Assembly (NCBI GenBank): GCA_965202585.1
Contig: OZ241828.1
Location: 70,432,001-70,496,000 of the forward strand
Direction: 5' to 3'
Source of the DNA: Thalia democratica
Lineage: Eukaryota
Length of the DNA stretch: 64,000 nucleotides
A model generated the notes under the pieces. It ran no database searches and was not told the DNA's origin. It saw nothing but the letters and a program-made list of their open reading frames with translations. This document shows, piece after piece, positions 1-64,000 of the stretch (the stretch's first letter is position 1; each line of letters begins with the position of its first letter). The translations under genes were made by a program, and so were the position numbers.

Positions 1-504
1 CATCATTTTATTGTTTTTTTTTGTCTAGTGGTAAAATAAAAGAAAATCTCAAAGTAAACTAAAATGAAAATTCTAAAAATGGGTACTTAAAGTTTTTTAA
101 ATAGTATTAAAACACTGTTTAAAGCCTAATTAGTTTTTATTTTTGAAAAATGGTGAACTTTAAAAACAGATAAAAACAATGAAAACCATTAGTTTTATTA
201 CGTACTATCTTATTTCTAAATAAACTATGCAAAATATAAAATTAAAAGTTATAAAAAAACAAACGTAATAAAGTGCTGCAGTTGCTTGCATTATTCGTTG
301 TATGAGCTCTAAATATGTAGAGCCAGACAACAATGAACTTATATGGAAGTGAACTCTTAAACCATTTTGTAATTTTAAAATAAAAACTTACAGTTAGGCT
401 CTTAAATCTAAAAAATGCTCTACTGTTGCTTAATCTATAACGTTTTTGATATAATATAATCACAAGAACTTTATTTAAGTAAATGCTGACCTAAAAGACT
501 TCTT

Positions 505-580
505 TCTGAATAGCGCGGCATGCGAGCAACTTTTCCTGAGAAAATCGGTCTACGAGCTAGAAAAGGTTGCTAACCCTTTG
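505..580 (-). mobile_element. Possible hAT/Charlie-type MITE end
   Basis: The minus strand reads AGGGTTAGCAACCTTTTCTAGCTCGTAGACCG...GTTGCTCGCATGCCGCG, resembling hAT-Charlie termini. The second end was not found. Confidence 0.3.
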
Positions 581-1079
581 TCTAATCGATATTAAATTAG
601 TTTTACTTTTATTCAGAAAGCGACAGTGATTTTAATTGGAACGTGAGTTTGTAGATAGATAAAAAATGTGGATTAAATATTTTCTACTAATTCAATAATG
701 TTTGAACTTTGAACTAATAGATATAGTATGAAACAAAAAAAAAACAAATTTATAAGTAAATAATAAATTGTTAAAAAATGGTTAGTAATAAATTAAATAT
801 ATATTCCTTAATTATTTTTGACAAAAATTGTTAGTCAAAAGAAAAACTATGTAAATATTCTAAAAAACATTCCGATTTTTTTCTTAGAATATTTAGTATA
901 TTTTAGCTGCATAAATAAGTAATATCCGTTTTAAATGTGATTTTGTGACTAAAACAGATACTTTATAACAACTTTATTTTCGCGTGTTTCTGAAAAAAGT
1001 TATCTTGGAATCTAAAAGCCTAAGTGTAGTAGAAAGTGTTTAAGTTGTCACTAATCTATTACTTTTTTATTTAGGTTTT

Positions 1080-4000
1080 TAATGTCTAATAACCTACAAA
1101 CAAAATTTTAGGAACCTACAAACTTTGGGTATAAAAAGGTACTAACCAAGATTAAGACCGAATAATTTATACAGTTGTAAGGTACTTTTTAACTTAGTAC
1201 AACTATATTTAATTGCTTTGTTTATAAATGTGTATTGCTAAATTATTTAATTAATAAAAAAGTTTTAAAGAAAAACTAAATTGAAAACAACAGCTTTATG
1301 TTCAAACGATAAATTACCCACATATATTACCTAGCGAAAAAAACTCTAAATATAATATTGATATTAAGTTTTTACCAAATGTCGTTTCTAATAACCATTA
1401 AAAAAAAATTAAACCATGCAAAAACGTTTTTTTCAAACTTTTTAAGAAATTTTTTAAACTATTTTTTTATGATTTAAAATCAAAAAGTTAACTAATGTTT
1501 CAGTTGAACACCAAAAATTTATATAACTATTAAAGGATCTAATCGCATTTGTATAAATTTAATCCTAATGTGAAAAAACTAGCTACTCAAAATATTTAAA
1601 AACTCAATTTTCCTAGATACTTATAAAATCGAGTCTTTGCGTATTGCTGTAAATAATACGAGCTATTTTATCTATTTATGTATATTTTTTCTTTTTACTA
1701 GGAGTTTCAGTGTCTAGATCAGCCGAATTTCTTTTTGTAAATTTTTCTTCTTTATTTATGTTTTCACTGAGTGCTTGAAGTACGAGTTCTCTAGTTGCGT
1801 ACTGAAAAATAAAGAAGATTTTTTATAAAAAAAAAAATGAAACATGAACTATAATATAAAACAAAAACTTTATATAACCTAAAAGTATCTTAATGCTTTA
1901 TAAATACGTTACATAGGAAAATTTAGTGTTTTTAAATTGGTAACTCACTATAGTATCAATTTTCTAGCTAAAAAAATAATAAAAAAGAATACTATAGTTA
2001 TGAATACTAATACTATTGTTTACTAATAACAAGTGGTAAAAGATAATTTTATATTTAGAGATAAACTAAAATGTTAGAAATTAGACATAAAAGTCAGTTT
2101 TTAAAAGTTTTGATATTACTTTTACTGTTTTTTAAATTTCAATATTTGTTACTTTTGAGGAAAACTATATTATTAGAATTAAACTTTTGTTTTTCTTTTT
2201 GATTTCTTCAAGTTGTTACTAGTAATTCGTCACAAAAGAATTCTCGGTAGTTATGTTTCTTGGTAAAACTACTCAATGAAGGGAAAACAAGCAGTTTTAA
2301 ACCTCTAGCTACTTTACATTAATTGTAACTTATTTTATAATAAAATTTTTCGCTATTTTTGAAATCAGACACGTTTTTGTTTTGTCTTAAGGATTTTAAT
2401 AAAAAAATATTATTGTGTTTGCATTAACTTGAATGCATTAAGGTTTGTAACTTTCTGGTACATTCTCTTTTTTAATAAAAAAACAAATCACTTCTTAATA
2501 AACAATCAATAAATTTTGAAACTATCGGTTTAACTTTATGCTAGGTTACATTACATATAAAAGACAAGAGTTAATAGTTCAAAGTAAACTAACTTCGGCA
2601 AAGTTAACGCTAGAAAACTCTAACTTCAATGCATGTTGAAAGTCATAAATTTCCTTCGTTCCTCGCAAATCTTTGATTATTATTTGCTCATCTTCAACAA
2701 TGTTCTTTACGCTCTCATCGTTGTTTAAAACAAGTACATAGATAGTCTGAAAAAAAAAATAATTATTTTTAATAAAAACAAAAAATTCATAACTTTAACA
2801 CTGATTGATCAGTAGAATTAAGGTTAAATTTTTAGTAGAATAGATTTTTGTTTAGAAAATAGCTTAGAAAATTTTTAAATGAATAGTTTTAACTTCTAAG
2901 CTATTTATTTTAAATTTTTCAATAACTAACTTCTTTAGCTTTATATATGTTGTTACGACAATGTAACACTGATTTAACTTGATAATAAAAATTAAGTTTA
3001 AAAATAATTTTAACTATTAGTTTCTTATATGTAAAATTAATTGATTTATATAGTATATTTTAGCCACAGATATCCATTAAATTAACAATATAAAAAAAAC
3101 CTCTGTCATCCAGTTTTCATCAGCTTTCATTTTATTAACGGTGAAATCTTTTTTTAAATTCACTTCATAAGACTGACGCTTTTTTTTTGTTTTCTCTTTG
3201 AGCTTCTTATAAAACTCGGTTAAAGGGGATCCAATGTGAAATGGCATATTTTTTGCTTCCTTTTTTTTTTTTATAAATTCCGTCATTGTAAATTCTGATA
3301 CAATTATTTCTTCATCCTGTTATAAATTAATGCTTTATTTACTTAAAATTAATGTAATATTCACATAATGTAGTTTTAAACTTCTTAAAAAAATGTTTAT
3401 TATTAAAATTAGACTATTTAGAAACAATTTATATTACTATAATTATTTTACTTATTATGTATATATCTATAGTTTAAATCAAAATAAACACAGTTTAAAT
3501 TTACTTTTGTATGTATATCTTTTTTAGGTCTGATTTGAAAATATTTCCAACTTCAGCCATATCTAATTAAAAAGTACTAAAAGTTTCTTAGTTGTATTTA
3601 TTTCTAAATAAGCATGCTGAACTATTAAAGATAAATAGGGTAAAAGTTAGAAGTTTAGGCTTTGATATAATTTTTAAACACATGATGTTTTACAATCTCT
3701 ATATTCAGATCGGGGAATTTATAATAAAATTACAAAACATTCAGTTGCACAAAAGTTAAAGCTTTAAGTTAAAGAAAGTTTATTTTTCCAGCAGTCCATT
3801 CTAACTTTTGTACATTATTAATTATACTTTAACACTATTTGGTAAGTAAAACTTAGCAGTAGATAAAAAAAAATATTTAGGAATACACTTGTGTTAACAC
3901 ATAAAAAAAATTATCTTTTTAAACATAGATTATATTCATTTAAACTGAAAAGTGGGCTTCTATTTAACCAAAAAACATTAAACCTACAAACAGGATATCA

Positions 4001-7000
4001 GTAATCTTTTTTAGTGGAAATATACATTACAATTTATATCTTATGTTGGAATATTTTTCAGTTGTTTTAGTACTTTAAAGTATGTTGGTTTTAAAATTAA
4101 AAAAATTTCATTACAAATACGTTTGATAATAAAAATTTAATATACTATTGTCACTTTGTTAAAATACTGTTTAGTAGGTTCACAAATTATTACTGTTTCT
4201 ACCAAAACATAGTATAAAAATAGATAAAAGTGTGTTTTATAAAGTTAGGCTTCATAATAGTTTTGCTCTTGATACCTTAAACTGTATTCAAGTTGATTGC
4301 GACTCAATAATTGAAAGTTTTTTTTTTAAACCCAGGTCTTAAGACCAACTATGATCAGCGCTTCTTTTTGTTGATTAACAGACAATGATATAACGAAAAT
4401 TAAAACTCTAAATTAAAGCAGCAAAGTAATTACCTTTGAGTCTTGTATTAGTTTATCATACCAGTTCTTCAGTCTGTCATGTCTTGTATGCTTATTATTC
4501 GATGTGTTAAACTTACTTTTTGGTTTTATTCTAAAGCAGTAATCTTTCTCTGAAGCCTGACTCCAAATGACTATGGAATTGTATCTGTTAAAAATATAAA
4601 CAGAAGCTAATTACATCATGCATAGGATTGATGTAGTGGGGATTGATTTGGGAAACAATTATTATCTTTACATGTTAACTTTTAGAAATAATTCAGTTAC
4701 TTAATCATTATAGTTTACTGTACAATATTTTTTTTGTACTTAAAAAATGTATTAAAAACAAACATCATAACTACTGACCCAGCATTTTTGTAATACATCA
4801 TAAAACTCTTTATGATTTCGTAGAACAAAGTAGTTCTTTCAGTCGAAGTTTTTTCTACACTTGATCCTCTGTAATATTTCACCGAATCCAAAAATGAAAG
4901 ATAAATTGAGTTTTTTATGTTTTTATGTCCTTCGTTGTACAGCTATAAGTATAAAGTGCGTGTTAAGAAAATTCAAACAAAATTACGTTATGAAGTTAAA
5001 AAAAATTTAATCTAAAAAACAGTTTTAAGATTTTGACCATTTGATGCTAGCTTTGTTTAATTATCTAAAATATCGTTTATAAAAAGTATTATGAGAACTT
5101 TTGCTTTAATTTATTTTATTCTTAATTCGATAAAATAAAACATACCAAGACATTTTGAATACTAAAAAAATCTAATAGTTTTTATTAATATTATAATTGC
5201 TAAATTAATCTAAAAAAATCTATGGTGTTTGTCATGTGCTAGTTAACTTATGATTGTTTATACAAAAATATATTCTTAAATTTTTACGAGCTAACAACCT
5301 CTGCTTGGAAAATAAAAAAGCATATTTCTTTTTCATCAATTTTCTGGAAAACTGCAAATACCAGCCTGGTAAAGTGAATGTCTGCTTTTTCATAACCAAG
5401 GCTGCAATATACAACAGTTTTAGTCTAAATAGGTACTATTATGTTTTAAATACTGGTTTAATATAATACTATAAGCTTTTTTGTTAAAGTATTTAATATT
5501 AAAAGAGCAAAAATTAGATTGCAGTAGATTTTGTTTTAAGGATTTACTATCAACCATAAAAGCTATCTTTTCAAAATTTTTGATAATAAAAAATAAAACA
5601 TTTTGGATATAGAAATTAAGTTAATCTTCAAAAAAAAAAAAATTGAAAAAAAAACTTAAAAAAACTATTAGATTAACTATTATTTAAAAAGCCATAAAAG
5701 TTAGTTAAGTATTGGTAATATTTTTACACGTCTAGAATTAATAATATTTTGATTTTTGGTATAACAAATATAGAATGAAAAAATTACTGTTTCATTAGGT
5801 GTTTGCAGCCTAAGTCGTATTTTATCTTTTCTTTGTTTAGAATTCTTACAAAAAGTTGCCCTTCGACTCCATTTTCTTTTTGTAATTCATTTATTTTCCT
5901 TTCTATGGTCTTGGTCAATTCATTTTGTCGTAAATTTTCAGCTGATGGAGCCGTTTCTTTTGAACATTCTTTACAAACAAATCTAAACAAATTTAATTAA
6001 ATGCAAACATCTTGTAGTTTAGTTTAAGAAGTTTTGAGGTTTATAAAATTAATTAAAAAATATAGACTTAAAGGATTGATAACAGTTCCTAGCTAGATAA
6101 TCTTAAATTGTTATTTGTGAACGCCCTATGATTTAGTACAGAGGACTACAAACTGCTGTCTATAAAGGGTTAAGAAGCAACCCCTGAGTAATTTTTGAAG
6201 GTCACACTAGATTTTTTCAGATCTTAAACATATGTAAAAAACAGTCTCAGGTGTAATTTACGAGATTTTTAAAACTTAGGTACTTTTAGCAGCTGTACTA
6301 AATACTATGAAGCAAAAAGTGAAAAATACGTCATAGTTGTAATTTACAAGAAGGTGATTAAAACCGCAACTGTGGTCAGCTAACACCAGATGTCTGCCGA
6401 CTTCTAATACTGATATCACAAAGAAACTTCATTAGAATTTCTGACTACTAATGTAGTTGAGTATTTTTTTCAAATTTGAGCTTTAATAATATTGTAAAAG
6501 TACCATTTCAAAAACTTTAAAGTTCAAATGTTTATTGTTCTAAACTTTCTATTATAAACTAATGCAATTTAAATTTATCAAATAAATTTAATGTTTAGAA
6601 AAAAAGAATATAAATGAACATTTACTTTTCATTTTCCGTGTACCCACAAATAGTGTGAAATTGTTTTTTGCATTGAGTGCATTTTTTAGTAGGCACTTCA
6701 ATTAGCTTGTTGTTTACTTTTTCCATAGGTTCAGCTTTTTTACTATCTTTACTTTTTGAACTGTTTATATAGTTAAAAAGATCAGTTGTGTGTACTTTAA
6801 AACTTCTAAGCTCTTAAATATTTACCAAACCTTTACTTTTAGTTTATAATTTAATGGATTTTTAAATTTAATCTTAAAATTTGGTATGAACTAATTCATT
6901 AACAAATATTTAGATATCTTTTTTTTATGTCTTTTTAAAATAACCTAGTCTAACCTTCTTCTTTTAATACTTAAAGCCGTCTTTTTTCCACATTCTTTAC

Positions 7001-8700
7001 AATATGCTTTATTTTTGAGTTCGTAATAACTTTCGTCGACATTAATGCCTCCCTTGCAGTTTTTGTTGCTACATTTCAGCCAGCTTTTGGAGTAAAACAA
7101 CTGTAATAAAAAAAATTAAAGAATTAAACCAAATGGTTCGTAACTAATAAGTATTTTTTGTGAAAAGACGACAAATCAATTGTCATTAAAAAAGACAAGT
7201 TTATTTATACTTTAAAAATTTGTAAATGTATAGAGCAAAACACTTACTCACTAAACTAAAAATTATAGTTTGTATAATAAACAGTCTTACTTTCTTTTTG
7301 CAGCAGAAGTTAACTGTTTCTTCAGATGACATTTAAGTATTTTTTAACCTTAAAATTTGTTATAATAACAATATTTTAAGATAGCTATATGGCTGGTTAA
7401 AATCAAGGATATTTATTTTTTTAGTTAAAATTGTTAAGCTGTCTTTTTGTCATATTAAGTTAAAACTATTGATAAATAAAGAAATATGTTTTATTTATCT
7501 TAAAAAGAGTTGATAAAAGTTAGATAACTTTTTTAAATGACTATATAAAAAATTAACAATGAATAAAAACTAAGAATGATAGTACATTAATACTTTCTGT
7601 TAATAGTATTTTACAAAATGATTTCGTTTTAAAGTAAAAAAATTCAAAAAAAAAAGTTAATTGGAAATCATAAATGAATTTATAATAGTTAAGCTTAAAA
7701 AAAACATTATTATTCTATTACAGCAATTGAATTGAAAAATTATAAACTGTTTTGATAATTTAGGTAAAAAAACTTCGTTAGATTTTGTCTATTCTTATTA
7801 CAAGAAATTTTTAATACTAAAAATAAGCGATTTAAATTACTGCTCTTAGTTTAACCCGATCGTCGCCTTAGGCGTTTATGATAAAAATAATATGCCCTGA
7901 AGCGACTTTTATAAAAAAACTTACATATTATTATATACACACTGTATAAAACTATTTCAAGGATTATCCAGCTTAGTAAAAATGTTGTTTTATAAAATAA
8001 AAAAAAACATTAAAAAATTAAGCCATTTGATAAAAATAATAGTCAATTTTTTTTAAATTAAATTAATCAATTAACAAGAAATACTCTACTAGTCTAATTG
8101 TTTAAATAATAAGAGTTTTGAGGTTTTAAGAAGTTTTTATTTATAAAACATACCTAGGCTCAAGATATTTAAAATAATCTTTTTGAGAAACAAAGGCTTT
8201 ACTTATACTATTTCTAATTTTAATGTAAAAAACGTGTTTTTTTAATACATATGCAACGAAACAATAATACAAAGGTAATATAAAAGTAATTGTATTATTT
8301 ATCTATAAATAAACTATATTTTCTTTTTAGTTTAAAACTTTTAACAAATGTATAATAAAACATTACTCTTAAAGTTAACACTTAATATATTAGGTAAACT
8401 TTTTATACTTTATTAACGAAATCAACTTGTACTGTAAAATAGACTAACTTGTACTTTAATGAATAATTGTGTTAAATCTAAAAACATCTATTGATTTGGT
8501 CATATGATAATTCTATTTCTTAAAGATATTCAAGTGACCATATCTCTAAAAGTAATATTTAAGTCTTATATATATCTACCAGTATTTTTTTATTATGATT
8601 GCAAATTTTTAAAATATTTTTAATAATTTTTTAGATTATTAAAATCTATAAAAATTAACTATATTATGAAACTAATATAACCATAAAAAAGTAGCTTTTA
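1080..8700. repeat. Segmental duplication unit A (paralogous to about 51670-58500, same orientation)
   Basis: Exons, many intron blocks, the 3' flank (gaacctacaaa...gaccga...ttgtaagg) and the 5' flank (tcgtcgccttagg...tatgccctgaag; taatgaataattgtg) align by eye with the second block. Boundaries are approximate. Confidence 0.85.
1676..7332 (-). CDS. Minimal p300/CBP-like (KAT11) lysine acetyltransferase, copy A: RING-PHD-HAT only, 10 exons, about 476 aa
   Basis: Hand-spliced GT-AG exons with matching phases: 7332-7291, 7100-6955, 6760-6626, 5982-5788, 5401-5299, 4942-4779, 4584-4434, 3316-3101, 2746-2594, 1801-1676 (1431 nt, no internal stop). Motifs are collinear with the p300 core: FCCKKK~YCCGRK; KCTQCKKQFHTIC~ECTECGRKMHQIC; FVCKEC~FVCDGC; FQKIDEKEICFF~FEEIDGVDLCFF; IYLSFLDSVKYY~VYISYLDSVHFF; IWSQ~IWAC; RLKNWYDKLI~RLQEWYKKML; MPFHIG~LPYFEG; LEFSSVNFAEYAT~LEFSSLRRAQWST. 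Confidence 0.9.
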
Positions 8701-9388
8701 GATATTAATAAGACCAACATATGTTTTTTTTCCAAATATGTATAGTTATTTGTAATATGGTCTCTTAAAAATTTTTTTAAGAATTTAGTTCGTTGTGCAC
8801 TCAAATTTAATATGTTTATAAAAAAAAAATCAACTTTAATTTTTATGTGAGAATTTTTTTGAATATTTATAACACACAGCGTGAACTAGAAAAAGTATTT
8901 AAGTTGTTTTGTTCGAGAGTTCAATAAATTTCCATATATGGAGTTATTGTAAATCTAGCTGTTGTATAATCTATCTGATTTCTGAAATTGATTGTATCTA
9001 GTCTTAGAAATTAAATAGCAAAACATATAGGGTTTAGGATCGCAAAGTTTAATAAAGTCTCATTTGTAACATCCCATATTTAAAAAAACACAGTGAATCT
9101 TGTTTGGATTTGAAATAACAGATATGGTTCAAGTATGAAAAATAAGAATTTTTGTGATTAAAAAAAAGTAACAAATGACTATTTCTAATTTTTAAAACCA
9201 GATTGAAAAATAAATAAAGTTTGAAAAAGGTTAATGCAAATTTTATAATATGACTTTAGAAAACCTTGACAAAAAGATCTAGTTGAATTTTAATAAAATG
9301 AAAGAATAACTTTTATACTTTATTACTTCTACCAAAGCATTACCTAAATAAGAAATTACAACTAGAAGATTAACAGTTCTATAAAAAC

Positions 9389-9819
9389 CAGGGTTGCCAA
9401 TCAATTAAATTTTTTTTTGCAGATTTTCCAAATTTCTTTTAAAAGTCAAAAATACAAACTTTTTGGTCTATTTTTAGTTTAAAGTTTTGTTTAAGGTAAG
9501 AAAATGTGTTGAAAAATATAAAAAAAATTGAAAAGATACTGTAAAGCTATTTTAAAAATGCTCTTACTAAAAAAAATTTTTATGATAAAAAATTTTTGTT
9601 TATATGATAGATTTTTTGAGTAAAATCAAAATTTTACTACTTATAGTGTGAAAATTGTTAAAATTCCAGGATTTTCCAGGCTTTTTAATGATTTTTGCTA
9701 AAATTACAGATTTTCCAGGTTTTTTCAAAATTTCTTAAATTTCAGGTTTTTCGAGGGTTTTTTTGCCTGAATTCTAAAATTCCAGGCTTTCCATGTTTCC
9801 AGGTAAAGTGGCAACCCTG
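9389..9819. mobile_element. hAT-like MITE with 11-bp TIR CAGGGTTGCCA
   Basis: cagggttgcca at 9389 and tggcaaccctg ending at 9819, with subterminal ttccagg repeats. No clean 8-bp TSD. Confidence 0.7.
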
Positions 9820-11899
9820 TAAACACAACTACTTCATCAAAAAAGATAAAAAAAATAAAACAGAAGGAAAGGTTAAGTTTTACCTTGGTCTATAAAAGTA
9901 TAAAAATACCTTTTGAAGTTCTCTGTCAATCACTTATTTTTAAAATTAAATTCTAATCAAAATCTTTGTAATGGAATACAAATTATATATATGCTTTTTA
10001 TAAAAAAACCCATTTTAACAACAGGTGAAATTTTTACACTAAAGGCTTAGAAAAAAACTAAAATAAAGTTTTAAATGAAAGTTTTAGGTATCTTTAAGTG
10101 TAGACTAATACCTGAAAGGTTGCTGTATAAATTAATTTAGGGTTTTAATATTAGTTGATGCAAAAAAAAAATAAATCTGAAAAATTCAAAACTGTAAAAA
10201 AAAACAAAAATTTATATCAATAAATGTTTTTTAAAGTGTGCATTTTTAAAATAAACTTCAATGAGTAAAAAAAGAATTGTAATTAATAGATCATACTTTA
10301 TAAATTTTATTGAAAATAAAAATTAAAATTCCAAACAAAAAATAAAAATAACAAATACCTGTAAGCTAAGTTTTAGTATTAGAAGAAAATATATAATGTT
10401 ATGACAAGATTTGAATAAAATTTAATTTAAATGTTTTTAAATCACTTAAACTGTTCAACTTTCTAAAATTATGAGAAACATAATTTGATATTAATAAGTT
10501 AAACAGATTTAACACTTGCTTCATATGTCCAAAAAAACTTTTGTGAGATACTGGTATTAAGGAATTTTTTTATAATTTTAACTAAATCTTGGAAACTTTA
10601 ATAAATTAGTTATAACTTTAAAGAAATTTAAAATAAAAATTTTTACTTTACCTATAAAATTATGATTTTTGTTATCCTATAAATGCAAGTTTTATATTTT
10701 TATTAATACATAAATTGTTTACATTAATTTTTTTTTAGATAAAAAAGTAGTAAATTGTATAGAAACTAACTATATTATGATTAAGTTAATATTGACATCA
10801 AATACAGTTATGAACATAAGTTTTAAAGTTAAAATTAAGGTTTCAAAACAACTTTTCAATACAATTTTTTACTAAAAAAACAAAAACTATTTTCTAATTT
10901 AGCTTTAAAAAAACAATAAAAGAATAAGGTAACACAGAAAATAATATTATGTTTTTTAAAACAAAGAAACAAAAAAATTTTTTGGGGTTTTTTGATTAAC
11001 ACATATAAAGTTTGCTCCAAAGTAAAAAAGTTTCACAAAGAGAAAATTTGGTCTTTTTTAATTCTTGCTTAAGAGTTTGTTCCGCTCGAGTACGCACAAT
11101 AAAGCCAAGACAATCAAGTACGGAAAAATAAAAGAATAAAAAATTTGAAAGAATAAAAAAGAAAAGTACACAAAAATAATTGTGATAAGAAATTTTATTT
11201 TACTCAAAAGTGCAAACTAAACAGGTAACGCGCAACCAATACTACGTACTTGGCTAAAACTAGTTGTGTAACTTAATATTGTAAGGAGTAACGATATAAA
11301 AAAGTTAAAACTAGAAAAAATTGTATCTAAAAGAGTCTAAAAGTTTATAATAATGAGAAATTTTAAGCTATTTAATAGTTTTTACACTAAGTACATATTA
11401 ATTAAACAATTTAAATAAAGTTTTTAAAGTAAATCACGTTTTTTTAAAGTAAATTAATTTTTATTTGATACCTTAATCTCAATAATATATATAAAAATAC
11501 GATAATTTATTCTTGAGATGCATAATACTGAATATAGACGTGTTTGTTTATTTTATCTTAAAATTGTGCTCGAGTTGAAGTGTGGTAGATTTTCTTTACA
11601 AACCTTTTAGCAATGTTAACTAATATTTTGGATCCCTATTCTGCCCATCGTTACAAATATCGGATCCACGACGTAATTTTTAGATTGCAAACATTTTGTA
11701 AATAATATAAAAAGAAAACTTTTTAATGTTAAGTATGTTTAGTTGTAACCTTTATTTAGTTTACTATATATGATAGAGCTGTCTGGATTACTATTTTATT
11801 TCAAATTTGCTCTTTGTTTTTGAAGTCATTATTTACGTATTCATCTTGTTTTTATTAATGTTTCTGTGTGACATTTGGTTTTACAGAACAATTAATTAT

Positions 11900-12210
11900 A
11901 TTATTATTTTTGTTCAGGTTATTAAAAAGTGAAGCAACAACTATTTTTACAAAAATAGGCGAGTATTTATTTAGGCCATCAAAAATTTGAAGAAATTCAT
12001 TTTAAACATAAAAAATCCAATTATATAGCAAAATTAGCTAAAGACCATTATGACATACATTTACTTAATCACATCCGGCGACGGTTCTGGATGACAGAAT
12101 GGTAGAACAAAAAGCAGTGCCGCTTTTAGACATCCCAGTCAGCGTCGGGAGCATTTCGTTTCCTACAGACCATTGCTATGGATGTACGGCGATCACTATT
12201 TGGCAATACA
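11900..12210 (+). repeat. Dispersed repeat of about 310 bp (copy 1)
   Basis: Matches 15770-16080 in inverted orientation (e.g. cctacagaccattgctatgga.gtacggcgatc) and 15530-15730 in direct orientation. Confidence 0.7.
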
Positions 12211-15200
12211 TCAACAGAACTAGGTGCCTGAACAGATTACATTATGCAATAACCAGCATTCGCGTGTCAAGCAATGCAAAAATTTTTCGGCATTTACCTT
12301 GTCGCCACACCTGAAGGCGGTGTTCACGTTGAAAGCAACGGAGCTCAAGTCGGCTGCACAGTCCACAATCATCAAATGACGGTGAAAATAACTTCAACTT
12401 ACCCGTTGACAGCCGAAGCCAAAAGTCTTTGTTGCAATCTGAACTGGTCATTAAGACGTGCGTCGGTAAACTTTGATTTCTTCGGACATTGACTCAGACT
12501 GAGGACCGCAGCTCGAACAAAACTTGCGGTCGCGGTTTAGGCTTACCTCAATGTTAATATGGGGAAATGACACACTAAAAAATCGGTTTCTCCCGCTAAA
12601 ACTGAGTTATTGAGTAATGTTGTGTTAGGTGCATAGAAGGTTTCGCAAGCTAGCCTTATTTACAGTATTTCTTGTTAAGAACTATTAATATAAAGTGTTT
12701 ACAAATCACATCACTGAAAGTTGTTACTTTGACATTTATATTGAGGCTGAACTTTTTTTTGTCTCTTCATTTTCAAAACACTTTTAGTGTAAAAACTGAG
12801 CAAGTATCGGTGTAAATGTTGGATGTTTGTTTCGCCCAATAAAATATCAAAAAAAGTTTTACTTTCAGCAAAACATATTCAGAAGAGCACAGTTTAGCGA
12901 TTGCTAAGCGAGTGCGCTTTTCATTTGAAACCTGAACTTTTAAAGTTTCAACGTAAGTGTGTTTTACTATTGTTGAATAAGCGCATTTTGTTTTTGCGAG
13001 AGTTTTAAAATTTTCTTTGTGTACATAGCTTCAATTTTTATAATCGTGTCTTTTGATATTACGACAAACAAGAGCTAGTAAAGGTTTGCAAGAATTTAAA
13101 TTAGGCTAGTTTGTCAAAGTGATTTAGTTTAACGAACCACTCATTACATTTGATGGTTCGTTTTATTTATCATTTCAGAAGAGTTAAAGTTAAAGAATTT
13201 CAATGTTTTATGCGACGTCACGATTCGTAACGAGAATAGAAAATGAGAAGAAGAAACGTAAAGTAAATTTGAGAGAGTAAGTTTAAAAGTTGTCGCGCAA
13301 ACACTAAGGAGATTGTTGATGGGAGAGACGCGAGTCAGGATTATTACTGAAGGGGGAGACGCTAGACTTTGAGAGAACGCAAACAACAATGTCTTATCGA
13401 TAGTATAGCGAAGCGTAAGAAGAACATTCACAAAGGAATTTGTCGTTTTAAAGTGTAGATAGAAAACTTTATCGCCGAGTCTATTTTCTGTCCATATCAA
13501 GAAAATGTTTAGCAGTTAGTATATGTGCCTACTGGGCTATTTAGAAGTCATTGGTAGTACTTTTGTTATAGTTTATTTTATTTCACTTATTTCACAATGT
13601 GTTTATTAAACTTGTATATAAATCAAGTGCCCTAATAATTAGTTTTTTAGCATCATTGTTTTTATAAGTAACTAGTATACTAAAATAGGCCGGCATGTCA
13701 TCTGAACCTCTGTAATACTTTAAATAACCGTTATTAATAATCTTATTCAAGCTTTATCAGTAACAAATTCCAACCAATCAGTCGAACTATTGATGACGAT
13801 TACACTAGATTGTATTGTATTTGAAAATATTAACTTTAAGTCCATTCAATAAACTTAAAAAACTTTATCTTCACTCCTGAACAATCATTGTTGCTAAATT
13901 CAGGCAGTGATTCGTTAGTAAAAGTAAAATGGATGTGTTTTAGAATCTAAACACTGTATTTTGAACGAGGAGACATCTTTTAATTTGTTTAAACACTAAA
14001 ACGAAACGGGTAACTCGTTTACCCTTAGCGAGCCAAAATCTACTGACAACTGACATTTATCTGGGCTAGACAAAATGTTACTGTTTATATAAGTTATATT
14101 TTCAAGAATACTTATAGCCTGTAACGTGTTTTTAGTCAAAAAACCAACATATGTAGAAGGTGCAAGTTTAAGCTTTTTTTTTTTTTGCTAATATGGTTTA
14201 TATATGCTTGTTAATTAGTGCTGTAGTTTTATTTTTATTATTCAATAACTAAGTCTAATCGTTCTCTGTTATCTGTAAATACATTTTATTAAATTAATTA
14301 AAAAAAAAAAAACTTTTGGTGTTCTTCTTTTTGATAAGGTAAAGTTCAGTTCATCATTGAGATAAAGTTTTTTTATTGAAGTGATTATTTATTTTAATTC
14401 TTTAAATACGTTTTGTTAAAATCAATTAGTTTTGCAGATAAAAAGTTTAAATTAATTTTAGTTTAAATAAAGATGTAATAATTTATTTTTTAGGTATTAG
14501 CTTATATAAACTTTTTTTTTAATTTAGCTCAGGTGTATGTAGTCTTTTTGTTTTCAATTTAATTCACTAGGTAACTCAGGCTGCTAGTTGTTTTTACAAT
14601 TTTTTTTATATCTTAAACAATGTTCTAACAACCAGTATTCTGTTTTACCACAGATCTCTTTATTTGTAAAGATAAAAATAAGCATATAGAAAGTGATAGC
14701 ATTTTATAAGTTCAAAATAGTTATTTTTTCGATATTTATAGTTTTGATATTTTCAAAACTCTTTTTTTAAGTTCTTTTGAGTTCACATTTTATTAAGAAA
14801 AAATGTGGACCTGAAAAAATTATTTGTTGAAAGGCACGAAAACAATTTTTCAAGACAAATCTGATCTGTTTGTAACGAACAGTTTCTGAGCCTTGGCTCA
14901 CAGCAAAAAAAAAACTTAAACTATGATATAGTCAAAATTTGACTGGATCCCGACTGTACTTTACCCATCTGAAATCTTAACTGAAACCTTGCATTTAAAT
15001 AATTTCTGATATAACGAATTTCCGACATTTAGTAGTAAATGCTAAATAACTTATTTAAGTTCCACAATATACTTAAATTTTCTTTCATGTAAAGTATATT
15101 GTTTAAATTCTATATCAATTTATTGTTTTAATTGTTTTTGTCCTGAAAAAAATTGATGAAATATATTAGAAAAGAAATAATTAGTTATATTTCTTCAGTA

Positions 15201-15529
15201 AAATCTCTATTTTGTTTATAAAATATAGTAGATTTTACTGAATAAGTATTTTGTCTTAATTTCGTTTAATTTTTTGAAATCATTAATTACGTTTTCATCG
15301 AGTTTTTTTATGTTTCTTTTCACGATTATTTTTACAGTATGCTTAACCATAACTTTTTTATTATTAAAAAGAAAATAAAGCAATAATTTTTTTTCAAAAG
15401 ATAGACGAGTATTTATCTCGGCAATCAAAAATCATAAGTAATGTATTTTGAACAGAATAAGAATTGACTAAAGAAAATAAAGACATACATTTTGACGTTT
15501 ATGTTTACAGTGTTTACAGTACGCTTAAC

Positions 15530-16080
15530 TACATTATTTTTTGTGTTGTTATTAAAAAAACGAAGCCATAACTATTTTTACAAAAAATAGATGAGTATCT
15601 ATCTCGGCCATTAAAAATCCTAAGTAATGTATTTTGAACAGAATAAATCTAATTATATAACAGAATTGGCTCAAAACCATTACGACACACATTTACTTAA
15701 TTACATCCTACGACTGTTCTGATTGACAGGTGAACAAGTATAACTGTCGCGTCCATAAATTAAATAGTCTTATTCACCTATTGACAAATAGGGATCGCCG
15801 TACGTCCATAGCAATGGTCTGTAGGAACGCAATGCTCCCGCAACTGACTGGGATGTAATGACGCGGCACTGCTACTTATTATCCCATTCTGTCATCCAGA
15901 ACGGTCGCCAGATGTGATTAAGTAAATATATGTCGTATTTGTCTTAAGCCAATTCTAATATTAAATTAAATTATTCTTATCAAAATATATTACTTAAGAT
16001 ATTTTATTAACTAAATAATTACTCGTCATTTAAAAAAAATATAGTTATTGTTAAATTTTATAACCAGACAAAAATAATAA
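15530..16080. repeat. Foldback arrangement of two copies of the 310-bp repeat family
   Basis: 15530-15730 and about 15890-16080 are imperfect inverted repeats (catttacttaa..acatcc / gatgtgattaagtaaat). A partial direct copy lies at 15340-15470. Confidence 0.6.
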
Positions 16081-17431
16081 TATATCTAAGCTTACTTTTA
16101 AAAATAATTGTTTTAAAGAAACATAAAAAACCACGATAAATACGTAATTAACGCCACACTTGAAAGAAGCCATGTACAAGTGCGGCCACTTACCCACTGG
16201 AAGCTGGTTGCAGAAACACATCAATGTTTGTTTTCATTGTAATAGTTTTGATATTGGTATTTAATTATCATTATTTGACAGAATTTTTTTAATGTCTAAC
16301 TCATAGTATTATGTAAAAATGTCTAGTATTTTTTTCTCTGCGATTGTAGAGTTTAAAAGTAAATTTGACCACTTTTTACTTGTTTTGTATTTTTTTAAAT
16401 TTCGTTAATAAAATTTTCGCTCACAACAACAAAGTTGCATTTAACATTGGTAATATAAAAACGTATAGTTAGACAAGCTAAATGATACTGACTTAATGTT
16501 TGTTTTATCCTTACCATTAAAGTGTTAATTATTAACTTTAATCTATTTTTCTGTGTATTTTTAAGTTTTTTTTAACATTGATGTAATTTTGTTTTTTTCT
16601 ACGTGTAATAAAATCGTACTTATTGAAACTAGTTTTAATTAAAAGACAAAAAAAAGGTAAACCATTTACCATTTCAAAACTATTTATGCTTTAGGAGTTT
16701 TCTGAAACTGAAAAAATAAGCTGGGAGAAGTTTGAAACGACAATAAAAGAATAATTTAAAGCGAAAAAAAGTTGACGCCAGTTTGATTGAAGCATTTATA
16801 AGGGTTAGACGTAATAGTTAGTTAATTCCTAACAAATATCTAAATTGTAATGATTTTCTAACTTGTTGCGTTAAATCGATTATACATACTAAGACTTAAT
16901 GCAAAGTTTAGTAACTTAATTTTGCTTTGTTTTTGTATGATACATATTAAGTTTTTGACACAGATTCCGATAATATTAAAGACAGTTATATATGAATGCG
17001 CATCAATTTTTAGAATTTGTCATATTAGCTGTACATTGGTTTAGTAAGTGGCTGTATAGAAAAAAATAAAAACCTTTACTTTTTATGTTATATTTATGTT
17101 ATACTTCAATAACATATAATACACAAATTCATCACTGTTCACAATTTAAAACTCCTTTATCAATCTAATTTTATTATAACGAGTATACTCACATTGTTTA
17201 ATTTACCGTTTTGAAACTGATTAACAATTACTACATACTATTTTCATGTTGACATTGTTAACAATATCAGGTATTAAAAGTATTTTTTATAAATCAAATT
17301 TGAAAATATTATTTCTATTTAGGATATATCACATGTCTGTAATGTTTAATAAAAACATTGTTCATTACTTTTATTTGTTCACAAAAACCCAGTGCAGCAC
17401 AATTTATTATTTGGCTAAAAAAATTTTAACA

Positions 17432-17704
17432 GCGAGGTATGTTTTATAACAAAGTCTGAAATATTCTAAGTGCATTTCGACCAACTTTACGACAAATAGC
17501 TTCCAATGCTTTCAGAAGCAATGAGACATGAGGTTTTAAAGAATTTGTCACGTGTGATAAGATGAGAAAAGTTCTGACCACTTTGGGGATGTATTCAATG
17601 AAGATGAGATCCAGGAGTTCCTGAAAGATGCGGATACGCTGAAGAAGGGAAACATACATTACCATGCGTTTAAACGAGTACTTATTGGTGATGAGACTTG
17701 GTAA
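17432..17704 (+). pseudogene. Calmodulin/myosin-light-chain-like EF-hand fragment
   Basis: Reads NAFRSNET*GFKEFVTCDKMRKVLTTLG/DVFNEDEIQEFLKDADTLKKGNIHYHAFKRVL, similar to the C-lobe pattern LRxxLTTxGDxFTDEEVxxxxxxAxxDKKGNxxYxxF. There is an in-frame TGA at 17529-17531 and a 1-nt frameshift in the G-run at 17585-17588. Confidence 0.6.
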
Positions 17705-19971
17705 AATTTTTAGCTTACAAAAATATTGAAAGAAAAGTTACTTAAATGTCTTGAATAAATTTGTAAAATTATATTTTTTTTATACAATAAGAAATTTATT
17801 TAAAACTTTATTTATCTTTTCTGCAACGTTTATAAAAGCTTTTACTGTTTTTTTGTTAAGTGTTTAATTGTTTTCATTGCGAAACACAAATACTTTAGAC
17901 GTACATTTACTACAGCATTTTAGATGAAAATTTAGCTTGTTGTGTTTTTTTAAATTATTGACAAATTTAAATGTATTTTTTTATCTAGTTTTAAATAAAT
18001 ACAAACTTTATTTTTATTAAACAGATTGCAACTTTATTAATCTTTTTTTAATATTCTCATGGATTGAACGAAAATCTTTTTTTTTGTTCGTTGTTTATCA
18101 ACTGTGAAATTTATTAAATGTAGTTGTAAAGATTAAATATTAAATTGGTTTTATTTATTTTTTTTTTGTTTATTTAAGGAAATTTCAAGAACAGAATTAT
18201 AACTTCTTAGTTTCTACTTAATAAGTTATCATAAATTTTTAATTTAAGTAAAAATACCTTTATAGGGTAGGAGTGTAATATGCACACAGGAAAATTTGTA
18301 CAAAGACACTTTTGCACGAAAGTTCAATTTTGCACAATGACATTTTTGCACAGGTTGAAAATAACTTATGTTTTATATCCATTACTTTATTATTTTTCTT
18401 AACGTTCTTTTTTACCTTATAAAATAACCAAATATATTTGTTTTACAATAAAGTTTGTATGTGAAGTCCGCCAATTAAAAACGTTGCCGACTTCTAGATT
18501 AAAAAATTCATTTAACTTCAATAGTGAATACTATTCGTATTTTATTTTGTCTTTTTATTTTCATAATATCGTTATTGTGTATTTTTATATTTAGTTTTGA
18601 AGGCTTATATTTTGTTTTTATGTTTTTCTGAAGCTATTTACACGATGAAACGTAGTATAGTCGATAAAGTTACACAAAACTCATTGTATTGTCTCAGTCT
18701 GTAATAGTTGATATCTCTAAATGCATTTAGTTTTATTTAGGTAAAATAAAGCCTCACCCTTAATAGCTCCAAAAAAAAAATATATATTTTACTTAACTTT
18801 AAAAGAAGTGAAGTTTTAATAAACTAATTAGAGTTAATAACAAATCATATTTAAATAATAAAAAATAAGTCGTACTATGTGAAGCCATACAATTTATGTA
18901 AGCAATACCTACATTATAGTCAATTAAACTAAATTTTCTAGACCTGAATGATTTTTAAGGTTATATTTTATAATATGGAACACAATACTAAACAAAAACG
19001 ATGAAATTTGTTTATATAAAATTTAGGTTTTTGGCTACAATTGGTATTGTTTATAAAATTATAAAACATTATTATTTTTTTTTACAACAACCTTCGTCGT
19101 ACTGATAACTTTTATAAATATCTAAAAGTATCCTTCGAACATCTACTTACTTAACAAATTAAAAAAAATTACTTCTGTAAAACCATTAGAGAAAGCTAAC
19201 AAAGTTTATAAAATAAATCTTATAGATGGTTTTCATAAAAGAAGACAAATTAAAGAAATGCAGTTTTGTTTCAATTAAACGTTAAAATAAGATTAATCAA
19301 ATTAATATTAGTGTATAAGGTAAGGATGTTGATACACTTAAATTATTGGTACAACTCATCATAATTAAATCTTACGTTATTTAACTATCTCATAAATACT
19401 AATTGCTACTTTACACAAATCAGACGAAACACTTTGAACAATGTGTTTATTATAGACAACAACTATAAAAAACTATTTTAAAATACTATTTCAGAAATAT
19501 AACTTCCTTTTATAAACCAAAAAAAAAAACTCAAGAATAATTCAAGTTTAAGTGGAAAATACTTTAAAAACTATAACTAATGTGACAAGTATAAAATGTT
19601 CAAAAAACTATAGAACAATAAATATTATCAAAATTATACTTCTTATACTTGAACCACAAAAATACTCTAATATATTTTGCAGTAGTTTTTACTAAATGAT
19701 AAAGGTTCAGTCTGTAGGTTTTATACAGCCACTCTATTATATTGATGATAAAATTTTCTAAGACACTTGTGTTCTGGACGACTGGTTTTCTGACACTCAG
19801 TCATCAAACATCCAGCATTTAAACAGTAGAAGAGCATATAAAAGGTGCATACCATAAAGAACGAAAAAATAATAGTTTATCAAACTTTATCAAAAAGGTC
19901 CACAGGGTTGTGTAGGTGAAAGTTTAAGACAAAGTTTAAAAAACAACCGCATAAAATAATTAAAAAAAGTT

Positions 19972-22900
19972 TTAAAACCCTAAAGTAGACGAACGTGGCT
20001 TCAGGTGTTGGTGCTGAGCTGAACCATTCTGCATTGAGGTTTGCAGTTGACTTGACTGGATTGGACCACCAGGAGTTTGCAATGGTTGATTTGGATTCGT
20101 GTTGTGATGGTGTTGTGGTAAGTAGCGTGTACTCATTGCATGGTTTTGTTGAACATTAAAACTTTGTGGAGTCGGCTGATATTTGTAGCTTAGTGCGCTT
20201 TGTTGAGCAATTAAGTTTGTCTGCTGCTGAGTTGTTGTGTTAAGGGGTAAGTGAGAATTTTGTTGAAGTGTATGAAAGTTCTGCACACCAGATTGAACCT
20301 GACTTGTTACAATCACGTTGCTTTGTTGTGATTGTGTAGGTTGAACTTGGTTGCTGTAAACAAAACCTTGTTTTGATGTTACATTTACACTTTGGTCGAA
20401 CCTATTGTTTTGCGGTGGCTGATAAATTCTCTGAGTTGCTTGATGTTGACTTTGTTGGTTGTTTTGGTTGTAACCTGGATACTGCATTCGTGGCTGCTGT
20501 AATCTATAAGAGTTAGTAATGTTTTTGTTAGTAGTTGTAGCAATATTTGGGCCTGATGCATAACTTTGCGTTGCCACTGTCGCGTAGGTTTGAGACATTG
20601 CTGGATTAAAATTTAGTCCTGATTGTTGCAATCCAGTTGGACTTGTGACGTGTTGGTTAGATGCATATCCATTTTGGTTCGTTATATAACCTGCGTTTGG
20701 TATTTGTTGCGGCTGGTATTTCGTCTGAGCTGATTGAGGTTGCCCTTGTTGGTAGTTATGGTTGTAGCGTGGTTGCTGTACTTTGTAAGAGTTCGGAATA
20801 GCTCGATTGATATTTAGGCTAGACGCGTAACTATGAGTTGCTTGTGACTGATAGCTTTGAGACACTGCTGGCTTTGAGCGTTGTGCCAATTGCTGCATTC
20901 CAGCTGGGTTTGTGACGTATTGGTTAGGTGTGTTTGGCGTATAACCAATGCGCTGGGTTTGTTGGTAATTAACCTGAGCTGATTGATATTGACCTTGCTG
21001 GTTATTTTGGTTAACTACTGGGCTTACATTACGTGGTTGTATTCCAAAAGGTCTTGGAAGTTGAACCTGTTGTACGCTTCTTTGGTACAAAACTTGAGCT
21101 CGGTTACCACCCCCTTGCATACCACTTGATGGTTGAACTGTTCGCATACCACTTTTGGAAGGTTTTACTGTGTCTTTTAGTGTTGGTGGAATTGGATAAC
21201 TTTGTTGGTTGCTAATTGATAAGTTTTGTGAGTTTCCAGTTGCTGAAGTATTTTGCTGGTTTACTCCACTGCTTGTTCCCGAGTTGAAACTGAAAAAAAT
21301 CATATGATTTGATATTTTGTTGATTTTTGTCTGACTTTGCTCGTAAACTTTACAGTAGTTTTATTAACTTTTACTTTATAAAATTGAAGATAAAAATAAC
21401 TACTCATAGTTTTGATCTTTGTGGATCTTATTTAAAAAACCTTTAAAAACCAAATTATATTAAAACCGTAATATTTCAAACATTTCTTCTATAAACTTTA
21501 TTTAAAATATGTAGAACTAAAATGTTTCAAAACGTTATATTATTTGTGATTATATTGCAAAATGATTAGTATTTTTTTAATTACTGTTATTTTAAACATG
21601 TCTTATAAGAACAAAATTTTTAAAAACAGCCCTGACATATTTTCTAGACATTGGTTTTAATTTTCCTATAGACAATCGTAATAAATTTATATAGGACTTA
21701 AATTAAACAATAAAAATACTAGATATTTTATTCGAAAATAAACAACTAAAATAACAAAGAAATTAGCAACTAAATATTTAAACATATATTATCTGACAGA
21801 AGATGCAAAAACTAGTTATCAGAAATTAAACATGACCACATGAATTTTACGTATAATGAACGTGTCAAAAAACCTTTGAAATTAAATAAATATATAAAAG
21901 AATTATTTTCTTATTAATAAAATTTATAACTACTTAAACAACACTACCTGATATTTTTGTCATTTTTTTCTTTAGTTCTTTGCCTCTTGTTTTTGAACCA
22001 ATTTGATATTTGTTTCCTTGTCATATTAGTTTTTTTCACTAACATTTCTTTTTGTTCTTTTGTTGGTGCATTTCCCTTATTTTCAAGGAAGTCCATCAAC
22101 ACCCTTTTGTCCTTTATCTATAAAAAGATATGTTGAGTTATTTAAATATTTAATATCCTAACTATTACTTACTTATCAGTAAAAACGTTAGTAAAAATAT
22201 GTAAACATACAGTTAGTAAAGTATAAACCTAAATTTTATTATAAAATATTTTTTTTTTTAAAGTCTAGAACTATTTATTAGTTAAACGCGTAGGCGGTCT
22301 GACTCTGTATCCAGTGTCATTCCGGCAGCTCCTGTGACAATGATGTTATTTATTCCCTGGTTTTGTGCTAGGAGAGTTTCACTCCAGCTTTCCATGTTTT
22401 TCGCGAAGACACAAAACGGAATGCAGCAGAAACTGGTGATAATTCAAAATCTATACATTAAGAGGATGTGGGTCAGGGGTCTTATTCGTTATAGATATTT
22501 TTAATTCCACTGAACAACCACGACCTGCCTTAAGCTAATCAGGCATCAGCCAACAATGTGTTGTTCCGCCATAGTTTATCTTCATTATTGGGTGAATGGG
22601 AAAAGTTTAAAGTGAAAAGGAAATTAAAAGTTGTTCACCTGACAAACATATACAAAAATAGAGACCAACTCTCAAACTAGTAAGCTGGAAAGAGCGGACC
22701 CCGAAGTCATAAGTGATGCAAGAAAAACTGATTCTATAAACAACAAACTTATTCGTTTAAGGTTGATATTGCAGCTCTTCAAGAAACGCACCTTTCTTAT
22801 CAAGGCTCAGCTAACTAAAAAAAATATACATTTTGTTGGTACTGTAGGTCTATTTTTGAACCTAGGAAAGGTGTAAGGTTTGCTGTCAAGAACATACTTT

Positions 22901-25900
22901 TACAACCTGTAGAAATTGGACTACTCTTCGTTCACATACAACAAGGAACATCGAGGCTTATTAGCGTATATGCACTCTGAAAAGTAAATAAAAGATACTT
23001 TTATGAAAAGTTTAATCTCGTGGTGAAAGAACTGCCCAAAAATGATCAAATTGTCACTTAATGTGATTTTAATGCAAAGGTTTGATCTGATCACGACTCT
23101 TGGACTCCCTGTCTAGGATATTTTGGATCGGAAAAATGAATTCAACGGTCAAAGCCTTCTATAGCTTTGACATAAGCAGAATCGCTGTGTGACCAAAACA
23201 TTTTATAAAACTAAATTCCAGCATAAAGTATCTTGGAGACACCCCTTTTTAAAAACAGTAACTAACTAGATGTTATCCTAGTGAGACGTTATCTTATTGA
23301 CAAAGTACTTCTAAAAAGATCGTTTTAAAGCTCAGATTGCAACAGCGACCATTCTTTGATCTGCTGTAAAATGCGCATGACAAAAAAAAGTTCATGCACA
23401 AGTTAAACAATTTTACTCGTAAATTTCGACTAAATGCTAGAGAAACTCATGATAAAAGAAATATTAAAAGGTTTTCAGCTTTGATGCCATTCGTCTCTTC
23501 GTCGGACACACCTACTTCTCAGTCCTGTTTTAGTATCCAAAAAAGTGTTTACTCGAATATCTTGAAATATTTTGAAAAAACAAACATACCAACAAATACT
23601 CGTTTGAAAAACATAAATGCGTTACTTTTCTATTAAAGATCAAGCGACGATAGTTGCACGAGTCAAAAGAGCTTGTTAAGCCAGATCTTGTTTTTGAAGA
23701 ACAGCTAGGAAATGCTCTATTAAGTATTTTCTAAAAGCAACTGCTCGTTTTTAAGATGCTTCGGAAAGAGAAAATACCAAAAATGTCTATAAGAGGAGAA
23801 GGAAAGCAGTTGACCAACAATAAAATTAACATCACCTTTGTTATTAATACTTAAAGAATCTTACACAGTAGGAATGAACTGTTGGGTAGACAGGTAGATA
23901 CTTTTCCCTTTTGTATTCTACACAGAATATTATGACTTATGATGCACTCAACATCATGGATAGTCTGTTAATGATGGACCAACTACTAAAGTTTTGGTAT
24001 GGTGGCTCCTAGGAGAGCACAAGGAATACCAGCGGACTTGTTCCAAAATTGTAAGAAACGCTTATTACCTAATATGCATGAAGTTTTATTCAAGTTTTGG
24101 AGGTAAAGTATGGTACCACAAGACATGTGTAATGCTAAGATCATAACCATATATAAGAACAAAGGTTTTACATCAGACTGCAACAATTACAGGAGATTTC
24201 TCTTCTTGTGATTGTTGTAAAGCGTTTGCTAGAGGAATTCTACCTCGACTCCAGAATCTGAAAGAGTATATCCTGAGTATCAATGTAGATTTAGGTCTAA
24301 ACGATCTACCACTGAATTGATGTTCCATGTACACCATTTACAAGAAAAATGTAACTAATAGGACATGCCTTTATATAATGCTTTTATTGACCTTACTAAA
24401 TTTTTGACCAAGTGAGTTGAGAGGGACTACTTGCTATACTGCTGTAGATTGGATGCCCTAATTCATTTACTGTGGTGAAGTATATTCACAAAAACACAAG
24501 GGCAACTCTTCCAACATGATGGTAGTGTTACTGATTCATTTGAAATCAAAAGTTTGGTAAAGAAAGCCTGCGTACTTGCTTAAATCTGTTTTTAATCTTC
24601 TTTTCAATGCTATTAAAGCATGCTTTTGGTTCTTAAAAATTGAAATTAAGCTACATACAAGACTTGGTAGACGACTTTCAATTGTTGCACGTCTAAGAGC
24701 AAAGGAAAATCTGAAGATTTTCTTAATACGTGATCTTCTCTTATTGATGGTGCTACACTCGTTGCTTACACTGTCAAAGACTTGCAGACACTACCGAGTC
24801 AGTTTTCAGCAACATGCTTGGATTCGACCTTGCTATAAATCTCAAGAAGACAAAAGTTCTAAGTCAAGAAACATATATTTTACCCTTAATTAAAATCAAT
24901 GGCATAGGATATCGAAGATGTAAAAAACTTTTTGTACTTTGGCAAAATCGTTACATCATCATAGTTACCCATCATTAGACACATAAATTAGTAGTCGTAT
25001 TAGTAAGGCCTTGGCATTTTCGCAAACTTTGAATGCAAACGTTTTGTATAATGAAAAGTGAAGTATTTGCATTTGTCGTTCCTGTGTATGCAGTACTCTG
25101 CTATACGGTAGTGAAACGTGGACGTTGTTTAGTTCGCAGAAGAATAAATTTACTACTTTCAATTACGATGCCTTCATCAAACCCTTAGAATTGTATGGAA
25201 ACCAACGATCACCAAGAGGAAGTGTTGAGACGTATTAGTTTTACCCGAATGTACTTACCGTCAGTAAGCGCAAGCTTCATTGGCTCAGTCATGTTCTGAA
25301 GATGTGTGCTAATCGAATTTCAAAGTTTCTGTTGTATGGCGAGTTAATCGTTCGCAAACGCAACCGAGGTCATCCGTAACTAAGTTTTAAGGACATATGC
25401 AAGCGCGACCTAAAAATCTGATGAGTTAGAGGTGCTTGCAAATGACCGCGCCAAATGGAGATATACTGTACACAAAAGACTGAAAGACAGAGAAAAAGAA
25501 TACTTTAAAAAACCGAAAAAGATGAAGATTAAGAAGTGAAAAAAAATATTTACTTAGTTTTTTTTTATTTATATTTGATCTATTTTTTTATTTTTTTTCA
25601 TTACTGTTTTTTTTTTTAATTTCTTATCATTATAAATTTCTATCTACTTGCACAGTTACGCATAACTGATTCCGGCTTATAGCGGGCCTTTATACATATA
25701 AACATCTAAAAAGTAATTACGATTGATTGAACAGAATTAAAGTAAAAAAATAAACTTATTATGATATTTCTTCTTTGTGTTTAATAATTATTATTTAAAA
25801 AAGGAGAACAATTACATAACTTAATTTTAGAAAAAAGTATATACAAAATTTATATATAACTTATAACAATTGTAAACCTTTAAACCGTAGTTAGTATCAT

Positions 25901-28400
25901 CACCATCCCATATAGTTCTTGGAAATTTGTACTTTTTACGAGTTCTAAATCTTTCTACACTTCCTATTTCTCTTTTATTTACAACCTCCCACATTTTAAT
26001 GTGAGCGTCTAACCATAGTTGTTGTAAATATTTATGACTCTTCGTTTGAAAATCGTGGCTTTTTATTATAATTTTCATTTCACTGTAAAAACGTTTAATT
26101 TTTAATAACAATATATTAATTTGTTACTATATTAAAAGTACATTATCTTACACTTCTCTGGTTAACATAGTAGAAGTTTGGAGAAGACTTAATGTGTTGG
26201 CCGTTATATATAATATACATCCTATAAACTTAAAACTATTATTTTTTAAAAGAAACCTGTTGCTAAAAAAACTACTTTTTGATTATTATAATATAAAAGC
26301 AAAAATATCACTTTATAATCTAAAAAACAAAGTGGTGTCAACTATTAAGATAAAATGGTAAACATTTTAGGTAAGTGTTTAAAAGTTTCAAACTAGGGAT
26401 TAAGATAAAACTTTTAGGTAAAAGTAAAAAATTAAAAATGTTAGATATTAATAAACTAGTCTCAGACGTAAATGATTAAGGGTAAACTTCGACTATGAAC
26501 TACAGATCTTAGGGATATATACTATGTAGATAATATTTGTAAATACATGAAAAAAATCTCATATTATTCTGTCAATCCTAAAAGAATAACGCATTGAAGA
26601 AAGTCAACTTTAGCTCCTAAAAAACTAGTTATGCTAAACACTTGTCGTAATGTTACATATTTAAAAGCGGTTTGTATTTTTTGTTAAAGGCATTTTAAGT
26701 GACAACATTTACTTAAGATTCACCATTTTCTGGTAACATTCTAAAAAAGAAGGGAGAAAATGGTTACTCTATAAGTAGTTAGGTTTAAAAGCTTATTTTA
26801 AAGCTTAGAAGTATTGGTTCGGTGTTAACTTAAGGTTTACGGTGTACTAATTAAGGTTGAGGTGAAATGTTTAGAACCAAAAACTAAAAGTTTAAGAAAC
26901 TGGGCCTAAACTATATGAAATAAGAGGTAAATAAAGATTAAGGATGTATTGTTTTAATTTTTTAAGGGCGATATTTTATTACACTAATAAACAGAATTAA
27001 AAGTTAAAAACTACTTATGTTAATATAAAATGTGTTATACGATTTGTGGCCGTTTAAATGAGAGTTTTTGCGGGTCAAGTATTATTTGTGTTTGTTTTTA
27101 ACGTCTTTACTACTTTTTAACTAAATAAAATTTTAAAAGTTTTCAAAAAAAAAAAAAATGATATAATTATCAAACTTAAACATAGTCGTTCCATAGTCTT
27201 TAAATATTTATGAAGTTCGATTTTGTCTTCTTTATAAAACCTAAATATTATATTAAAACTTAAATGAAAAATTTACGTGCATTATTAAAATTTCAAGTAC
27301 TTAGCGAACAATATTTATATCTAATAATTTAAACCAACCTAAATTCTCCTTTATTGAAAACAATGAGAGCTCTTCCAATAAGAACTGACTCATTGTTTTC
27401 TAACAAATCTCTGCGATGAGAAATACTGCTGAGAAACGAATTTAACAAGTTTATTTGTTTTGTTTCAACAAGGTCATTGACGTATGTGTTTATCTGTTCT
27501 TCTGAAACGTTATTTATTCTAAATGGATTTTGAGTATCGATTAAAAAATTATCTGTAGCTTCTAAAAAGTTCATCACATCAGGGGTGTTTAGATCTGCTA
27601 TTAGTTAAATATCCCATTATTTATTTAAATAAAAACAACTTTTTGCAGCTGTTAATTACTCGTGATTAAAAAATAATATTTCAAATTCATGCTTAGTTTA
27701 TATTATTGTATAATTTTTCTAAATATCCAAACGATTTTAAGTTTTGAAAACTCATTAAAAAAAACTTGATCCCTTTATATTTTATTTAAAGTTTTAAAAT
27801 TTATAAAAATATAAAATTAAAAATTAAAAAAAAAAAAATTGTAACACATGTAAAAACAACTAACGCAAAGGAGGTGGGTCCAACTTATGTACTGACTCAT
27901 CTTTATCAAGCGGCTTTTCGAGGTTCTTTTGAAGTTTGGTAGAAAGTTCATTAGATCTTGATTTCGGCTCTACAGCTTCTCTATTTTCTATATTTTTTTT
28001 TTATTAACTATGAATATAATTACTTGCATTAAACTGTAAAACTTAAATGTGTTCACACTATACTTTAGAAATTTTAAAATACATGAAATATTTTTAATCA
28101 AGTATAATTTTCATGATAGAATTTTATTACTTTATTCATTATTTTAAATTTTGCATTAAAATTAAACTAACTAGATGAAATCAAGTTATTCTCGTAATTA
28201 TCTATATCAAGATGCAATTTAGTTTCATTCACTCCTTTAACTGAAACATTGTTAGTTTCAGTCATACTTTCATTAACTCTTATAACATCACTTTCTAACG
28301 AGATCCCTAGTATTTCTCTTGGTTGAGTTACTTCTTCTAGATGTGGGTTTTCATCAATTTTAGACGATTGTTCAGTTGGCTCTGCCACAAAGTTTTCCAT
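19972..28400 (-). CDS. SIX: Divergent SIX-class homeobox transcription factor (SIX domain + K50 homeodomain + Q/N-rich C-terminus), 6 exons, about 767 aa
   Basis: Exons 28400-28172, 27987-27865, 27597-27339, 26082-25878, 22117-21948 and 21289-19972, all phases compatible. SIX domain: SEEQINTYVNDL...NNESVLIGRALIVFNKGEF / SHDFQTKSHKYLQQLWLDAH...RKKYKFPRTIWDG. Homeodomain helix 3: QISNWFKNKRQR (SIX consensus QVSNWFKNRRQR). The two N-terminal exons are less certain than the four domain and tail exons. Confidence 0.88.
22270..25540 (+). mobile_element. Decayed, near full-length RTE-clade non-LTR retrotransposon (APE + RT) in SIX intron 4, antisense to the gene
   Basis: Fragmented motifs: VDIAALQET, DFNAKV, DHSLI, DCNNYR, LYNAFIDLTK, FLYFGKIV, CVCSTLLYGSETWTL, LHWLSHVLKM, SFKDICKRDLK. 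Many stops and frameshifts. Confidence 0.85.
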
Positions 28401-28909
28401 ATAACTTTATTTATTTTCTTTATGTATTGTTGTCCAGAAAAAATATTTTATTTCAAATATAACCAATTAAAAACCTGTTGAACTTATGATAATAAAAACA
28501 ATAAAAGTTAATAAAAAAAACTATTTTAGTAAAACAATTTACTGTAAAGTACCGTATTAATATTTTAAAAATTTCGAAATTTCTTACAATTTTTTAATAC
28601 AAAAATTATCCAAAATTTAAATTCATTCTAAATAATGAGTATATACACAGTCATTGTAAAATATTAAACAAGTCATTGAAATATTTTCAAAGTAGTAAAG
28701 TAAATAGTTTAAGAGGTTTTGAATTTTTGAATATGTTGTTTCTAGCTATACTTGTTTTCCTTTTTATGCTAAAACTAATAAATAAATTAGTTTTCTAAAC
28801 AACACAAAAATAACTTACTACTACCTACACCTTTACACGACAGTATACTTTTATTTAAATGATTGTATAAAACTAGTGTTTTAAAGTTATAAATACTGAA
28901 TTTGTCAAA

Positions 28910-30200
28910 ATACTTTTTTAGGTCAAAATTCGGTCATTTTTAATTTGTTGTAATGTATTTAACTTTTTTAAATTAAAACTACTTTTTTAGGTCATAAATA
29001 GGTCAGTTTTAATGCGCTTTGTTGTTCCTAGTTTTGTCAAATGAAAAATACTTAATTAGGTCGAAAAAAGGTCACTTACGATGGTTTTATTTTTGTTCCT
29101 AATTATGACCAAAAATGTACTTTTTTTGGGTAAAAAAAGTCTTCTTTTAAAGAGTTTTTATAGAAAAATTAGATGTTAATATTAAAAATCATATTTGTAG
29201 TATGTTATATGGTTAAACAGAAATTAATTGTGTAACAATTGTAGATAGAAAATAATAGCTATAAGCAAAAAAATTAATCTTAAAAAAAAAAAAAACAATC
29301 CTATTCACTTTTTGACTTCTCACAACTAAACTATATTGTTTTAAAGCAACTAAACAAACCAAATAATAAACTGAATACCTTTTAAAATTAAATATATAGT
29401 TGTAAAGCTACTAAACAGACACATTAAATTACAAATCTTCATTAGTTAATGAACTACTAAAAATTTAATTTCAAATAGATTTTATTGTAGCTTGAACCTT
29501 TTTTATTATAAAGTGATTCAGTTTAAATATTTTTAAATCATCTTTAATGCCGAAAGTCTTTTACTCGTAATACGTTGTCATTTTATAAACTATTTCAAAA
29601 TAAAAATGTTTTCATTTTAATGCGCTCTACTTTTTTAACTAGAACAAACAAAAAATAGGTCACTTTGACAACAACATTCTAACGAAACTTATGAACTTTT
29701 TTAAATGTATAAAACCATAATTATAGCATAAGAAACCCTTATATAAAAGAAACCTGTTAGTTTATATTTTTGACTTCTAACAACAAAGTACTAGCATAAC
29801 TAAATGATAACCTTAACATTTTATCAAATGAAATATTTTAAAGATAAAATATAAAAGCTTTACTAAAATCAGATCTTCATTAACTAATGAACTGTTACAA
29901 AAATATGTTAACTTTATTTTGTGTAGTTTGAGTCACTTTTATTACTCAAACTTCAATTAGAATGTTTATAAAGCTTATAACCGGAAAGTACTTTTTTAGG
30001 TCGAAAAAAGGTCATCTTTAATCCGTTTTTATGTTCTTAAACACTTCACATAAAATGTACTTTTTTTGGTCAAAAAAAGGTCACTTTTAATGTAATTTTA
30101 TGTACCTAATTACGTATAATTGAATGTACTTTTTTCGGTCATAAACTGTTCCTTTTTAATTTGTTTTTGTGTTCCTGATTATGTATAATGAAAATTACTT
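28910..30200. repeat. Two clusters of degenerate repeats of about 65 bp (tacttttttaggtcnaaaaaaggtca...gttcct)
   Basis: Units recur at 28910-29150 and 29985-30200. Confidence 0.6.
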
Positions 30201-31649
30201 TATAAGTAGGTTAGTTTTGTTAACTGTTTCAAAAATAAAAGTAATAGTTTTCGTTTATAGAAAACTAATATTTAACTATTTTATTCATATGAACAACATA
30301 ATTTTCTACATTTTAAACTCCAAAATTATCTAATGTAAGTTTTAAATTGCTTGTAAGCTATACTTTATTTGAGATATTTTTTTTTGCTTTTTACTTTAAC
30401 CGTAGAATTGTCCAGTAAATTAATAAATTGCAGGCACACTTTCATGTTCGCATGAAGGAATCAGGGAATACCTTTGATGAGCTGCAACCCATTTAATATG
30501 AAAGTACTCGCAGGTCGCGCTTTGACTCTTCATGGGCCGCAGGCAACATCACTTTATACTAATTCAAGATACTCAGCGATAGCGCATTTGATCACAATTA
30601 AAACATTGCTGTACAAAATACCTTGAAGAACAAATGAAAAGTAACGAAATAGAAAGTTTTTTGGCTTTTTTTTATTTTAACTTTTGTTTGTACTTATCTG
30701 ATACTTTGAGAATTTAATATTTATACAAGACTTTTTGATCAGTTTAAAGGTTGCCTTAAACTATAGATTTATGTCTAGAAATGATAGTGCTTCATTCTAT
30801 AAAATGCAGATAATCAAACGTCTAGTTATGTAAACTACTTTTATTGATTTTCAAAACTTAATTGTTTAATATATTTTATTATCAAAACAGTTGTTGATAC
30901 TAACTTAATTTATAGCTTTAGTAATAACTTTTTAAAAATACAGTGAATATTTTTTTTGTTGATTTTTTTATTTTCTGAAAAGTATTCTTAAGTAAATAAA
31001 AAAATAATTACTAAAAAATTATATTACATGTGTCTATGATCAGTGTAATAAACAGTGAAATAAAAAATAAATCTTACAATACTTAGATAGATAACGAAAA
31101 TCACGAGCTAGGTATTAAAAAAAGAGAAAAAACTTCAAACTTTAATTAGCTAATGAAGTTTTTAAATAAAAAAATGAGGCTTTAACTTTGTAGTTTGAGC
31201 ATGTTTTTTTTAGCAACAATGTAAAACAATGTTTTTTTTCAATTGCTTTAAAGTGTTATTAGAAATCAATGATAAAAATATTTAGCATGAACTTATTATA
31301 AAATTTAATAAATTTTATTTTGCATTCTAAAGTTATTTTATATAAAAGATATCTGATAATAATTTCTTAAATAGTTAAGGAAATTTATTAACTAAAGTAT
31401 AAAAAAATGCATTTAAATAACTATTTAAATTATAATGTATAAATATAACAGGTCTGCTATCCACGGAAAAAAAATGTAAACAAAAATAACACAATGATGC
31501 AACATAATGATTAGTAAAACAAGTAAATATGAGGAAAGTAAAATAAAGTAGAATCAATTTTCTATCAACTTCTTCTTCTTCTGCTTTGTTTCGACAGCGT
31601 TTTTACTTTCTTTCAATATTTTGTCTTATTATTCTTATTTGTATCGGAT

Positions 31650-34422
31650 TATTAAGTACAAAAATCGATCTACCATCTAAGTAATTAAACAACTAAAATT
31701 AACGAAAACAACAGTTAATTGACTATAAAATACTTCAAAATGTGTTATATTTTAAAAGGAGCTTTTTCATATGTCGACAAGACGATATGAATTCACTCCT
31801 TCTACTCAAACGACCTTCCTTTTTAAACGCATACATAACGGCTGTTGATTCTTTTAAGCACAGCCTACAAACTGGGTTGTTACCATCTGCTCTTGGCTGT
31901 GCTCTTTTTATCACTTCCCAAGTTAATTTAAAATTAATTTTTTTGCGCTTAAGGCCGCAAACATACTTCGAAAGCTCAGTTTCATTTCGTATACACCACC
32001 TTTAAAGGATTTTTTATGGTTAGCATACCGAAATCTGAGTTTAGTGGAGCATAAACCGATGTAGAACTTCTTTCTATGGTCAGAGTTAACTGTTGCCTTG
32101 TAAATAATGTTCTCTGAGTGGCAATTGCCCCCCTTCAAATTATATTTACAGCCACCGGCGCAATTACACTGATTTTTGATTGAATTACTTTTGTTTAAAA
32201 TCCTTTGATTATGTGACTTGATTAATCTCTCCAAATTCGCCATACATGAATAACTGATTCGCATATTATGTTTGTTAAACATCTTTGATAATGGGTTATT
32301 TTTGTTGAAATGTTTTTTTTACTAGATTTATAAATTCTCTGCCGATGTTTGTTTTAACTGAATTACAGAATGGGGGATTATACCAAATTATATTTCGCTT
32401 TCTTTTACTTTTATTGGTCGTTTTGTTTTTTTTTTTCCGTTGTTTCAAAATTAAGTTAATCATTGTAACCACATTTTTTCATTATTAGTTCGTAATCTTG
32501 CTTTGTCTTTAAAAAGTTTTCTTCGTTGCTTGATCTTTTATTTAAGCGTTGATTAATTATTTTTGATATTTGGTTTATAATATTTTTTGGGTGGCTAGAG
32601 CATTTATTTATATACATAATTTTTGCGTTTTGCTTTTTATAAGGCATATAGGAGAGATCATACAAGTTGAGCTTCACATCCAGGTAGTCAGTCGTCAACA
32701 TTGGTGATTCAATAGTGGCTCGTAACCCCATGGACTTGAAGAAGGCGTGCGTTTGTTTTTTAGCCTTTCAACTATAAAGCCAGAAGAATTTGCAGTACAG
32801 CTAGACCATCGTCCCTGTACAACCCAACTCTTTCTAAACCAAAGATATTTTTCAACCCATTTAACAAAAAAAGGCCTACTAATTCACATAACTCTGCACC
32901 CATTAACGATCCCTGCGCTACATCAAAAAGAGAGCTGGTGTTATTTGCTCTCTTCTTTTGCCACAGGTTTCCTTGTTCATAAAGTATTGATTTACATGCG
33001 TTTTTTATTAGACTTAAGTCTTCAGTAGGTACGCTAGTATAAATGCCAGCAAATTTTAGTGATTTTATTACCAATTCTTCGCTGATAGAAGGATAAAAAT
33101 CAACTACATCAAACTTAAAAAAGCTGTACGCTTGTTTTTCCAAACCAGTGAACCAATTTAAGACTTGGTCTGTATCAGTCCACTGCATAAGTTTAGATTT
33201 TAAACGCACAGCTTTATTAATGCAGTCAATCTTAACCTTAACTATGCGACCTACATCGGACTTAGAGTATTAATTAATCTACATTTGGGATGTTTCAAAA
33301 AGTTATCTTTATGGTCTTTGACCGTTATGTATGCGTTTTTTAAAGGCAATTTTTTGATCCTATCATGTATTTTTAAGTTTTTAGTTAAATTTTCAGCCTC
33401 TACATTAATATCACTTAAAGTTTTATAAGTACATTTTTCGTAATCTTTAGTAATATTGTATTTTAATAATTTTTTACAGTCACTTACTGAAATTTCGTAA
33501 AAATTAGAAGTTTTATCAGAAGGCACAATCAAATTTTTGCATTTCTTATGTCCTGCACAATCTTTGAAAGTTCATGTTGGAAACGGCTTCTACTTGTTCT
33601 GAACTCCACGTCTTGCTTCATTTTGATTAGGTCTTCTTCAAATGCCTGTAGATGTTGTATTGGCTTAGGTGTGCGTGTTGTTTTGAACCCGTATGTTTCG
33701 TGTTCTTCTGCAGCCACTTGATCTTTTTCTTCGAAGAACTTTGCTTTCCACCGCAACCGTCTTACTAGGTGTTGAGTCTTCTGAATTAGAGCTTCCTTAT
33801 GCACATCTTGTTTAGCACACGGAATGTACTTAGTCGAATGCTTGATATCAAACTTTTTAAAATCTGACATTTTTTATAAAAGTGTTTTTGTTTACTGTGC
33901 TCGACAAAAATTTGGAGCATAAATATAAAATAAGGTTAATATTCAAACTTGAACACCTTCTACTGAGCCCACTTGAAGGGCTTTTAGATAATTTATTGAA
34001 ATGACGATTTTAAAAATTCTGGAACATATGTTTCATAAAGACTAAAAAGATTGTCTCTAATCTTCAGCCAGTTCAAATTTAAATAAAAAGCACTTTGGTA
34101 AACAATGATGTAAAAGTTTACAAAAAAACAAAAACAATATGACGTAAGAATTGAACATTGTACATTACAAACATTCAGTACAAAAATCAATCTACCATCT
34201 AACTAATCAACTAAAATAAACGAAAACAACAGTTAATTGACTATAAAATACTTCAAAATTTGTTATATTTTTAACGCATACATAACGGCTGTTGATTCTT
34301 TTAAGCACAGCCTACAAACAGGGTTGTTACCATCTGCTATTGGCTGTGTTTTTTTTATCACCTCCCAAGTTAATTTAAAATCAATGTTTTTGCGCTCAAG
34401 GCCGCAAACATACTTCGAAAGC
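31650..34422 (-). mobile_element. Penelope-like retroelement family A: near full-length, frameshifted RT + GIY-YIG with upstream pseudo-LTR
   Basis: ORF fragments 33870-33529, 33532-33251, 33209-32772 (FFKFDVVDFYPSI, QGSLMGAELCELVGL, YRDDGL), 32731-32456 and 32282-31735 (IYKATV...FYIGLCST.FRFRY.NHKKSF). A tandem partial 3' end at 34422-33980 precedes the ORF, the typical PLE pLTR layout. Confidence 0.93.
34018..34073 (-). ncRNA. Type I hammerhead ribozyme (PLE-A')
   Basis: CTGG-CTGAAGA-T[TAGAGAC..GTCTTTA]T-GAAA-CATATG-TT-CCAG. Confidence 0.75.
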
Positions 34423-34801
34423 GTTGTTTGCTTCGTTATGTATGCGTTAAAAAAGGAAGGTTGTTTAAATAGAAGGAGTGTATTCATATCGTCTTATCGA
34501 CATATGAAAAAGCTCCTTTTAAAATATAACAAATTTTGAAGTATTATATAGTCAATTAACTGTTGTTTTCGTTAATTTTAGTTGATTAGTTACTTAAATG
34601 GTAGATCGATTTTTGTACTGAATGTTTGTAATGTTCAATTCTTACGTCGTATTGTTTTTGTTTTTTTTTTTGTAAACTTTTACATCTTTGTTTACAAAAG
34701 TGCTTTTTATTTTAAATTTGAACTGGCTGAAGATTAGAGACAATCTTTTTTGTCTTTATGAAACATATGTTCCAGCATTTTAAAAATCGTCATTTCAATA
34801 A

Positions 34802-34805
<4 letters not shown>
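34423..34805 (+). mobile_element. Inverted 3' end / pLTR of PLE family A (A' subfamily)
   Basis: GIY-YIG C-terminus (VMYALKKEGCLNRRS...LLKYNKF*) plus 3' UTR, inverted relative to 33990-34270 and ending in (TA)n. Confidence 0.85.
34721..34775 (+). ncRNA. Type I hammerhead ribozyme (PLE-A')
   Basis: CTGG CTGAAGA TTAGAGACAA tctttt TTGTCTTTAT GAAA CATATG TT CCAG. Confidence 0.78.
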
Positions 34806-34834
<29 letters not shown>

Positions 34835-34839
<5 letters not shown>

Positions 34840-35219
34840 GTTTATTTAAAGATGCAAAACTCAAAGGACTCGAGTTTCGTGACTATTCACTCATCAGCTT
34901 CAAAATAAGTTTAAAATAAAGCACAAAACAAAATCACCAATAAAATTAAAAAATTTTTGCATAAATAGATTATGACGTAATTTTGAAACTATCAAAAATC
35001 ATGCAAAACGGCTTGTGCAAAAATTAATTTACTAATCGACAATAAACTAGCAAAAATTAATATAACTTCAGTGACTAATTATATATAAGTTACAGATGAG
35101 TGAATAGTCACGAAACTCTAGTCCTTTGAGTTTTGCATCTTTAAATAAACCTTTTTAATAATAGGGCCCTCAAGGTGGGCTCAGTGTGAAAAATTTAATT
35201 TATTAAGTTAAATAACTTA

Positions 35220-35222
<3 letters not shown>
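34835..35222. mobile_element. Non-coding PLE-like mini-element, family C (inverted hammerhead-bearing arms)
   Basis: aaaaggtttatttaaagatgcaaaactcaaagga... at 34835 is mirrored at 35093-35155. Flanked by (TA)n on both sides; no ORF. Confidence 0.65.
34860..34905 (-). ncRNA. Minimal type I hammerhead ribozyme (family C, canonical GUC)
   Basis: TTTTGAAG CTGATGA GTGA atag TCAC GAAA CTCGAG TC CTTTGAG. Confidence 0.85.
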
Positions 35223-35260
<38 letters not shown>

Positions 35261-35280
35261 CAAATGGCGATTTTAAAAAT

Positions 35281-35340
35281 TCTGGAACATATGTTTCACA
35301 AAGCTTTAATTTTTCATAAAGCTTTGATCATCAGCCAGTT
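35281..35340 (-). ncRNA. Type I hammerhead ribozyme (PLE-A)
   Basis: CTGG CTGATGA T CAAAGCTTT atgaaaaatt AAAGCTTTG T GAAA CATATG TT CCAG. Confidence 0.78.
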
Positions 35341-36415
35341 AAATTCAAAACACAAAGCACTGTACTAAACAAAGATACAAAAGTTATGCAAAAAAACAAA
35401 AAACAGTATGACGTAATATTGTACATTACAAATATTCAGTACAAAAATCGATCTACCTTCTAAATAATTAAACAACTAAAATTAACGAAAACAACAGTTA
35501 ATTGACTATAAAATGCTTCAAAATTTGTTGTGTTTTAAAAGAAGCTTTTTTATATGTCGACAAGACGATATAAATTCGCTTCGCTTATTTAAACAACCTT
35601 CCTTTTTTAACGCATACATAACGGCTGTTGATTCTTTTAAGCACAGCCTACAAAACAGGAATTTCAACAAAAATAACCCATTATCAAGGATATTTAACAA
35701 ACATAATATGCGAATCAGTTATTCATGTATGGCGAATTTGGAGAGATTAATCAAGTCACATAATCAAAGGATTTTAAACAAAAGTAATTCAATCAAAAAT
35801 CAGTGTAATTGCGCCGGTGGCTGTAAATACAATTTGAAGGGGGGCAATTGCCGGTCAGAGAACATTATTTACAAGGCAACAGTTAACTCTGACCTTGAAA
35901 AGAAGTTCTACATCGGCCTATGCTCCACTCAATTCAGATTTCGGTATGCCAACCATAAAAAATCCTTTAAAGGTGGTGTATACGAAAATAAAACTGAGCT
36001 TTCGAAGTATGTTTGCGGCCTTAGGCGCAAAAACATTGATTTTAAATTAACTTGGGAGGTGATAAAAAGAGCACAGCCAATAGCAGATGGTAACAACCCT
36101 GTTTGTAGGCTGTCCTTAAAAGAATCAACAGCCGTTATGTATGCGTTAAAAAAGGAAGGTTGTTTAAATAAGCGAAGCGAATTTATATCGTCTTGTCGAC
36201 ATATAAAAAAGCTTATTTTAAAACACAACAAATTTTGAAGCATTTTATAGTCAATTAACTGTTGTTTTCGTTAATTTTAGTTGTTTAATTAGTTAGAAGG
36301 TAGATCGATTTTTGTACTGAATATTTGTAATGTACAATATTACGTCATACTGTTTTTTGTTTTTTTGCATAACTTTTGTATCTTTGTTTAGTACAGTGCT
36401 TTGTATTTTGAATTT

Positions 36416-36475
36416 AACTGGCTGATGATCAAAGCTTTATGAAAAATTAAAGCTTTGTGAAACATATGTTCCAGA
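36416..36475 (+). ncRNA. Type I hammerhead ribozyme (PLE-A)
   Basis: Same motif as 35281-35340, on the + strand. Confidence 0.78.
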
Positions 36476-36560
36476 ATTTTTAAAATCGCCATTTGAATAA
36501 ATTATTTAAAAGCCCTTCAAGTGGGCTCAGTTGAAAGTGTTTACGTTTAAACATTAACCT

Positions 36561-36594
<34 letters not shown>

Positions 36595-36600
<6 letters not shown>

Positions 36601-36763
36601 AGGTTAATGTTTAAACGTAAACACTTTCAACTGAGCCCACTTGAAGGGCTTTTAAATAATTTATTCATCAGCCAGTTAAATTTAACTGGCTGATGATCAG
36701 AGCTTTATGAAAAATTAAAGCTTTGTGAAACATATGTTCCAGAATTTTTAAAATCGCCATTTG

Positions 36764-36775
<12 letters not shown>
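36595..36775. mobile_element. Tiny rearranged PLE-A pLTR remnant
   Basis: Inverted copy of 36500-36568 with an internal deletion, followed by a plus-strand hammerhead segment and (TA)n. Confidence 0.75.
36684..36743 (+). ncRNA. Type I hammerhead ribozyme (PLE-A)
   Basis: Same motif; one A>G change in helix II leaves a G.U pair. Confidence 0.75.
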
Positions 36776-36802
<27 letters not shown>

Positions 36803-36891
36803 TATATTAAAGGTTTTATACAAAGTTCTGATCGATAGTGCTCGACAAATCAAATTGGAGCTTAATATTTATTTAATTATATAAAAACTAT

Positions 36892-36950
36892 AATTTAAAC
36901 AGCTGTTTCACACATTGAAATGTAAAATTTCATGTGATCGTCAGTAAGTT
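36892..36950 (-). ncRNA. Type I hammerhead ribozyme (PLE-B)
   Basis: AACTTA CTGACGA T CACAT GAAAT tttac ATTTC a ATGTG T GAAA CAGCTG TT TAAATT. Confidence 0.75.
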
Positions 36951-38520
36951 ACAGTTTATTATAATAGTGAACAAAAATTTCGATTTTAGAATTTTTTATA
37001 ACAATTATGACGTAGTAATGGTACAGTTTATTGTACGATTAGTTGAATTTGAAATATGCTGTGAATGTTATTCTATGCTTTTTAGGAAAGTTTAAAAAGG
37101 TTATTTTGGAAAAATGTTTTAAGCTATTAGAAAAAAATTTGTTTAGGCTGTTGGGAAAAATGTTATAAAATGCTATAAAATCAAATCAAAGAAGCAAATC
37201 ACCGAGATCAGCTGAAAACACCGCTAAATATTTAAATAAATTATTCAAACAAAACGGCTTTAAAATAACAATAGAATCCGGATTATTCCAAACAGACTTC
37301 TTAGATGTATCCTTCAACATATCAAACTCAAGTTACCAACCATACAACAAACCAAACTCACCAATTTTATACGTAAACTACAACTCCAACCACCCCCGAC
37401 AAATACTAAAACAACTACCCGAAACAATAAACAGAAGACTAATAAAACTATTTAATAACGAAGAATCCTTCAACAATGTAAAAAATGAATACCAAAAGGC
37501 ATTAAATTCGGCCAATTATAAAAACACCTTAAAATACGATAAGACTACTTTACCAGAAAGAAATAAAAAACAAAGAAAAAGAGACATAATATATTTCAAC
37601 CCACCATTTAGTCTAAATATAAGTTCCAAAATAGGCAAACAATTCTTAAACCTGATTACTACATCATTTGACGAAAACCACCCATTTAATAAAATATTCA
37701 ACCGAAACACAATCAAAATATCTTACAGTTGCACAAAAAATTTCAGAAGTAAAATAATAGCTCACAACAACAAAATATTAAACAAAAGCAATATAGACGA
37801 TAAAAGCACCATAAAAGATAAACTTTGTAATTGCCGTAAAGAACCTTGCCCTTTAAATAACGAATGCCTAGTGTCAAATATAATTTATAAAGCAACAGTA
37901 ACATCAAATAAAACAACAAAGCAGTATATAGGGTCGACAGGAAATACTTTTAAACAAAGATACAGAAACCACAAACCATCATTCAACAATATTAACAAAA
38001 GACACACAACAGAACTAGCGAATTACATATGGAACTTAAAAGATAACAATACAGACTACAAAATTAAATGGGAAATATTAAACAGGACAAAATTAAAATT
38101 CAATACTAAATTCGGCTGCAAACTTTGTAACTTAGAAAAAATAGAAATCGAAAAATCAGATAAGAACGTAACACTAAACAAGAAAAGCGAAAGACAAAAC
38201 ATATGCATCCATTATCAAAAATACTTTTTTAACAAAATTAAAACCAACTAAATATTAAAACAAAATAAAATCGAAGCGGCAAACACGAGTATTTTATAGC
38301 ATTTTATAACATTTTTCCCAACAGCCTAAACAAATTTTTTCTAATAGCTTAAAACATTTTTCCAAAATAACCTTTTTAAACTTTCCTAAAAAGCATAGAA
38401 TAACATTCACAGCGTATTTCAAATTCAACTAATCGTACAATAAACTGTACCATTACTACGTCATAATTATTATAAAAAATTCTAAAATCGAAATTTTTGT
38501 TCACTATTATAATAAACTGT

Positions 38521-38579
38521 AACTTAGTGACGATCACATGAAATTTTACATTTCAATGTGTGAAACAGCTGTTTAAATT
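38521..38579 (+). ncRNA. Hammerhead ribozyme (PLE-B) with core mutation C3>G
   Basis: GTGACGA in place of CTGACGA; otherwise identical to 36892-36950. Confidence 0.6.
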
Positions 38580-38719
38580 ATAGTTTATATATAATTAAAT
38601 AAATATATATAGATATATATATATATATATAGAATTAAGTTATTTAACTTAAAAAAATTCTAGTATATACATATATATATAAAAGATTCTATATATATAT
38701 ATATATATTAACCTTTTTA

Positions 38720-38965
38720 ATATATATATATATATATATATAAAAAGGTTTATTTAAAGATGCAAAACTCAAAGAACTCAAAGCCCTCAAGGTGGGCTCA
38801 GTGTGAAAAATTTAATTTATTAAGTCAAATAACTTAAATTAATAAATTAAATTTTATACATATATATATATATATATATATATCAATAATATGTTTTGAA
38901 GCTGATGAGTGAATAATCACGAAACTCGAGTTCTTTGAGTTTTGCATCTTTAAATAAACCTTTAT
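38720..38965. mobile_element. Family C PLE-like remnants between (TA)n tracts
   Basis: Same aaaaggtttatttaaagatgcaaaactcaaag and gccctcaaggtgggctcagtgtgaaaa sequences as 34835-35222. Confidence 0.65.
38894..38939 (+). ncRNA. Minimal type I hammerhead ribozyme (family C, GUU)
   Basis: TTTTGAAG CTGATGA GTGA ataa TCAC GAAA CTCGAG TT CTTTGAG. Confidence 0.8.
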
Positions 38966-39454
38966 ATATATATATATATATATACATTAAACTTCCGCTA
39001 GAGTTGCATTTTTTAAACTAAAAACTCTTTGTTAAAAATGCATTTTTTTACTTTAAAAATAAATACCGGAATCAAACAATGAAACTAGCTTAAAAAAATC
39101 AAAAACCAAAGGAACCAGAACAAAAGTCATAAAACAAATTATATTAGACCAAATATTAAAAACAAACGTCTAACAGTTTATTTATTTAATTTAGTTTCAG
39201 ATCAGTTTAATTGAAGATTGGTTACTCGATTATTATGCTGTAGGAATAACGAAAAAAAAATTGTTGTTAAGTTTAAAAAACCAGATCAATAAACAATGGA
39301 ATTGAAATTAACATTTCCTATGGTTGAGATATAAATGTAAAAAGCACAAAAAATCCTATAAAAAGTTTAAGTCTTTAAGGAAAACGATAAAAAAAACTAA
39401 AATTAATTCAAAATAAAATATTATTGGTCAGTTGAAATCCTTGCACACTAAATA

Positions 39455-40438
39455 GGAACTAAAAATTATTCGCACCCCAAGCTCAACACTACTTAAAAGT
39501 TCAATAACTATTTAAAAAAAGCTTTTAAAAAAGTTATAAAATCTGGTAAAAATACCCCTCGAATGTGCCTATTACCCATTTTGCTCTTCATGATAAACCA
39601 GAGAACATCTAGTAGAAGTTTCAAAAGTTTTTTTTTACCCCTACATGAACTAAAAGCGTTCTAAATTTCTTGTGCAGCCTAAATAAATTTTAGCACACCT
39701 TGAAGACCACTTCTTTTAAAATCATGTTTGTTATTGTTGCTTCTTACCTTTTTTTAAATGCACCCTTTAGATAAATGAAAAAAACTACCATTAATAACGC
39801 CTAAGACCTTTTTTTTGTTCTTTTTCATAAACTCCAGATTATTTAGTATAACTTTCAAAATGAATATTGTTCATCCCAACATGAACTTCGAACATCCTAA
39901 AATTGTTGTGCGTTCCAAAATAAGTTTATTGCATGTGTGGATGAGTGCATATCGTGAATACAAGTGTCCTTAATAACATAACTTTTAATGTAGCTTTTGT
40001 TAGGATCTAACTGATATTTTCTTTTTGTTTGCAAGCTCTCTTCAAAATGTCTTAAAAGGTTCTTTCCAGCTATTTGGAGCGTTCTATAGTTGTTTTCATC
40101 CGCAGCTACTTACACTTCTGATAAATACAGCTCTCCTTCTCGAATGACAGACTTTTGTAAACATTGACAGTACTACTGGTACCTTGTAAAATTTTACTGT
40201 TGTTACCAACACCTTATGGCTCATCCTCATCCGATTAAAATTCTCTTCTTCATATACAGCTTGCCGTTCTTTAAAAATAAAAGGGTTTTGTTTTTTTAAT
40301 ATTTCATTTTTGAATATTTGAGTTATTTTCAATCTATGCCTATAAGTCCATCAAGATCTTGATGCGTGGCAGTAATGTTAAAATTTAAAAAATTTATAAA
40401 AACTTATTTGTGACAAAAGTCTTTGTGACAGCACTATA
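39455..40438 (-). mobile_element. Possible highly decayed Tc1/mariner-like DNA transposon
   Basis: The right end reads TA-TAGTGCTGTCACAAAGACTTTTG on the minus strand (Tc1-like terminus), with aaaattattcgcacccc near the left end. No recognisable intact transposase motif. Confidence 0.3.
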
Positions 40439-40879
40439 TAAATTGTTTTTCAAGTCTAGTTTAAGAATGTTAATTTTGATAAGATAAATTTAAACCATTT
40501 CTTTTTAGTAATTCTTGGTTGTTGTTGTTCAGTCAATGGAATGACTTATTATCTTTTGATAGTAGAGGTTTATATCTTTTCTGACAGCTTTAATATTTCC
40601 TAAGTGCATGGCTCGCTTCAGCTTGTTAGATTGGGAGTAGTATTACGCACTTTAGTCGTTTTTAAAATATCTGCATTTATTTTAAAGTAGGATGACGACT
40701 AGGATCACTTGAGTACGCACTGGCGGTTGAGTTCAAAATGCGTACTAAAATGACAGATTACTGTACAATACTTTATCTTTTAAACAAATTAAATTTGAAC
40801 AAGTTAATAATTTAAATTGTAAAATGTATGAAACAAGTAAAAATCTGTTCTTAATTTTAAAAGCGGCTAATTATAAAAT

Positions 40880-41060
40880 AGAAACACATTATAATTTAAA
40901 TCTACATACTTGAACGCAATACTGACGCTAGCTAGCCTAGTAAAAACTGCCTTATAAAGCTTTACGCAGTTAAAAAGGTAACTTATAGTCAATTTGGAAT
41001 CCTGAAACTTTACAGGATTCCTCTTCAGAGGTTTTAGACGGCTGATCTAATTTTATTTTA
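40880..41060 (-). repeat. Single inverted copy of the 197-bp unit
   Basis: gctagctagcctagtaa...ttataaagcttt...ggaatcctgaaactttacaggattcctcttcagag is the reverse complement of the unit. Confidence 0.8.
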
Positions 41061-43349
41061 AAGTTATATTATTAAGTTATACAAGAAAATCATAATTTAA
41101 AACTTGACTACTTAATAAATTTGATGGAAAGTTTTGAGCTAAAATCATTGTATATTAAGCGTTTAGTGAAAGCTCTTAAAGTCATGGGTTTTACTGATGC
41201 AAGATGATCACAGTTAAAACAAGAAGATGTAGAATAAAGTTAAGAACGTAGCCTAGTAAAAATGTTAAACAAAGTTATAACCAAAACTTGGTAGCACTTT
41301 AATGAGTTTTTTATTACAATACTTCAAGATTAATACTACTCAACAACTGTTTTAACATCTTAACTTTTTGTTTTTTATACAAGAAAAAGTTTAACCGACT
41401 CTTTTACGAAACATTAATAAAAAAAACAAAGCTATAATTAAAAGTTTTTCGGTACTTAAACTCTCGTTTAATTTGTTAAACAATTTCACAGCACGTACAA
41501 TAATAAAAATTATCTTCTTGTTTATAAAACTTGTATTCCTCTTCCGATAGATTCAAACAATTTACGACATGAAACCATTTGAAGCAGTTATCTCATTGAA
41601 TCTTAAACAGATACTCAAAGTCAGCGCTTCATAATTTTTTTTTTTATTTTTTTACCCATTTTTAAAAGATTATTACCAAATTTACCTCCAATTTATAAAA
41701 TACTTTTTAGTAAAAAAACTAGATTTTTGATTTTTAAGCTTATTTAATATAAAAAATATATATAATTTATTCAATTAAAAAAAAAAACTGTTAAACACTA
41801 AGTAATAAACTACAAATACAGTTAATAAAAAAATAGTTACATAATATGTAATAAAGATAATTTACCCACTAAAAGAAAGGAATTTACCCTAGTTTAAGAA
41901 CTGCTGCTCTAGTTATGCTATATCTTTTTTAATCAAATGTTACACAATAGTTTTACAAAACACTGAAAACTAATATAATATCATCATTAAGTTGCTTTTT
42001 TTCCTAGTTTCCCGAAGGCATCTGTAGCACTGGTTGGCGTTTATGACTATAAGTAAACACTGATTAGTATATTAATTGTACGGTTTAACATTTTTATTAT
42101 ATTAGTAAAACTCAGTTTATATAGTTAGTAGTTATTCGTAGTAATAATTTTTTACCTCTTTCTTTTATCAGCGTAGTTGCCACTTCCATTCTTTTTCTAC
42201 AATTTTGAGATGCTAGGTAGATAGATGATTTTTAGTCGGAAGCAACGGGTATGTAAGTACAATTTGTTCTGCAGCCTTAATAAAAAAATTAAAAAAAAAA
42301 CTTAAATAAAAAAGTTAGTTGTAAATAAAATATTTTAGAAATGTTTCTAAGTTATTAACAAACAGATTATCTTCATACTTCAATGACATAAATCCCACAG
42401 CTTATTCCGTCTTCCTGCGAATTGTGATTTATGCTAAATGCTTCAAACGTACTCAGTTTATCTAATAAACTTCCTTTTTCTATTTGTTTTCTACATTGAC
42501 AAAAAATGTATAGATAAAACTTTAAGTTTCTATCTACAAAATTGGTATCTAAACTTTTTTAAAGTAAATTAAAACAACACTAACAACTTAGACACAAAAA
42601 TGCTAGCTTGATATTAACTAATATATTGAAATAGCTGATTGATATTTCATCATGATATATTAAACAAAAATTCTTAAAACGATTTGTCAAAGGATGTAAA
42701 TTATGTTTTTCTTGCTAATTTTTCTGATTATTATCTTTTTAAAAATCTTAAAACATAATACATCTTTCAAATGACTGTTCTTTTACTATTCTATCGAAAT
42801 TTAAAAAGAGTTCTTTTATTATTCTATTGAAATTTAAAAAGAGATTACTAGAAACATATACAACAATAAAACAAATAGTTTAGATTTGAACAAATATAAG
42901 TTTACAATGAGTACATTGTTTAGCTTAAAAATAAAAACGGCGTTTATGTCATGTTTGTCAAAAATATCTTTCCTTTTTTTTTCTTCTTCTGAGCTCATGA
43001 ACAAAATTCATGAAAAATTTTTCGAATATTTTTTTTCTTTACAATGAACTAGTAGAAAACATTCTCAATTAAAGTTTTGTACTTAATTTTGAATGATGTA
43101 ATTTATTTCATAAACGTCATTTAAAATATATTAAATTAAACTTTTTATCTGCTTAACTTCTAATTTTAAAATAAACAAATATTTTTCTAAAATAACAATA
43201 CTGAAGCATTTATTTGATTTTGTATTACCTTCAATATAAAAATAACAATCTACCAACTTAATTAACACTATCAATTTATAAAAGAAAAATGCGTATAAAA
43301 AGTTGTTTTACACTTATAATAATCAACTATCTTTAAGTTTCTCATAAAC

Positions 43350-44790
43350 AATATTTTCTATAATTTTCTTATCAGTAATCTTATGACATCTAAAGGTAAT
43401 GCAAAGCTATTTTAGGCAATATAAGATTCTTTATCTTTTTATAAAAGCCGATGTAACATTTCAGTTAACAAATTATATTTTCAAAATTGTTTATAGATCT
43501 ACATTTAACCATTTTTCTTTTTTAATAAAACATTGCTAACTATTCAAACGTAGTGATAATCCGAAACGCCATATTTAAGACAACAAAAGGTAAAATAAGC
43601 TTTACTTTCAACAATCTGAATAATTATATACTTATCAAAACTAGAGTACATTATACAGTAAAAAATAATTTAGAACATAACTTACTTTTTTTCAGAAACT
43701 CTGCTCAACAGTTTCTCCTCTATACAACTTTTCAGTATTAGATCATTCACATAGATGGGAATACACTTCATTTGTTTTCATTACGTTTAAAACATTAATG
43801 AAAAATGCATCGATCACTTGCGTACATTATAACTTATGTTAAAAAAAATTCATTGAAATAACAATTGGCATACATTGGTTAGAAGTTCTCCTCTGTGTGC
43901 TATACAACTTTTGTTTAATGAGCATAAATCTTCGTGATTAACATCTCTACAATATCCAGTTTGATTGCTTAGTGCTTATGTTATAATAGTAAAATCGTTA
44001 CTATCTATACTTGGCTCTCTATCCCATAAAAACGTAACCTGTAAAGTATTCAAATTCAAAAAATTGTGTTTACTTTAATTATAACCACGAAAAACAAAAA
44101 AAAACTTGTCCTTCAGGGTCTTTTACAAAATTTCGTTCATATTCTGGTTTTTTGCAACCTCTTTTTAATTGTTTTACGGTTAGTTTTTCACTTTTCTGTA
44201 AAAAATTAAGTTTTCTTACGTGTTTAAATTTTTTATTATAGGTTTTTACAAGTTCTTACCGTCATTGTTAAATATTGATCATTATCTTCATCACATTTTA
44301 TTGGTTATTTTTCTGAAGTTTTGCTTTTATTTTGTTTTTTGTTACCTGTGATCTTAAAAAAACACGTAACACTAGTAATACAATTTCTAAGTTAATAATG
44401 AATTTAATTTTGGAGTAATTTTCTACAAATTAGCCACAGTCGAACACTTGAAGCTTTTTTCATGTCTTGTTTTTTGGTCAAATCCTGTTTGGGCTTACAT
44501 ACTTCTTCTAAGTAAATTGTGGGATCTGTCACTATGCACTTTTCTAGTTGGATTCCAGGAAATGTGTTATTTATTGCATGCAACCTGTACCTTTATTAAA
44601 ATAAGTTATTTAATAGAGTTTTTATTTTAATATTTAGTTAAAAAATATAATATCTATTTAGTTCGCTTTCATGTTTCGATACATTACTTGCACAAAAACG
44701 CTCGTCTTCAATCTTAACTTTTTGTTCAAAGTTTGATATTTTACAGTCCCAAACCAGTTTTCCGCGTAAGCATTGTAGTCTTTGTAATGA
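43350..44790 (-). pseudogene. Unidentified decayed spliced-gene or transposase relic
   Basis: Several protein-like open segments, some bounded by AG/GT sites and interrupted by stops (e.g. YRLHAINNTFPGIQLEKCIVTDPTIYLEEVCKPK; KSEKLTVKQLKRGCKKPEYERNFVKDPEGQ; VTFLWDREPSIDS..SCIAHRGELL). Confidence 0.35.
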
Positions 44791-44911
44791 TGTTAAGTTT
44801 AAAATACTAAATTTTAAAGTAGTAAAACAAAGTTTGCCTAGTATTACGACTGTATGTATATTTAGATTATAATTAAATAGAAAAAAATTAAATAAAATTT
44901 AAAAATAAAGA

Positions 44912-45395
44912 TAGATCACTCTTCTAAAACTTCTGAAGAGGAATCCTGTAAAATTTCAAGATTTCAAGTAGACTAAAATTTACCTTTTCAATTCCGTAAA
45001 GCTTTATAAGACAGTTTTCACTAGGCTAATAGTGTTAATTTTGCATTCAAGTATGTAGATGCAAATTGTAATTTAACAAAAATATTAAATATAGTTTTGA
45101 AATAAAAATAGATCAAGCTTTTAAAACCTCTAAAGAGGATTCCTGTAAAGTTTCAAGATTCCAAATGGACTAGAAAATACCTTTTTCAATTCTGAAAGCT
45201 TTATAAGACAGTTATTACTAGGCTAGCTAGCGTTAATATTGCGTTCAAGTATGAAGATTTATGATATAATTTACCACAAATATTGAATAAAATTTTAAAA
45301 TAAAAATAGATCACGCTTTTAAAAGCTCTGAAGAGGAATCCTGTAAAGTTTTAGGATTCCAAATGGACTAGAAGTTACCTTTTTTATTCTGTAAA
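44912..45395 (+). repeat. Tandem repeat of about 197 bp, about 2.5 copies
   Basis: The unit tagatca..ctt.taaaa.ctctgaagaggaatcctgtaaa.tttcaagattcca...gctttataagacagtt...ctaggcta recurs near 44912, 45109 and 45307. Confidence 0.85.
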
Positions 45396-47314
45396 ATTAT
45401 TTAACATTTTTTATATTTCCAAATATCGCAATTTTTAATATCACCTAAACTTTCTATCAATTTTAAAGTTTTAGCAACTTATTTTCTTTTACAAAAATTA
45501 AAATCAGAAGTGTGTCTGTCATGTGACACTTATTTTGACATTTAAGAAACATGCAACTTTAAGATGTTTTTGTAAAAAGTAACTAATTTATTTCTATAAA
45601 ATAAAATTCAAAATTTTGGTAACTATAAAATGAAGTTGTAGATTAGCTTAAGTAAAATAAAAAAAAATGTTTTTCAATATCACTTTATACTACAAAAAAG
45701 AAAACATCACCAACAATCTACCAAGTCAAAGCCCGGACTTACGTGTGCTGTGAGACAAGCTCTAGTTAGAATAAGTTTACCATTGTATAACAAATGCTTC
45801 TCTATAAAAATGATAAATAATTTTTAAAGAAATCACTTCATTATTGAACTTTGTTAAGTCTTTTGTCAGAAATCACGCCAGACTGTTTAGTCAAATATAT
45901 TTATATTAAATATTTATGTAGATATAAAGAATTGATAAATTTTGACTTATATAGGTAAATATTTAGAAAGCTTTCATCATAATATGCTTAGTACAATGGT
46001 TTGAACAAAAAGCATAAATATACGTTTCAAACATTCGATTAAACAGTTTTAGCTGTACTAAGTAAAGTACTGAATGATTAAACCATTATAGAGATAAATT
46101 GTGTTATAAATAGTTTTAATAAAAACTTTAAAAGTTCAATGAAAAGAAGGTCAGTGTTTTTCTTATCTTATTCAAAGAAGTTTAACGAAAAAAAAAGTAG
46201 GCGATGTTAGCCATTTTAAACTTCAAGCTATCACAATTATTAACAATGTAGTATAGATAAAACAGATAATTTTCAATAATTTGTTGTTTAATAGAAAATG
46301 TTTATTCTCTTCTATAACTTTTGTCGCCAATGAATAAAAATTTACTTCCCTCATTTAGTGAAGTAAGCAAATTTAAGAGAAGCATTATCTTTAAAATAAA
46401 ATCTGTAAAAAGAATCATTTTACAGTTACAGTCATCTCTAGCAAATCTACCCTTTCGTTTAGTTACGTAATTTATATTTTTTAAATATATTTTAAAGAGT
46501 ATTTGAAAAATTTTTAGTTCTGTAAGTTTGGTTCAAAATCAGCAAAATATTTCTAAAAACTTCAATACATAAATTCAATATTAAATATACTTTTTTGAGG
46601 GCGATTTTAGCTTGTATTTACAGCTATATAGTTCAAATACTTAGAAAAATAAGTTTTAATCAATAATCCATTAAAGAAATTGAAATTTTGTTAACTCAGT
46701 TCGATTTTATACCTGTTAAATACATTTTTTAGTTTTTTGAAGCAAAGTAGTATTTACTTTCTATTAGTTAGTATAAAGCTAAAACTCTCATCTTAATTTA
46801 AATACTTAACATTTTTTTGTATTGCTTTATAAACATCAGATTATATTTATACAGTACTGTTTATGTTTACGGGCTTAATTAGTACTAAGGTCTAAAGTAT
46901 GTGTTCTCCAAGCACTTATCCTAAACTACATGTCTTACTTACTAGTAGCATACTATGCTAAAGTTAAAAATATTGGTCTAACTTAATGTTACTTATACTA
47001 AGTAATATTTTAGGCTATAAAAAAACACTCACAAAGTTAACTTGAAGTACTTTATTATAAAACAATAACTATTAAAGATCAAGAAAGAAACTGTTATAGC
47101 ACAAGTTAAAATTAATAAAAGTTTTAGCAATCTTACAGTTATAGAAAATTCTAATAGTTTAACTTAAAACTAATTAATGCTCGCTATTTTATATTTTAGA
47201 TGCTTGATACTCTTGAGTCGGTTGTAGTTAATTTGATTAGCTACTTCTTTTGAACTTCGTAAAATAATAGTAATTTTGAACACATAGCAGGACCAAATGC
47301 AATTGGTCCAGGAA

Positions 47315-47420
47315 AGGTATCCGTGGTTTGCGACTCGATAACCAAAAGGTTCTTCCTGCACCAGATCCTAGAATCAAATAATTGAGCGTTGCTTTTTGTC
47401 GTTCAATAAACAATAACTAA
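47315..47420 (+). repeat. Short dispersed SINE-like repeat family
   Basis: gcgactcgataaccaaaaggt...ccag.t.cta...gagcg...ttttgtc is also seen at 59875-59985 and, more decayed, at 4290-4400 and 53915-54020. Confidence 0.5.
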
Positions 47421-47699
47421 CGCTTATTTGAAAGACAGATGCCAATATATACACATTTAAAAGTAATTAACTCCTTCTATTAAACAATACTAGTTTGGTT
47501 AATGGAAAAATGTTTTGAGATAGCTCAGAGAGTTTTTATTTTTGAGGCAGTTATCAGTTCTAAACTAATACTTTCTCAAAACTATAAAATAATGCACAAC
47601 TTTGGCATAGCGTTGTTATTTTATATTAATAGTGTAAGTTAAAAAAAAGCTTTAGAGTTTAAACACATTTTTAAGCACGTAAAAATTAATCAACCTTAA

Positions 47700-48200
47700 A
47701 CAAGTCCCTACTAATAATTTCATTTAAATACTCAGGATCACTATGTTGGTATCTAAAGCAGGCGACATCAGCAAACAATCTCTTATTTATTTCATTAGAG
47801 AAAAAACATCATTAATGTACACAATAAACATAAAAGGACCTAAACAAGAACTTTTTTGCATTCTAAAATTCAGAATTTCACGCTCAGACACAGCATTACT
47901 TATGAAAGTTGATAGGCTTCTATTTATTAAATAGTTTTTTAGTTAATTTAATATTGAATCTTTTATATTATAACTTTTAAGTTTTGATAATGAAATTTTA
48001 TTATTAACTGTGTTAAATGCTTTAGTTAAATCCAAAAATACAAAGCAATTTATCAATTTTTTCTCACCAGCCTCAATTAACTCATCAACAATCTGAATCA
48101 CAGTTAGTTCGGTTGTACTATTTTTTCTAAACCCATATTGTTTCTCTTGTACTACCTCATTTAACAAAAAGATTTTTTTTCAATCTCTCACAAACTAAAA
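47700..48200 (-). mobile_element. CR1/L2-type LINE reverse transcriptase fragment (decayed; probably extends further on both sides)
   Basis: QYGFRKNSTTELTVIQIVDELI...VFLDLTKAFNTVN..SLSKLKSYNI, then SCLGPFMFIVYINDV. Confidence 0.8.
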
Positions 48201-51200
48201 ACTCAAAAATTTTTGTTACTGTATTAGATTTGAGATAGTTCATTTTTAATGTTTTATTATTTTCTAATTAGAAATTAGAGGTAAAAGTATAAAGTTTTTA
48301 TAGTTTTTTTTCTTTTATTTGAGTTATATATCAACTTAATACTAACAAGTTTGTAAAATACTTATTATTTTATTGATTTTAGTGTTGATATATAGGTAGA
48401 TATTTTATTTTTTTCGAATACAGACAGTATCTCTTTTTTCCTAATTAATTATTTCTTTATTCTAGTCTGTTTTTATAGAACTTAATACTTTTAACTAGAT
48501 ATTGAATATTTGAGTTTGCAATATATGGTTGTGAGTTCACTCGAGTGGCAGTGATCACATGATTAGATTGTTGATGTGTTTTTTGTTGTAGCGTCGGCGG
48601 ATACTTTCTTGGGGATTTTAGCTTAATTTTTTCCTACACTTTGTGGTTTTTGGTGTTAAGATTCTAACCTTGTGAGTGTTTGCAAAATGGAGTGTCACCA
48701 GGATTTTTTTTTTGATTAAAGGGTTAGGACTAGTGTTTATTTCGGTTAGTTAAATTTTTTTATCAAATCTATAAACAGATTTAGTTTGATTTTTAGCTAA
48801 AAGGTAAAATTTTTTTAGTAAATTTAGGGTAGGTGGAATAACATGTAATGAACTCAAACTCACTCGCTTGACCCTCAGAAAACGTTTATCGTTGCAGAAG
48901 GGAGATTTAGTTTTTCTGATGTTTTTCTACCTTAAAAAAATATATATAAAAGATGGTCCTAAATAGTTTGTATAAATAAATGTAGTTGTAACTTTGCGAG
49001 TTAAAACCAGAACTGTCTATGATAAAAAGTCTACATTGCCTCCTGTGGTTTTAAGAGTTAAGTTAACATATAATAAAGACTTAAGTTATTTAAAATTTTC
49101 TTTACAAAGAAAAATTGCTTTAATTATAATATGTGTAGAATAATTGCAAAAATCATTGTGAAATATAACATAACTTATTACTTTTTCTGTTAATTAAGCG
49201 TAAATTATATCAAATATTAGAAAATAATATAAAATATTTAGTTTGTTTAACTTTTATATATCGACAATAATATTTATTTTTGGTTTAAACCAATTCTTTA
49301 TTCAGGTTTTTGATTTATAGCTAATATTATAATTAAAGTTTTTTTTTCAGTTTTTAAGCTTTATTATAACTTTAAAGTTTGTATAAGTCAGATTTGTACA
49401 TATTATAAACAATTTAGTCTAATTTTATCAAAAAATTTATGTAGTATTAATTTCTGTATATTTATTTAAATAATTAGCTATTAATGAAACATAAAATAGA
49501 AAAATTGAGTTTCAAGTGAGGTAAATTTATAAGTTTATATATAAGCTTTTTTCTAGATAAATTTTTTACCATAGTTATTTTGTTTACTAAAGCATAAAAG
49601 TTTAGTTTTTATGTTCGACAATTATTTAAAAAATAATTAAGTCACTTTGTTTTTAGTAAATACTTTTTTTTTCTAACATTGTTTGTTTGGTTTTTAGTCT
49701 TACTGCGCTAATTCACTAAAAATATACTCCTTAATCTTAATCACTGAATTTGTTAAAAAGCAACTTTAAATTAAATATGTCTTTACGAACAAAATAATGC
49801 ATTATCGTTTTACAAAAAAAATCTTAGCAGTCTTATGCAGTTCTGTAACATTAAAAATTAAAGTAGTTATCATATTTAATAGTATACGAAATTTAATAAT
49901 TAAAAACATTTAAACTCAATTTTCGAAGATATTTTAATTTTAATAAAAATATGAATAAATTATTTATGTTTAAATTTTTGAATAGAAGAATTATTAAGAG
50001 TTTCTTTTTTCTGTTGCAGCTTAAATAAACAAAAAATATTTATTTCAATCATTCTAACCAAAAGTTATAAATAATAAACATAAATAGATAAAAGTAAATC
50101 AAACTTGAAGTAATCTTTAATTCAAACTTCACTCTGACAAAGCAAAGCTTATTTATAATTTGTCAAAAACATTTTCGTAAAACAAATCGCTAGGTTCGCA
50201 AATGTTTTAAATAAGTTTAAAAATTTATATATTTAAATATATAATAGAACAGATATGGTTTTATTCTTGGATTTTCTAGAGCTTGTGATACCCCTTAAAA
50301 GAAGAAGAAAACAAACAAAAATGACTGTTTTGTAAAAAAAGAACATTATAAAATTTAGAAAAAATTGTTTTACGTTGTTAAGATATTTTTTCGGCAACTT
50401 TCATAACGAAACGCTCAAAAGTCATTTTACTAAGAACAGTTTACTTAAATCTCTTAACTTTAAAAATAAGAAAAAACTTTAGCTGAAAGTAAACCAGATC
50501 GTAAACAACTTGATATTAGTAGGCATGAATTACGGTGTGTCAGCTTTTAGTACAGCTTTTATAAAACTACATAGTTTTAAATACTTGGGAACTATAAAAA
50601 AACAGCACTAATCAATAACAAAAATTGAAAAACTGTTAACACAAATAGCTTGATATTACAATTATAAAGCAGTATCTTTTGTGTTTAAGATTAAAAACTT
50701 TATATCAAATTGTTTTCAAATTGTTTATACATTTTTTAATCATAAAATATTTATATTGTCACAGTTTACATCACATTTACTCAAACTATTATACATGTTA
50801 TCCTTCTTTGTATTGTATTCAAAAAGTTTTGATTTACTTGAAATAAATAAATATTGGCTATTATTCTAAACTTGCGTAAAAAACGAATTTATGTTTTCTT
50901 TTCTAGTTTTTTATGTTAAAAAGTAGTTTTTTTTTAATTTACGATTTTTTATTAGTTTTGCGTCATGAATTGCCATTATAGTCGTTTTAAACTATATCGA
51001 TAAAATAAAGGTTTTTAAGTTTTATTGGTTGTTAGTTTCAGTTAGATATTATGTTTTTTGCTTCATATTTGTTTTTACTATAAGGTGAATAAAAAATAAT
51101 TTATATTTGAAGCTCAAACACGGTAAGTAGATTTTAATATAATAAATTAATAGTGAAGAGCACATCGAAGTACGTTTTTCATTTGAGGGCTGTAGTTTTC

Positions 51201-52243
51201 CAGTTCGTGTTTAATTGCGTTTTAAACGTTCCTGTAAACAATTCAACTACCCATATAGAAAATTTTTTTTTTTTCGGCAAACATTTGTATTTTAAGCCAT
51301 AAATAGTATAAAAGCAACGCAATAAATTTTCCGACAGTTGAAAATATTAAAAATTAATTTTCAAAAGAGATTAGGTGAAACATCCTTTCATTGTTTATTT
51401 TTGGCTAGAGTATAAATAAAAGGAAAGCTCAAACTAAATTGAAGTAAAAATTTTGTAAATGAGTACTTAACAACTTTTAAGAATATTAAAACAGTATTTT
51501 AAAGCTTAATTACTTTTTTTCGGAAAATAATGAATTTAAAAAGTGAACTCTGAATTAATGTAAACTAAACATTATAATTTCTAATGCAAAAATAGTTTTC
51601 TATAGCTAGTTGTTTATGCAAACTTTTAAACAGAAAGTTATTTCTAGATATGTAAATCTTATGCAAACTGTATTTTGTTCTTTTCTTGTTTTATAGAACC
51701 TACAAAACTTGTATTTTAAAAGGTTCTAATCAAAATTGAGACCGATGAATTTGTACAATTGTAAGGTGTTTTGTAATTTAGTACTTAAACATGTTTAATT
51801 AATTTGTATATTAGTGTTTAGTTTTAAATCTTTAATAAGAAAACAATTATAATGTAATGTAGTTTTTAAATTACAACGATAAACAATCAATACATATTAT
51901 TTAGCGCTTACAATTCTAAATTAATCTTTATAGTAAGTTCTTACAAAATTTCATACATAATAACCGCTTAATAAAAAAAAACCATGCAACAATGGTTTTG
52001 TTAATCTCCTTAAGTAATATTTTAAACACATAATATTTTTTAGAATCTAAAATCAAAAATTTAACTAATGTTTATACAGAACACCATAAATTTATATAGT
52101 TTGTTAAAGATCCAATAATATTTATATAAATTTATTCTAATGTGAAAAAACTAGCTACTCAGAGTATTTTTAAAAATAAAGTTTTCTAAAGTTCCACACA
52201 ACTGAGATTTGCTAAAACTCATACGAAGTTTTACTATCTATTT

Positions 52244-55200
52244 CTAAGTTTTTTTCTTTTTCCTTGGAGTTTCAGTGTCTAGAATGGCCGAATTTCTTTT
52301 TGTAAGTTTGTTTTCTTCATTTTTGTTTGCACTGAGTGCTTGAAGTACGAGTTCTCTAGTTGCGTACTGAAAATAAAGAAGATATTTTATAAAAATAAGA
52401 ATAAAACGTAAGTTACACTATAAAACAAATTTCTTATAATTTTAAAGTATATTAGTGCTCTATAAATAAGTTACATAGCATTAGGAATATCAAATTTTTG
52501 AAAATTGGTAGCTTACAATATCATCAAGTTTCAAATAACAAAAAAAAAATATTATTGTTATGAATACTAACATCAATGATCACTAAAAATAATAGTTAAA
52601 GATGATAATTGATTATAGATCAAGTAAAATGTAAAAACAAAAACATAAAAATCGTTGTTTACAAGTCTTAATATTACATATACTGTTCTTGATTTTTAAC
52701 ACTTTTTACTTTTTAGGATAACTAAAATACTAGAGCCAAACTATTTTTTTCAAGTGGTTAGATGTAGTTTGTCATAAAACAATTGTTTGTAGTAATGTTT
52801 CATGTTAAAACTACTCAAAAAATGAAAAAAAATGTTAAAAAGACATCTATTTGTTTTACATTAATTACTATTTATTTTATTAACTTTTTTTAAGTTCAAG
52901 AACTTAAATATAGACACGTTATTATTTTGTAACCATAGATTATAATTTTTTGTTACATTTAATATAAAACAAAAACAAGTGTTAATAGTTCAAAATAAAC
53001 TAACTTCGGCAAACGTAAAGGTAGAAAATTCTAACTTCGATTCATGTTGAAAGTCATAAATTTCTGTCGTTCCTCGCAATCCTTCGATTATTACTTGCTC
53101 GTCTTCAACAGTATTTTTTACGCTGTCTTCGTTGTTCAAAACAAGTACATAGATATTCTGAAAAGTAAAAACTAAATATTTTTAATGAAAACAAAAGGTT
53201 CATAACTTTAAAACTGATTGATCAGTATAACTATGGTTAATTTTAGTAGAATAGATATTTGTTTTGAAATTGCTTAAATAATTATTAGATGGATAGTTTC
53301 TAACTTCTAAGCTTTTTATATTAAGTTTTTCAATAACTATCTTCTTTAGCGTTAATTATGTTGTTACGACAATGTAACACTGATTTAACTTGAAAATAAT
53401 AACTAAGTGCAAAAATTATATACACTGTACCTTTTTTATCAAAATAAAAAAATTTTAAAGTACAACTTATCCACGTAATAGATATCCCTTTTATTACCAA
53501 TATAAAAAACATAAAAACAAACCTCGGACATCCAGTCATCATTAGCTTTCATTTTAGCATGGGTAAAATCTTTTTTTAAATTCACTTTATAAATCTCACT
53601 CCTTTCTTCTGTTTTTCTTTTTAGTTCTTCATAAAACTTGATTAAAGGGGATCCAATGTGAAAAGGCATATCTTTTACTTCCATGTCTTCTACAAAATCT
53701 GTCATTTTAGATTGTGACACAATTATTTTTTCGTCCTGTTATACGTTAATGATTTTTTTTTACTTAAATTTTATGTAATATTTACATAATACAGTTTTAA
53801 ATTCTTTAAAAAATTTATCAATAAAATTACAATAACTATAAACAATTTGTTTTACTAAAGTTATTCCACTTATTAAGTGTATTTTTTATAGCTTTAAATG
53901 ATAAAAAACTGTACCCAAGTAGTGTGCGACTCGACGATCAAAAAGTTTTCTAACAATAAGATTCTAAGACCAACTATTTTGAGCACTTCTTTTTGTCGTC
54001 TAACACACAATAACATGTTAAAAATTAAAATTATAGATAAAATTACCTTTGAATCTTTTATTAGTTTATCATACCAGTCCTTCAGTCTATCATGTCTTGT
54101 TTGTTTATTAGTGTTAAACTTACTATGTGGCTTTATTCTAAAGCAGTAATCTTTCTCTGAAGTCTGACTCCAAATGACTATGGAATTGTATCTGTAAAAA
54201 GTATGAACAAAAGCTAGTTACGTCATGCATACAATTGTTGTAGTGGGAATTGATTCGGGAAATAATTATTATCTTTATAGGTAAACTTTTAGAAAACTTT
54301 TATGTTTTAGTAAATGGTATACTGTACGATATTTATTTAAAGTTTATATTCGAAAAATGTATTAAGCACAAGTATCATAACTACTAACCCATTATTCTTG
54401 TAGTATCTCATAAAACTCTTTATAATTTCGTGGAACAAAGTAGTTCTTTCAGTAGATGTTTTTTCTACATTTGATCCTCTGTAATATTTCACCGAATCCA
54501 AAAATGAAAGATAAATTGAGTTTTTTATGTTTTTAAGTCCTTCGTTGTACAGCTAAAAGTATAAGTGTGTGTTAAGAAATTTCAAAGAAAGTTACTTTAT
54601 GGAGTTAAACAAAACTTTGAATGTTAATCTTAAAAACAGCTTTAAGTTTTTGAACATTTGATATTAGCTTTATTTCATACACTAAAATGTCATTCAAATA
54701 AAATATGATGTAAATTTATGCATTATTTTAACTTTAGTTTTTATTCGATAGAATAAAGCATATCAAGAAGTTTTTGGTTTAAACATATGAAAATGTAAAT
54801 TTATAGTTTTTTTATGTGCTGATTAACTTATGATTGTTTATACAAAAATATATTCTTAAAGTATAATAAGCTAACCTCTGCTTGGAAAATAAAAAAGCAT
54901 ATTTCTGTTTCATCAATTTTCTGGAAAACTGCAAATACCAGCCTGGTAAAGTGAATGTCTGCTTTTTCATAACCAAGGCTGCAATATACAACAAATTTAG
55001 TCTAAGTAGGTACTATTGTTTTAAAAACTGGTTAATATAATACGATAAACTTTTGTGTCAAAGTATTTAAGATTTAAAAAGCAAAAATTATAATGCAGTA
55101 GTTTCTTTTTAAACATTTCCTAGCAACTGTAAAAGTTTTACTTTTAATATTGTAAATAATAAAAAAGAAAATATTTTGAATTTAGAATTTTGATTTATAT

Positions 55201-56857
55201 TCCAAAAAAATAAATTGAAAGAAAATAATTAGGAAATCTACAACACTAATTTCTTTAAAAACATTTTGTAAGTTAGTTAACTACGGCAATATTTATACTG
55301 GTCTAGATTAATAATATTATTATCTTTGGTATATCTAATTTTAATGAAAAATTTACTGTTTCATTAGGTGTTTGCAGCCTAAGTCGTATTTAATCTTTTC
55401 TTTGTTTAGAATTCTTACAAACAGTTGCCCTTTTACTCCATTTTCTTTTTGTAATTTATTTATTTTACTTTCTATGGTCATAGTCAATTCATTTTGTTGC
55501 AACTTCTCAGCAGATGGAGAGGTTTCTTTTGAACATTCTTTGCAAACAAATCTAAACGAAGTTAATTAAATGCACACATCTTGTAGTTCATTCAAATACA
55601 TTTTGAGGTTTATAAAATTAACTGCAAAATATAGACTTAAAGTATTGACTAGTGAACATTTGTAAATTAAATTACAATAAGTTGATAGTTTTGAATGCCC
55701 TATGATATACAGAATACTGCGAACTGCTGTTTATAGTGGATTAAGAAGCAACATCTACTAACTTTTGAAGAACTGGGTTTTTTTTGGATCTACAACACAA
55801 GTAGAATACAGTCTCGGGTGTAATTTACGGGATTTTCGGGAAAATACATCATAGTAAAAATTTACAAGAAGGTGATTAAAACCACAACTGTGGTCAGCTA
55901 ACATTAGATGCCAATCGACCCCTAATACTATATTATGATGAAGCTTATCTAAAATTTACAATTACTAATTGAGTTATGTATCTTAACAAAATTAAGCATT
56001 TATAATATAATAAAAGTACGATTTTAAAAACTTTAAAGTTTAAATGTTTATTGCTCAAAACTTATACAAAAACTATAAAAATAAAATCATTTTACAACTA
56101 AAGTTAATGTTTAGAAATAAAGTAATAAGAATAGAAATTTACTTCTTATTTTCTGTATATCCACAAACAATGTGAAATTGTTTTTTGCATTGAGTGCAAT
56201 TTTTGATAGGCACTTCAATTTGCTTGTTGTTTACTTTTTCCTGAACTTCAACTTTTTTACTATCGTCACTTTTTGAACTGTTTATGTGGTTAAAAAGATC
56301 AGTTATGTGTACTTTGAAATTTCTAGGAAATGTTCTTTGATACTTACTAAAAATTTATTTTAATTAATAATTGAGTCTTAAAGTTTTAAATGAACTAACT
56401 GGTTTACAAATAGTTAGATAACTTTTGATGTCTTTTAAAAATAAGTAAATTGGTCTAACCTTCTTCTTTTAATACTTAAAGACGTCATTTTTCTACATTC
56501 TACGCAAAAGATATTTGGATTTTTTGCTTTATCTTTGATTTCGTAATATTTGGCGTCAACATCAATGCCTTTCTTGCAGTTTTTGTTGCTGCATTTTAGC
56601 CAGCTTTTGGAATACAACAACTGTAATAAATAGTTTATAGAAATAAACTGAATGTTTTGTAACTATTAAGTATGTTTGTCAAAAAAAATAAACCAATTAT
56701 CACTAACATAGACATGTTTTCTACAAAGCCTGTAAACTTTAAAAATTATAAATGAATAGAGTAAAAACTTACTTACTAAATTAAAAGTTCTAAAATAAAT
56801 AATAAACAATCTTACTTTCTTTTTGCAGCAAAAGTGAACTGTATCTTCAGATGACAT
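52244..56857 (-). CDS. Minimal p300/CBP-like (KAT11) lysine acetyltransferase, copy B: 10 exons, about 477 aa
   Basis: Same exon phases as copy A: 56857-56816, 56620-56460, 56277-56143, 55551-55357, 54978-54876, 54552-54389, 54191-54047, 53735-53523, 53157-53005, 52366-52244 (1434 nt, no internal stop). All indels against A are multiples of 3 nt. FLDSV, ERT, IWSQ and WYDKL are retained. Confidence 0.9.
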
Positions 56858-57811
56858 TTAAATAGCTTCTAACCTTAAAATAATTTTATTAGTAAGTGAA
56901 ATATTTTGAAATAGTAGACGGCCCGCTAAAGTACATATATTTAAATTTATTTCAGTTAAAATTATTAATCCGTCCAATGTTATTCTAAATTGTATATTAA
57001 TAAATTTATTAAGAAGTATGTTTAGTTATATAAAAATATATAATTTCAAATTGATAAACTTTAAACAAACATTTAAAATGAGTTTATAAAAATATGCCAT
57101 AAATAAAAACTAGAAACAACAGTACATAAACATTTTCTGTTCATAGTTGTTTACAAAAGTATTATGTTTAAAGGTAACAAAATTTGAAAAAACATAATTG
57201 AAAAACAGTACAAAAATTTATAATAGTCATGTTTTTTGTAGAAAAATTTTTGTAGAACTTTAATGTTTTTTAAAGCAATTGAAAAATTATAAATATTTTG
57301 ATACTTTAGCTGTAAAAAACTAAGTTAGGCTTTGTCTAATTTTAGTAGAAGAATTTTTAATACTAAAAATAAACTAATAACAGCTTAAATTACAGTTCTT
57401 AGTTTAATCAAATCGTCGCCTTAGGCTAAAAAAATTATAATTATGCCCTGAAGTTAATATCATATTCACATTTTATGCAACTATTTCACAGATTATCACA
57501 CATAGTAAAAAACTAATTAATAAATTTAAAACCACAAAAAAGTTAATCCATTTGATAAAAATTAAAGCAACTTTTTAAAGATTAAATTATATCTAAACGC
57601 TCTCCACTGCTTGAATACCTAGATTTTTAAGGATTAAAAAGTTTATACTTGAAAATCATACTTAGGTTCAAGATATTTGATTTTTTTAAGTTTCCAAATA
57701 CATTTTTTAAATACAAAGGTTTTACTTAAATCATATTTTATTTTTACCTAAAAAATTATCTTAGTAAAGCATATGCAACAAGTACTAATATACAAGTTAA
57801 ATGAAAGTTAT

Positions 57812-58059
57812 CAAGGTTGCCACTCGTTAATTCTAAATTTTTTCCAGGTTTTCTAAATTTCTTTACAGTTTTTAAAAGTACATTTAATGATGAAAGTTTT
57901 TTTTGTAGTATAGATTTTTTGAGTCAAATCGGAACGTTATTACTAAACATGTGAAAGTTGTTAAAATTACAGGATTTTTCTAACTTTCCCGAATTCCAGG
58001 TTTTTCCAGGTTTTTTTTTGCCTTTATTGTCAAACTCCAGGTTTTTCTAGGCAAATTTG
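57812..58059. mobile_element. Degenerate copy of the same hAT-like MITE family
   Basis: Starts caaggttgcca, and shares tagattttttgagt.aaatc, gtgaaa.ttgttaaaatt.cagga and the ttccagg repeats with 9389-9819. The right TIR is degenerate. Confidence 0.6.
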
Positions 58060-59690
58060 AATAATAAAATTATTTCTTCATACTCAAACTATCTTTTCTT
58101 TTGAGCTTAAAACGTTTAATAAATGAATAACAAAACAAAAGTCTTAAGATTAATACTTTTAATAAATGTTAAATTTCAATACTTTATTTAAGGAAATAGT
58201 TTGTATGTATAAAATAGATCAACTAAACTGGTAGTAGAAATTAATTTTCAGATTATAATTTAATGAATAATTGTGACGAAACTTATTTAGATTAAATGGC
58301 TTGGATAAATAAAATTTTAAATTTTGACAATTCAATTTCTTGAAAAACATTTGAGAGATCATATCCAAAAAAGTTATTTGTATTTAAAATAATTAAAAAT
58401 TATATGAAGGTTTTCCAAAATATCTATCAGCCACTTTTATTATTATTGCAAAATTTTAGTATTTTTTATGTTATTTAAAGACTATTAAAGTAAACTATAT
58501 TAACAAAATATTATCTCTTTCACGCTTAAAAACATTCTTAAAAAATGAAATCCACTACCGCAAAATTACCTGGTTAGCTGGAGCTTGTTTTAAAACTAGG
58601 TAATTAATAAAAAAAATAACTATATGAAATTACTATTAATTTAAGTGATTACCAAAGAGTACAAATGAGTATCAAAAGTATTACCAAATGACTTTTTGTT
58701 ACATGTTCATAATATTAAAGGAAAATATAGCTAGCTAAAGGTTAAGAAAAATATATAAACTACTTTGAAATTTGAATATTAAACTTATACAAGTCTGACA
58801 TTTAAAAAAAGTCTAAAACTAGCCTGGGTTTTTACAAAATGGCCAGAGTGGTTGCAACCCTGCTACAAGTGTATTACTTAAAACTGACAATGATAAAAAA
58901 TATCCAACTATAATTTATAATATAAAGTGTTTCTAAAAACCTGACTTTGTATTTTTAATAAAAACACTTCTTTTAAAGTTTAATACTTTATAAATAAAAA
59001 AATTTTGAATACATAGTAAGATTTTATTGATAACAAACTTAATCTAGAGTTAGGGATAAATAAAAATATTCTTAAACTTTAATCTAATTTTTGCTATAAA
59101 TGTTCAAACAAAGTATTCAACCCTGTTGACTTGATACTTTTAATAAATAACACAATATTATAAAAACCCTGTTAACCTGAAACAATTTTATAAGTATAAT
59201 ATAAAAACATAAATTGTTGACAAAAAATCTGAAGCAATAACAACATATCAAGAATTCATAAAGTAAAGAGATAAAGAAACATAAAACAAACAGCTTGCTA
59301 TTTAAATTTAAAACAAACTTAAAAAAAAAAATAAAATAAACATTAAACAAATTTTAATATTTTAATTAAAATCAACAAAATAAAATTTGTATTTGAGTTT
59401 TTTCATTCATCCAAGCATTTTTTTGATCACACAAAAAAAACTATAATCAATAGTTTTATTGCTTGACTCCTTGATTCAAATAGAAATGGAGGTAAAATTT
59501 AAAAAAAAACATTTTAGTCTTTTAGTTGTAAACTAAAGACATTTTCTAGAAAAACACGAAAAACTAAACAAAAAAGTAGGATATTGATTTAATGCAATCA
59601 ATTAAAACTTTGTATTCAAAAATTTATTTAGATGTTTAGCAAACTTAATTAATTCTAGTTAGAATATTATAATACTTAAGGATATTTTTA

Positions 59691-59826
59691 GGGAGCTGTC
59701 TAAATTGCACGAGCGTACAAAATTATGATTTTGTGCCCTCGTGCAAATTTGCCTTCGTGCAATTTTGTTCTCGTGCAATTTAGTAACCTCGTGCAAATTT
59801 ATTTTTGTGCAATTAAGACCTGTTCC
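59691..59826. mobile_element. Small MITE-like element with imperfect TIRs and internal tcgtgcaa(a)ttt repeats
   Basis: Left end GGAGCTGTCTAAATTGCAC versus right end (reverse complement) GGAACAGGTCTTAATTGCAC. Related tttgcac repeats occur at 18280-18355. Confidence 0.5.
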
Positions 59827-61765
59827 ATAATTTTTAGTTTAAGTCATTGTCATTGTCGTCCTGGAGAAAACTTTAAAAGGTATCCATTGGTGTACGACGC
59901 GATAACCAAAAGGTCTTTTTCGTGCACCAGGTACTAGGGACTAAACATTTGGAGCGCTTTTTTGCCATTTAATAAAATGTAATTGCTAGATGTTTACTCA
60001 AATTTTTTCGTGAGACTTTTAATTATTACTAATGTTACTCAAATATGTTAAGTTATTATAGTTTGGTAGATCTTAGTACACTTAACCAATTTACACTTTA
60101 TATGTTTATAAATATTTTTTTAGTTATTTACTTAATAGATATTAATTAACAAATCTCTAAGTAATAAGTGTAAGAATATTTTAGTCTTAAACATCTTAAA
60201 TCTTTCCTTGGTTGTGTGTTGTTCTTCGTGATTTTTTTTTCTTTAGTTCTAATTGCCTACTGAAGAAGAATTTGAAACTACTTTAGGCAATATACCGAAT
60301 ACTAATATTTGTAGATTTATTTGTTTAATTAAATTTTTTTTTTATTTAAAACGGTAAGTAATAAATGCAATTTTCAACTTAAATAGCAATTTTGTTATGC
60401 TTTTACTTAATAGCAGTACGCTTAAATAGCAGGTATGCCATATTATCCAACAAAATTACTCAAGCCTGGACTTTTATGTTGGAACAAACTTAAGCTTATA
60501 AAGCATTTATGGTCAGTTGGAATAGCAACTTAATAGCATTCTTGCAATTCTGCTTAACAATATCTAAAACTAAATTAGTTTCTGTTTACTAAGAGAAATT
60601 ACTGCATAAGGACTATAAAGATTCTAATGTCAAAAAAAATGATTTAAAGTTTTCAAGACTTGTTAAGAAAAATATGTATGACTATGGTGTATGACTAACC
60701 ATATCTTAATTCATTTACTTAAATTTTGATGGTAATTTGTAGATATATACAAAGTTACAAAGTAGTTTTTCTATTGTAACAGTATTAATAAAAAAAAGTT
60801 GTTCTTTTTAGATAATTTTCTTGTCACAAACATAGCTTTTTCTAAATGACTATTAGTAAAAACATTTTACGATTATACAGAAAAAATTTATACCACATAT
60901 CTTCATTACAACCAATCTGTTTACTTATGTTAACCAGCTTTAACAGCAAAAAACATAAATAGAATCAACTAAGTTCATTTAAAGTTTTATATTCAGTATA
61001 CATATCTATATATAATATACATGTTATAACACAAGGATTTTTTGTAAGGTAGAAATTGTTTTAAAACCACTCAATAAAAACATTAAAAAGTCTAGAAAAA
61101 ACATTTAGCTAAATACGAACTTGACAAGTTGATGTAACAAAAGAGTTGATTGGACACAACCGATAATAACGCACTTATAATTACATTCTATAATAATGAA
61201 CTTTTTGTTAGGTATATTTCTATTTAGAATTTATTGATATATTCTAAAAGCTGATAGAAAATTTTACTTTTAAATATTTTTACTATATGTTTCTGAATGC
61301 ATTATAGACAATATACTATTTTCAAAGTAAAAAAAAAAAACATCTGCAACTATATTCAACAGAAAACCGTTTTTTATGTTGATTAGACTTATTAGTACAT
61401 TTTCTAATATTTATTAATTAGTTTTAAGAGTTAATATAAATTAGTGTAAAAGTATTGAAAGTTCTGTGTCAAATTTATTTTTATAAATTTCGGAATGAAT
61501 TAAACTATTTTGGTTTAATGTTTGTTTAACAAATGATATATTCAAAGTAACTAGTATCACGTATATACATACGTAAAGTAAAAAATCTTTCATAAACATT
61601 TAATTTTTACAAAGCTACTTAGCACCACTACATCAGCATATCAAACCATCTAAAGTAAATTTCATGTCAACACACAACATTTTTACATTTCTGACCCAGA
61701 TCCACAAAAAAAAATGTGTATATATATATATATATATAATTTATTCAAATTGCGATTTTAAAAAT

Positions 61766-61825
61766 TCTGGAACATATGTTTCACAAAGCTTTAATTTTTC
61801 ATAAAGCTTTGATCATCAGCCAGTT
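61766..61825 (-). ncRNA. Type I hammerhead ribozyme (PLE-A)
   Basis: Same motif as 35281-35340. Confidence 0.78.
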
Positions 61826-63357
61826 AAATTCAAAATACAAAGCACTGTACTAAACAAAGATACAAAAGTTATGCAAAAAAACAAAAAACAGTATGACGTA
61901 ATATTGTACATTACAAATATTCAGTACAAAAATCGATTTACCTTCTAACTAATTAAACAACTAAAATTTACGAAAACAACAGTTAATTGACTATAAAATG
62001 CTTCAAAATTTGTTGTGTTTTAAAAGAAACTTTTTTATATGTCGACAAGACGATATAAATTCGCTTCGCTTATTTAAACAACCTTCCTTTTTTAACGCAT
62101 ACATAACGGCTGTTGATTCTTTTAAGCACAGCCTACAAACAGGGTTGTTACCATCTGCTATTGGCTGTGCTCTTTTTATCACCTCCCAAGTTAATTTAAA
62201 ATCAATGTTTTTGCGCTTAAGGCCGCAAACATACTTCGAAAGCTCAGTTTCATTTTCGTATACACCACCTTTAAAGGATTTTTTATGGTTGGCATACCGA
62301 AATCTGAATTGAGTGGAGCATAGGCCGATGTAGAACTTCTTTTCAAGGTCAGAGTTAACTGTTGCCTTGTAAATAATGTTCTCTGACCGGCAATTGCCCC
62401 CCTTCAAATTGTATTTACAGCCACCGGCGCAATTACACTGATTTTTGATTGAATTACTTTTGTTTAAAATCCTTTGATTATGTGACTTGATTAATCTCTT
62501 CAAATTCGCCATACATGAATAACTGATTCGCATATTATGTTTGTTAAATATCTTTGATAATGGGTTATTTTTGTTGAAATGTTTTTTTACTAGATTTATA
62601 AATTCTCTGCCGATGTTTGTTTTAACTGAAGTACAGAATGGGGGATTATACCAAATTATATTTCGCTTTCTTTTACTTTTATTGGTCGTTTTGTTTTTTT
62701 GCTCCGTTGTTTCAAAACTAAGTTTATCATTGTAACCGCATTTTTTCATTATTAGTTCGTGGCTGTAAATACAATTTGAAGGGGGGCAATTGCCGGTCAG
62801 AGAACATTATTTACAAGGCAACAGTTAACTCTGACCTTGAAAAGAAGTTCTACATCGGCCTATGCTCCACTCAATTCAGATTTCGGTATGCCAACCATAA
62901 AAAATCCTTTAAAGGTGGTGTATACGAAAATGAAACTGAGCTTTCGAAGTATGTTTGCGGCCTTAAGCGCAAAAACATTGATTTTAAATTAACTTGGGAG
63001 GTGATAAAAAGAGCACAGCCAATAGCAGATGGTAACAACCCTGTTTGTAGGCTGTGCTTAAAAGAATCAACAGCCGTTATGTATGCGTTAAAAAAGGAAG
63101 GTTGTTTAAATAAGCGAAGCGAATTTATATCGTCTTGTCGACATATAAAAAAGTTTCTTTTAAAACACAACAAATTTCGAAGCATTTTATAGTCAATTAA
63201 CTGTTGTTTTCGTAAATTTTAGTTGTTTAATTAGTTAGAAGGTAAATCGATTTTTGTACTGAATATTTGTAATGTACAATATTACGTCATACTGTTTTTT
63301 GTTTTTTTGCATAACTTTTGTATCTTTGTTTAGTACAGTGCTTTGTATTTTGAATTT

Positions 63358-63417
63358 AACTGGCTGATGATCAAAGCTTTATGAAAAATTAAAGCTTTGT
63401 GAAACATATGTTCCAGA
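63358..63417 (+). ncRNA. Type I hammerhead ribozyme (PLE-A)
   Basis: Same motif as 36416-36475. Confidence 0.78.
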
Positions 63418-63552
63418 ATTTTTAAAATCGCAATTTGAATAAATTATTTAAAAGCCCTTCAAGTGGGCTCAGTTGAAAGTGTTTACGTTTAAACATTTAC
63501 CTTATTTTATATATATATATATATATATATACACATTTATATACACATACGT

Positions 63553-63970
63553 TTAGCCTGTTTGTAGGCTGTGCTTAAAAGAATCTACAGCCGTTATGTA
63601 TGCGTTAAAAAAAGAAGGTTGTTTAAATAAGAGGAGCGAATTTATATCGTCTTGTCGACATATGAAAAAGCTTCTCTTAAAATACAACAAATTTTGAAGT
63701 ATTTTATAGTCAATTAACTGTTGCTTTCGTTAATTTTGGTTGTTTGATTAGTTAGATGGTAGATCGATTTTTGTACTGAATATTTGTAATGTACAATGTT
63801 CAATTCTTACGTCATATTTTTTTTTGTATTTTTGTAAACTTTTGCATCTTAGTTTACCAAAGTGCTTTCTATTTTAAATTTGAACTGGCTGAAGATTAGA
63901 GACAATCTTTTTTGTCTTTATGAAACATATTTTCCAGAATTTTTAAAATCGTCATTTCAATAAATTATAT
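63553..63970 (+). mobile_element. 3' end / pLTR of PLE subfamily A'
   Basis: VCRLCLKESTAVMYALKKEGCLNKRSEFISSCRHMKKLLLKYNKF* plus a 3' UTR like 34500-34805. Confidence 0.85.
63883..63938 (+). ncRNA. Hammerhead ribozyme (PLE-A') with helix III mutation
   Basis: GAAACATATTTTCCAG: the G that pairs with C15.2 has become T. Confidence 0.55.
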
Positions 63971-64000
63971 ATATACATATATAATAAATTAAAGCTTTGT

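Follow-up and report, generated by a model that had tools for sequence, protein, structure and literature searches.

A duplicated, truncated gene of the CBP/p300 acetyltransferase family in the salp Thalia democratica

In this work, we analysed 64 kb of Thalia democratica DNA (contig OZ241828.1, positions 70,432,001-70,496,000; the window, hereafter, is this whole stretch) and find that it carries two copies of a ten-exon gene which, judged from its sequence, is a real protein-coding, lineage-specific and truncated member of the known CBP/p300 family, newly seen here. Both copies are under purifying selection and have been kept open. Taken as a whole, the evidence makes it likely that these are selected, lineage-specific truncated CBP/p300 paralogues, which would carry out a p300-type acetyl transfer with altered substrates and altered regulation.

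The gene model that had been proposed for the first copy (copy A), with ten exons and a product of 476 residues on the minus strand, was reproduced exactly (Table 1). All nine of its introns are GT-AG, with phases that are compatible throughout, and an in-frame TAA lies immediately 5' of the ATG, both here and in the second copy (copy B). A candidate extra exon at about 3480-3540 ('MAEVGNIFKSDLKK') was rejected, as its frame clashes with the exon 7 donor and it sits in an insertion specific to copy A; without it, exons 7 and 8 connect in phase in copies A and B alike. That insertion falls in intron 7, which measures 1117 bp in copy A and 311 bp in copy B. The term 'stand-alone', used in the preliminary description, is right for the copy A locus but does not extend to uniqueness, given the paralogue about 50 kb away, whose reading frame ends at the same point.

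Table 1. Coordinates of the two gene copies, the exons of copy A and the duplicated block within the window, with the p300 counterparts of selected copy A residues.
Feature	Coordinates	Strand	Content	p300 counterpart
Copy A, gene model	7332..1676	-	ten exons; 476 aa	
Exon 1	7332-7291	-	residues 1-14; start codon 7332-7330	C10/C11 = C1163/C1164, first PHD zinc ligands
Exon 2	7100-6955	-	residues 15-63; RING part, then basic patch KRRSSKSK	C24, C29, C48, C51 = C1177, C1183 (offset two residues), C1201, C1204
Exon 3	6760-6626	-	residues 63-108; PHD ligands	C90, C93, H98, C101 = C1247, C1250, H1255, C1258
Exon 4	5982-5788	-	residues 108-173; last PHD pair, linker, first HAT strand	C111/C114 = C1272/C1275; strand QLFVRIL = EVTVRVV
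Exon 5	5401-5299	-	residues 173-207; HAT strands	
Exon 6	4942-4779	-	residues 208-262; HAT core, best conserved part	
Exon 7	4584-4434	-	residues 262-312; W269, loop L1	W269 = W1436
Exon 8	3316-3101	-	residues 313-384	
Exon 9	2746-2594	-	residues 385-435; C-terminal HAT subdomain, conserved LEFSS motif	
Exon 10	1801-1676	-	residues 436-476 and stop TAA 1678-1676; last HAT helix, short tail	ATRELVLQAL = STMCMLVELH
Paralogue B	56857..52244	-	ten exons and phases as in copy A; 477 aa; 81% identical	
Duplicated block	copy A 1112..8290, copy B 51696-57811		similarity between copies A and B	
A-only insertion	3490..4278		about 789 bp within intron 7	

Membership of the KAT11 family is evident once the exons are joined. 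With phmmer, the spliced protein scores 64-88 bits against PF08214-annotated KAT11 proteins, the best matches reaching 86-88 bits and the crystallised human p300 HAT 64 bits over residues 121-443. For the two copies, a custom family profile built from 65 PF08214 proteins scores 124 and 127 bits, whereas the highest-scoring of 500 shuffled sequences reaches 2.2 bits. This places the KAT11 identity first read from the motifs far beyond chance. The expected HAT_KAT11 match was thus recovered with the custom profile but not with the official Pfam model, which had no match in a scan of single exons; zinc-finger matches for exons 2 and 3 fell below threshold there, that of exon 2 being a weak IBR/half-RING match (E=0.0017) under the cutoff. 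Among PDB sequences, neither exon 6 nor exon 7 found a relevant match, and no single exon reached a p300 chain. The homology is therefore detectable for the spliced protein only.

Similarity in the RING-PHD part is restricted to metazoan-type proteins. Exon 6 alone, searched against 1.84 billion representative proteins, matches a plant HAC fragment with a CBP-type HAT (E=3.9e-4); three of the four matches in that search (P0001-P0003) are tandem-repeat artefacts, which leaves P0004 as the one genuine KAT11 protein. No close relative of the mini-protein appeared among the 1.84 billion with this query, and none of the 427 pattern matches obtained by scanning JGI metagenomes with the A and B exon-6 alignment was confirmed. 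A literature search likewise found no paper describing a mini KAT11 gene, in keeping with the earlier remark that this is not a described gene family. The absence of a transcript, orthologue or annotated protein from databases is uninformative, because two intact control ORFs from the same window, looked up exactly, are not recorded in the collection either; we accordingly dropped the argument from database absence to lack of expression. Maximum-likelihood analysis of the PHD-HAT core puts the two copies together on a branch 2.7 substitutions per site long. They also deviate in composition; their placement is unreliable, and we have left it unused.

The introns bear on where the gene came from. 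Intron 3 (phase 2, after exon 3) coincides with an intron position of spider CBP, intron 6 (phase 2, within a Gly codon, after exon 6) with a position found in both spider and acorn-worm CBP, and intron 8 (phase 0, after exon 8) with a position of acorn-worm CBP. Three of the seven comparable introns are thus shared with canonical CBP by both alignment column and phase (chance probability of about 2e-5). It follows that the gene originated when a CBP-type gene with introns was partially duplicated at the DNA level, the exons for the RING-interrupted PHD and the KAT11 HAT alone being retained. Very fast evolution followed, and then a second duplication giving rise to copies A and B.

Comparison of the two copies reveals the constraint directly. 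Overall, dN/dS between them stands at 0.44, falling to 0.23 within the core (Fisher p=1e-5), and all four indels that distinguish their exons are multiples of three (P=0.002), with a density of 2.8 per kb in exons versus 12.3 per kb in introns. In a neutral simulation at intron-like substitution levels, the reading frame stayed open in 0 of 20,000 runs.

What has been conserved includes the known catalytic apparatus of p300. The motifs cited in the preliminary description align as they were named: FLDSV carries D226 (p300 D1399), ERT carries R243/T244 (R1410/T1411), IWSQ carries W269 (W1436) and NWYDKL carries W303 and Y304 (W1466 and the catalytic Y1467). Exon 6 further contributes Y221, S223, L225 and S227 (Y1394, S1396, L1398 and S1400), as well as a 6-residue insertion ahead of R243/T244, and exon 7 contributes K293 and R299 (K1456 and R1462); D1445 and Y1446 complete the kept set. 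The acetyl-CoA contacts (L1398, D1399, S1400, R1410, T1411, K1456, R1462 and W1466) are identical in both copies, and the catalytic Tyr and the lysine-guiding Trp, Y304 and W269 in copy A, are Y307 and W274 in copy B.

Other parts have been rebuilt. Loop L1 has the changes C1438Q, P1439A/T, P1440S/- and P1458T, at positions whose conservation across the family set is 90% or more, together with a 6-residue insertion, and further near-invariant family positions are altered as well (H1434V, F1504H, E1505I, D1507S and W1509L/-), exon 8 reading F338-H339-I340-G-S342 in place of p300 Y1503-F1504-E1505-G-D1507. The acidic substrate pocket, whose role is known from p300 (PMC9843983, PMC12547938), is replaced through T1357R (R185, in exon 5), E1505I (I340) and, in exon 9, the substitution of D1625 by a gap or Gly and of D1628 by Lys or Thr (or by Glu under another gap placement). 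R1627, in the same exon, gives way to Thr (or to Lys in copy A). The E1242-R1645 pair, which forms the autoinhibitory RING-HAT latch of p300 (PMC12547938), is also lost: E1242, which does not vary in any of the 14 canonical rows, is Val in both copies (V85 in A, V90 in B), and R1645 is Asn or Thr (N432, T434). Furthermore, a Lys-rich loop of about 35 residues in exon 8 occupies the place of a stretch of about 75 residues that contains the autoinhibitory loop in p300. With the acidic pocket and the latch replaced, substrates and regulation are expected to be unlike those of p300. Because the CoA-binding and catalytic residues are kept but the pocket, R1627, parts of L1 and the latch are not, we consider acetyltransferase activity of the mini-protein plausible and p300-like specificity unlikely.

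The same substitutions can be read in another way, namely that the gene is real and selected and its product does not acetylate, serving instead as a pseudoenzyme or regulator: a binder of CoA or acetyl-CoA, a decoy for partners of the core, or a dominant-negative factor acting against full-length CBP. Such a protein could tolerate the near-invariant L1 and groove changes (C1438Q, P1439A/T, P1458T, F1504H, E1505I, D1507S and T1357R), the loss of D1625, R1627 and D1628, two of which are positions where mutation (D1628R and R1627W) lowers the activity of human p300 (PMC12547938, PMC9843983), and the very long branch of the A/B pair, and it would have a precedent in Caenorhabditis elegans cbp-2 and cbp-3, which are functional, non-catalytic truncated CBP paralogues (PMC10320766). 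We nevertheless regard it as unlikely, while taking it as the most serious of the alternatives: all known CoA-contact and catalytic residues are retained in both copies, the dN/dS minimum (0.23) falls on exactly that core, and a pure scaffold has no need of Y1467, W1436, D1399 and R1410 after 2.7 substitutions per site.

The limits of the protein bear on a second alternative. It had been described as starting at the Cys-Cys motif that follows the bromodomain in p300 and ending just past the last HAT helix, and both limits hold: the alignment to BRD-RING-PHD-HAT proteins begins at residue 6, directly past the bromodomain of those proteins, with nine residues preceding the motif in copy A, and both copies reach their stop about 30 residues after the helix, where relatives run into ZZ. 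In between, all 12 columns of RING and PHD Cys/His ligands are matched, with C29 lying two residues off the C1183 column, and beyond the last helix there is a C-terminal KKKK patch with neither ZZ nor TAZ2 after it. A tblastn search over the whole window found no bromodomain, TAZ, KIX or ZZ similarity, and the canonical docking domains TAZ1, KIX, ZZ, TAZ2 and NCBD are absent from both copies, in agreement with the claim that no bromodomain or coactivator domain accompanies the core.

It is nonetheless conceivable that the gene is a fragment of a longer one, with missed upstream (bromodomain, KIX, TAZ1) or downstream (ZZ, TAZ2) exons spliced on. Among the true HAT exons, tblastn with canonical CBP queries picks up exon 6 alone, so that equally divergent bromodomain exons could escape it, and there is a weak ACAG within exon 1. 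This internal acceptor candidate, however, lacks a pyrimidine tract, the TAA stands directly 5' of the ATG in both copies, and the copies terminate at the same place. Further, similarity between A and B reaches no further than about 1-2.4 kb upstream of the coding region and about 560 bp past its downstream end, and the minus strand has no long open frames at 7333-9625 and 1-1675. We therefore hold a longer gene to be very improbable.

The duplicated block contains this gene alone, flanked downstream by about 560 bp and upstream by about 960 bp, and weak traces of similarity between the copies run on to position 9790. Least probable of all is that this 7-8 kb unit is transposon cargo, a mobile or captured gene fragment present as recent, decaying insertions: Penelope-like elements do lie nearby in the window, but the block carries no transposase or reverse transcriptase, its edges show no terminal inverted or direct repeats (only AT-rich chance matches), there are just two copies in 64 kb, three of the nine introns are inherited from CBP, and purifying selection has left clear marks.

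If the favoured reading of a truncated paralogue with p300-type chemistry is right, acetyl-CoA would be bound through D226/S227, R243/T244, K293, R299 and W303, and the acetyl group would pass to lysine by a p300-type hit-and-run mechanism, in which Y304 would serve as general acid while W269 would guide the lysine. The enzyme would do so without an acetyl-lysine reader or transcription-factor docking, its targeting presumably being left to the zinc fingers and the basic patches. From the patches KRRSSKSK and KKKK, the protein is predicted to be nuclear. A bolder extension, which we think rather unlikely and offer as speculation, is a small salp family of free-standing, unlatched p300-type acetyltransferases, with intact chemistry but no acidic histone-tail pocket, lacking recruitment domains and directed at a new class of substrates; the family might owe part of its spread to an association with transposons, one conceivable role being that of an anti-silencing or chromatin-opening factor.

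Control of the CBP/p300 enzyme core normally falls to a bromodomain, an autoinhibitory loop and a RING latch, together with numerous docking domains. A selected version of 476 residues, without a reader, docking domains, the latch pair or the acidic pocket, is a natural experiment on a lone HAT core; should it be active, it would reveal how the choice of substrates can be rewired in the p300 fold and provide a compact natural acetyltransferase module. In non-vertebrate chordates, CBP/p300 has been described as single-copy (bioRxiv 10.1101/2020.09.08.287045).

Set beside canonical metazoan CBP/p300 (KAT3A/KAT3B; core BRD-RING-PHD-HAT, p300 residues 1048-1664), the mini-protein shares the RING-in-PHD arrangement with its zinc ligands, a KAT11 HAT with the same catalytic Tyr, Trp and CoA contacts, three intron positions and a similarity of 64-88 bits. 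It differs in length (476 residues rather than about 2400), in lacking the bromodomain, TAZ1, KIX, ZZ, TAZ2 and NCBD, in its replaced pocket, R1627 and E1242-R1645 latch, in its loop of about 35 rather than about 75 residues, in the 6-residue insertions before R1410 and in L1, and in its extremely long branch. Plant HAC proteins (HAC1/5/12) are KAT11 enzymes, too, and are naturally without a bromodomain; they have, however, ZZ, TAZ and a plain PHD (PF00628), and their similarity to the mini-protein lies mostly in the HAT part, whereas metazoan-type proteins align from residue 6. Fungal Rtt109, which has the KAT11 fold, is a free-standing p300-fold acetyltransferase without reader or coactivator domains, but no similarity to p300 can be detected in its sequence, it lacks RING-PHD and it requires histone chaperones; the salp protein, by contrast, is clearly derived from CBP by sequence and introns.

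The closest parallel in kind comes from C. elegans, in which cbp-2 and cbp-3 represent partial duplicates of cbp-1 that were long deemed pseudogenes and are yet functional (PMC10320766; bioRxiv 10.64898/2026.08.14.744963). There, too, lineage-specific partial CBP duplications lie near each other, but as a mirror image of those described here: the nematode genes keep the N-terminal TAZ1, with or without KIX, and have no HAT, whereas the salp genes keep the enzyme core only. Partial duplication of CBP has thus yielded docking-only and enzyme-only offshoots alike.

The window contains a real, selected, CBP-derived gene encoding a RING-PHD-HAT protein only, in two copies. Reconstructed from the window sequence both by hand and by script, copy A comprises ten exons (1431 coding bases, 476 codons) and nine introns, all GT-AG, 190-1117 bp long and consistent in phase, a model identical to the ten phase-compatible exons and about 476 aa of the preliminary description. 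A tblastn search of the window with this model located copy B on the same strand, with ten exons of the same phases and splice sites and a product of 477 aa. The copies share 81% identity in protein, 89% in coding DNA and about 82% in introns, and their divergence (dS 0.23, dN 0.10) gives a dN/dS of 0.44 for the whole coding sequence, falling to 0.23 in the HAT core, with a significant synonymous excess (Fisher p=1e-5). The exons carry four indels, each a multiple of three (3, 3, 6 and 15), as are 11 of the 53 intron indels (P=0.002), and indels are sparser in exons (2.8 per kb) than in introns (12.3 per kb). None of 20,000 simulated reading frames survived random substitution of 9% or 18% at intron-like base composition. 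Therefore, selection has kept both copies open since they split.

Searches with parts of copy A recovered little: single exons found no HAT_KAT11 match in Pfam, exons 6 and 7 found no p300 among PDB sequences, and exon 6, run exhaustively against 1.84 billion representative proteins, gave four matches, three of them discarded as repeat artefacts and the other a plant CBP-type HAT fragment (P0004, E=3.9e-4). That search returned no self or near-self match, an absence that is uninformative because the collections seemingly lack this species; a metagenome scan for relatives was empty. Starting from P0004, we gathered 119 PF08214 proteins, including the crystallised human p300 and CBP constructs, against which the spliced mini-protein of copy A scored up to 86-88 bits with phmmer, and 64 bits against the human p300 HAT in a single alignment (residues 121-443). 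A profile of 65 PF08214 proteins, the kind of check the preliminary description had proposed, scored copies A and B at 124 and 127 bits (best of 500 shuffles, 2.2), and by these sequence measures KAT11 membership is secure for both. The top-scoring relative of the PHD-HAT part is P0094 (86 bits), one ORF of a transcript-like 12.3-kb contig (L001, Logan SRR33454306) that reads as a full-length CBP, since TAZ, bromodomain, RING, PHD-HAT and ZZ-TAZ follow one another in consecutive broken frames.

Human p300 numbering was anchored on D1399 in two reference rows, which reproduced R1410, W1436, T1357, E1505, C1247, H1255, C1275 and K1287 and recovered the Y1467F mutation of one construct. Both copies keep Y1394, S1396, L1398, D1399, S1400, R1410, T1411, Y1424, Y1430, I1435, W1436, D1445, Y1446, F1448, P1452, K1456, R1462, L1463, W1466 and Y1467, among them all five residues singled out beforehand (D1399, R1410, W1436, W1466 and Y1467). 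Y1397F, Y1414F and Y1503F are conservative changes. Near-invariant family positions have also changed (H1434V, C1438Q, P1439A/T, P1440S/-, P1458T, F1504H, E1505I, D1507S, W1509L/-), and six extra residues are inserted at each of two places, ahead of R1410 and within the substrate-binding loop L1. Since it is precisely the CoA and catalytic residues that persist despite the great branch length, and dN/dS is lowest in that core, the mini-protein would probably still bind acetyl-CoA and acetylate lysines.

The p300 acidic pocket (T1357, E1505, D1625, D1628) is critical for peptide binding (PMC9843983), and D1628R causes a strong loss of activity (PMC12547938); in the mini-proteins the four positions read R, I, gap/G and K/T (E if the gap is placed differently). 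At R1627, where a Trp substitution impairs p300 (PMC9843983), they have T, although the alternative gap placement puts K there in copy A. Activity of p300 rises when E1242 or R1645 of its RING-HAT latch is disturbed (PMC12547938); the mini-proteins have lost both ends, with Val in place of E1242, which all 14 of 14 canonical rows share, and Asn or Thr in place of R1645. The autoinhibitory-loop stretch has about 35 aa versus about 75 and is the fastest-evolving part (dN/dS 0.70 between copies). Substrate groove and self-control are thus expected to differ from those of p300. The main rival reading casts the protein as a non-catalytic regulator.

A curated alignment to BRD-RING-PHD-HAT proteins places the start of the mini-protein nine residues ahead of the Cys-Cys that follows the bromodomain. 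From there it spans the RING-interrupted PHD and the entire HAT domain, and it ends about 30 residues past the final HAT helix, at the point where canonical proteins lead on to the ZZ finger; the boundaries first proposed are thereby confirmed. The Cys/His ligands noted earlier match in 12 of 12 zinc-ligand columns (C1163, C1164, C1177, C1183, C1201, C1204, C1247, C1250, H1255, C1258, C1272, C1275), that for C1183 being offset by two residues. The absence of bromodomain and coactivator domains also stands for the encoded protein, for which p300-style recruitment would not be possible. That it belongs to a longer gene with hidden exons is unlikely. A TAA triplet lies immediately 5' of the ATG in both copies; the window as a whole has about 24% G+C. 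When the 64 kb were searched by tblastn with canonical queries, among them TAZ1-BRD, RING and ZZ-TAZ2, only exon 6 of the two copies matched, a weak test because the other true HAT exons were missed too. The motif TTTTAAG|GTTA, about 20 bases 5' of the ATG in both copies, might, if this genome uses spliced-leader trans-splicing as has been stated, be a candidate trans-splice acceptor, which is pure conjecture.

The similarity block around each copy extends past the gene by about 0.6 kb on the downstream side and by 1-2.4 kb on the upstream side, and no terminal inverted or direct repeats were found at the block boundaries of either copy; transposon cargo is an unlikely explanation. Within the insertion found only in copy A, a short open frame (MAEVGNIFKSDLKK...) was rejected as an extra exon, being out of frame with its neighbours.

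Features of the window and intron positions of the mini-p300 gene
Feature	Position	Strand	Detail
Copy A	7332-1676	-	TAA stop at 1678-1676
Copy B	56857-52244	-	
A/B block	1112-8290 (A), 51696-57811 (B)		faint traces up to 9790/58045
A-only insertion	3490-4278		~789 bp, intron 7 of copy A
TTTTAAG|GTTA	7333-7355, 56858-56880		
443-aa ORF	19972-21303	-	
Penelope-like ORF	31923-32282	-	
Penelope-like ORF	35513-36238	+	
Penelope-like ORF	37871-38251	+	
Penelope-like ORF	62003-62749	-	
Penelope-like ORF	62776-63192	+	
Mini intron 3			phase 2, codon before F-V/T-C; matches canonical intron
Mini intron 6			phase 2, Gly codon before ..IW; matches canonical intron
Mini intron 8			phase 0, before VFFVIRL-type strand; matches canonical intron

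The interval between the copies contains a homeobox gene (SIX) and a cluster of Penelope-like elements. Five Penelope-like ORFs share two segments, first a Cys-rich one and then one resembling GIY-YIG (NIIYKATV...YIG), and one of these ORFs is situated some 5 kb upstream of copy B; near-identity across about 190 aa between the copies at 35.5 and 62 kb suggests that the family was recently active. Directly below SIX lies an intact ORF of 443 aa with an extreme Gln/Asn/Ser/Pro content; it had no match in an exact product look-up and could represent a terminal exon of low complexity, belonging to SIX or to another gene.

Tree placement of the mini-proteins is uninformative, their branch measuring 2.7 substitutions per site with deviant composition. 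Similarity to metazoan-type proteins runs from residue 6 on through RING and PHD, whereas that to plant HACs, which also bear a PHD, covers mostly the HAT part. Against the CBP genes of acorn worm (L003/P0062) and spider (L004/P0096), whose introns were obtained through exact protein reconstruction, mini introns 3, 6 and 8 coincide in alignment column and phase with canonical ones, three exact matches among seven comparable (chance probability about 2e-5). Introns 4 and 7 are 3 and 9 codons off canonical introns of equal phase, and intron 5 has no canonical counterpart. The metazoan-type similarity and shared introns thus show that the gene is neither a retrocopy nor foreign, but arose when part of a CBP gene with introns was duplicated at the DNA level. 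In the spider (Uloborus), the CBP-like gene itself has an 89-bp GC-AG intron (L004, 23269-23357) directly before its RVYISYLDS exon.

The preliminary description did not recognise the gene as a described family; we found no paper on a RING-PHD-HAT-only CBP gene in tunicates, and a planarian study gives non-vertebrate chordates a single CBP/p300 homologue (bioRxiv 10.1101/2020.09.08.287045). It is a new, lineage-specific form of the known CBP/p300 family. Plant HACs likewise lack the bromodomain, yet they retain ZZ and TAZ. The closest precedent comes from C. elegans cbp-2/cbp-3, also partial CBP duplicates, which keep the opposite half, the TAZ1/KIX end without the HAT domain (PMC10320766).

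Follow-up and report, generated by a model that had tools for sequence, protein, structure and literature searches.

Copy B of a truncated CBP/p300-like gene in Thalia democratica: an intact gene, probably belonging to a lineage-specific family with gain and loss of copies over time

Invertebrates normally have one CBP/p300 gene, which is very conserved, and its HAT domain is thought to rely on the adjacent bromodomain, RING, PHD finger and transcription-factor docking for targeting and control. The window analyzed here, a stretch of 64,000 nucleotides from the genome of Thalia democratica (contig OZ241828.1, positions 70,432,001 to 70,496,000 of the forward strand), raises the question of whether a second CBP/p300-like gene lying within it, hereafter copy B, is an intact gene, and to what kind of family it belongs. 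The first-pass annotation had proposed a second intact mini-p300 paralog about 50 kb away from a first one (copy A), and this proposal was borne out, the start codons of the two copies being 49.5 kb apart. In our view copy B, an intact gene, probably belongs to a family of truncated CBP/p300 paralogs that is specific to the lineage and in which copies are gained and lost. Taken alone, copy B adds little beyond copy A; tracing it, however, exposed the size and the dynamics of the family.

Copy B occupies positions 52244-56857 on the minus strand and consists of 10 exons totaling 1503 nt (500 codons plus TAG). The gene is intact: all nine introns are of the GT-AG type, and the 18 splice sites and the ATG are preserved. 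The predicted protein of 500 residues is basic (pI 9.2) and lysine-rich. The nine GT-AG introns and the 500-codon open frame rule out a retrocopy or processed pseudogene. The T. democratica genome as a whole is very AT-rich. The features referred to below are as follows.

51696..57811, minus strand: duplicated unit, common to copies A, C and F (gene plus flanks of about 950 bp on the upstream side and about 550 bp on the downstream side)
56816..56857, minus strand: B exon 1 (ATG, 14 codons), with an in-frame stop directly 5' of the ATG
56460..56620, minus strand: B exon 2, probable CBP/p300-type RING (Cys at residues 10, 11, 24, 29, 53 and 56)
56143..56346, minus strand: B exon 3, linker and second half of the PHD finger (C118, C121, H126, C129)
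55357..55551, minus strand: B exon 4, in which the PHD finger ends (C139, C142) and the HAT domain starts; 8.2% different from A
54876..54978, minus strand: B exon 5, N-part of the HAT domain; 1 of 103 nt different from A, against 21% in the flanking introns
54389..54552, minus strand: B exon 6, HAT core with the YLSFLDSV motif (D254/S255) and R271/T272
54047..54191, minus strand: B exon 7, HAT core with W297, Y305, R325 and W329/Y330
53523..53735, minus strand: B exon 8, lysine-rich and fast-evolving; 21% different from A, dN/dS 0.65 (not significant)
53005..53157, minus strand: B exon 9, probable C-terminal HAT subdomain, on the basis of colinear order, matching length and a KLEFS motif recognized by eye
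52244..52366, minus strand: B exon 10, C-terminal tail with a KKKK stretch, then TAG
52131..52136, minus strand: AATAAA signal, 107 nt 3' of the stop codon of B
1676..7332, minus strand: paralog A, 10 exons and 491 codons, intact if its exon 3 starts at 6805

Searching the B protein against PDB with phmmer retrieved 21 p300/CBP chains (E-values from 5.5e-19 to 7.9e-15, query residues 99-393), which confirms at the level of sequence similarity that B is a homologue of the p300/CBP RING-PHD-HAT core, the RING of B being probable. Its modules follow the order RING-like zinc module, second half of the PHD finger, HAT domain and KKKK tail. Residues D254, S255, R271, T272, W297, Y305, R325, W329 and Y330 align to the catalytic and acetyl-CoA-binding motifs of CBP/p300 and are all kept; we take their p300 equivalents to be D1399, S1400, R1410, T1411, W1436, Y1446, R1462, W1466 and Y1467. 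The Pfam model HAT_KAT11 (PF08214) did not match B, either with the whole protein (E up to 0.1) or with single exons (E up to 10), and the copies on chromosome C4 were not among the best 60 loci in a PF08214 scan of the genome; we read the lack of a match for B as high divergence rather than absent homology. RING_CBP-p300 (PF06001) scored below its cut-off (E 0.032, 15 bits, cut-off 25), and the six exon 2 cysteines line up with the CBP RING, though in a 0-bit alignment. The PDB alignments stop at residues 385-393, which leaves 107 residues of B, compared to 96 unaligned residues in 6v8b_A, and exons 8 and 9 searched singly matched no p300 chain. From colinear order and length, these C-terminal 107 residues may belong to the HAT fold. 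Exon 8 probably takes the place that the autoinhibitory loop has in p300 and would correspond to the autoacetylation loop, and the KKKK stretch at the C-terminus looks like a nuclear localization signal.

No bromodomain, KIX, TAZ or ZZ domain was found in the B protein by Pfam. The protein starts six residues before the RING-like cysteines, and no Pfam domain was detected in open frames of the minus strand within 4.8 kb upstream of the gene, so that a hidden bromodomain exon in this stretch is rejected. KIX was matched once in the whole genome, on chromosome C10. A collection of 5.8 billion proteins gave no match to B among those of 275-875 residues and no candidate with an exon 3 query, and an exon 6 query against 1.84 billion representatives returned mostly low-complexity noise, with one useful match (P0008, 124 residues). 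We infer from these features that the B protein is a predicted nuclear lysine acetyltransferase, which would act without acetyl-lysine reading and without transcription factor docking; since both are lacking, its targeting and regulation would have to differ from those of CBP.

Comparison of copies A and B revealed a duplicated block (A 1112-8290 and B 51696-57811) with 72-80% nucleotide identity, introns and flanks included. As the first-pass annotation had stated, intron positions and phases are identical in the two copies, and the sizes given for the exon indels were correct, exon 2 being 161 nt in B and 146 nt in A (+15), exon 7 145 and 151 nt (-6), exon 8 213 and 216 nt (-3) and exon 10, including the stop, 123 and 126 nt (-3). 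Exon 2 of B is longer than that of C and F by the same 15 nt. The further claim that all exon indels keep the frame is true for those listed, but depends for exon 3 on the acceptor used in A. At the position of the B acceptor, A has GG in place of AG together with a 5-nt deletion, so that the claim holds only if A uses an AG that lies 24 nt deeper in the exon (A 6805, corresponding to B 56322), at a cost of eight codons. This second in-frame acceptor is present in B exon 3 and is the sole usable one in A, C and F. Synonymous changes are present as described (GGA TAT ACA in B and GGG TAC ACG in A at the end of exon 3; ATT and ATA in exon 4), and the introns have indeed diverged (Jukes-Cantor K 0.27, compared to 0.126 for the exons), intron 7 measuring 311 nt in B but 1117 nt in A. 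Between the two copies, the difference amounts to 1-8% in exons 4-7, against 17-25% for the introns around them.

The genome search for additional copies that had been proposed succeeded, recovering additional copies of identical exon structure. On chromosome C4 there are three intact copies (A, B and D), two dead ones (C and F) and fragments, with some copies located 3 Mb and 39 Mb away. The full-length copies lie in a 240-kb cluster in one orientation and keep all nine introns, and the ATG, the upstream stop and the AAA/GTAAGA donor of exon 1 are kept in all five of them. As introns are kept and the copies share orientation and are clustered on one chromosome, they go back to segmental duplication at the DNA level. 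The duplicated unit measures about 6-7 kb, including about 1 kb of upstream DNA; some copies have died since then, and parts have been swapped by gene conversion. Copy D is the near-twin of B (introns 5% different, exon 10 12%) and is located 168 kb from it, with one partial copy and one fragment in between. Exon 10 has a mosaic history, B grouping with C and D with F; gene conversion blurs the copy tree, most clearly at this exon. Chromosome C8 contains a subfamily that is about 40% identical in amino acids, has its introns at the same positions and in the same phases, and keeps the catalytic Trp and Tyr. Across the genome, at least 60 further loci are matched by Pfam HAT_KAT11, and KAT11-derived loci form an array at C5:10.5-11.7 Mb. 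A marine metagenome contig from another taxon (L055) contains an intact B/D-type copy that is 84% identical to both B and D, with no closer sequence in this genome; exons 5-8 of this copy are open with canonical splice sites, and compared to B the exons are 6-10% and the introns 12-19% different (dN/dS 0.42). The earlier view of A and B as a small maintained family rather than a decaying CBP fragment is thus upheld as far as B is intact with canonical splice sites, but the two copies are not a pair: the dead C and F, the fragments, the near-twin D and the C8 subfamily indicate a birth-and-death family.

Purifying selection, which the first-pass annotation had suspected, is supported in part: dN/dS between A and B is below 1 but moderate, and most of the signal is contributed by the HAT core and by the old internal branch. 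Depending on the method, the A-B dN/dS ranges from 0.45 to 0.7, with 0.45 by NG86 (bootstrap 95% interval 0.33-0.68, Fisher p 1.5e-5), 0.53 by YN00/ML and 0.66 after correction for the intron mutation spectrum (p 0.01); for A-D it is 0.38, or 0.56 when corrected. The lowest values were obtained for exons 4-7, the HAT N-part, with 0.23 for A-B (0.34 spectrum-corrected) and 0.16 for A-D. The A-B introns show 63 indel events, of which 22% are multiples of three, whereas indels in the coding exons are in-frame only. From the intron divergence, about 29 nonsense changes and about 24 frameshifts would be expected under neutrality, as about 7% of neutral changes would yield a stop codon; the A-B coding exons contain neither a nonsense change nor a frameshift, apart from the 5-nt deletion, which lies in a stretch that the A clade turned into intron. 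These comparisons show that selection has preserved the reading frame, above all in the HAT N-part. Since its split from D, the terminal branch of B has accumulated 6 synonymous and 21 non-synonymous changes (pN/pS 0.80, not different from 1; 1.07 spectrum-corrected; 0.53-0.71 without exon 10), which amounts to a non-significant dN/dS of about 0.7-1.0, and what argues for constraint on B's own branch is its unbroken reading frame.

With respect to expression, no RNA run containing the copy B stretch was found. The contigs aligned to B were of DNA type and had no exon-exon joints, the listed joints (20-39 nt sides) matching no B intron, and the exon junctions 5/6 and 6/7 of B gave no match in JGI metagenome contigs. 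Short-read contigs from two runs (X1 and X2) exactly matched B-specific intron sequence.

These observations bear on several other explanations for copy B. It might be a young, unexpressed copy drifting neutrally, a pseudogene in waiting whose selection signal stems from its ancestors or from D. The pN/pS values of its terminal branch and the lack of RNA evidence would fit, and the dead C and F show that members of the family die. Against this, the B intron branch of about 0.033 (three-taxon estimate) predicts about 3.6 nonsense changes (probability of none about 0.03) as well as about 4 indels that shift the frame, and B shows neither; the splice sites and ATG of B are all intact, and the catalytic and zinc-binding residues are spared by all 14 replacements specific to B outside exon 10. 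Moreover, the exon-to-intron rate ratio of B (0.56) is no worse than that of D (0.84), and gene conversion blurs the polarization and can artificially lengthen the B branch. We therefore regard neutral drift as unlikely. Less likely again is that the protein is made but non-enzymatic, acting as a decoy or dominant-negative against full-length CBP for substrates, partners or acetyl-CoA. In p300 the RING inhibits the HAT domain, and B retains the RING-like module while every recruitment module is absent; C. elegans cbp-2 and cbp-3, in addition, affect promoters without a HAT domain (PMC10320766). However, the strongest constraint acts on the catalytic HAT N-part (dN/dS 0.16-0.34) and the catalytic residues are all kept, which is the pattern expected of an enzyme, and even the distant C8 subfamily retains the catalytic Trp and Tyr.

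That the copies are cargo of mobile elements or captured gene fragments rather than host genes appears very improbable. Their number and dispersal along the chromosome (out to 39 Mb), the Penelope-like nests and a reverse-transcriptase fragment nearby, and an environmental contig (L057) joining an intron-free HAT fragment to repeat-like sequence could be read in this way, but the nine introns of every full-length copy and the single orientation within the cluster speak against it. Furthermore, terminal repeats at the unit ends are unconvincing (the best inverted pair has 50 nt and 70% complementarity, in AT-rich DNA), the unit contains no transposase or reverse-transcriptase reading frame, and exon junction 5/6 has no match in this genome, indicating that processed copies of B's subfamily are absent. 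An assembly or haplotype artefact is hardly credible at all. The B-D introns differ by only 5%, a level that alleles might reach in a marine animal of high heterozygosity; nevertheless, the two copies are 168 kb apart with other family sequences between them and differ by 12% in exon 10, A and B share one contig with 44 kb of unrelated genes in between, and the X1 and X2 contigs match B exactly. For A and B, a haplotype pair is ruled out by the shared contig, the 23% intron difference and the unequal intron lengths.

Overall, we favor copy B as an intact member of a truncated CBP/p300 family under birth-and-death evolution. A broader reading, which we put forward tentatively and regard as doubtful, would be that a pelagic tunicate lineage has made the CBP catalytic core into a multigene family of free-standing nuclear acetyltransferases, lacking acetyl-lysine reader and transcription-factor docking, with rapid turnover through duplication, gene conversion and gene death and with a fast-evolving loop. 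If so, the fast turnover and loop evolution would fit lineage-specific roles, for example in the salp budding life cycle, rather than housekeeping, or alternatively a conflict with a genetic parasite or virus. A chordate relative with several intact enzyme-core-only genes would constitute a natural experiment on the core alone, and would also show a central chromatin regulator in rapid, family-style evolution. A search of the literature for p300-like expansion in salps or tunicates yielded no paper.

Compared to canonical animal CBP/p300 (KAT3), which in this genome is encoded at C10:31.828-31.837 Mb, B keeps the order of RING-like module, second PHD-finger half and HAT domain, with conserved catalytic and acetyl-CoA-binding residues, and two of three compared intron positions seem to coincide with those of the canonical gene in rough Pfam HAT-model coordinates. 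In contrast, B comprises 500 residues instead of about 2000 or more, lacks TAZ1, KIX, bromodomain, ZZ, TAZ2 and IBiD, shares only about 30% identity with the human HAT domain, scores below the Pfam HAT_KAT11 threshold, and belongs to a multi-copy family with rapid turnover. Plant HAC and fungal Rtt109 likewise have a p300-type HAT fold and function with no bromodomain, Rtt109 being a stand-alone HAT domain; plant HACs keep TAZ and ZZ, however, while Rtt109 needs histone chaperones and its sequence has no detectable similarity to that of p300, and neither of the two is a duplicate specific to an animal lineage.

Closer parallels in kind are found among invertebrates. In C. elegans, cbp-2 and cbp-3 represent partial duplicates of cbp-1 within 160 kb that were long deemed pseudogenes and may be functional (PMC10320766). 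They resemble B as lineage-specific, clustered partial CBP duplications, but keep an N-terminal zinc finger or KIX without HAT, whereas the family of B keeps the complementary enzyme core. The planarian genes Smed-cbp-1 to -5 are likewise an invertebrate lineage-specific CBP expansion, with diverged functions, but keep most CBP domains (bioRxiv 10.1101/2020.09.08.287045). The same work states a single CBP/p300 homologue for non-vertebrate chordates, a statement which the predicted genes of this genome contradict.

B, for which the 10 exons were assembled by hand and script-checked, spans window positions 52244-56857 on the minus strand and carries 1503 nt of coding sequence (500 codons plus TAG), with GT..AG at 9/9 introns, an in-frame stop immediately 5' of the ATG and an AATAAA 107 nt beyond the stop codon. 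Its product has a mass of 59 kDa, a pI of 9.2 and a lysine content of 14.8%. GC content in the window lies between 21 and 35% in 2-kb bins and is ~24% near B, consistent with the whole-genome figure of 25.3% reported for Thalia democratica, the lowest among tunicates (PMC13746493); there are no runs of N. A ~125-bp dispersed repeat with at least 25 copies genome-wide sits in intron 7 (window 53906-54035), and an RVT_1 reverse-transcriptase fragment (window 47790-48179, minus strand) is located ~4 kb downstream.

In a self-comparison of the window, the only duplicated block pairs positions 1112-8290, around the paralog A, with 51696-57811, around B, in the same orientation and with 72-80% identity over exons, introns and flanks. 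Projection of the B exons onto A yielded identical intron positions and phases, the exact length differences described in the first-pass annotation (B relative to A: exon 2 +15, exon 7 -6, exon 8 -3, exon 10 -3 nt) and both of the synonymous differences quoted there. The claim that all exon indels keep the frame holds for those listed; however, A also bears a 5-nt deletion just inside the start of the B-type exon 3, and GG in place of AG at the acceptor itself. Application of the B-type boundary to A therefore produces a frameshift, and A is open (491 codons) only via the next AG, at 6805 (equivalent to 56322 in B), while B is in frame with either acceptor (500 or 492 residues). B is a real, intact gene with the exon structure of A, as had been proposed.

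The homology of the encoded protein to the p300/CBP core was established by a phmmer search against PDB sequences, which unambiguously matched residues 99-393 of the predicted protein to 21 p300/CBP core chains (E 5.5e-19 to 7.9e-15). Among Pfam models, RING_CBP-p300 remained sub-threshold (E 0.032), and HAT_KAT11 gave no match with either the whole protein or single exons. The phmmer alignment takes in the HAT motifs (CBP motifs YISYLDS, CLRTAVYHEI, HIWACPP, DDYIF and KRLQEWY) as well as the C-terminal half of the PHD finger, and B therefore retains D254/S255, R271/T272, W297, Y305, R325 and W329/Y330. These residues correspond to D1399/S1400, R1410/T1411, W1436, Y1446, R1462 and W1466/Y1467 of p300. 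Residues 1-56 contain six cysteines with the spacing of the CBP RING, an alignment which by itself is not significant. The C-terminal 107 residues were aligned by no tool and are similar in length to the unaligned C-terminal 96 residues of 6v8b_A, a loop-deleted p300 HAT chain. Neither the B gene nor the open frames on the minus strand within 4.8 kb upstream of it contain a bromodomain or a KIX, TAZ or ZZ domain.

Searching the 802-Mb genome with the B protein, followed by projection of gene models, uncovered further copies on C4, which carries the window (C4:70432001-70496000), and on C8. The small family envisaged by the first-pass annotation goes well beyond two genes, with live and dead copies on C4 and a separate C8 subfamily.

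Members of the mini-p300 family on C4
A: window 1676-7332, minus strand, intact
B: window 52244-56857, minus strand, intact
D: C4:70.6526-70.6570 Mb, minus strand, intact, 502 codons, GC donor at intron 6
C: C4:70.4154-70.4208 Mb, minus strand, dead (exon 4 +2 frameshift, exon 5 in-frame TAA)
F: C4:67.334-67.340 Mb, opposite strand, dead (exon 4 -1 frameshift, exon 7 +1)
Partial copy, exons 5-7: C4:70.543 Mb, minus strand
Exon-8 fragments: C4:70.604 Mb (minus strand) and 67.373 Mb
Two dead copies: C4:31.07-31.08 Mb

The exons of D are 97% identical to those of B, and the two share the long forms; common to A, C and F are the lost exon-3 acceptor, a short exon 2 and an intron 7 longer by ~800 bp, the extra sequence of which adjoins the ~125-bp repeat (in A, window 3489-4279). 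Between C4:70.415 and 70.657 Mb the order is C, A, B, partial copy, fragment and D, all on the minus strand and spaced by 18, 50, 58, 61 and 49 kb. The three C8 copies (59.61, 59.67 and 59.71 Mb; L038-L040) are ~50 kb apart, share ~40% amino-acid identity with B and show the same intron positions and phases where checked; the catalytic Trp and Tyr are retained in them. The spacing on C4 and C8 may reflect tandem duplication in ~50-60-kb units.

A genome scan with HAT_KAT11 returned at least 60 further loci outside the mini-p300 family, so that a p300-type domain has been massively amplified in this genome. About 35 of them are located within one 1.2-Mb stretch of C5 (10.5-11.7 Mb, to 11.73), where two sub-types occur with copies at 92-97% nucleotide identity; others are found at C5:16.60-16.94 Mb, C6:28.805 Mb, C1:19.735 Mb, C8:5.287-5.327 Mb and C12:74-75 kb. 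Compared with the C4 family, these loci are closer to CBP; at the DNA level the two sets are unrelated. The canonical CBP gene is probably represented by C10:31828033-31836997, which holds the only KIX match of the genome, with HAT_KAT11 exons 7-9 kb off on the same strand. At C2:60737455-60738030 (L041), an open frame that lacks introns and is at least 327 residues long encodes a very divergent HAT, 24% identical to B, in which the W1436 equivalent is not conserved.

Purifying selection, as claimed by the first-pass annotation, is evident between A and B (NG86: dN 0.101, dS 0.223, dN/dS 0.45, bootstrap 95% interval 0.33-0.68, Fisher p 1.5e-5; YN00 0.53, ML 0.53, LWL85 0.71). Correction for the substitution spectrum of the gene's own introns (neutral synonymous share 0.234 vs 0.184) gave 0.66 for A-B (p 0.01) and 0.56 for A-D (p 7e-4). 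By region, the A-B ratio is 0.43 in exons 1-3 and 0.23 in exons 4-7, the N-part of the HAT (p 3e-5; 0.34 after correction), and rises to 0.65 in exon 8 and 0.68 in exons 9-10, neither significant. Introns have indeed diverged (JC distance 0.27, vs 0.126 in exons). In exon 5 only 1/103 nt differs between A and B; since the flanking introns differ by 21%, this reflects selection and not a gene-conversion tract. Over 3040 aligned nt the introns accumulated 63 indel events, of which just 22% have a length divisible by three, as against coding indels of only 15, 6 and 3 nt and a 5-nt event in sequence that has become intronic in the A clade. Such intron-based expectations probably overestimate exon rates, because dead C and F carry just one to three exon indels. 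Stops, expected from ~7% of neutral substitutions, are not present.

Branch-wise pN/pS, obtained by parsimony, locates this signal in time: it is 0.45 on the internal branch separating B and D from A, C and F (p 2e-4), 0.32 for D, 0.40 for A, 0.60 for C and 0.45 for F, but 0.80 and not significant for B (6 synonymous, 21 non-synonymous changes), or ~0.53 without exon 10 (6 and 14). On these branch and region ratios, selection has left an old signal, concentrated in the HAT core; for the recent lineage of B, substitution ratios do not reveal constraint. Constraint on B is argued for by its open frame, its intact signals (ATG and all splice sites in place) and its benign replacements, which spare catalytic and zinc-binding residues; an intron branch of ~0.033, from a three-taxon calculation, predicts ~3.6 nonsense changes, so that the probability of finding none is ~0.03. 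In exon 10 (window 52244-52366), B groups with C and D with F, against the tree of the remaining gene, and B and D differ by 12% there vs only 2.5% in intron 9, which points to gene conversion or to differing 3' breakpoints of the duplications. Mosaic patches are also present beyond exon 10, and gene conversion can therefore misassign changes to branches.

Outside the genome, an exon-8 search retrieved two ENA marine-metagenome proteins, both from genomic DNA since they run past the donor site into the intron. The 2125-nt environmental contig L055 matches B colinearly, from intron 4 through intron 8, with 84% identity and is equally near D; because its best match anywhere in the Thalia democratica genome is also only 84%, its source is a different taxon or else a highly diverged population. 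Its exons 5-8 are open with canonical splice sites throughout, exons differ from B by 6-10% and introns by 12-19%, and dN/dS is 0.42 (p 0.0095; spectrum-corrected 0.62, p 0.085). Intron distances (K 0.27 vs ~0.17) make the A/B split look older than that between B/D and L055. A third contig, L057 (1-698; ENA ERZ17083582), holds a C8-like HAT fragment in which no intron interrupts the exon 5/6 and 6/7 junctions, abutting sequence that matches a dispersed Thalia democratica repeat at 71-77% identity. It is a cDNA or a processed copy from a related organism; in both cases its lack of introns means that the relative's gene was spliced at the junctions predicted by the B model. Pieces 92-97% like B were also found in a sequencing run labelled as a different organism (X3). 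No expression of B was found: no RNA run contained the B stretch, contigs matching B were DNA-like with no intron-sized joints, and B exon-junction patterns were absent from JGI metagenome contigs.

In the literature we found no described family of enzyme-core-only CBP/p300 genes; the interest of these loci sits with the family as a whole and hinges on expression and activity being shown. A single CBP homologue has been reported for non-vertebrate chordates, and full-length CBP expansions for planarians (bioRxiv 10.1101/2020.09.08.287045). C. elegans has partial CBP duplicates, cbp-2 and cbp-3, in which the N-terminal part is preserved and the HAT domain is missing (PMC10320766), whereas B keeps the enzyme core.
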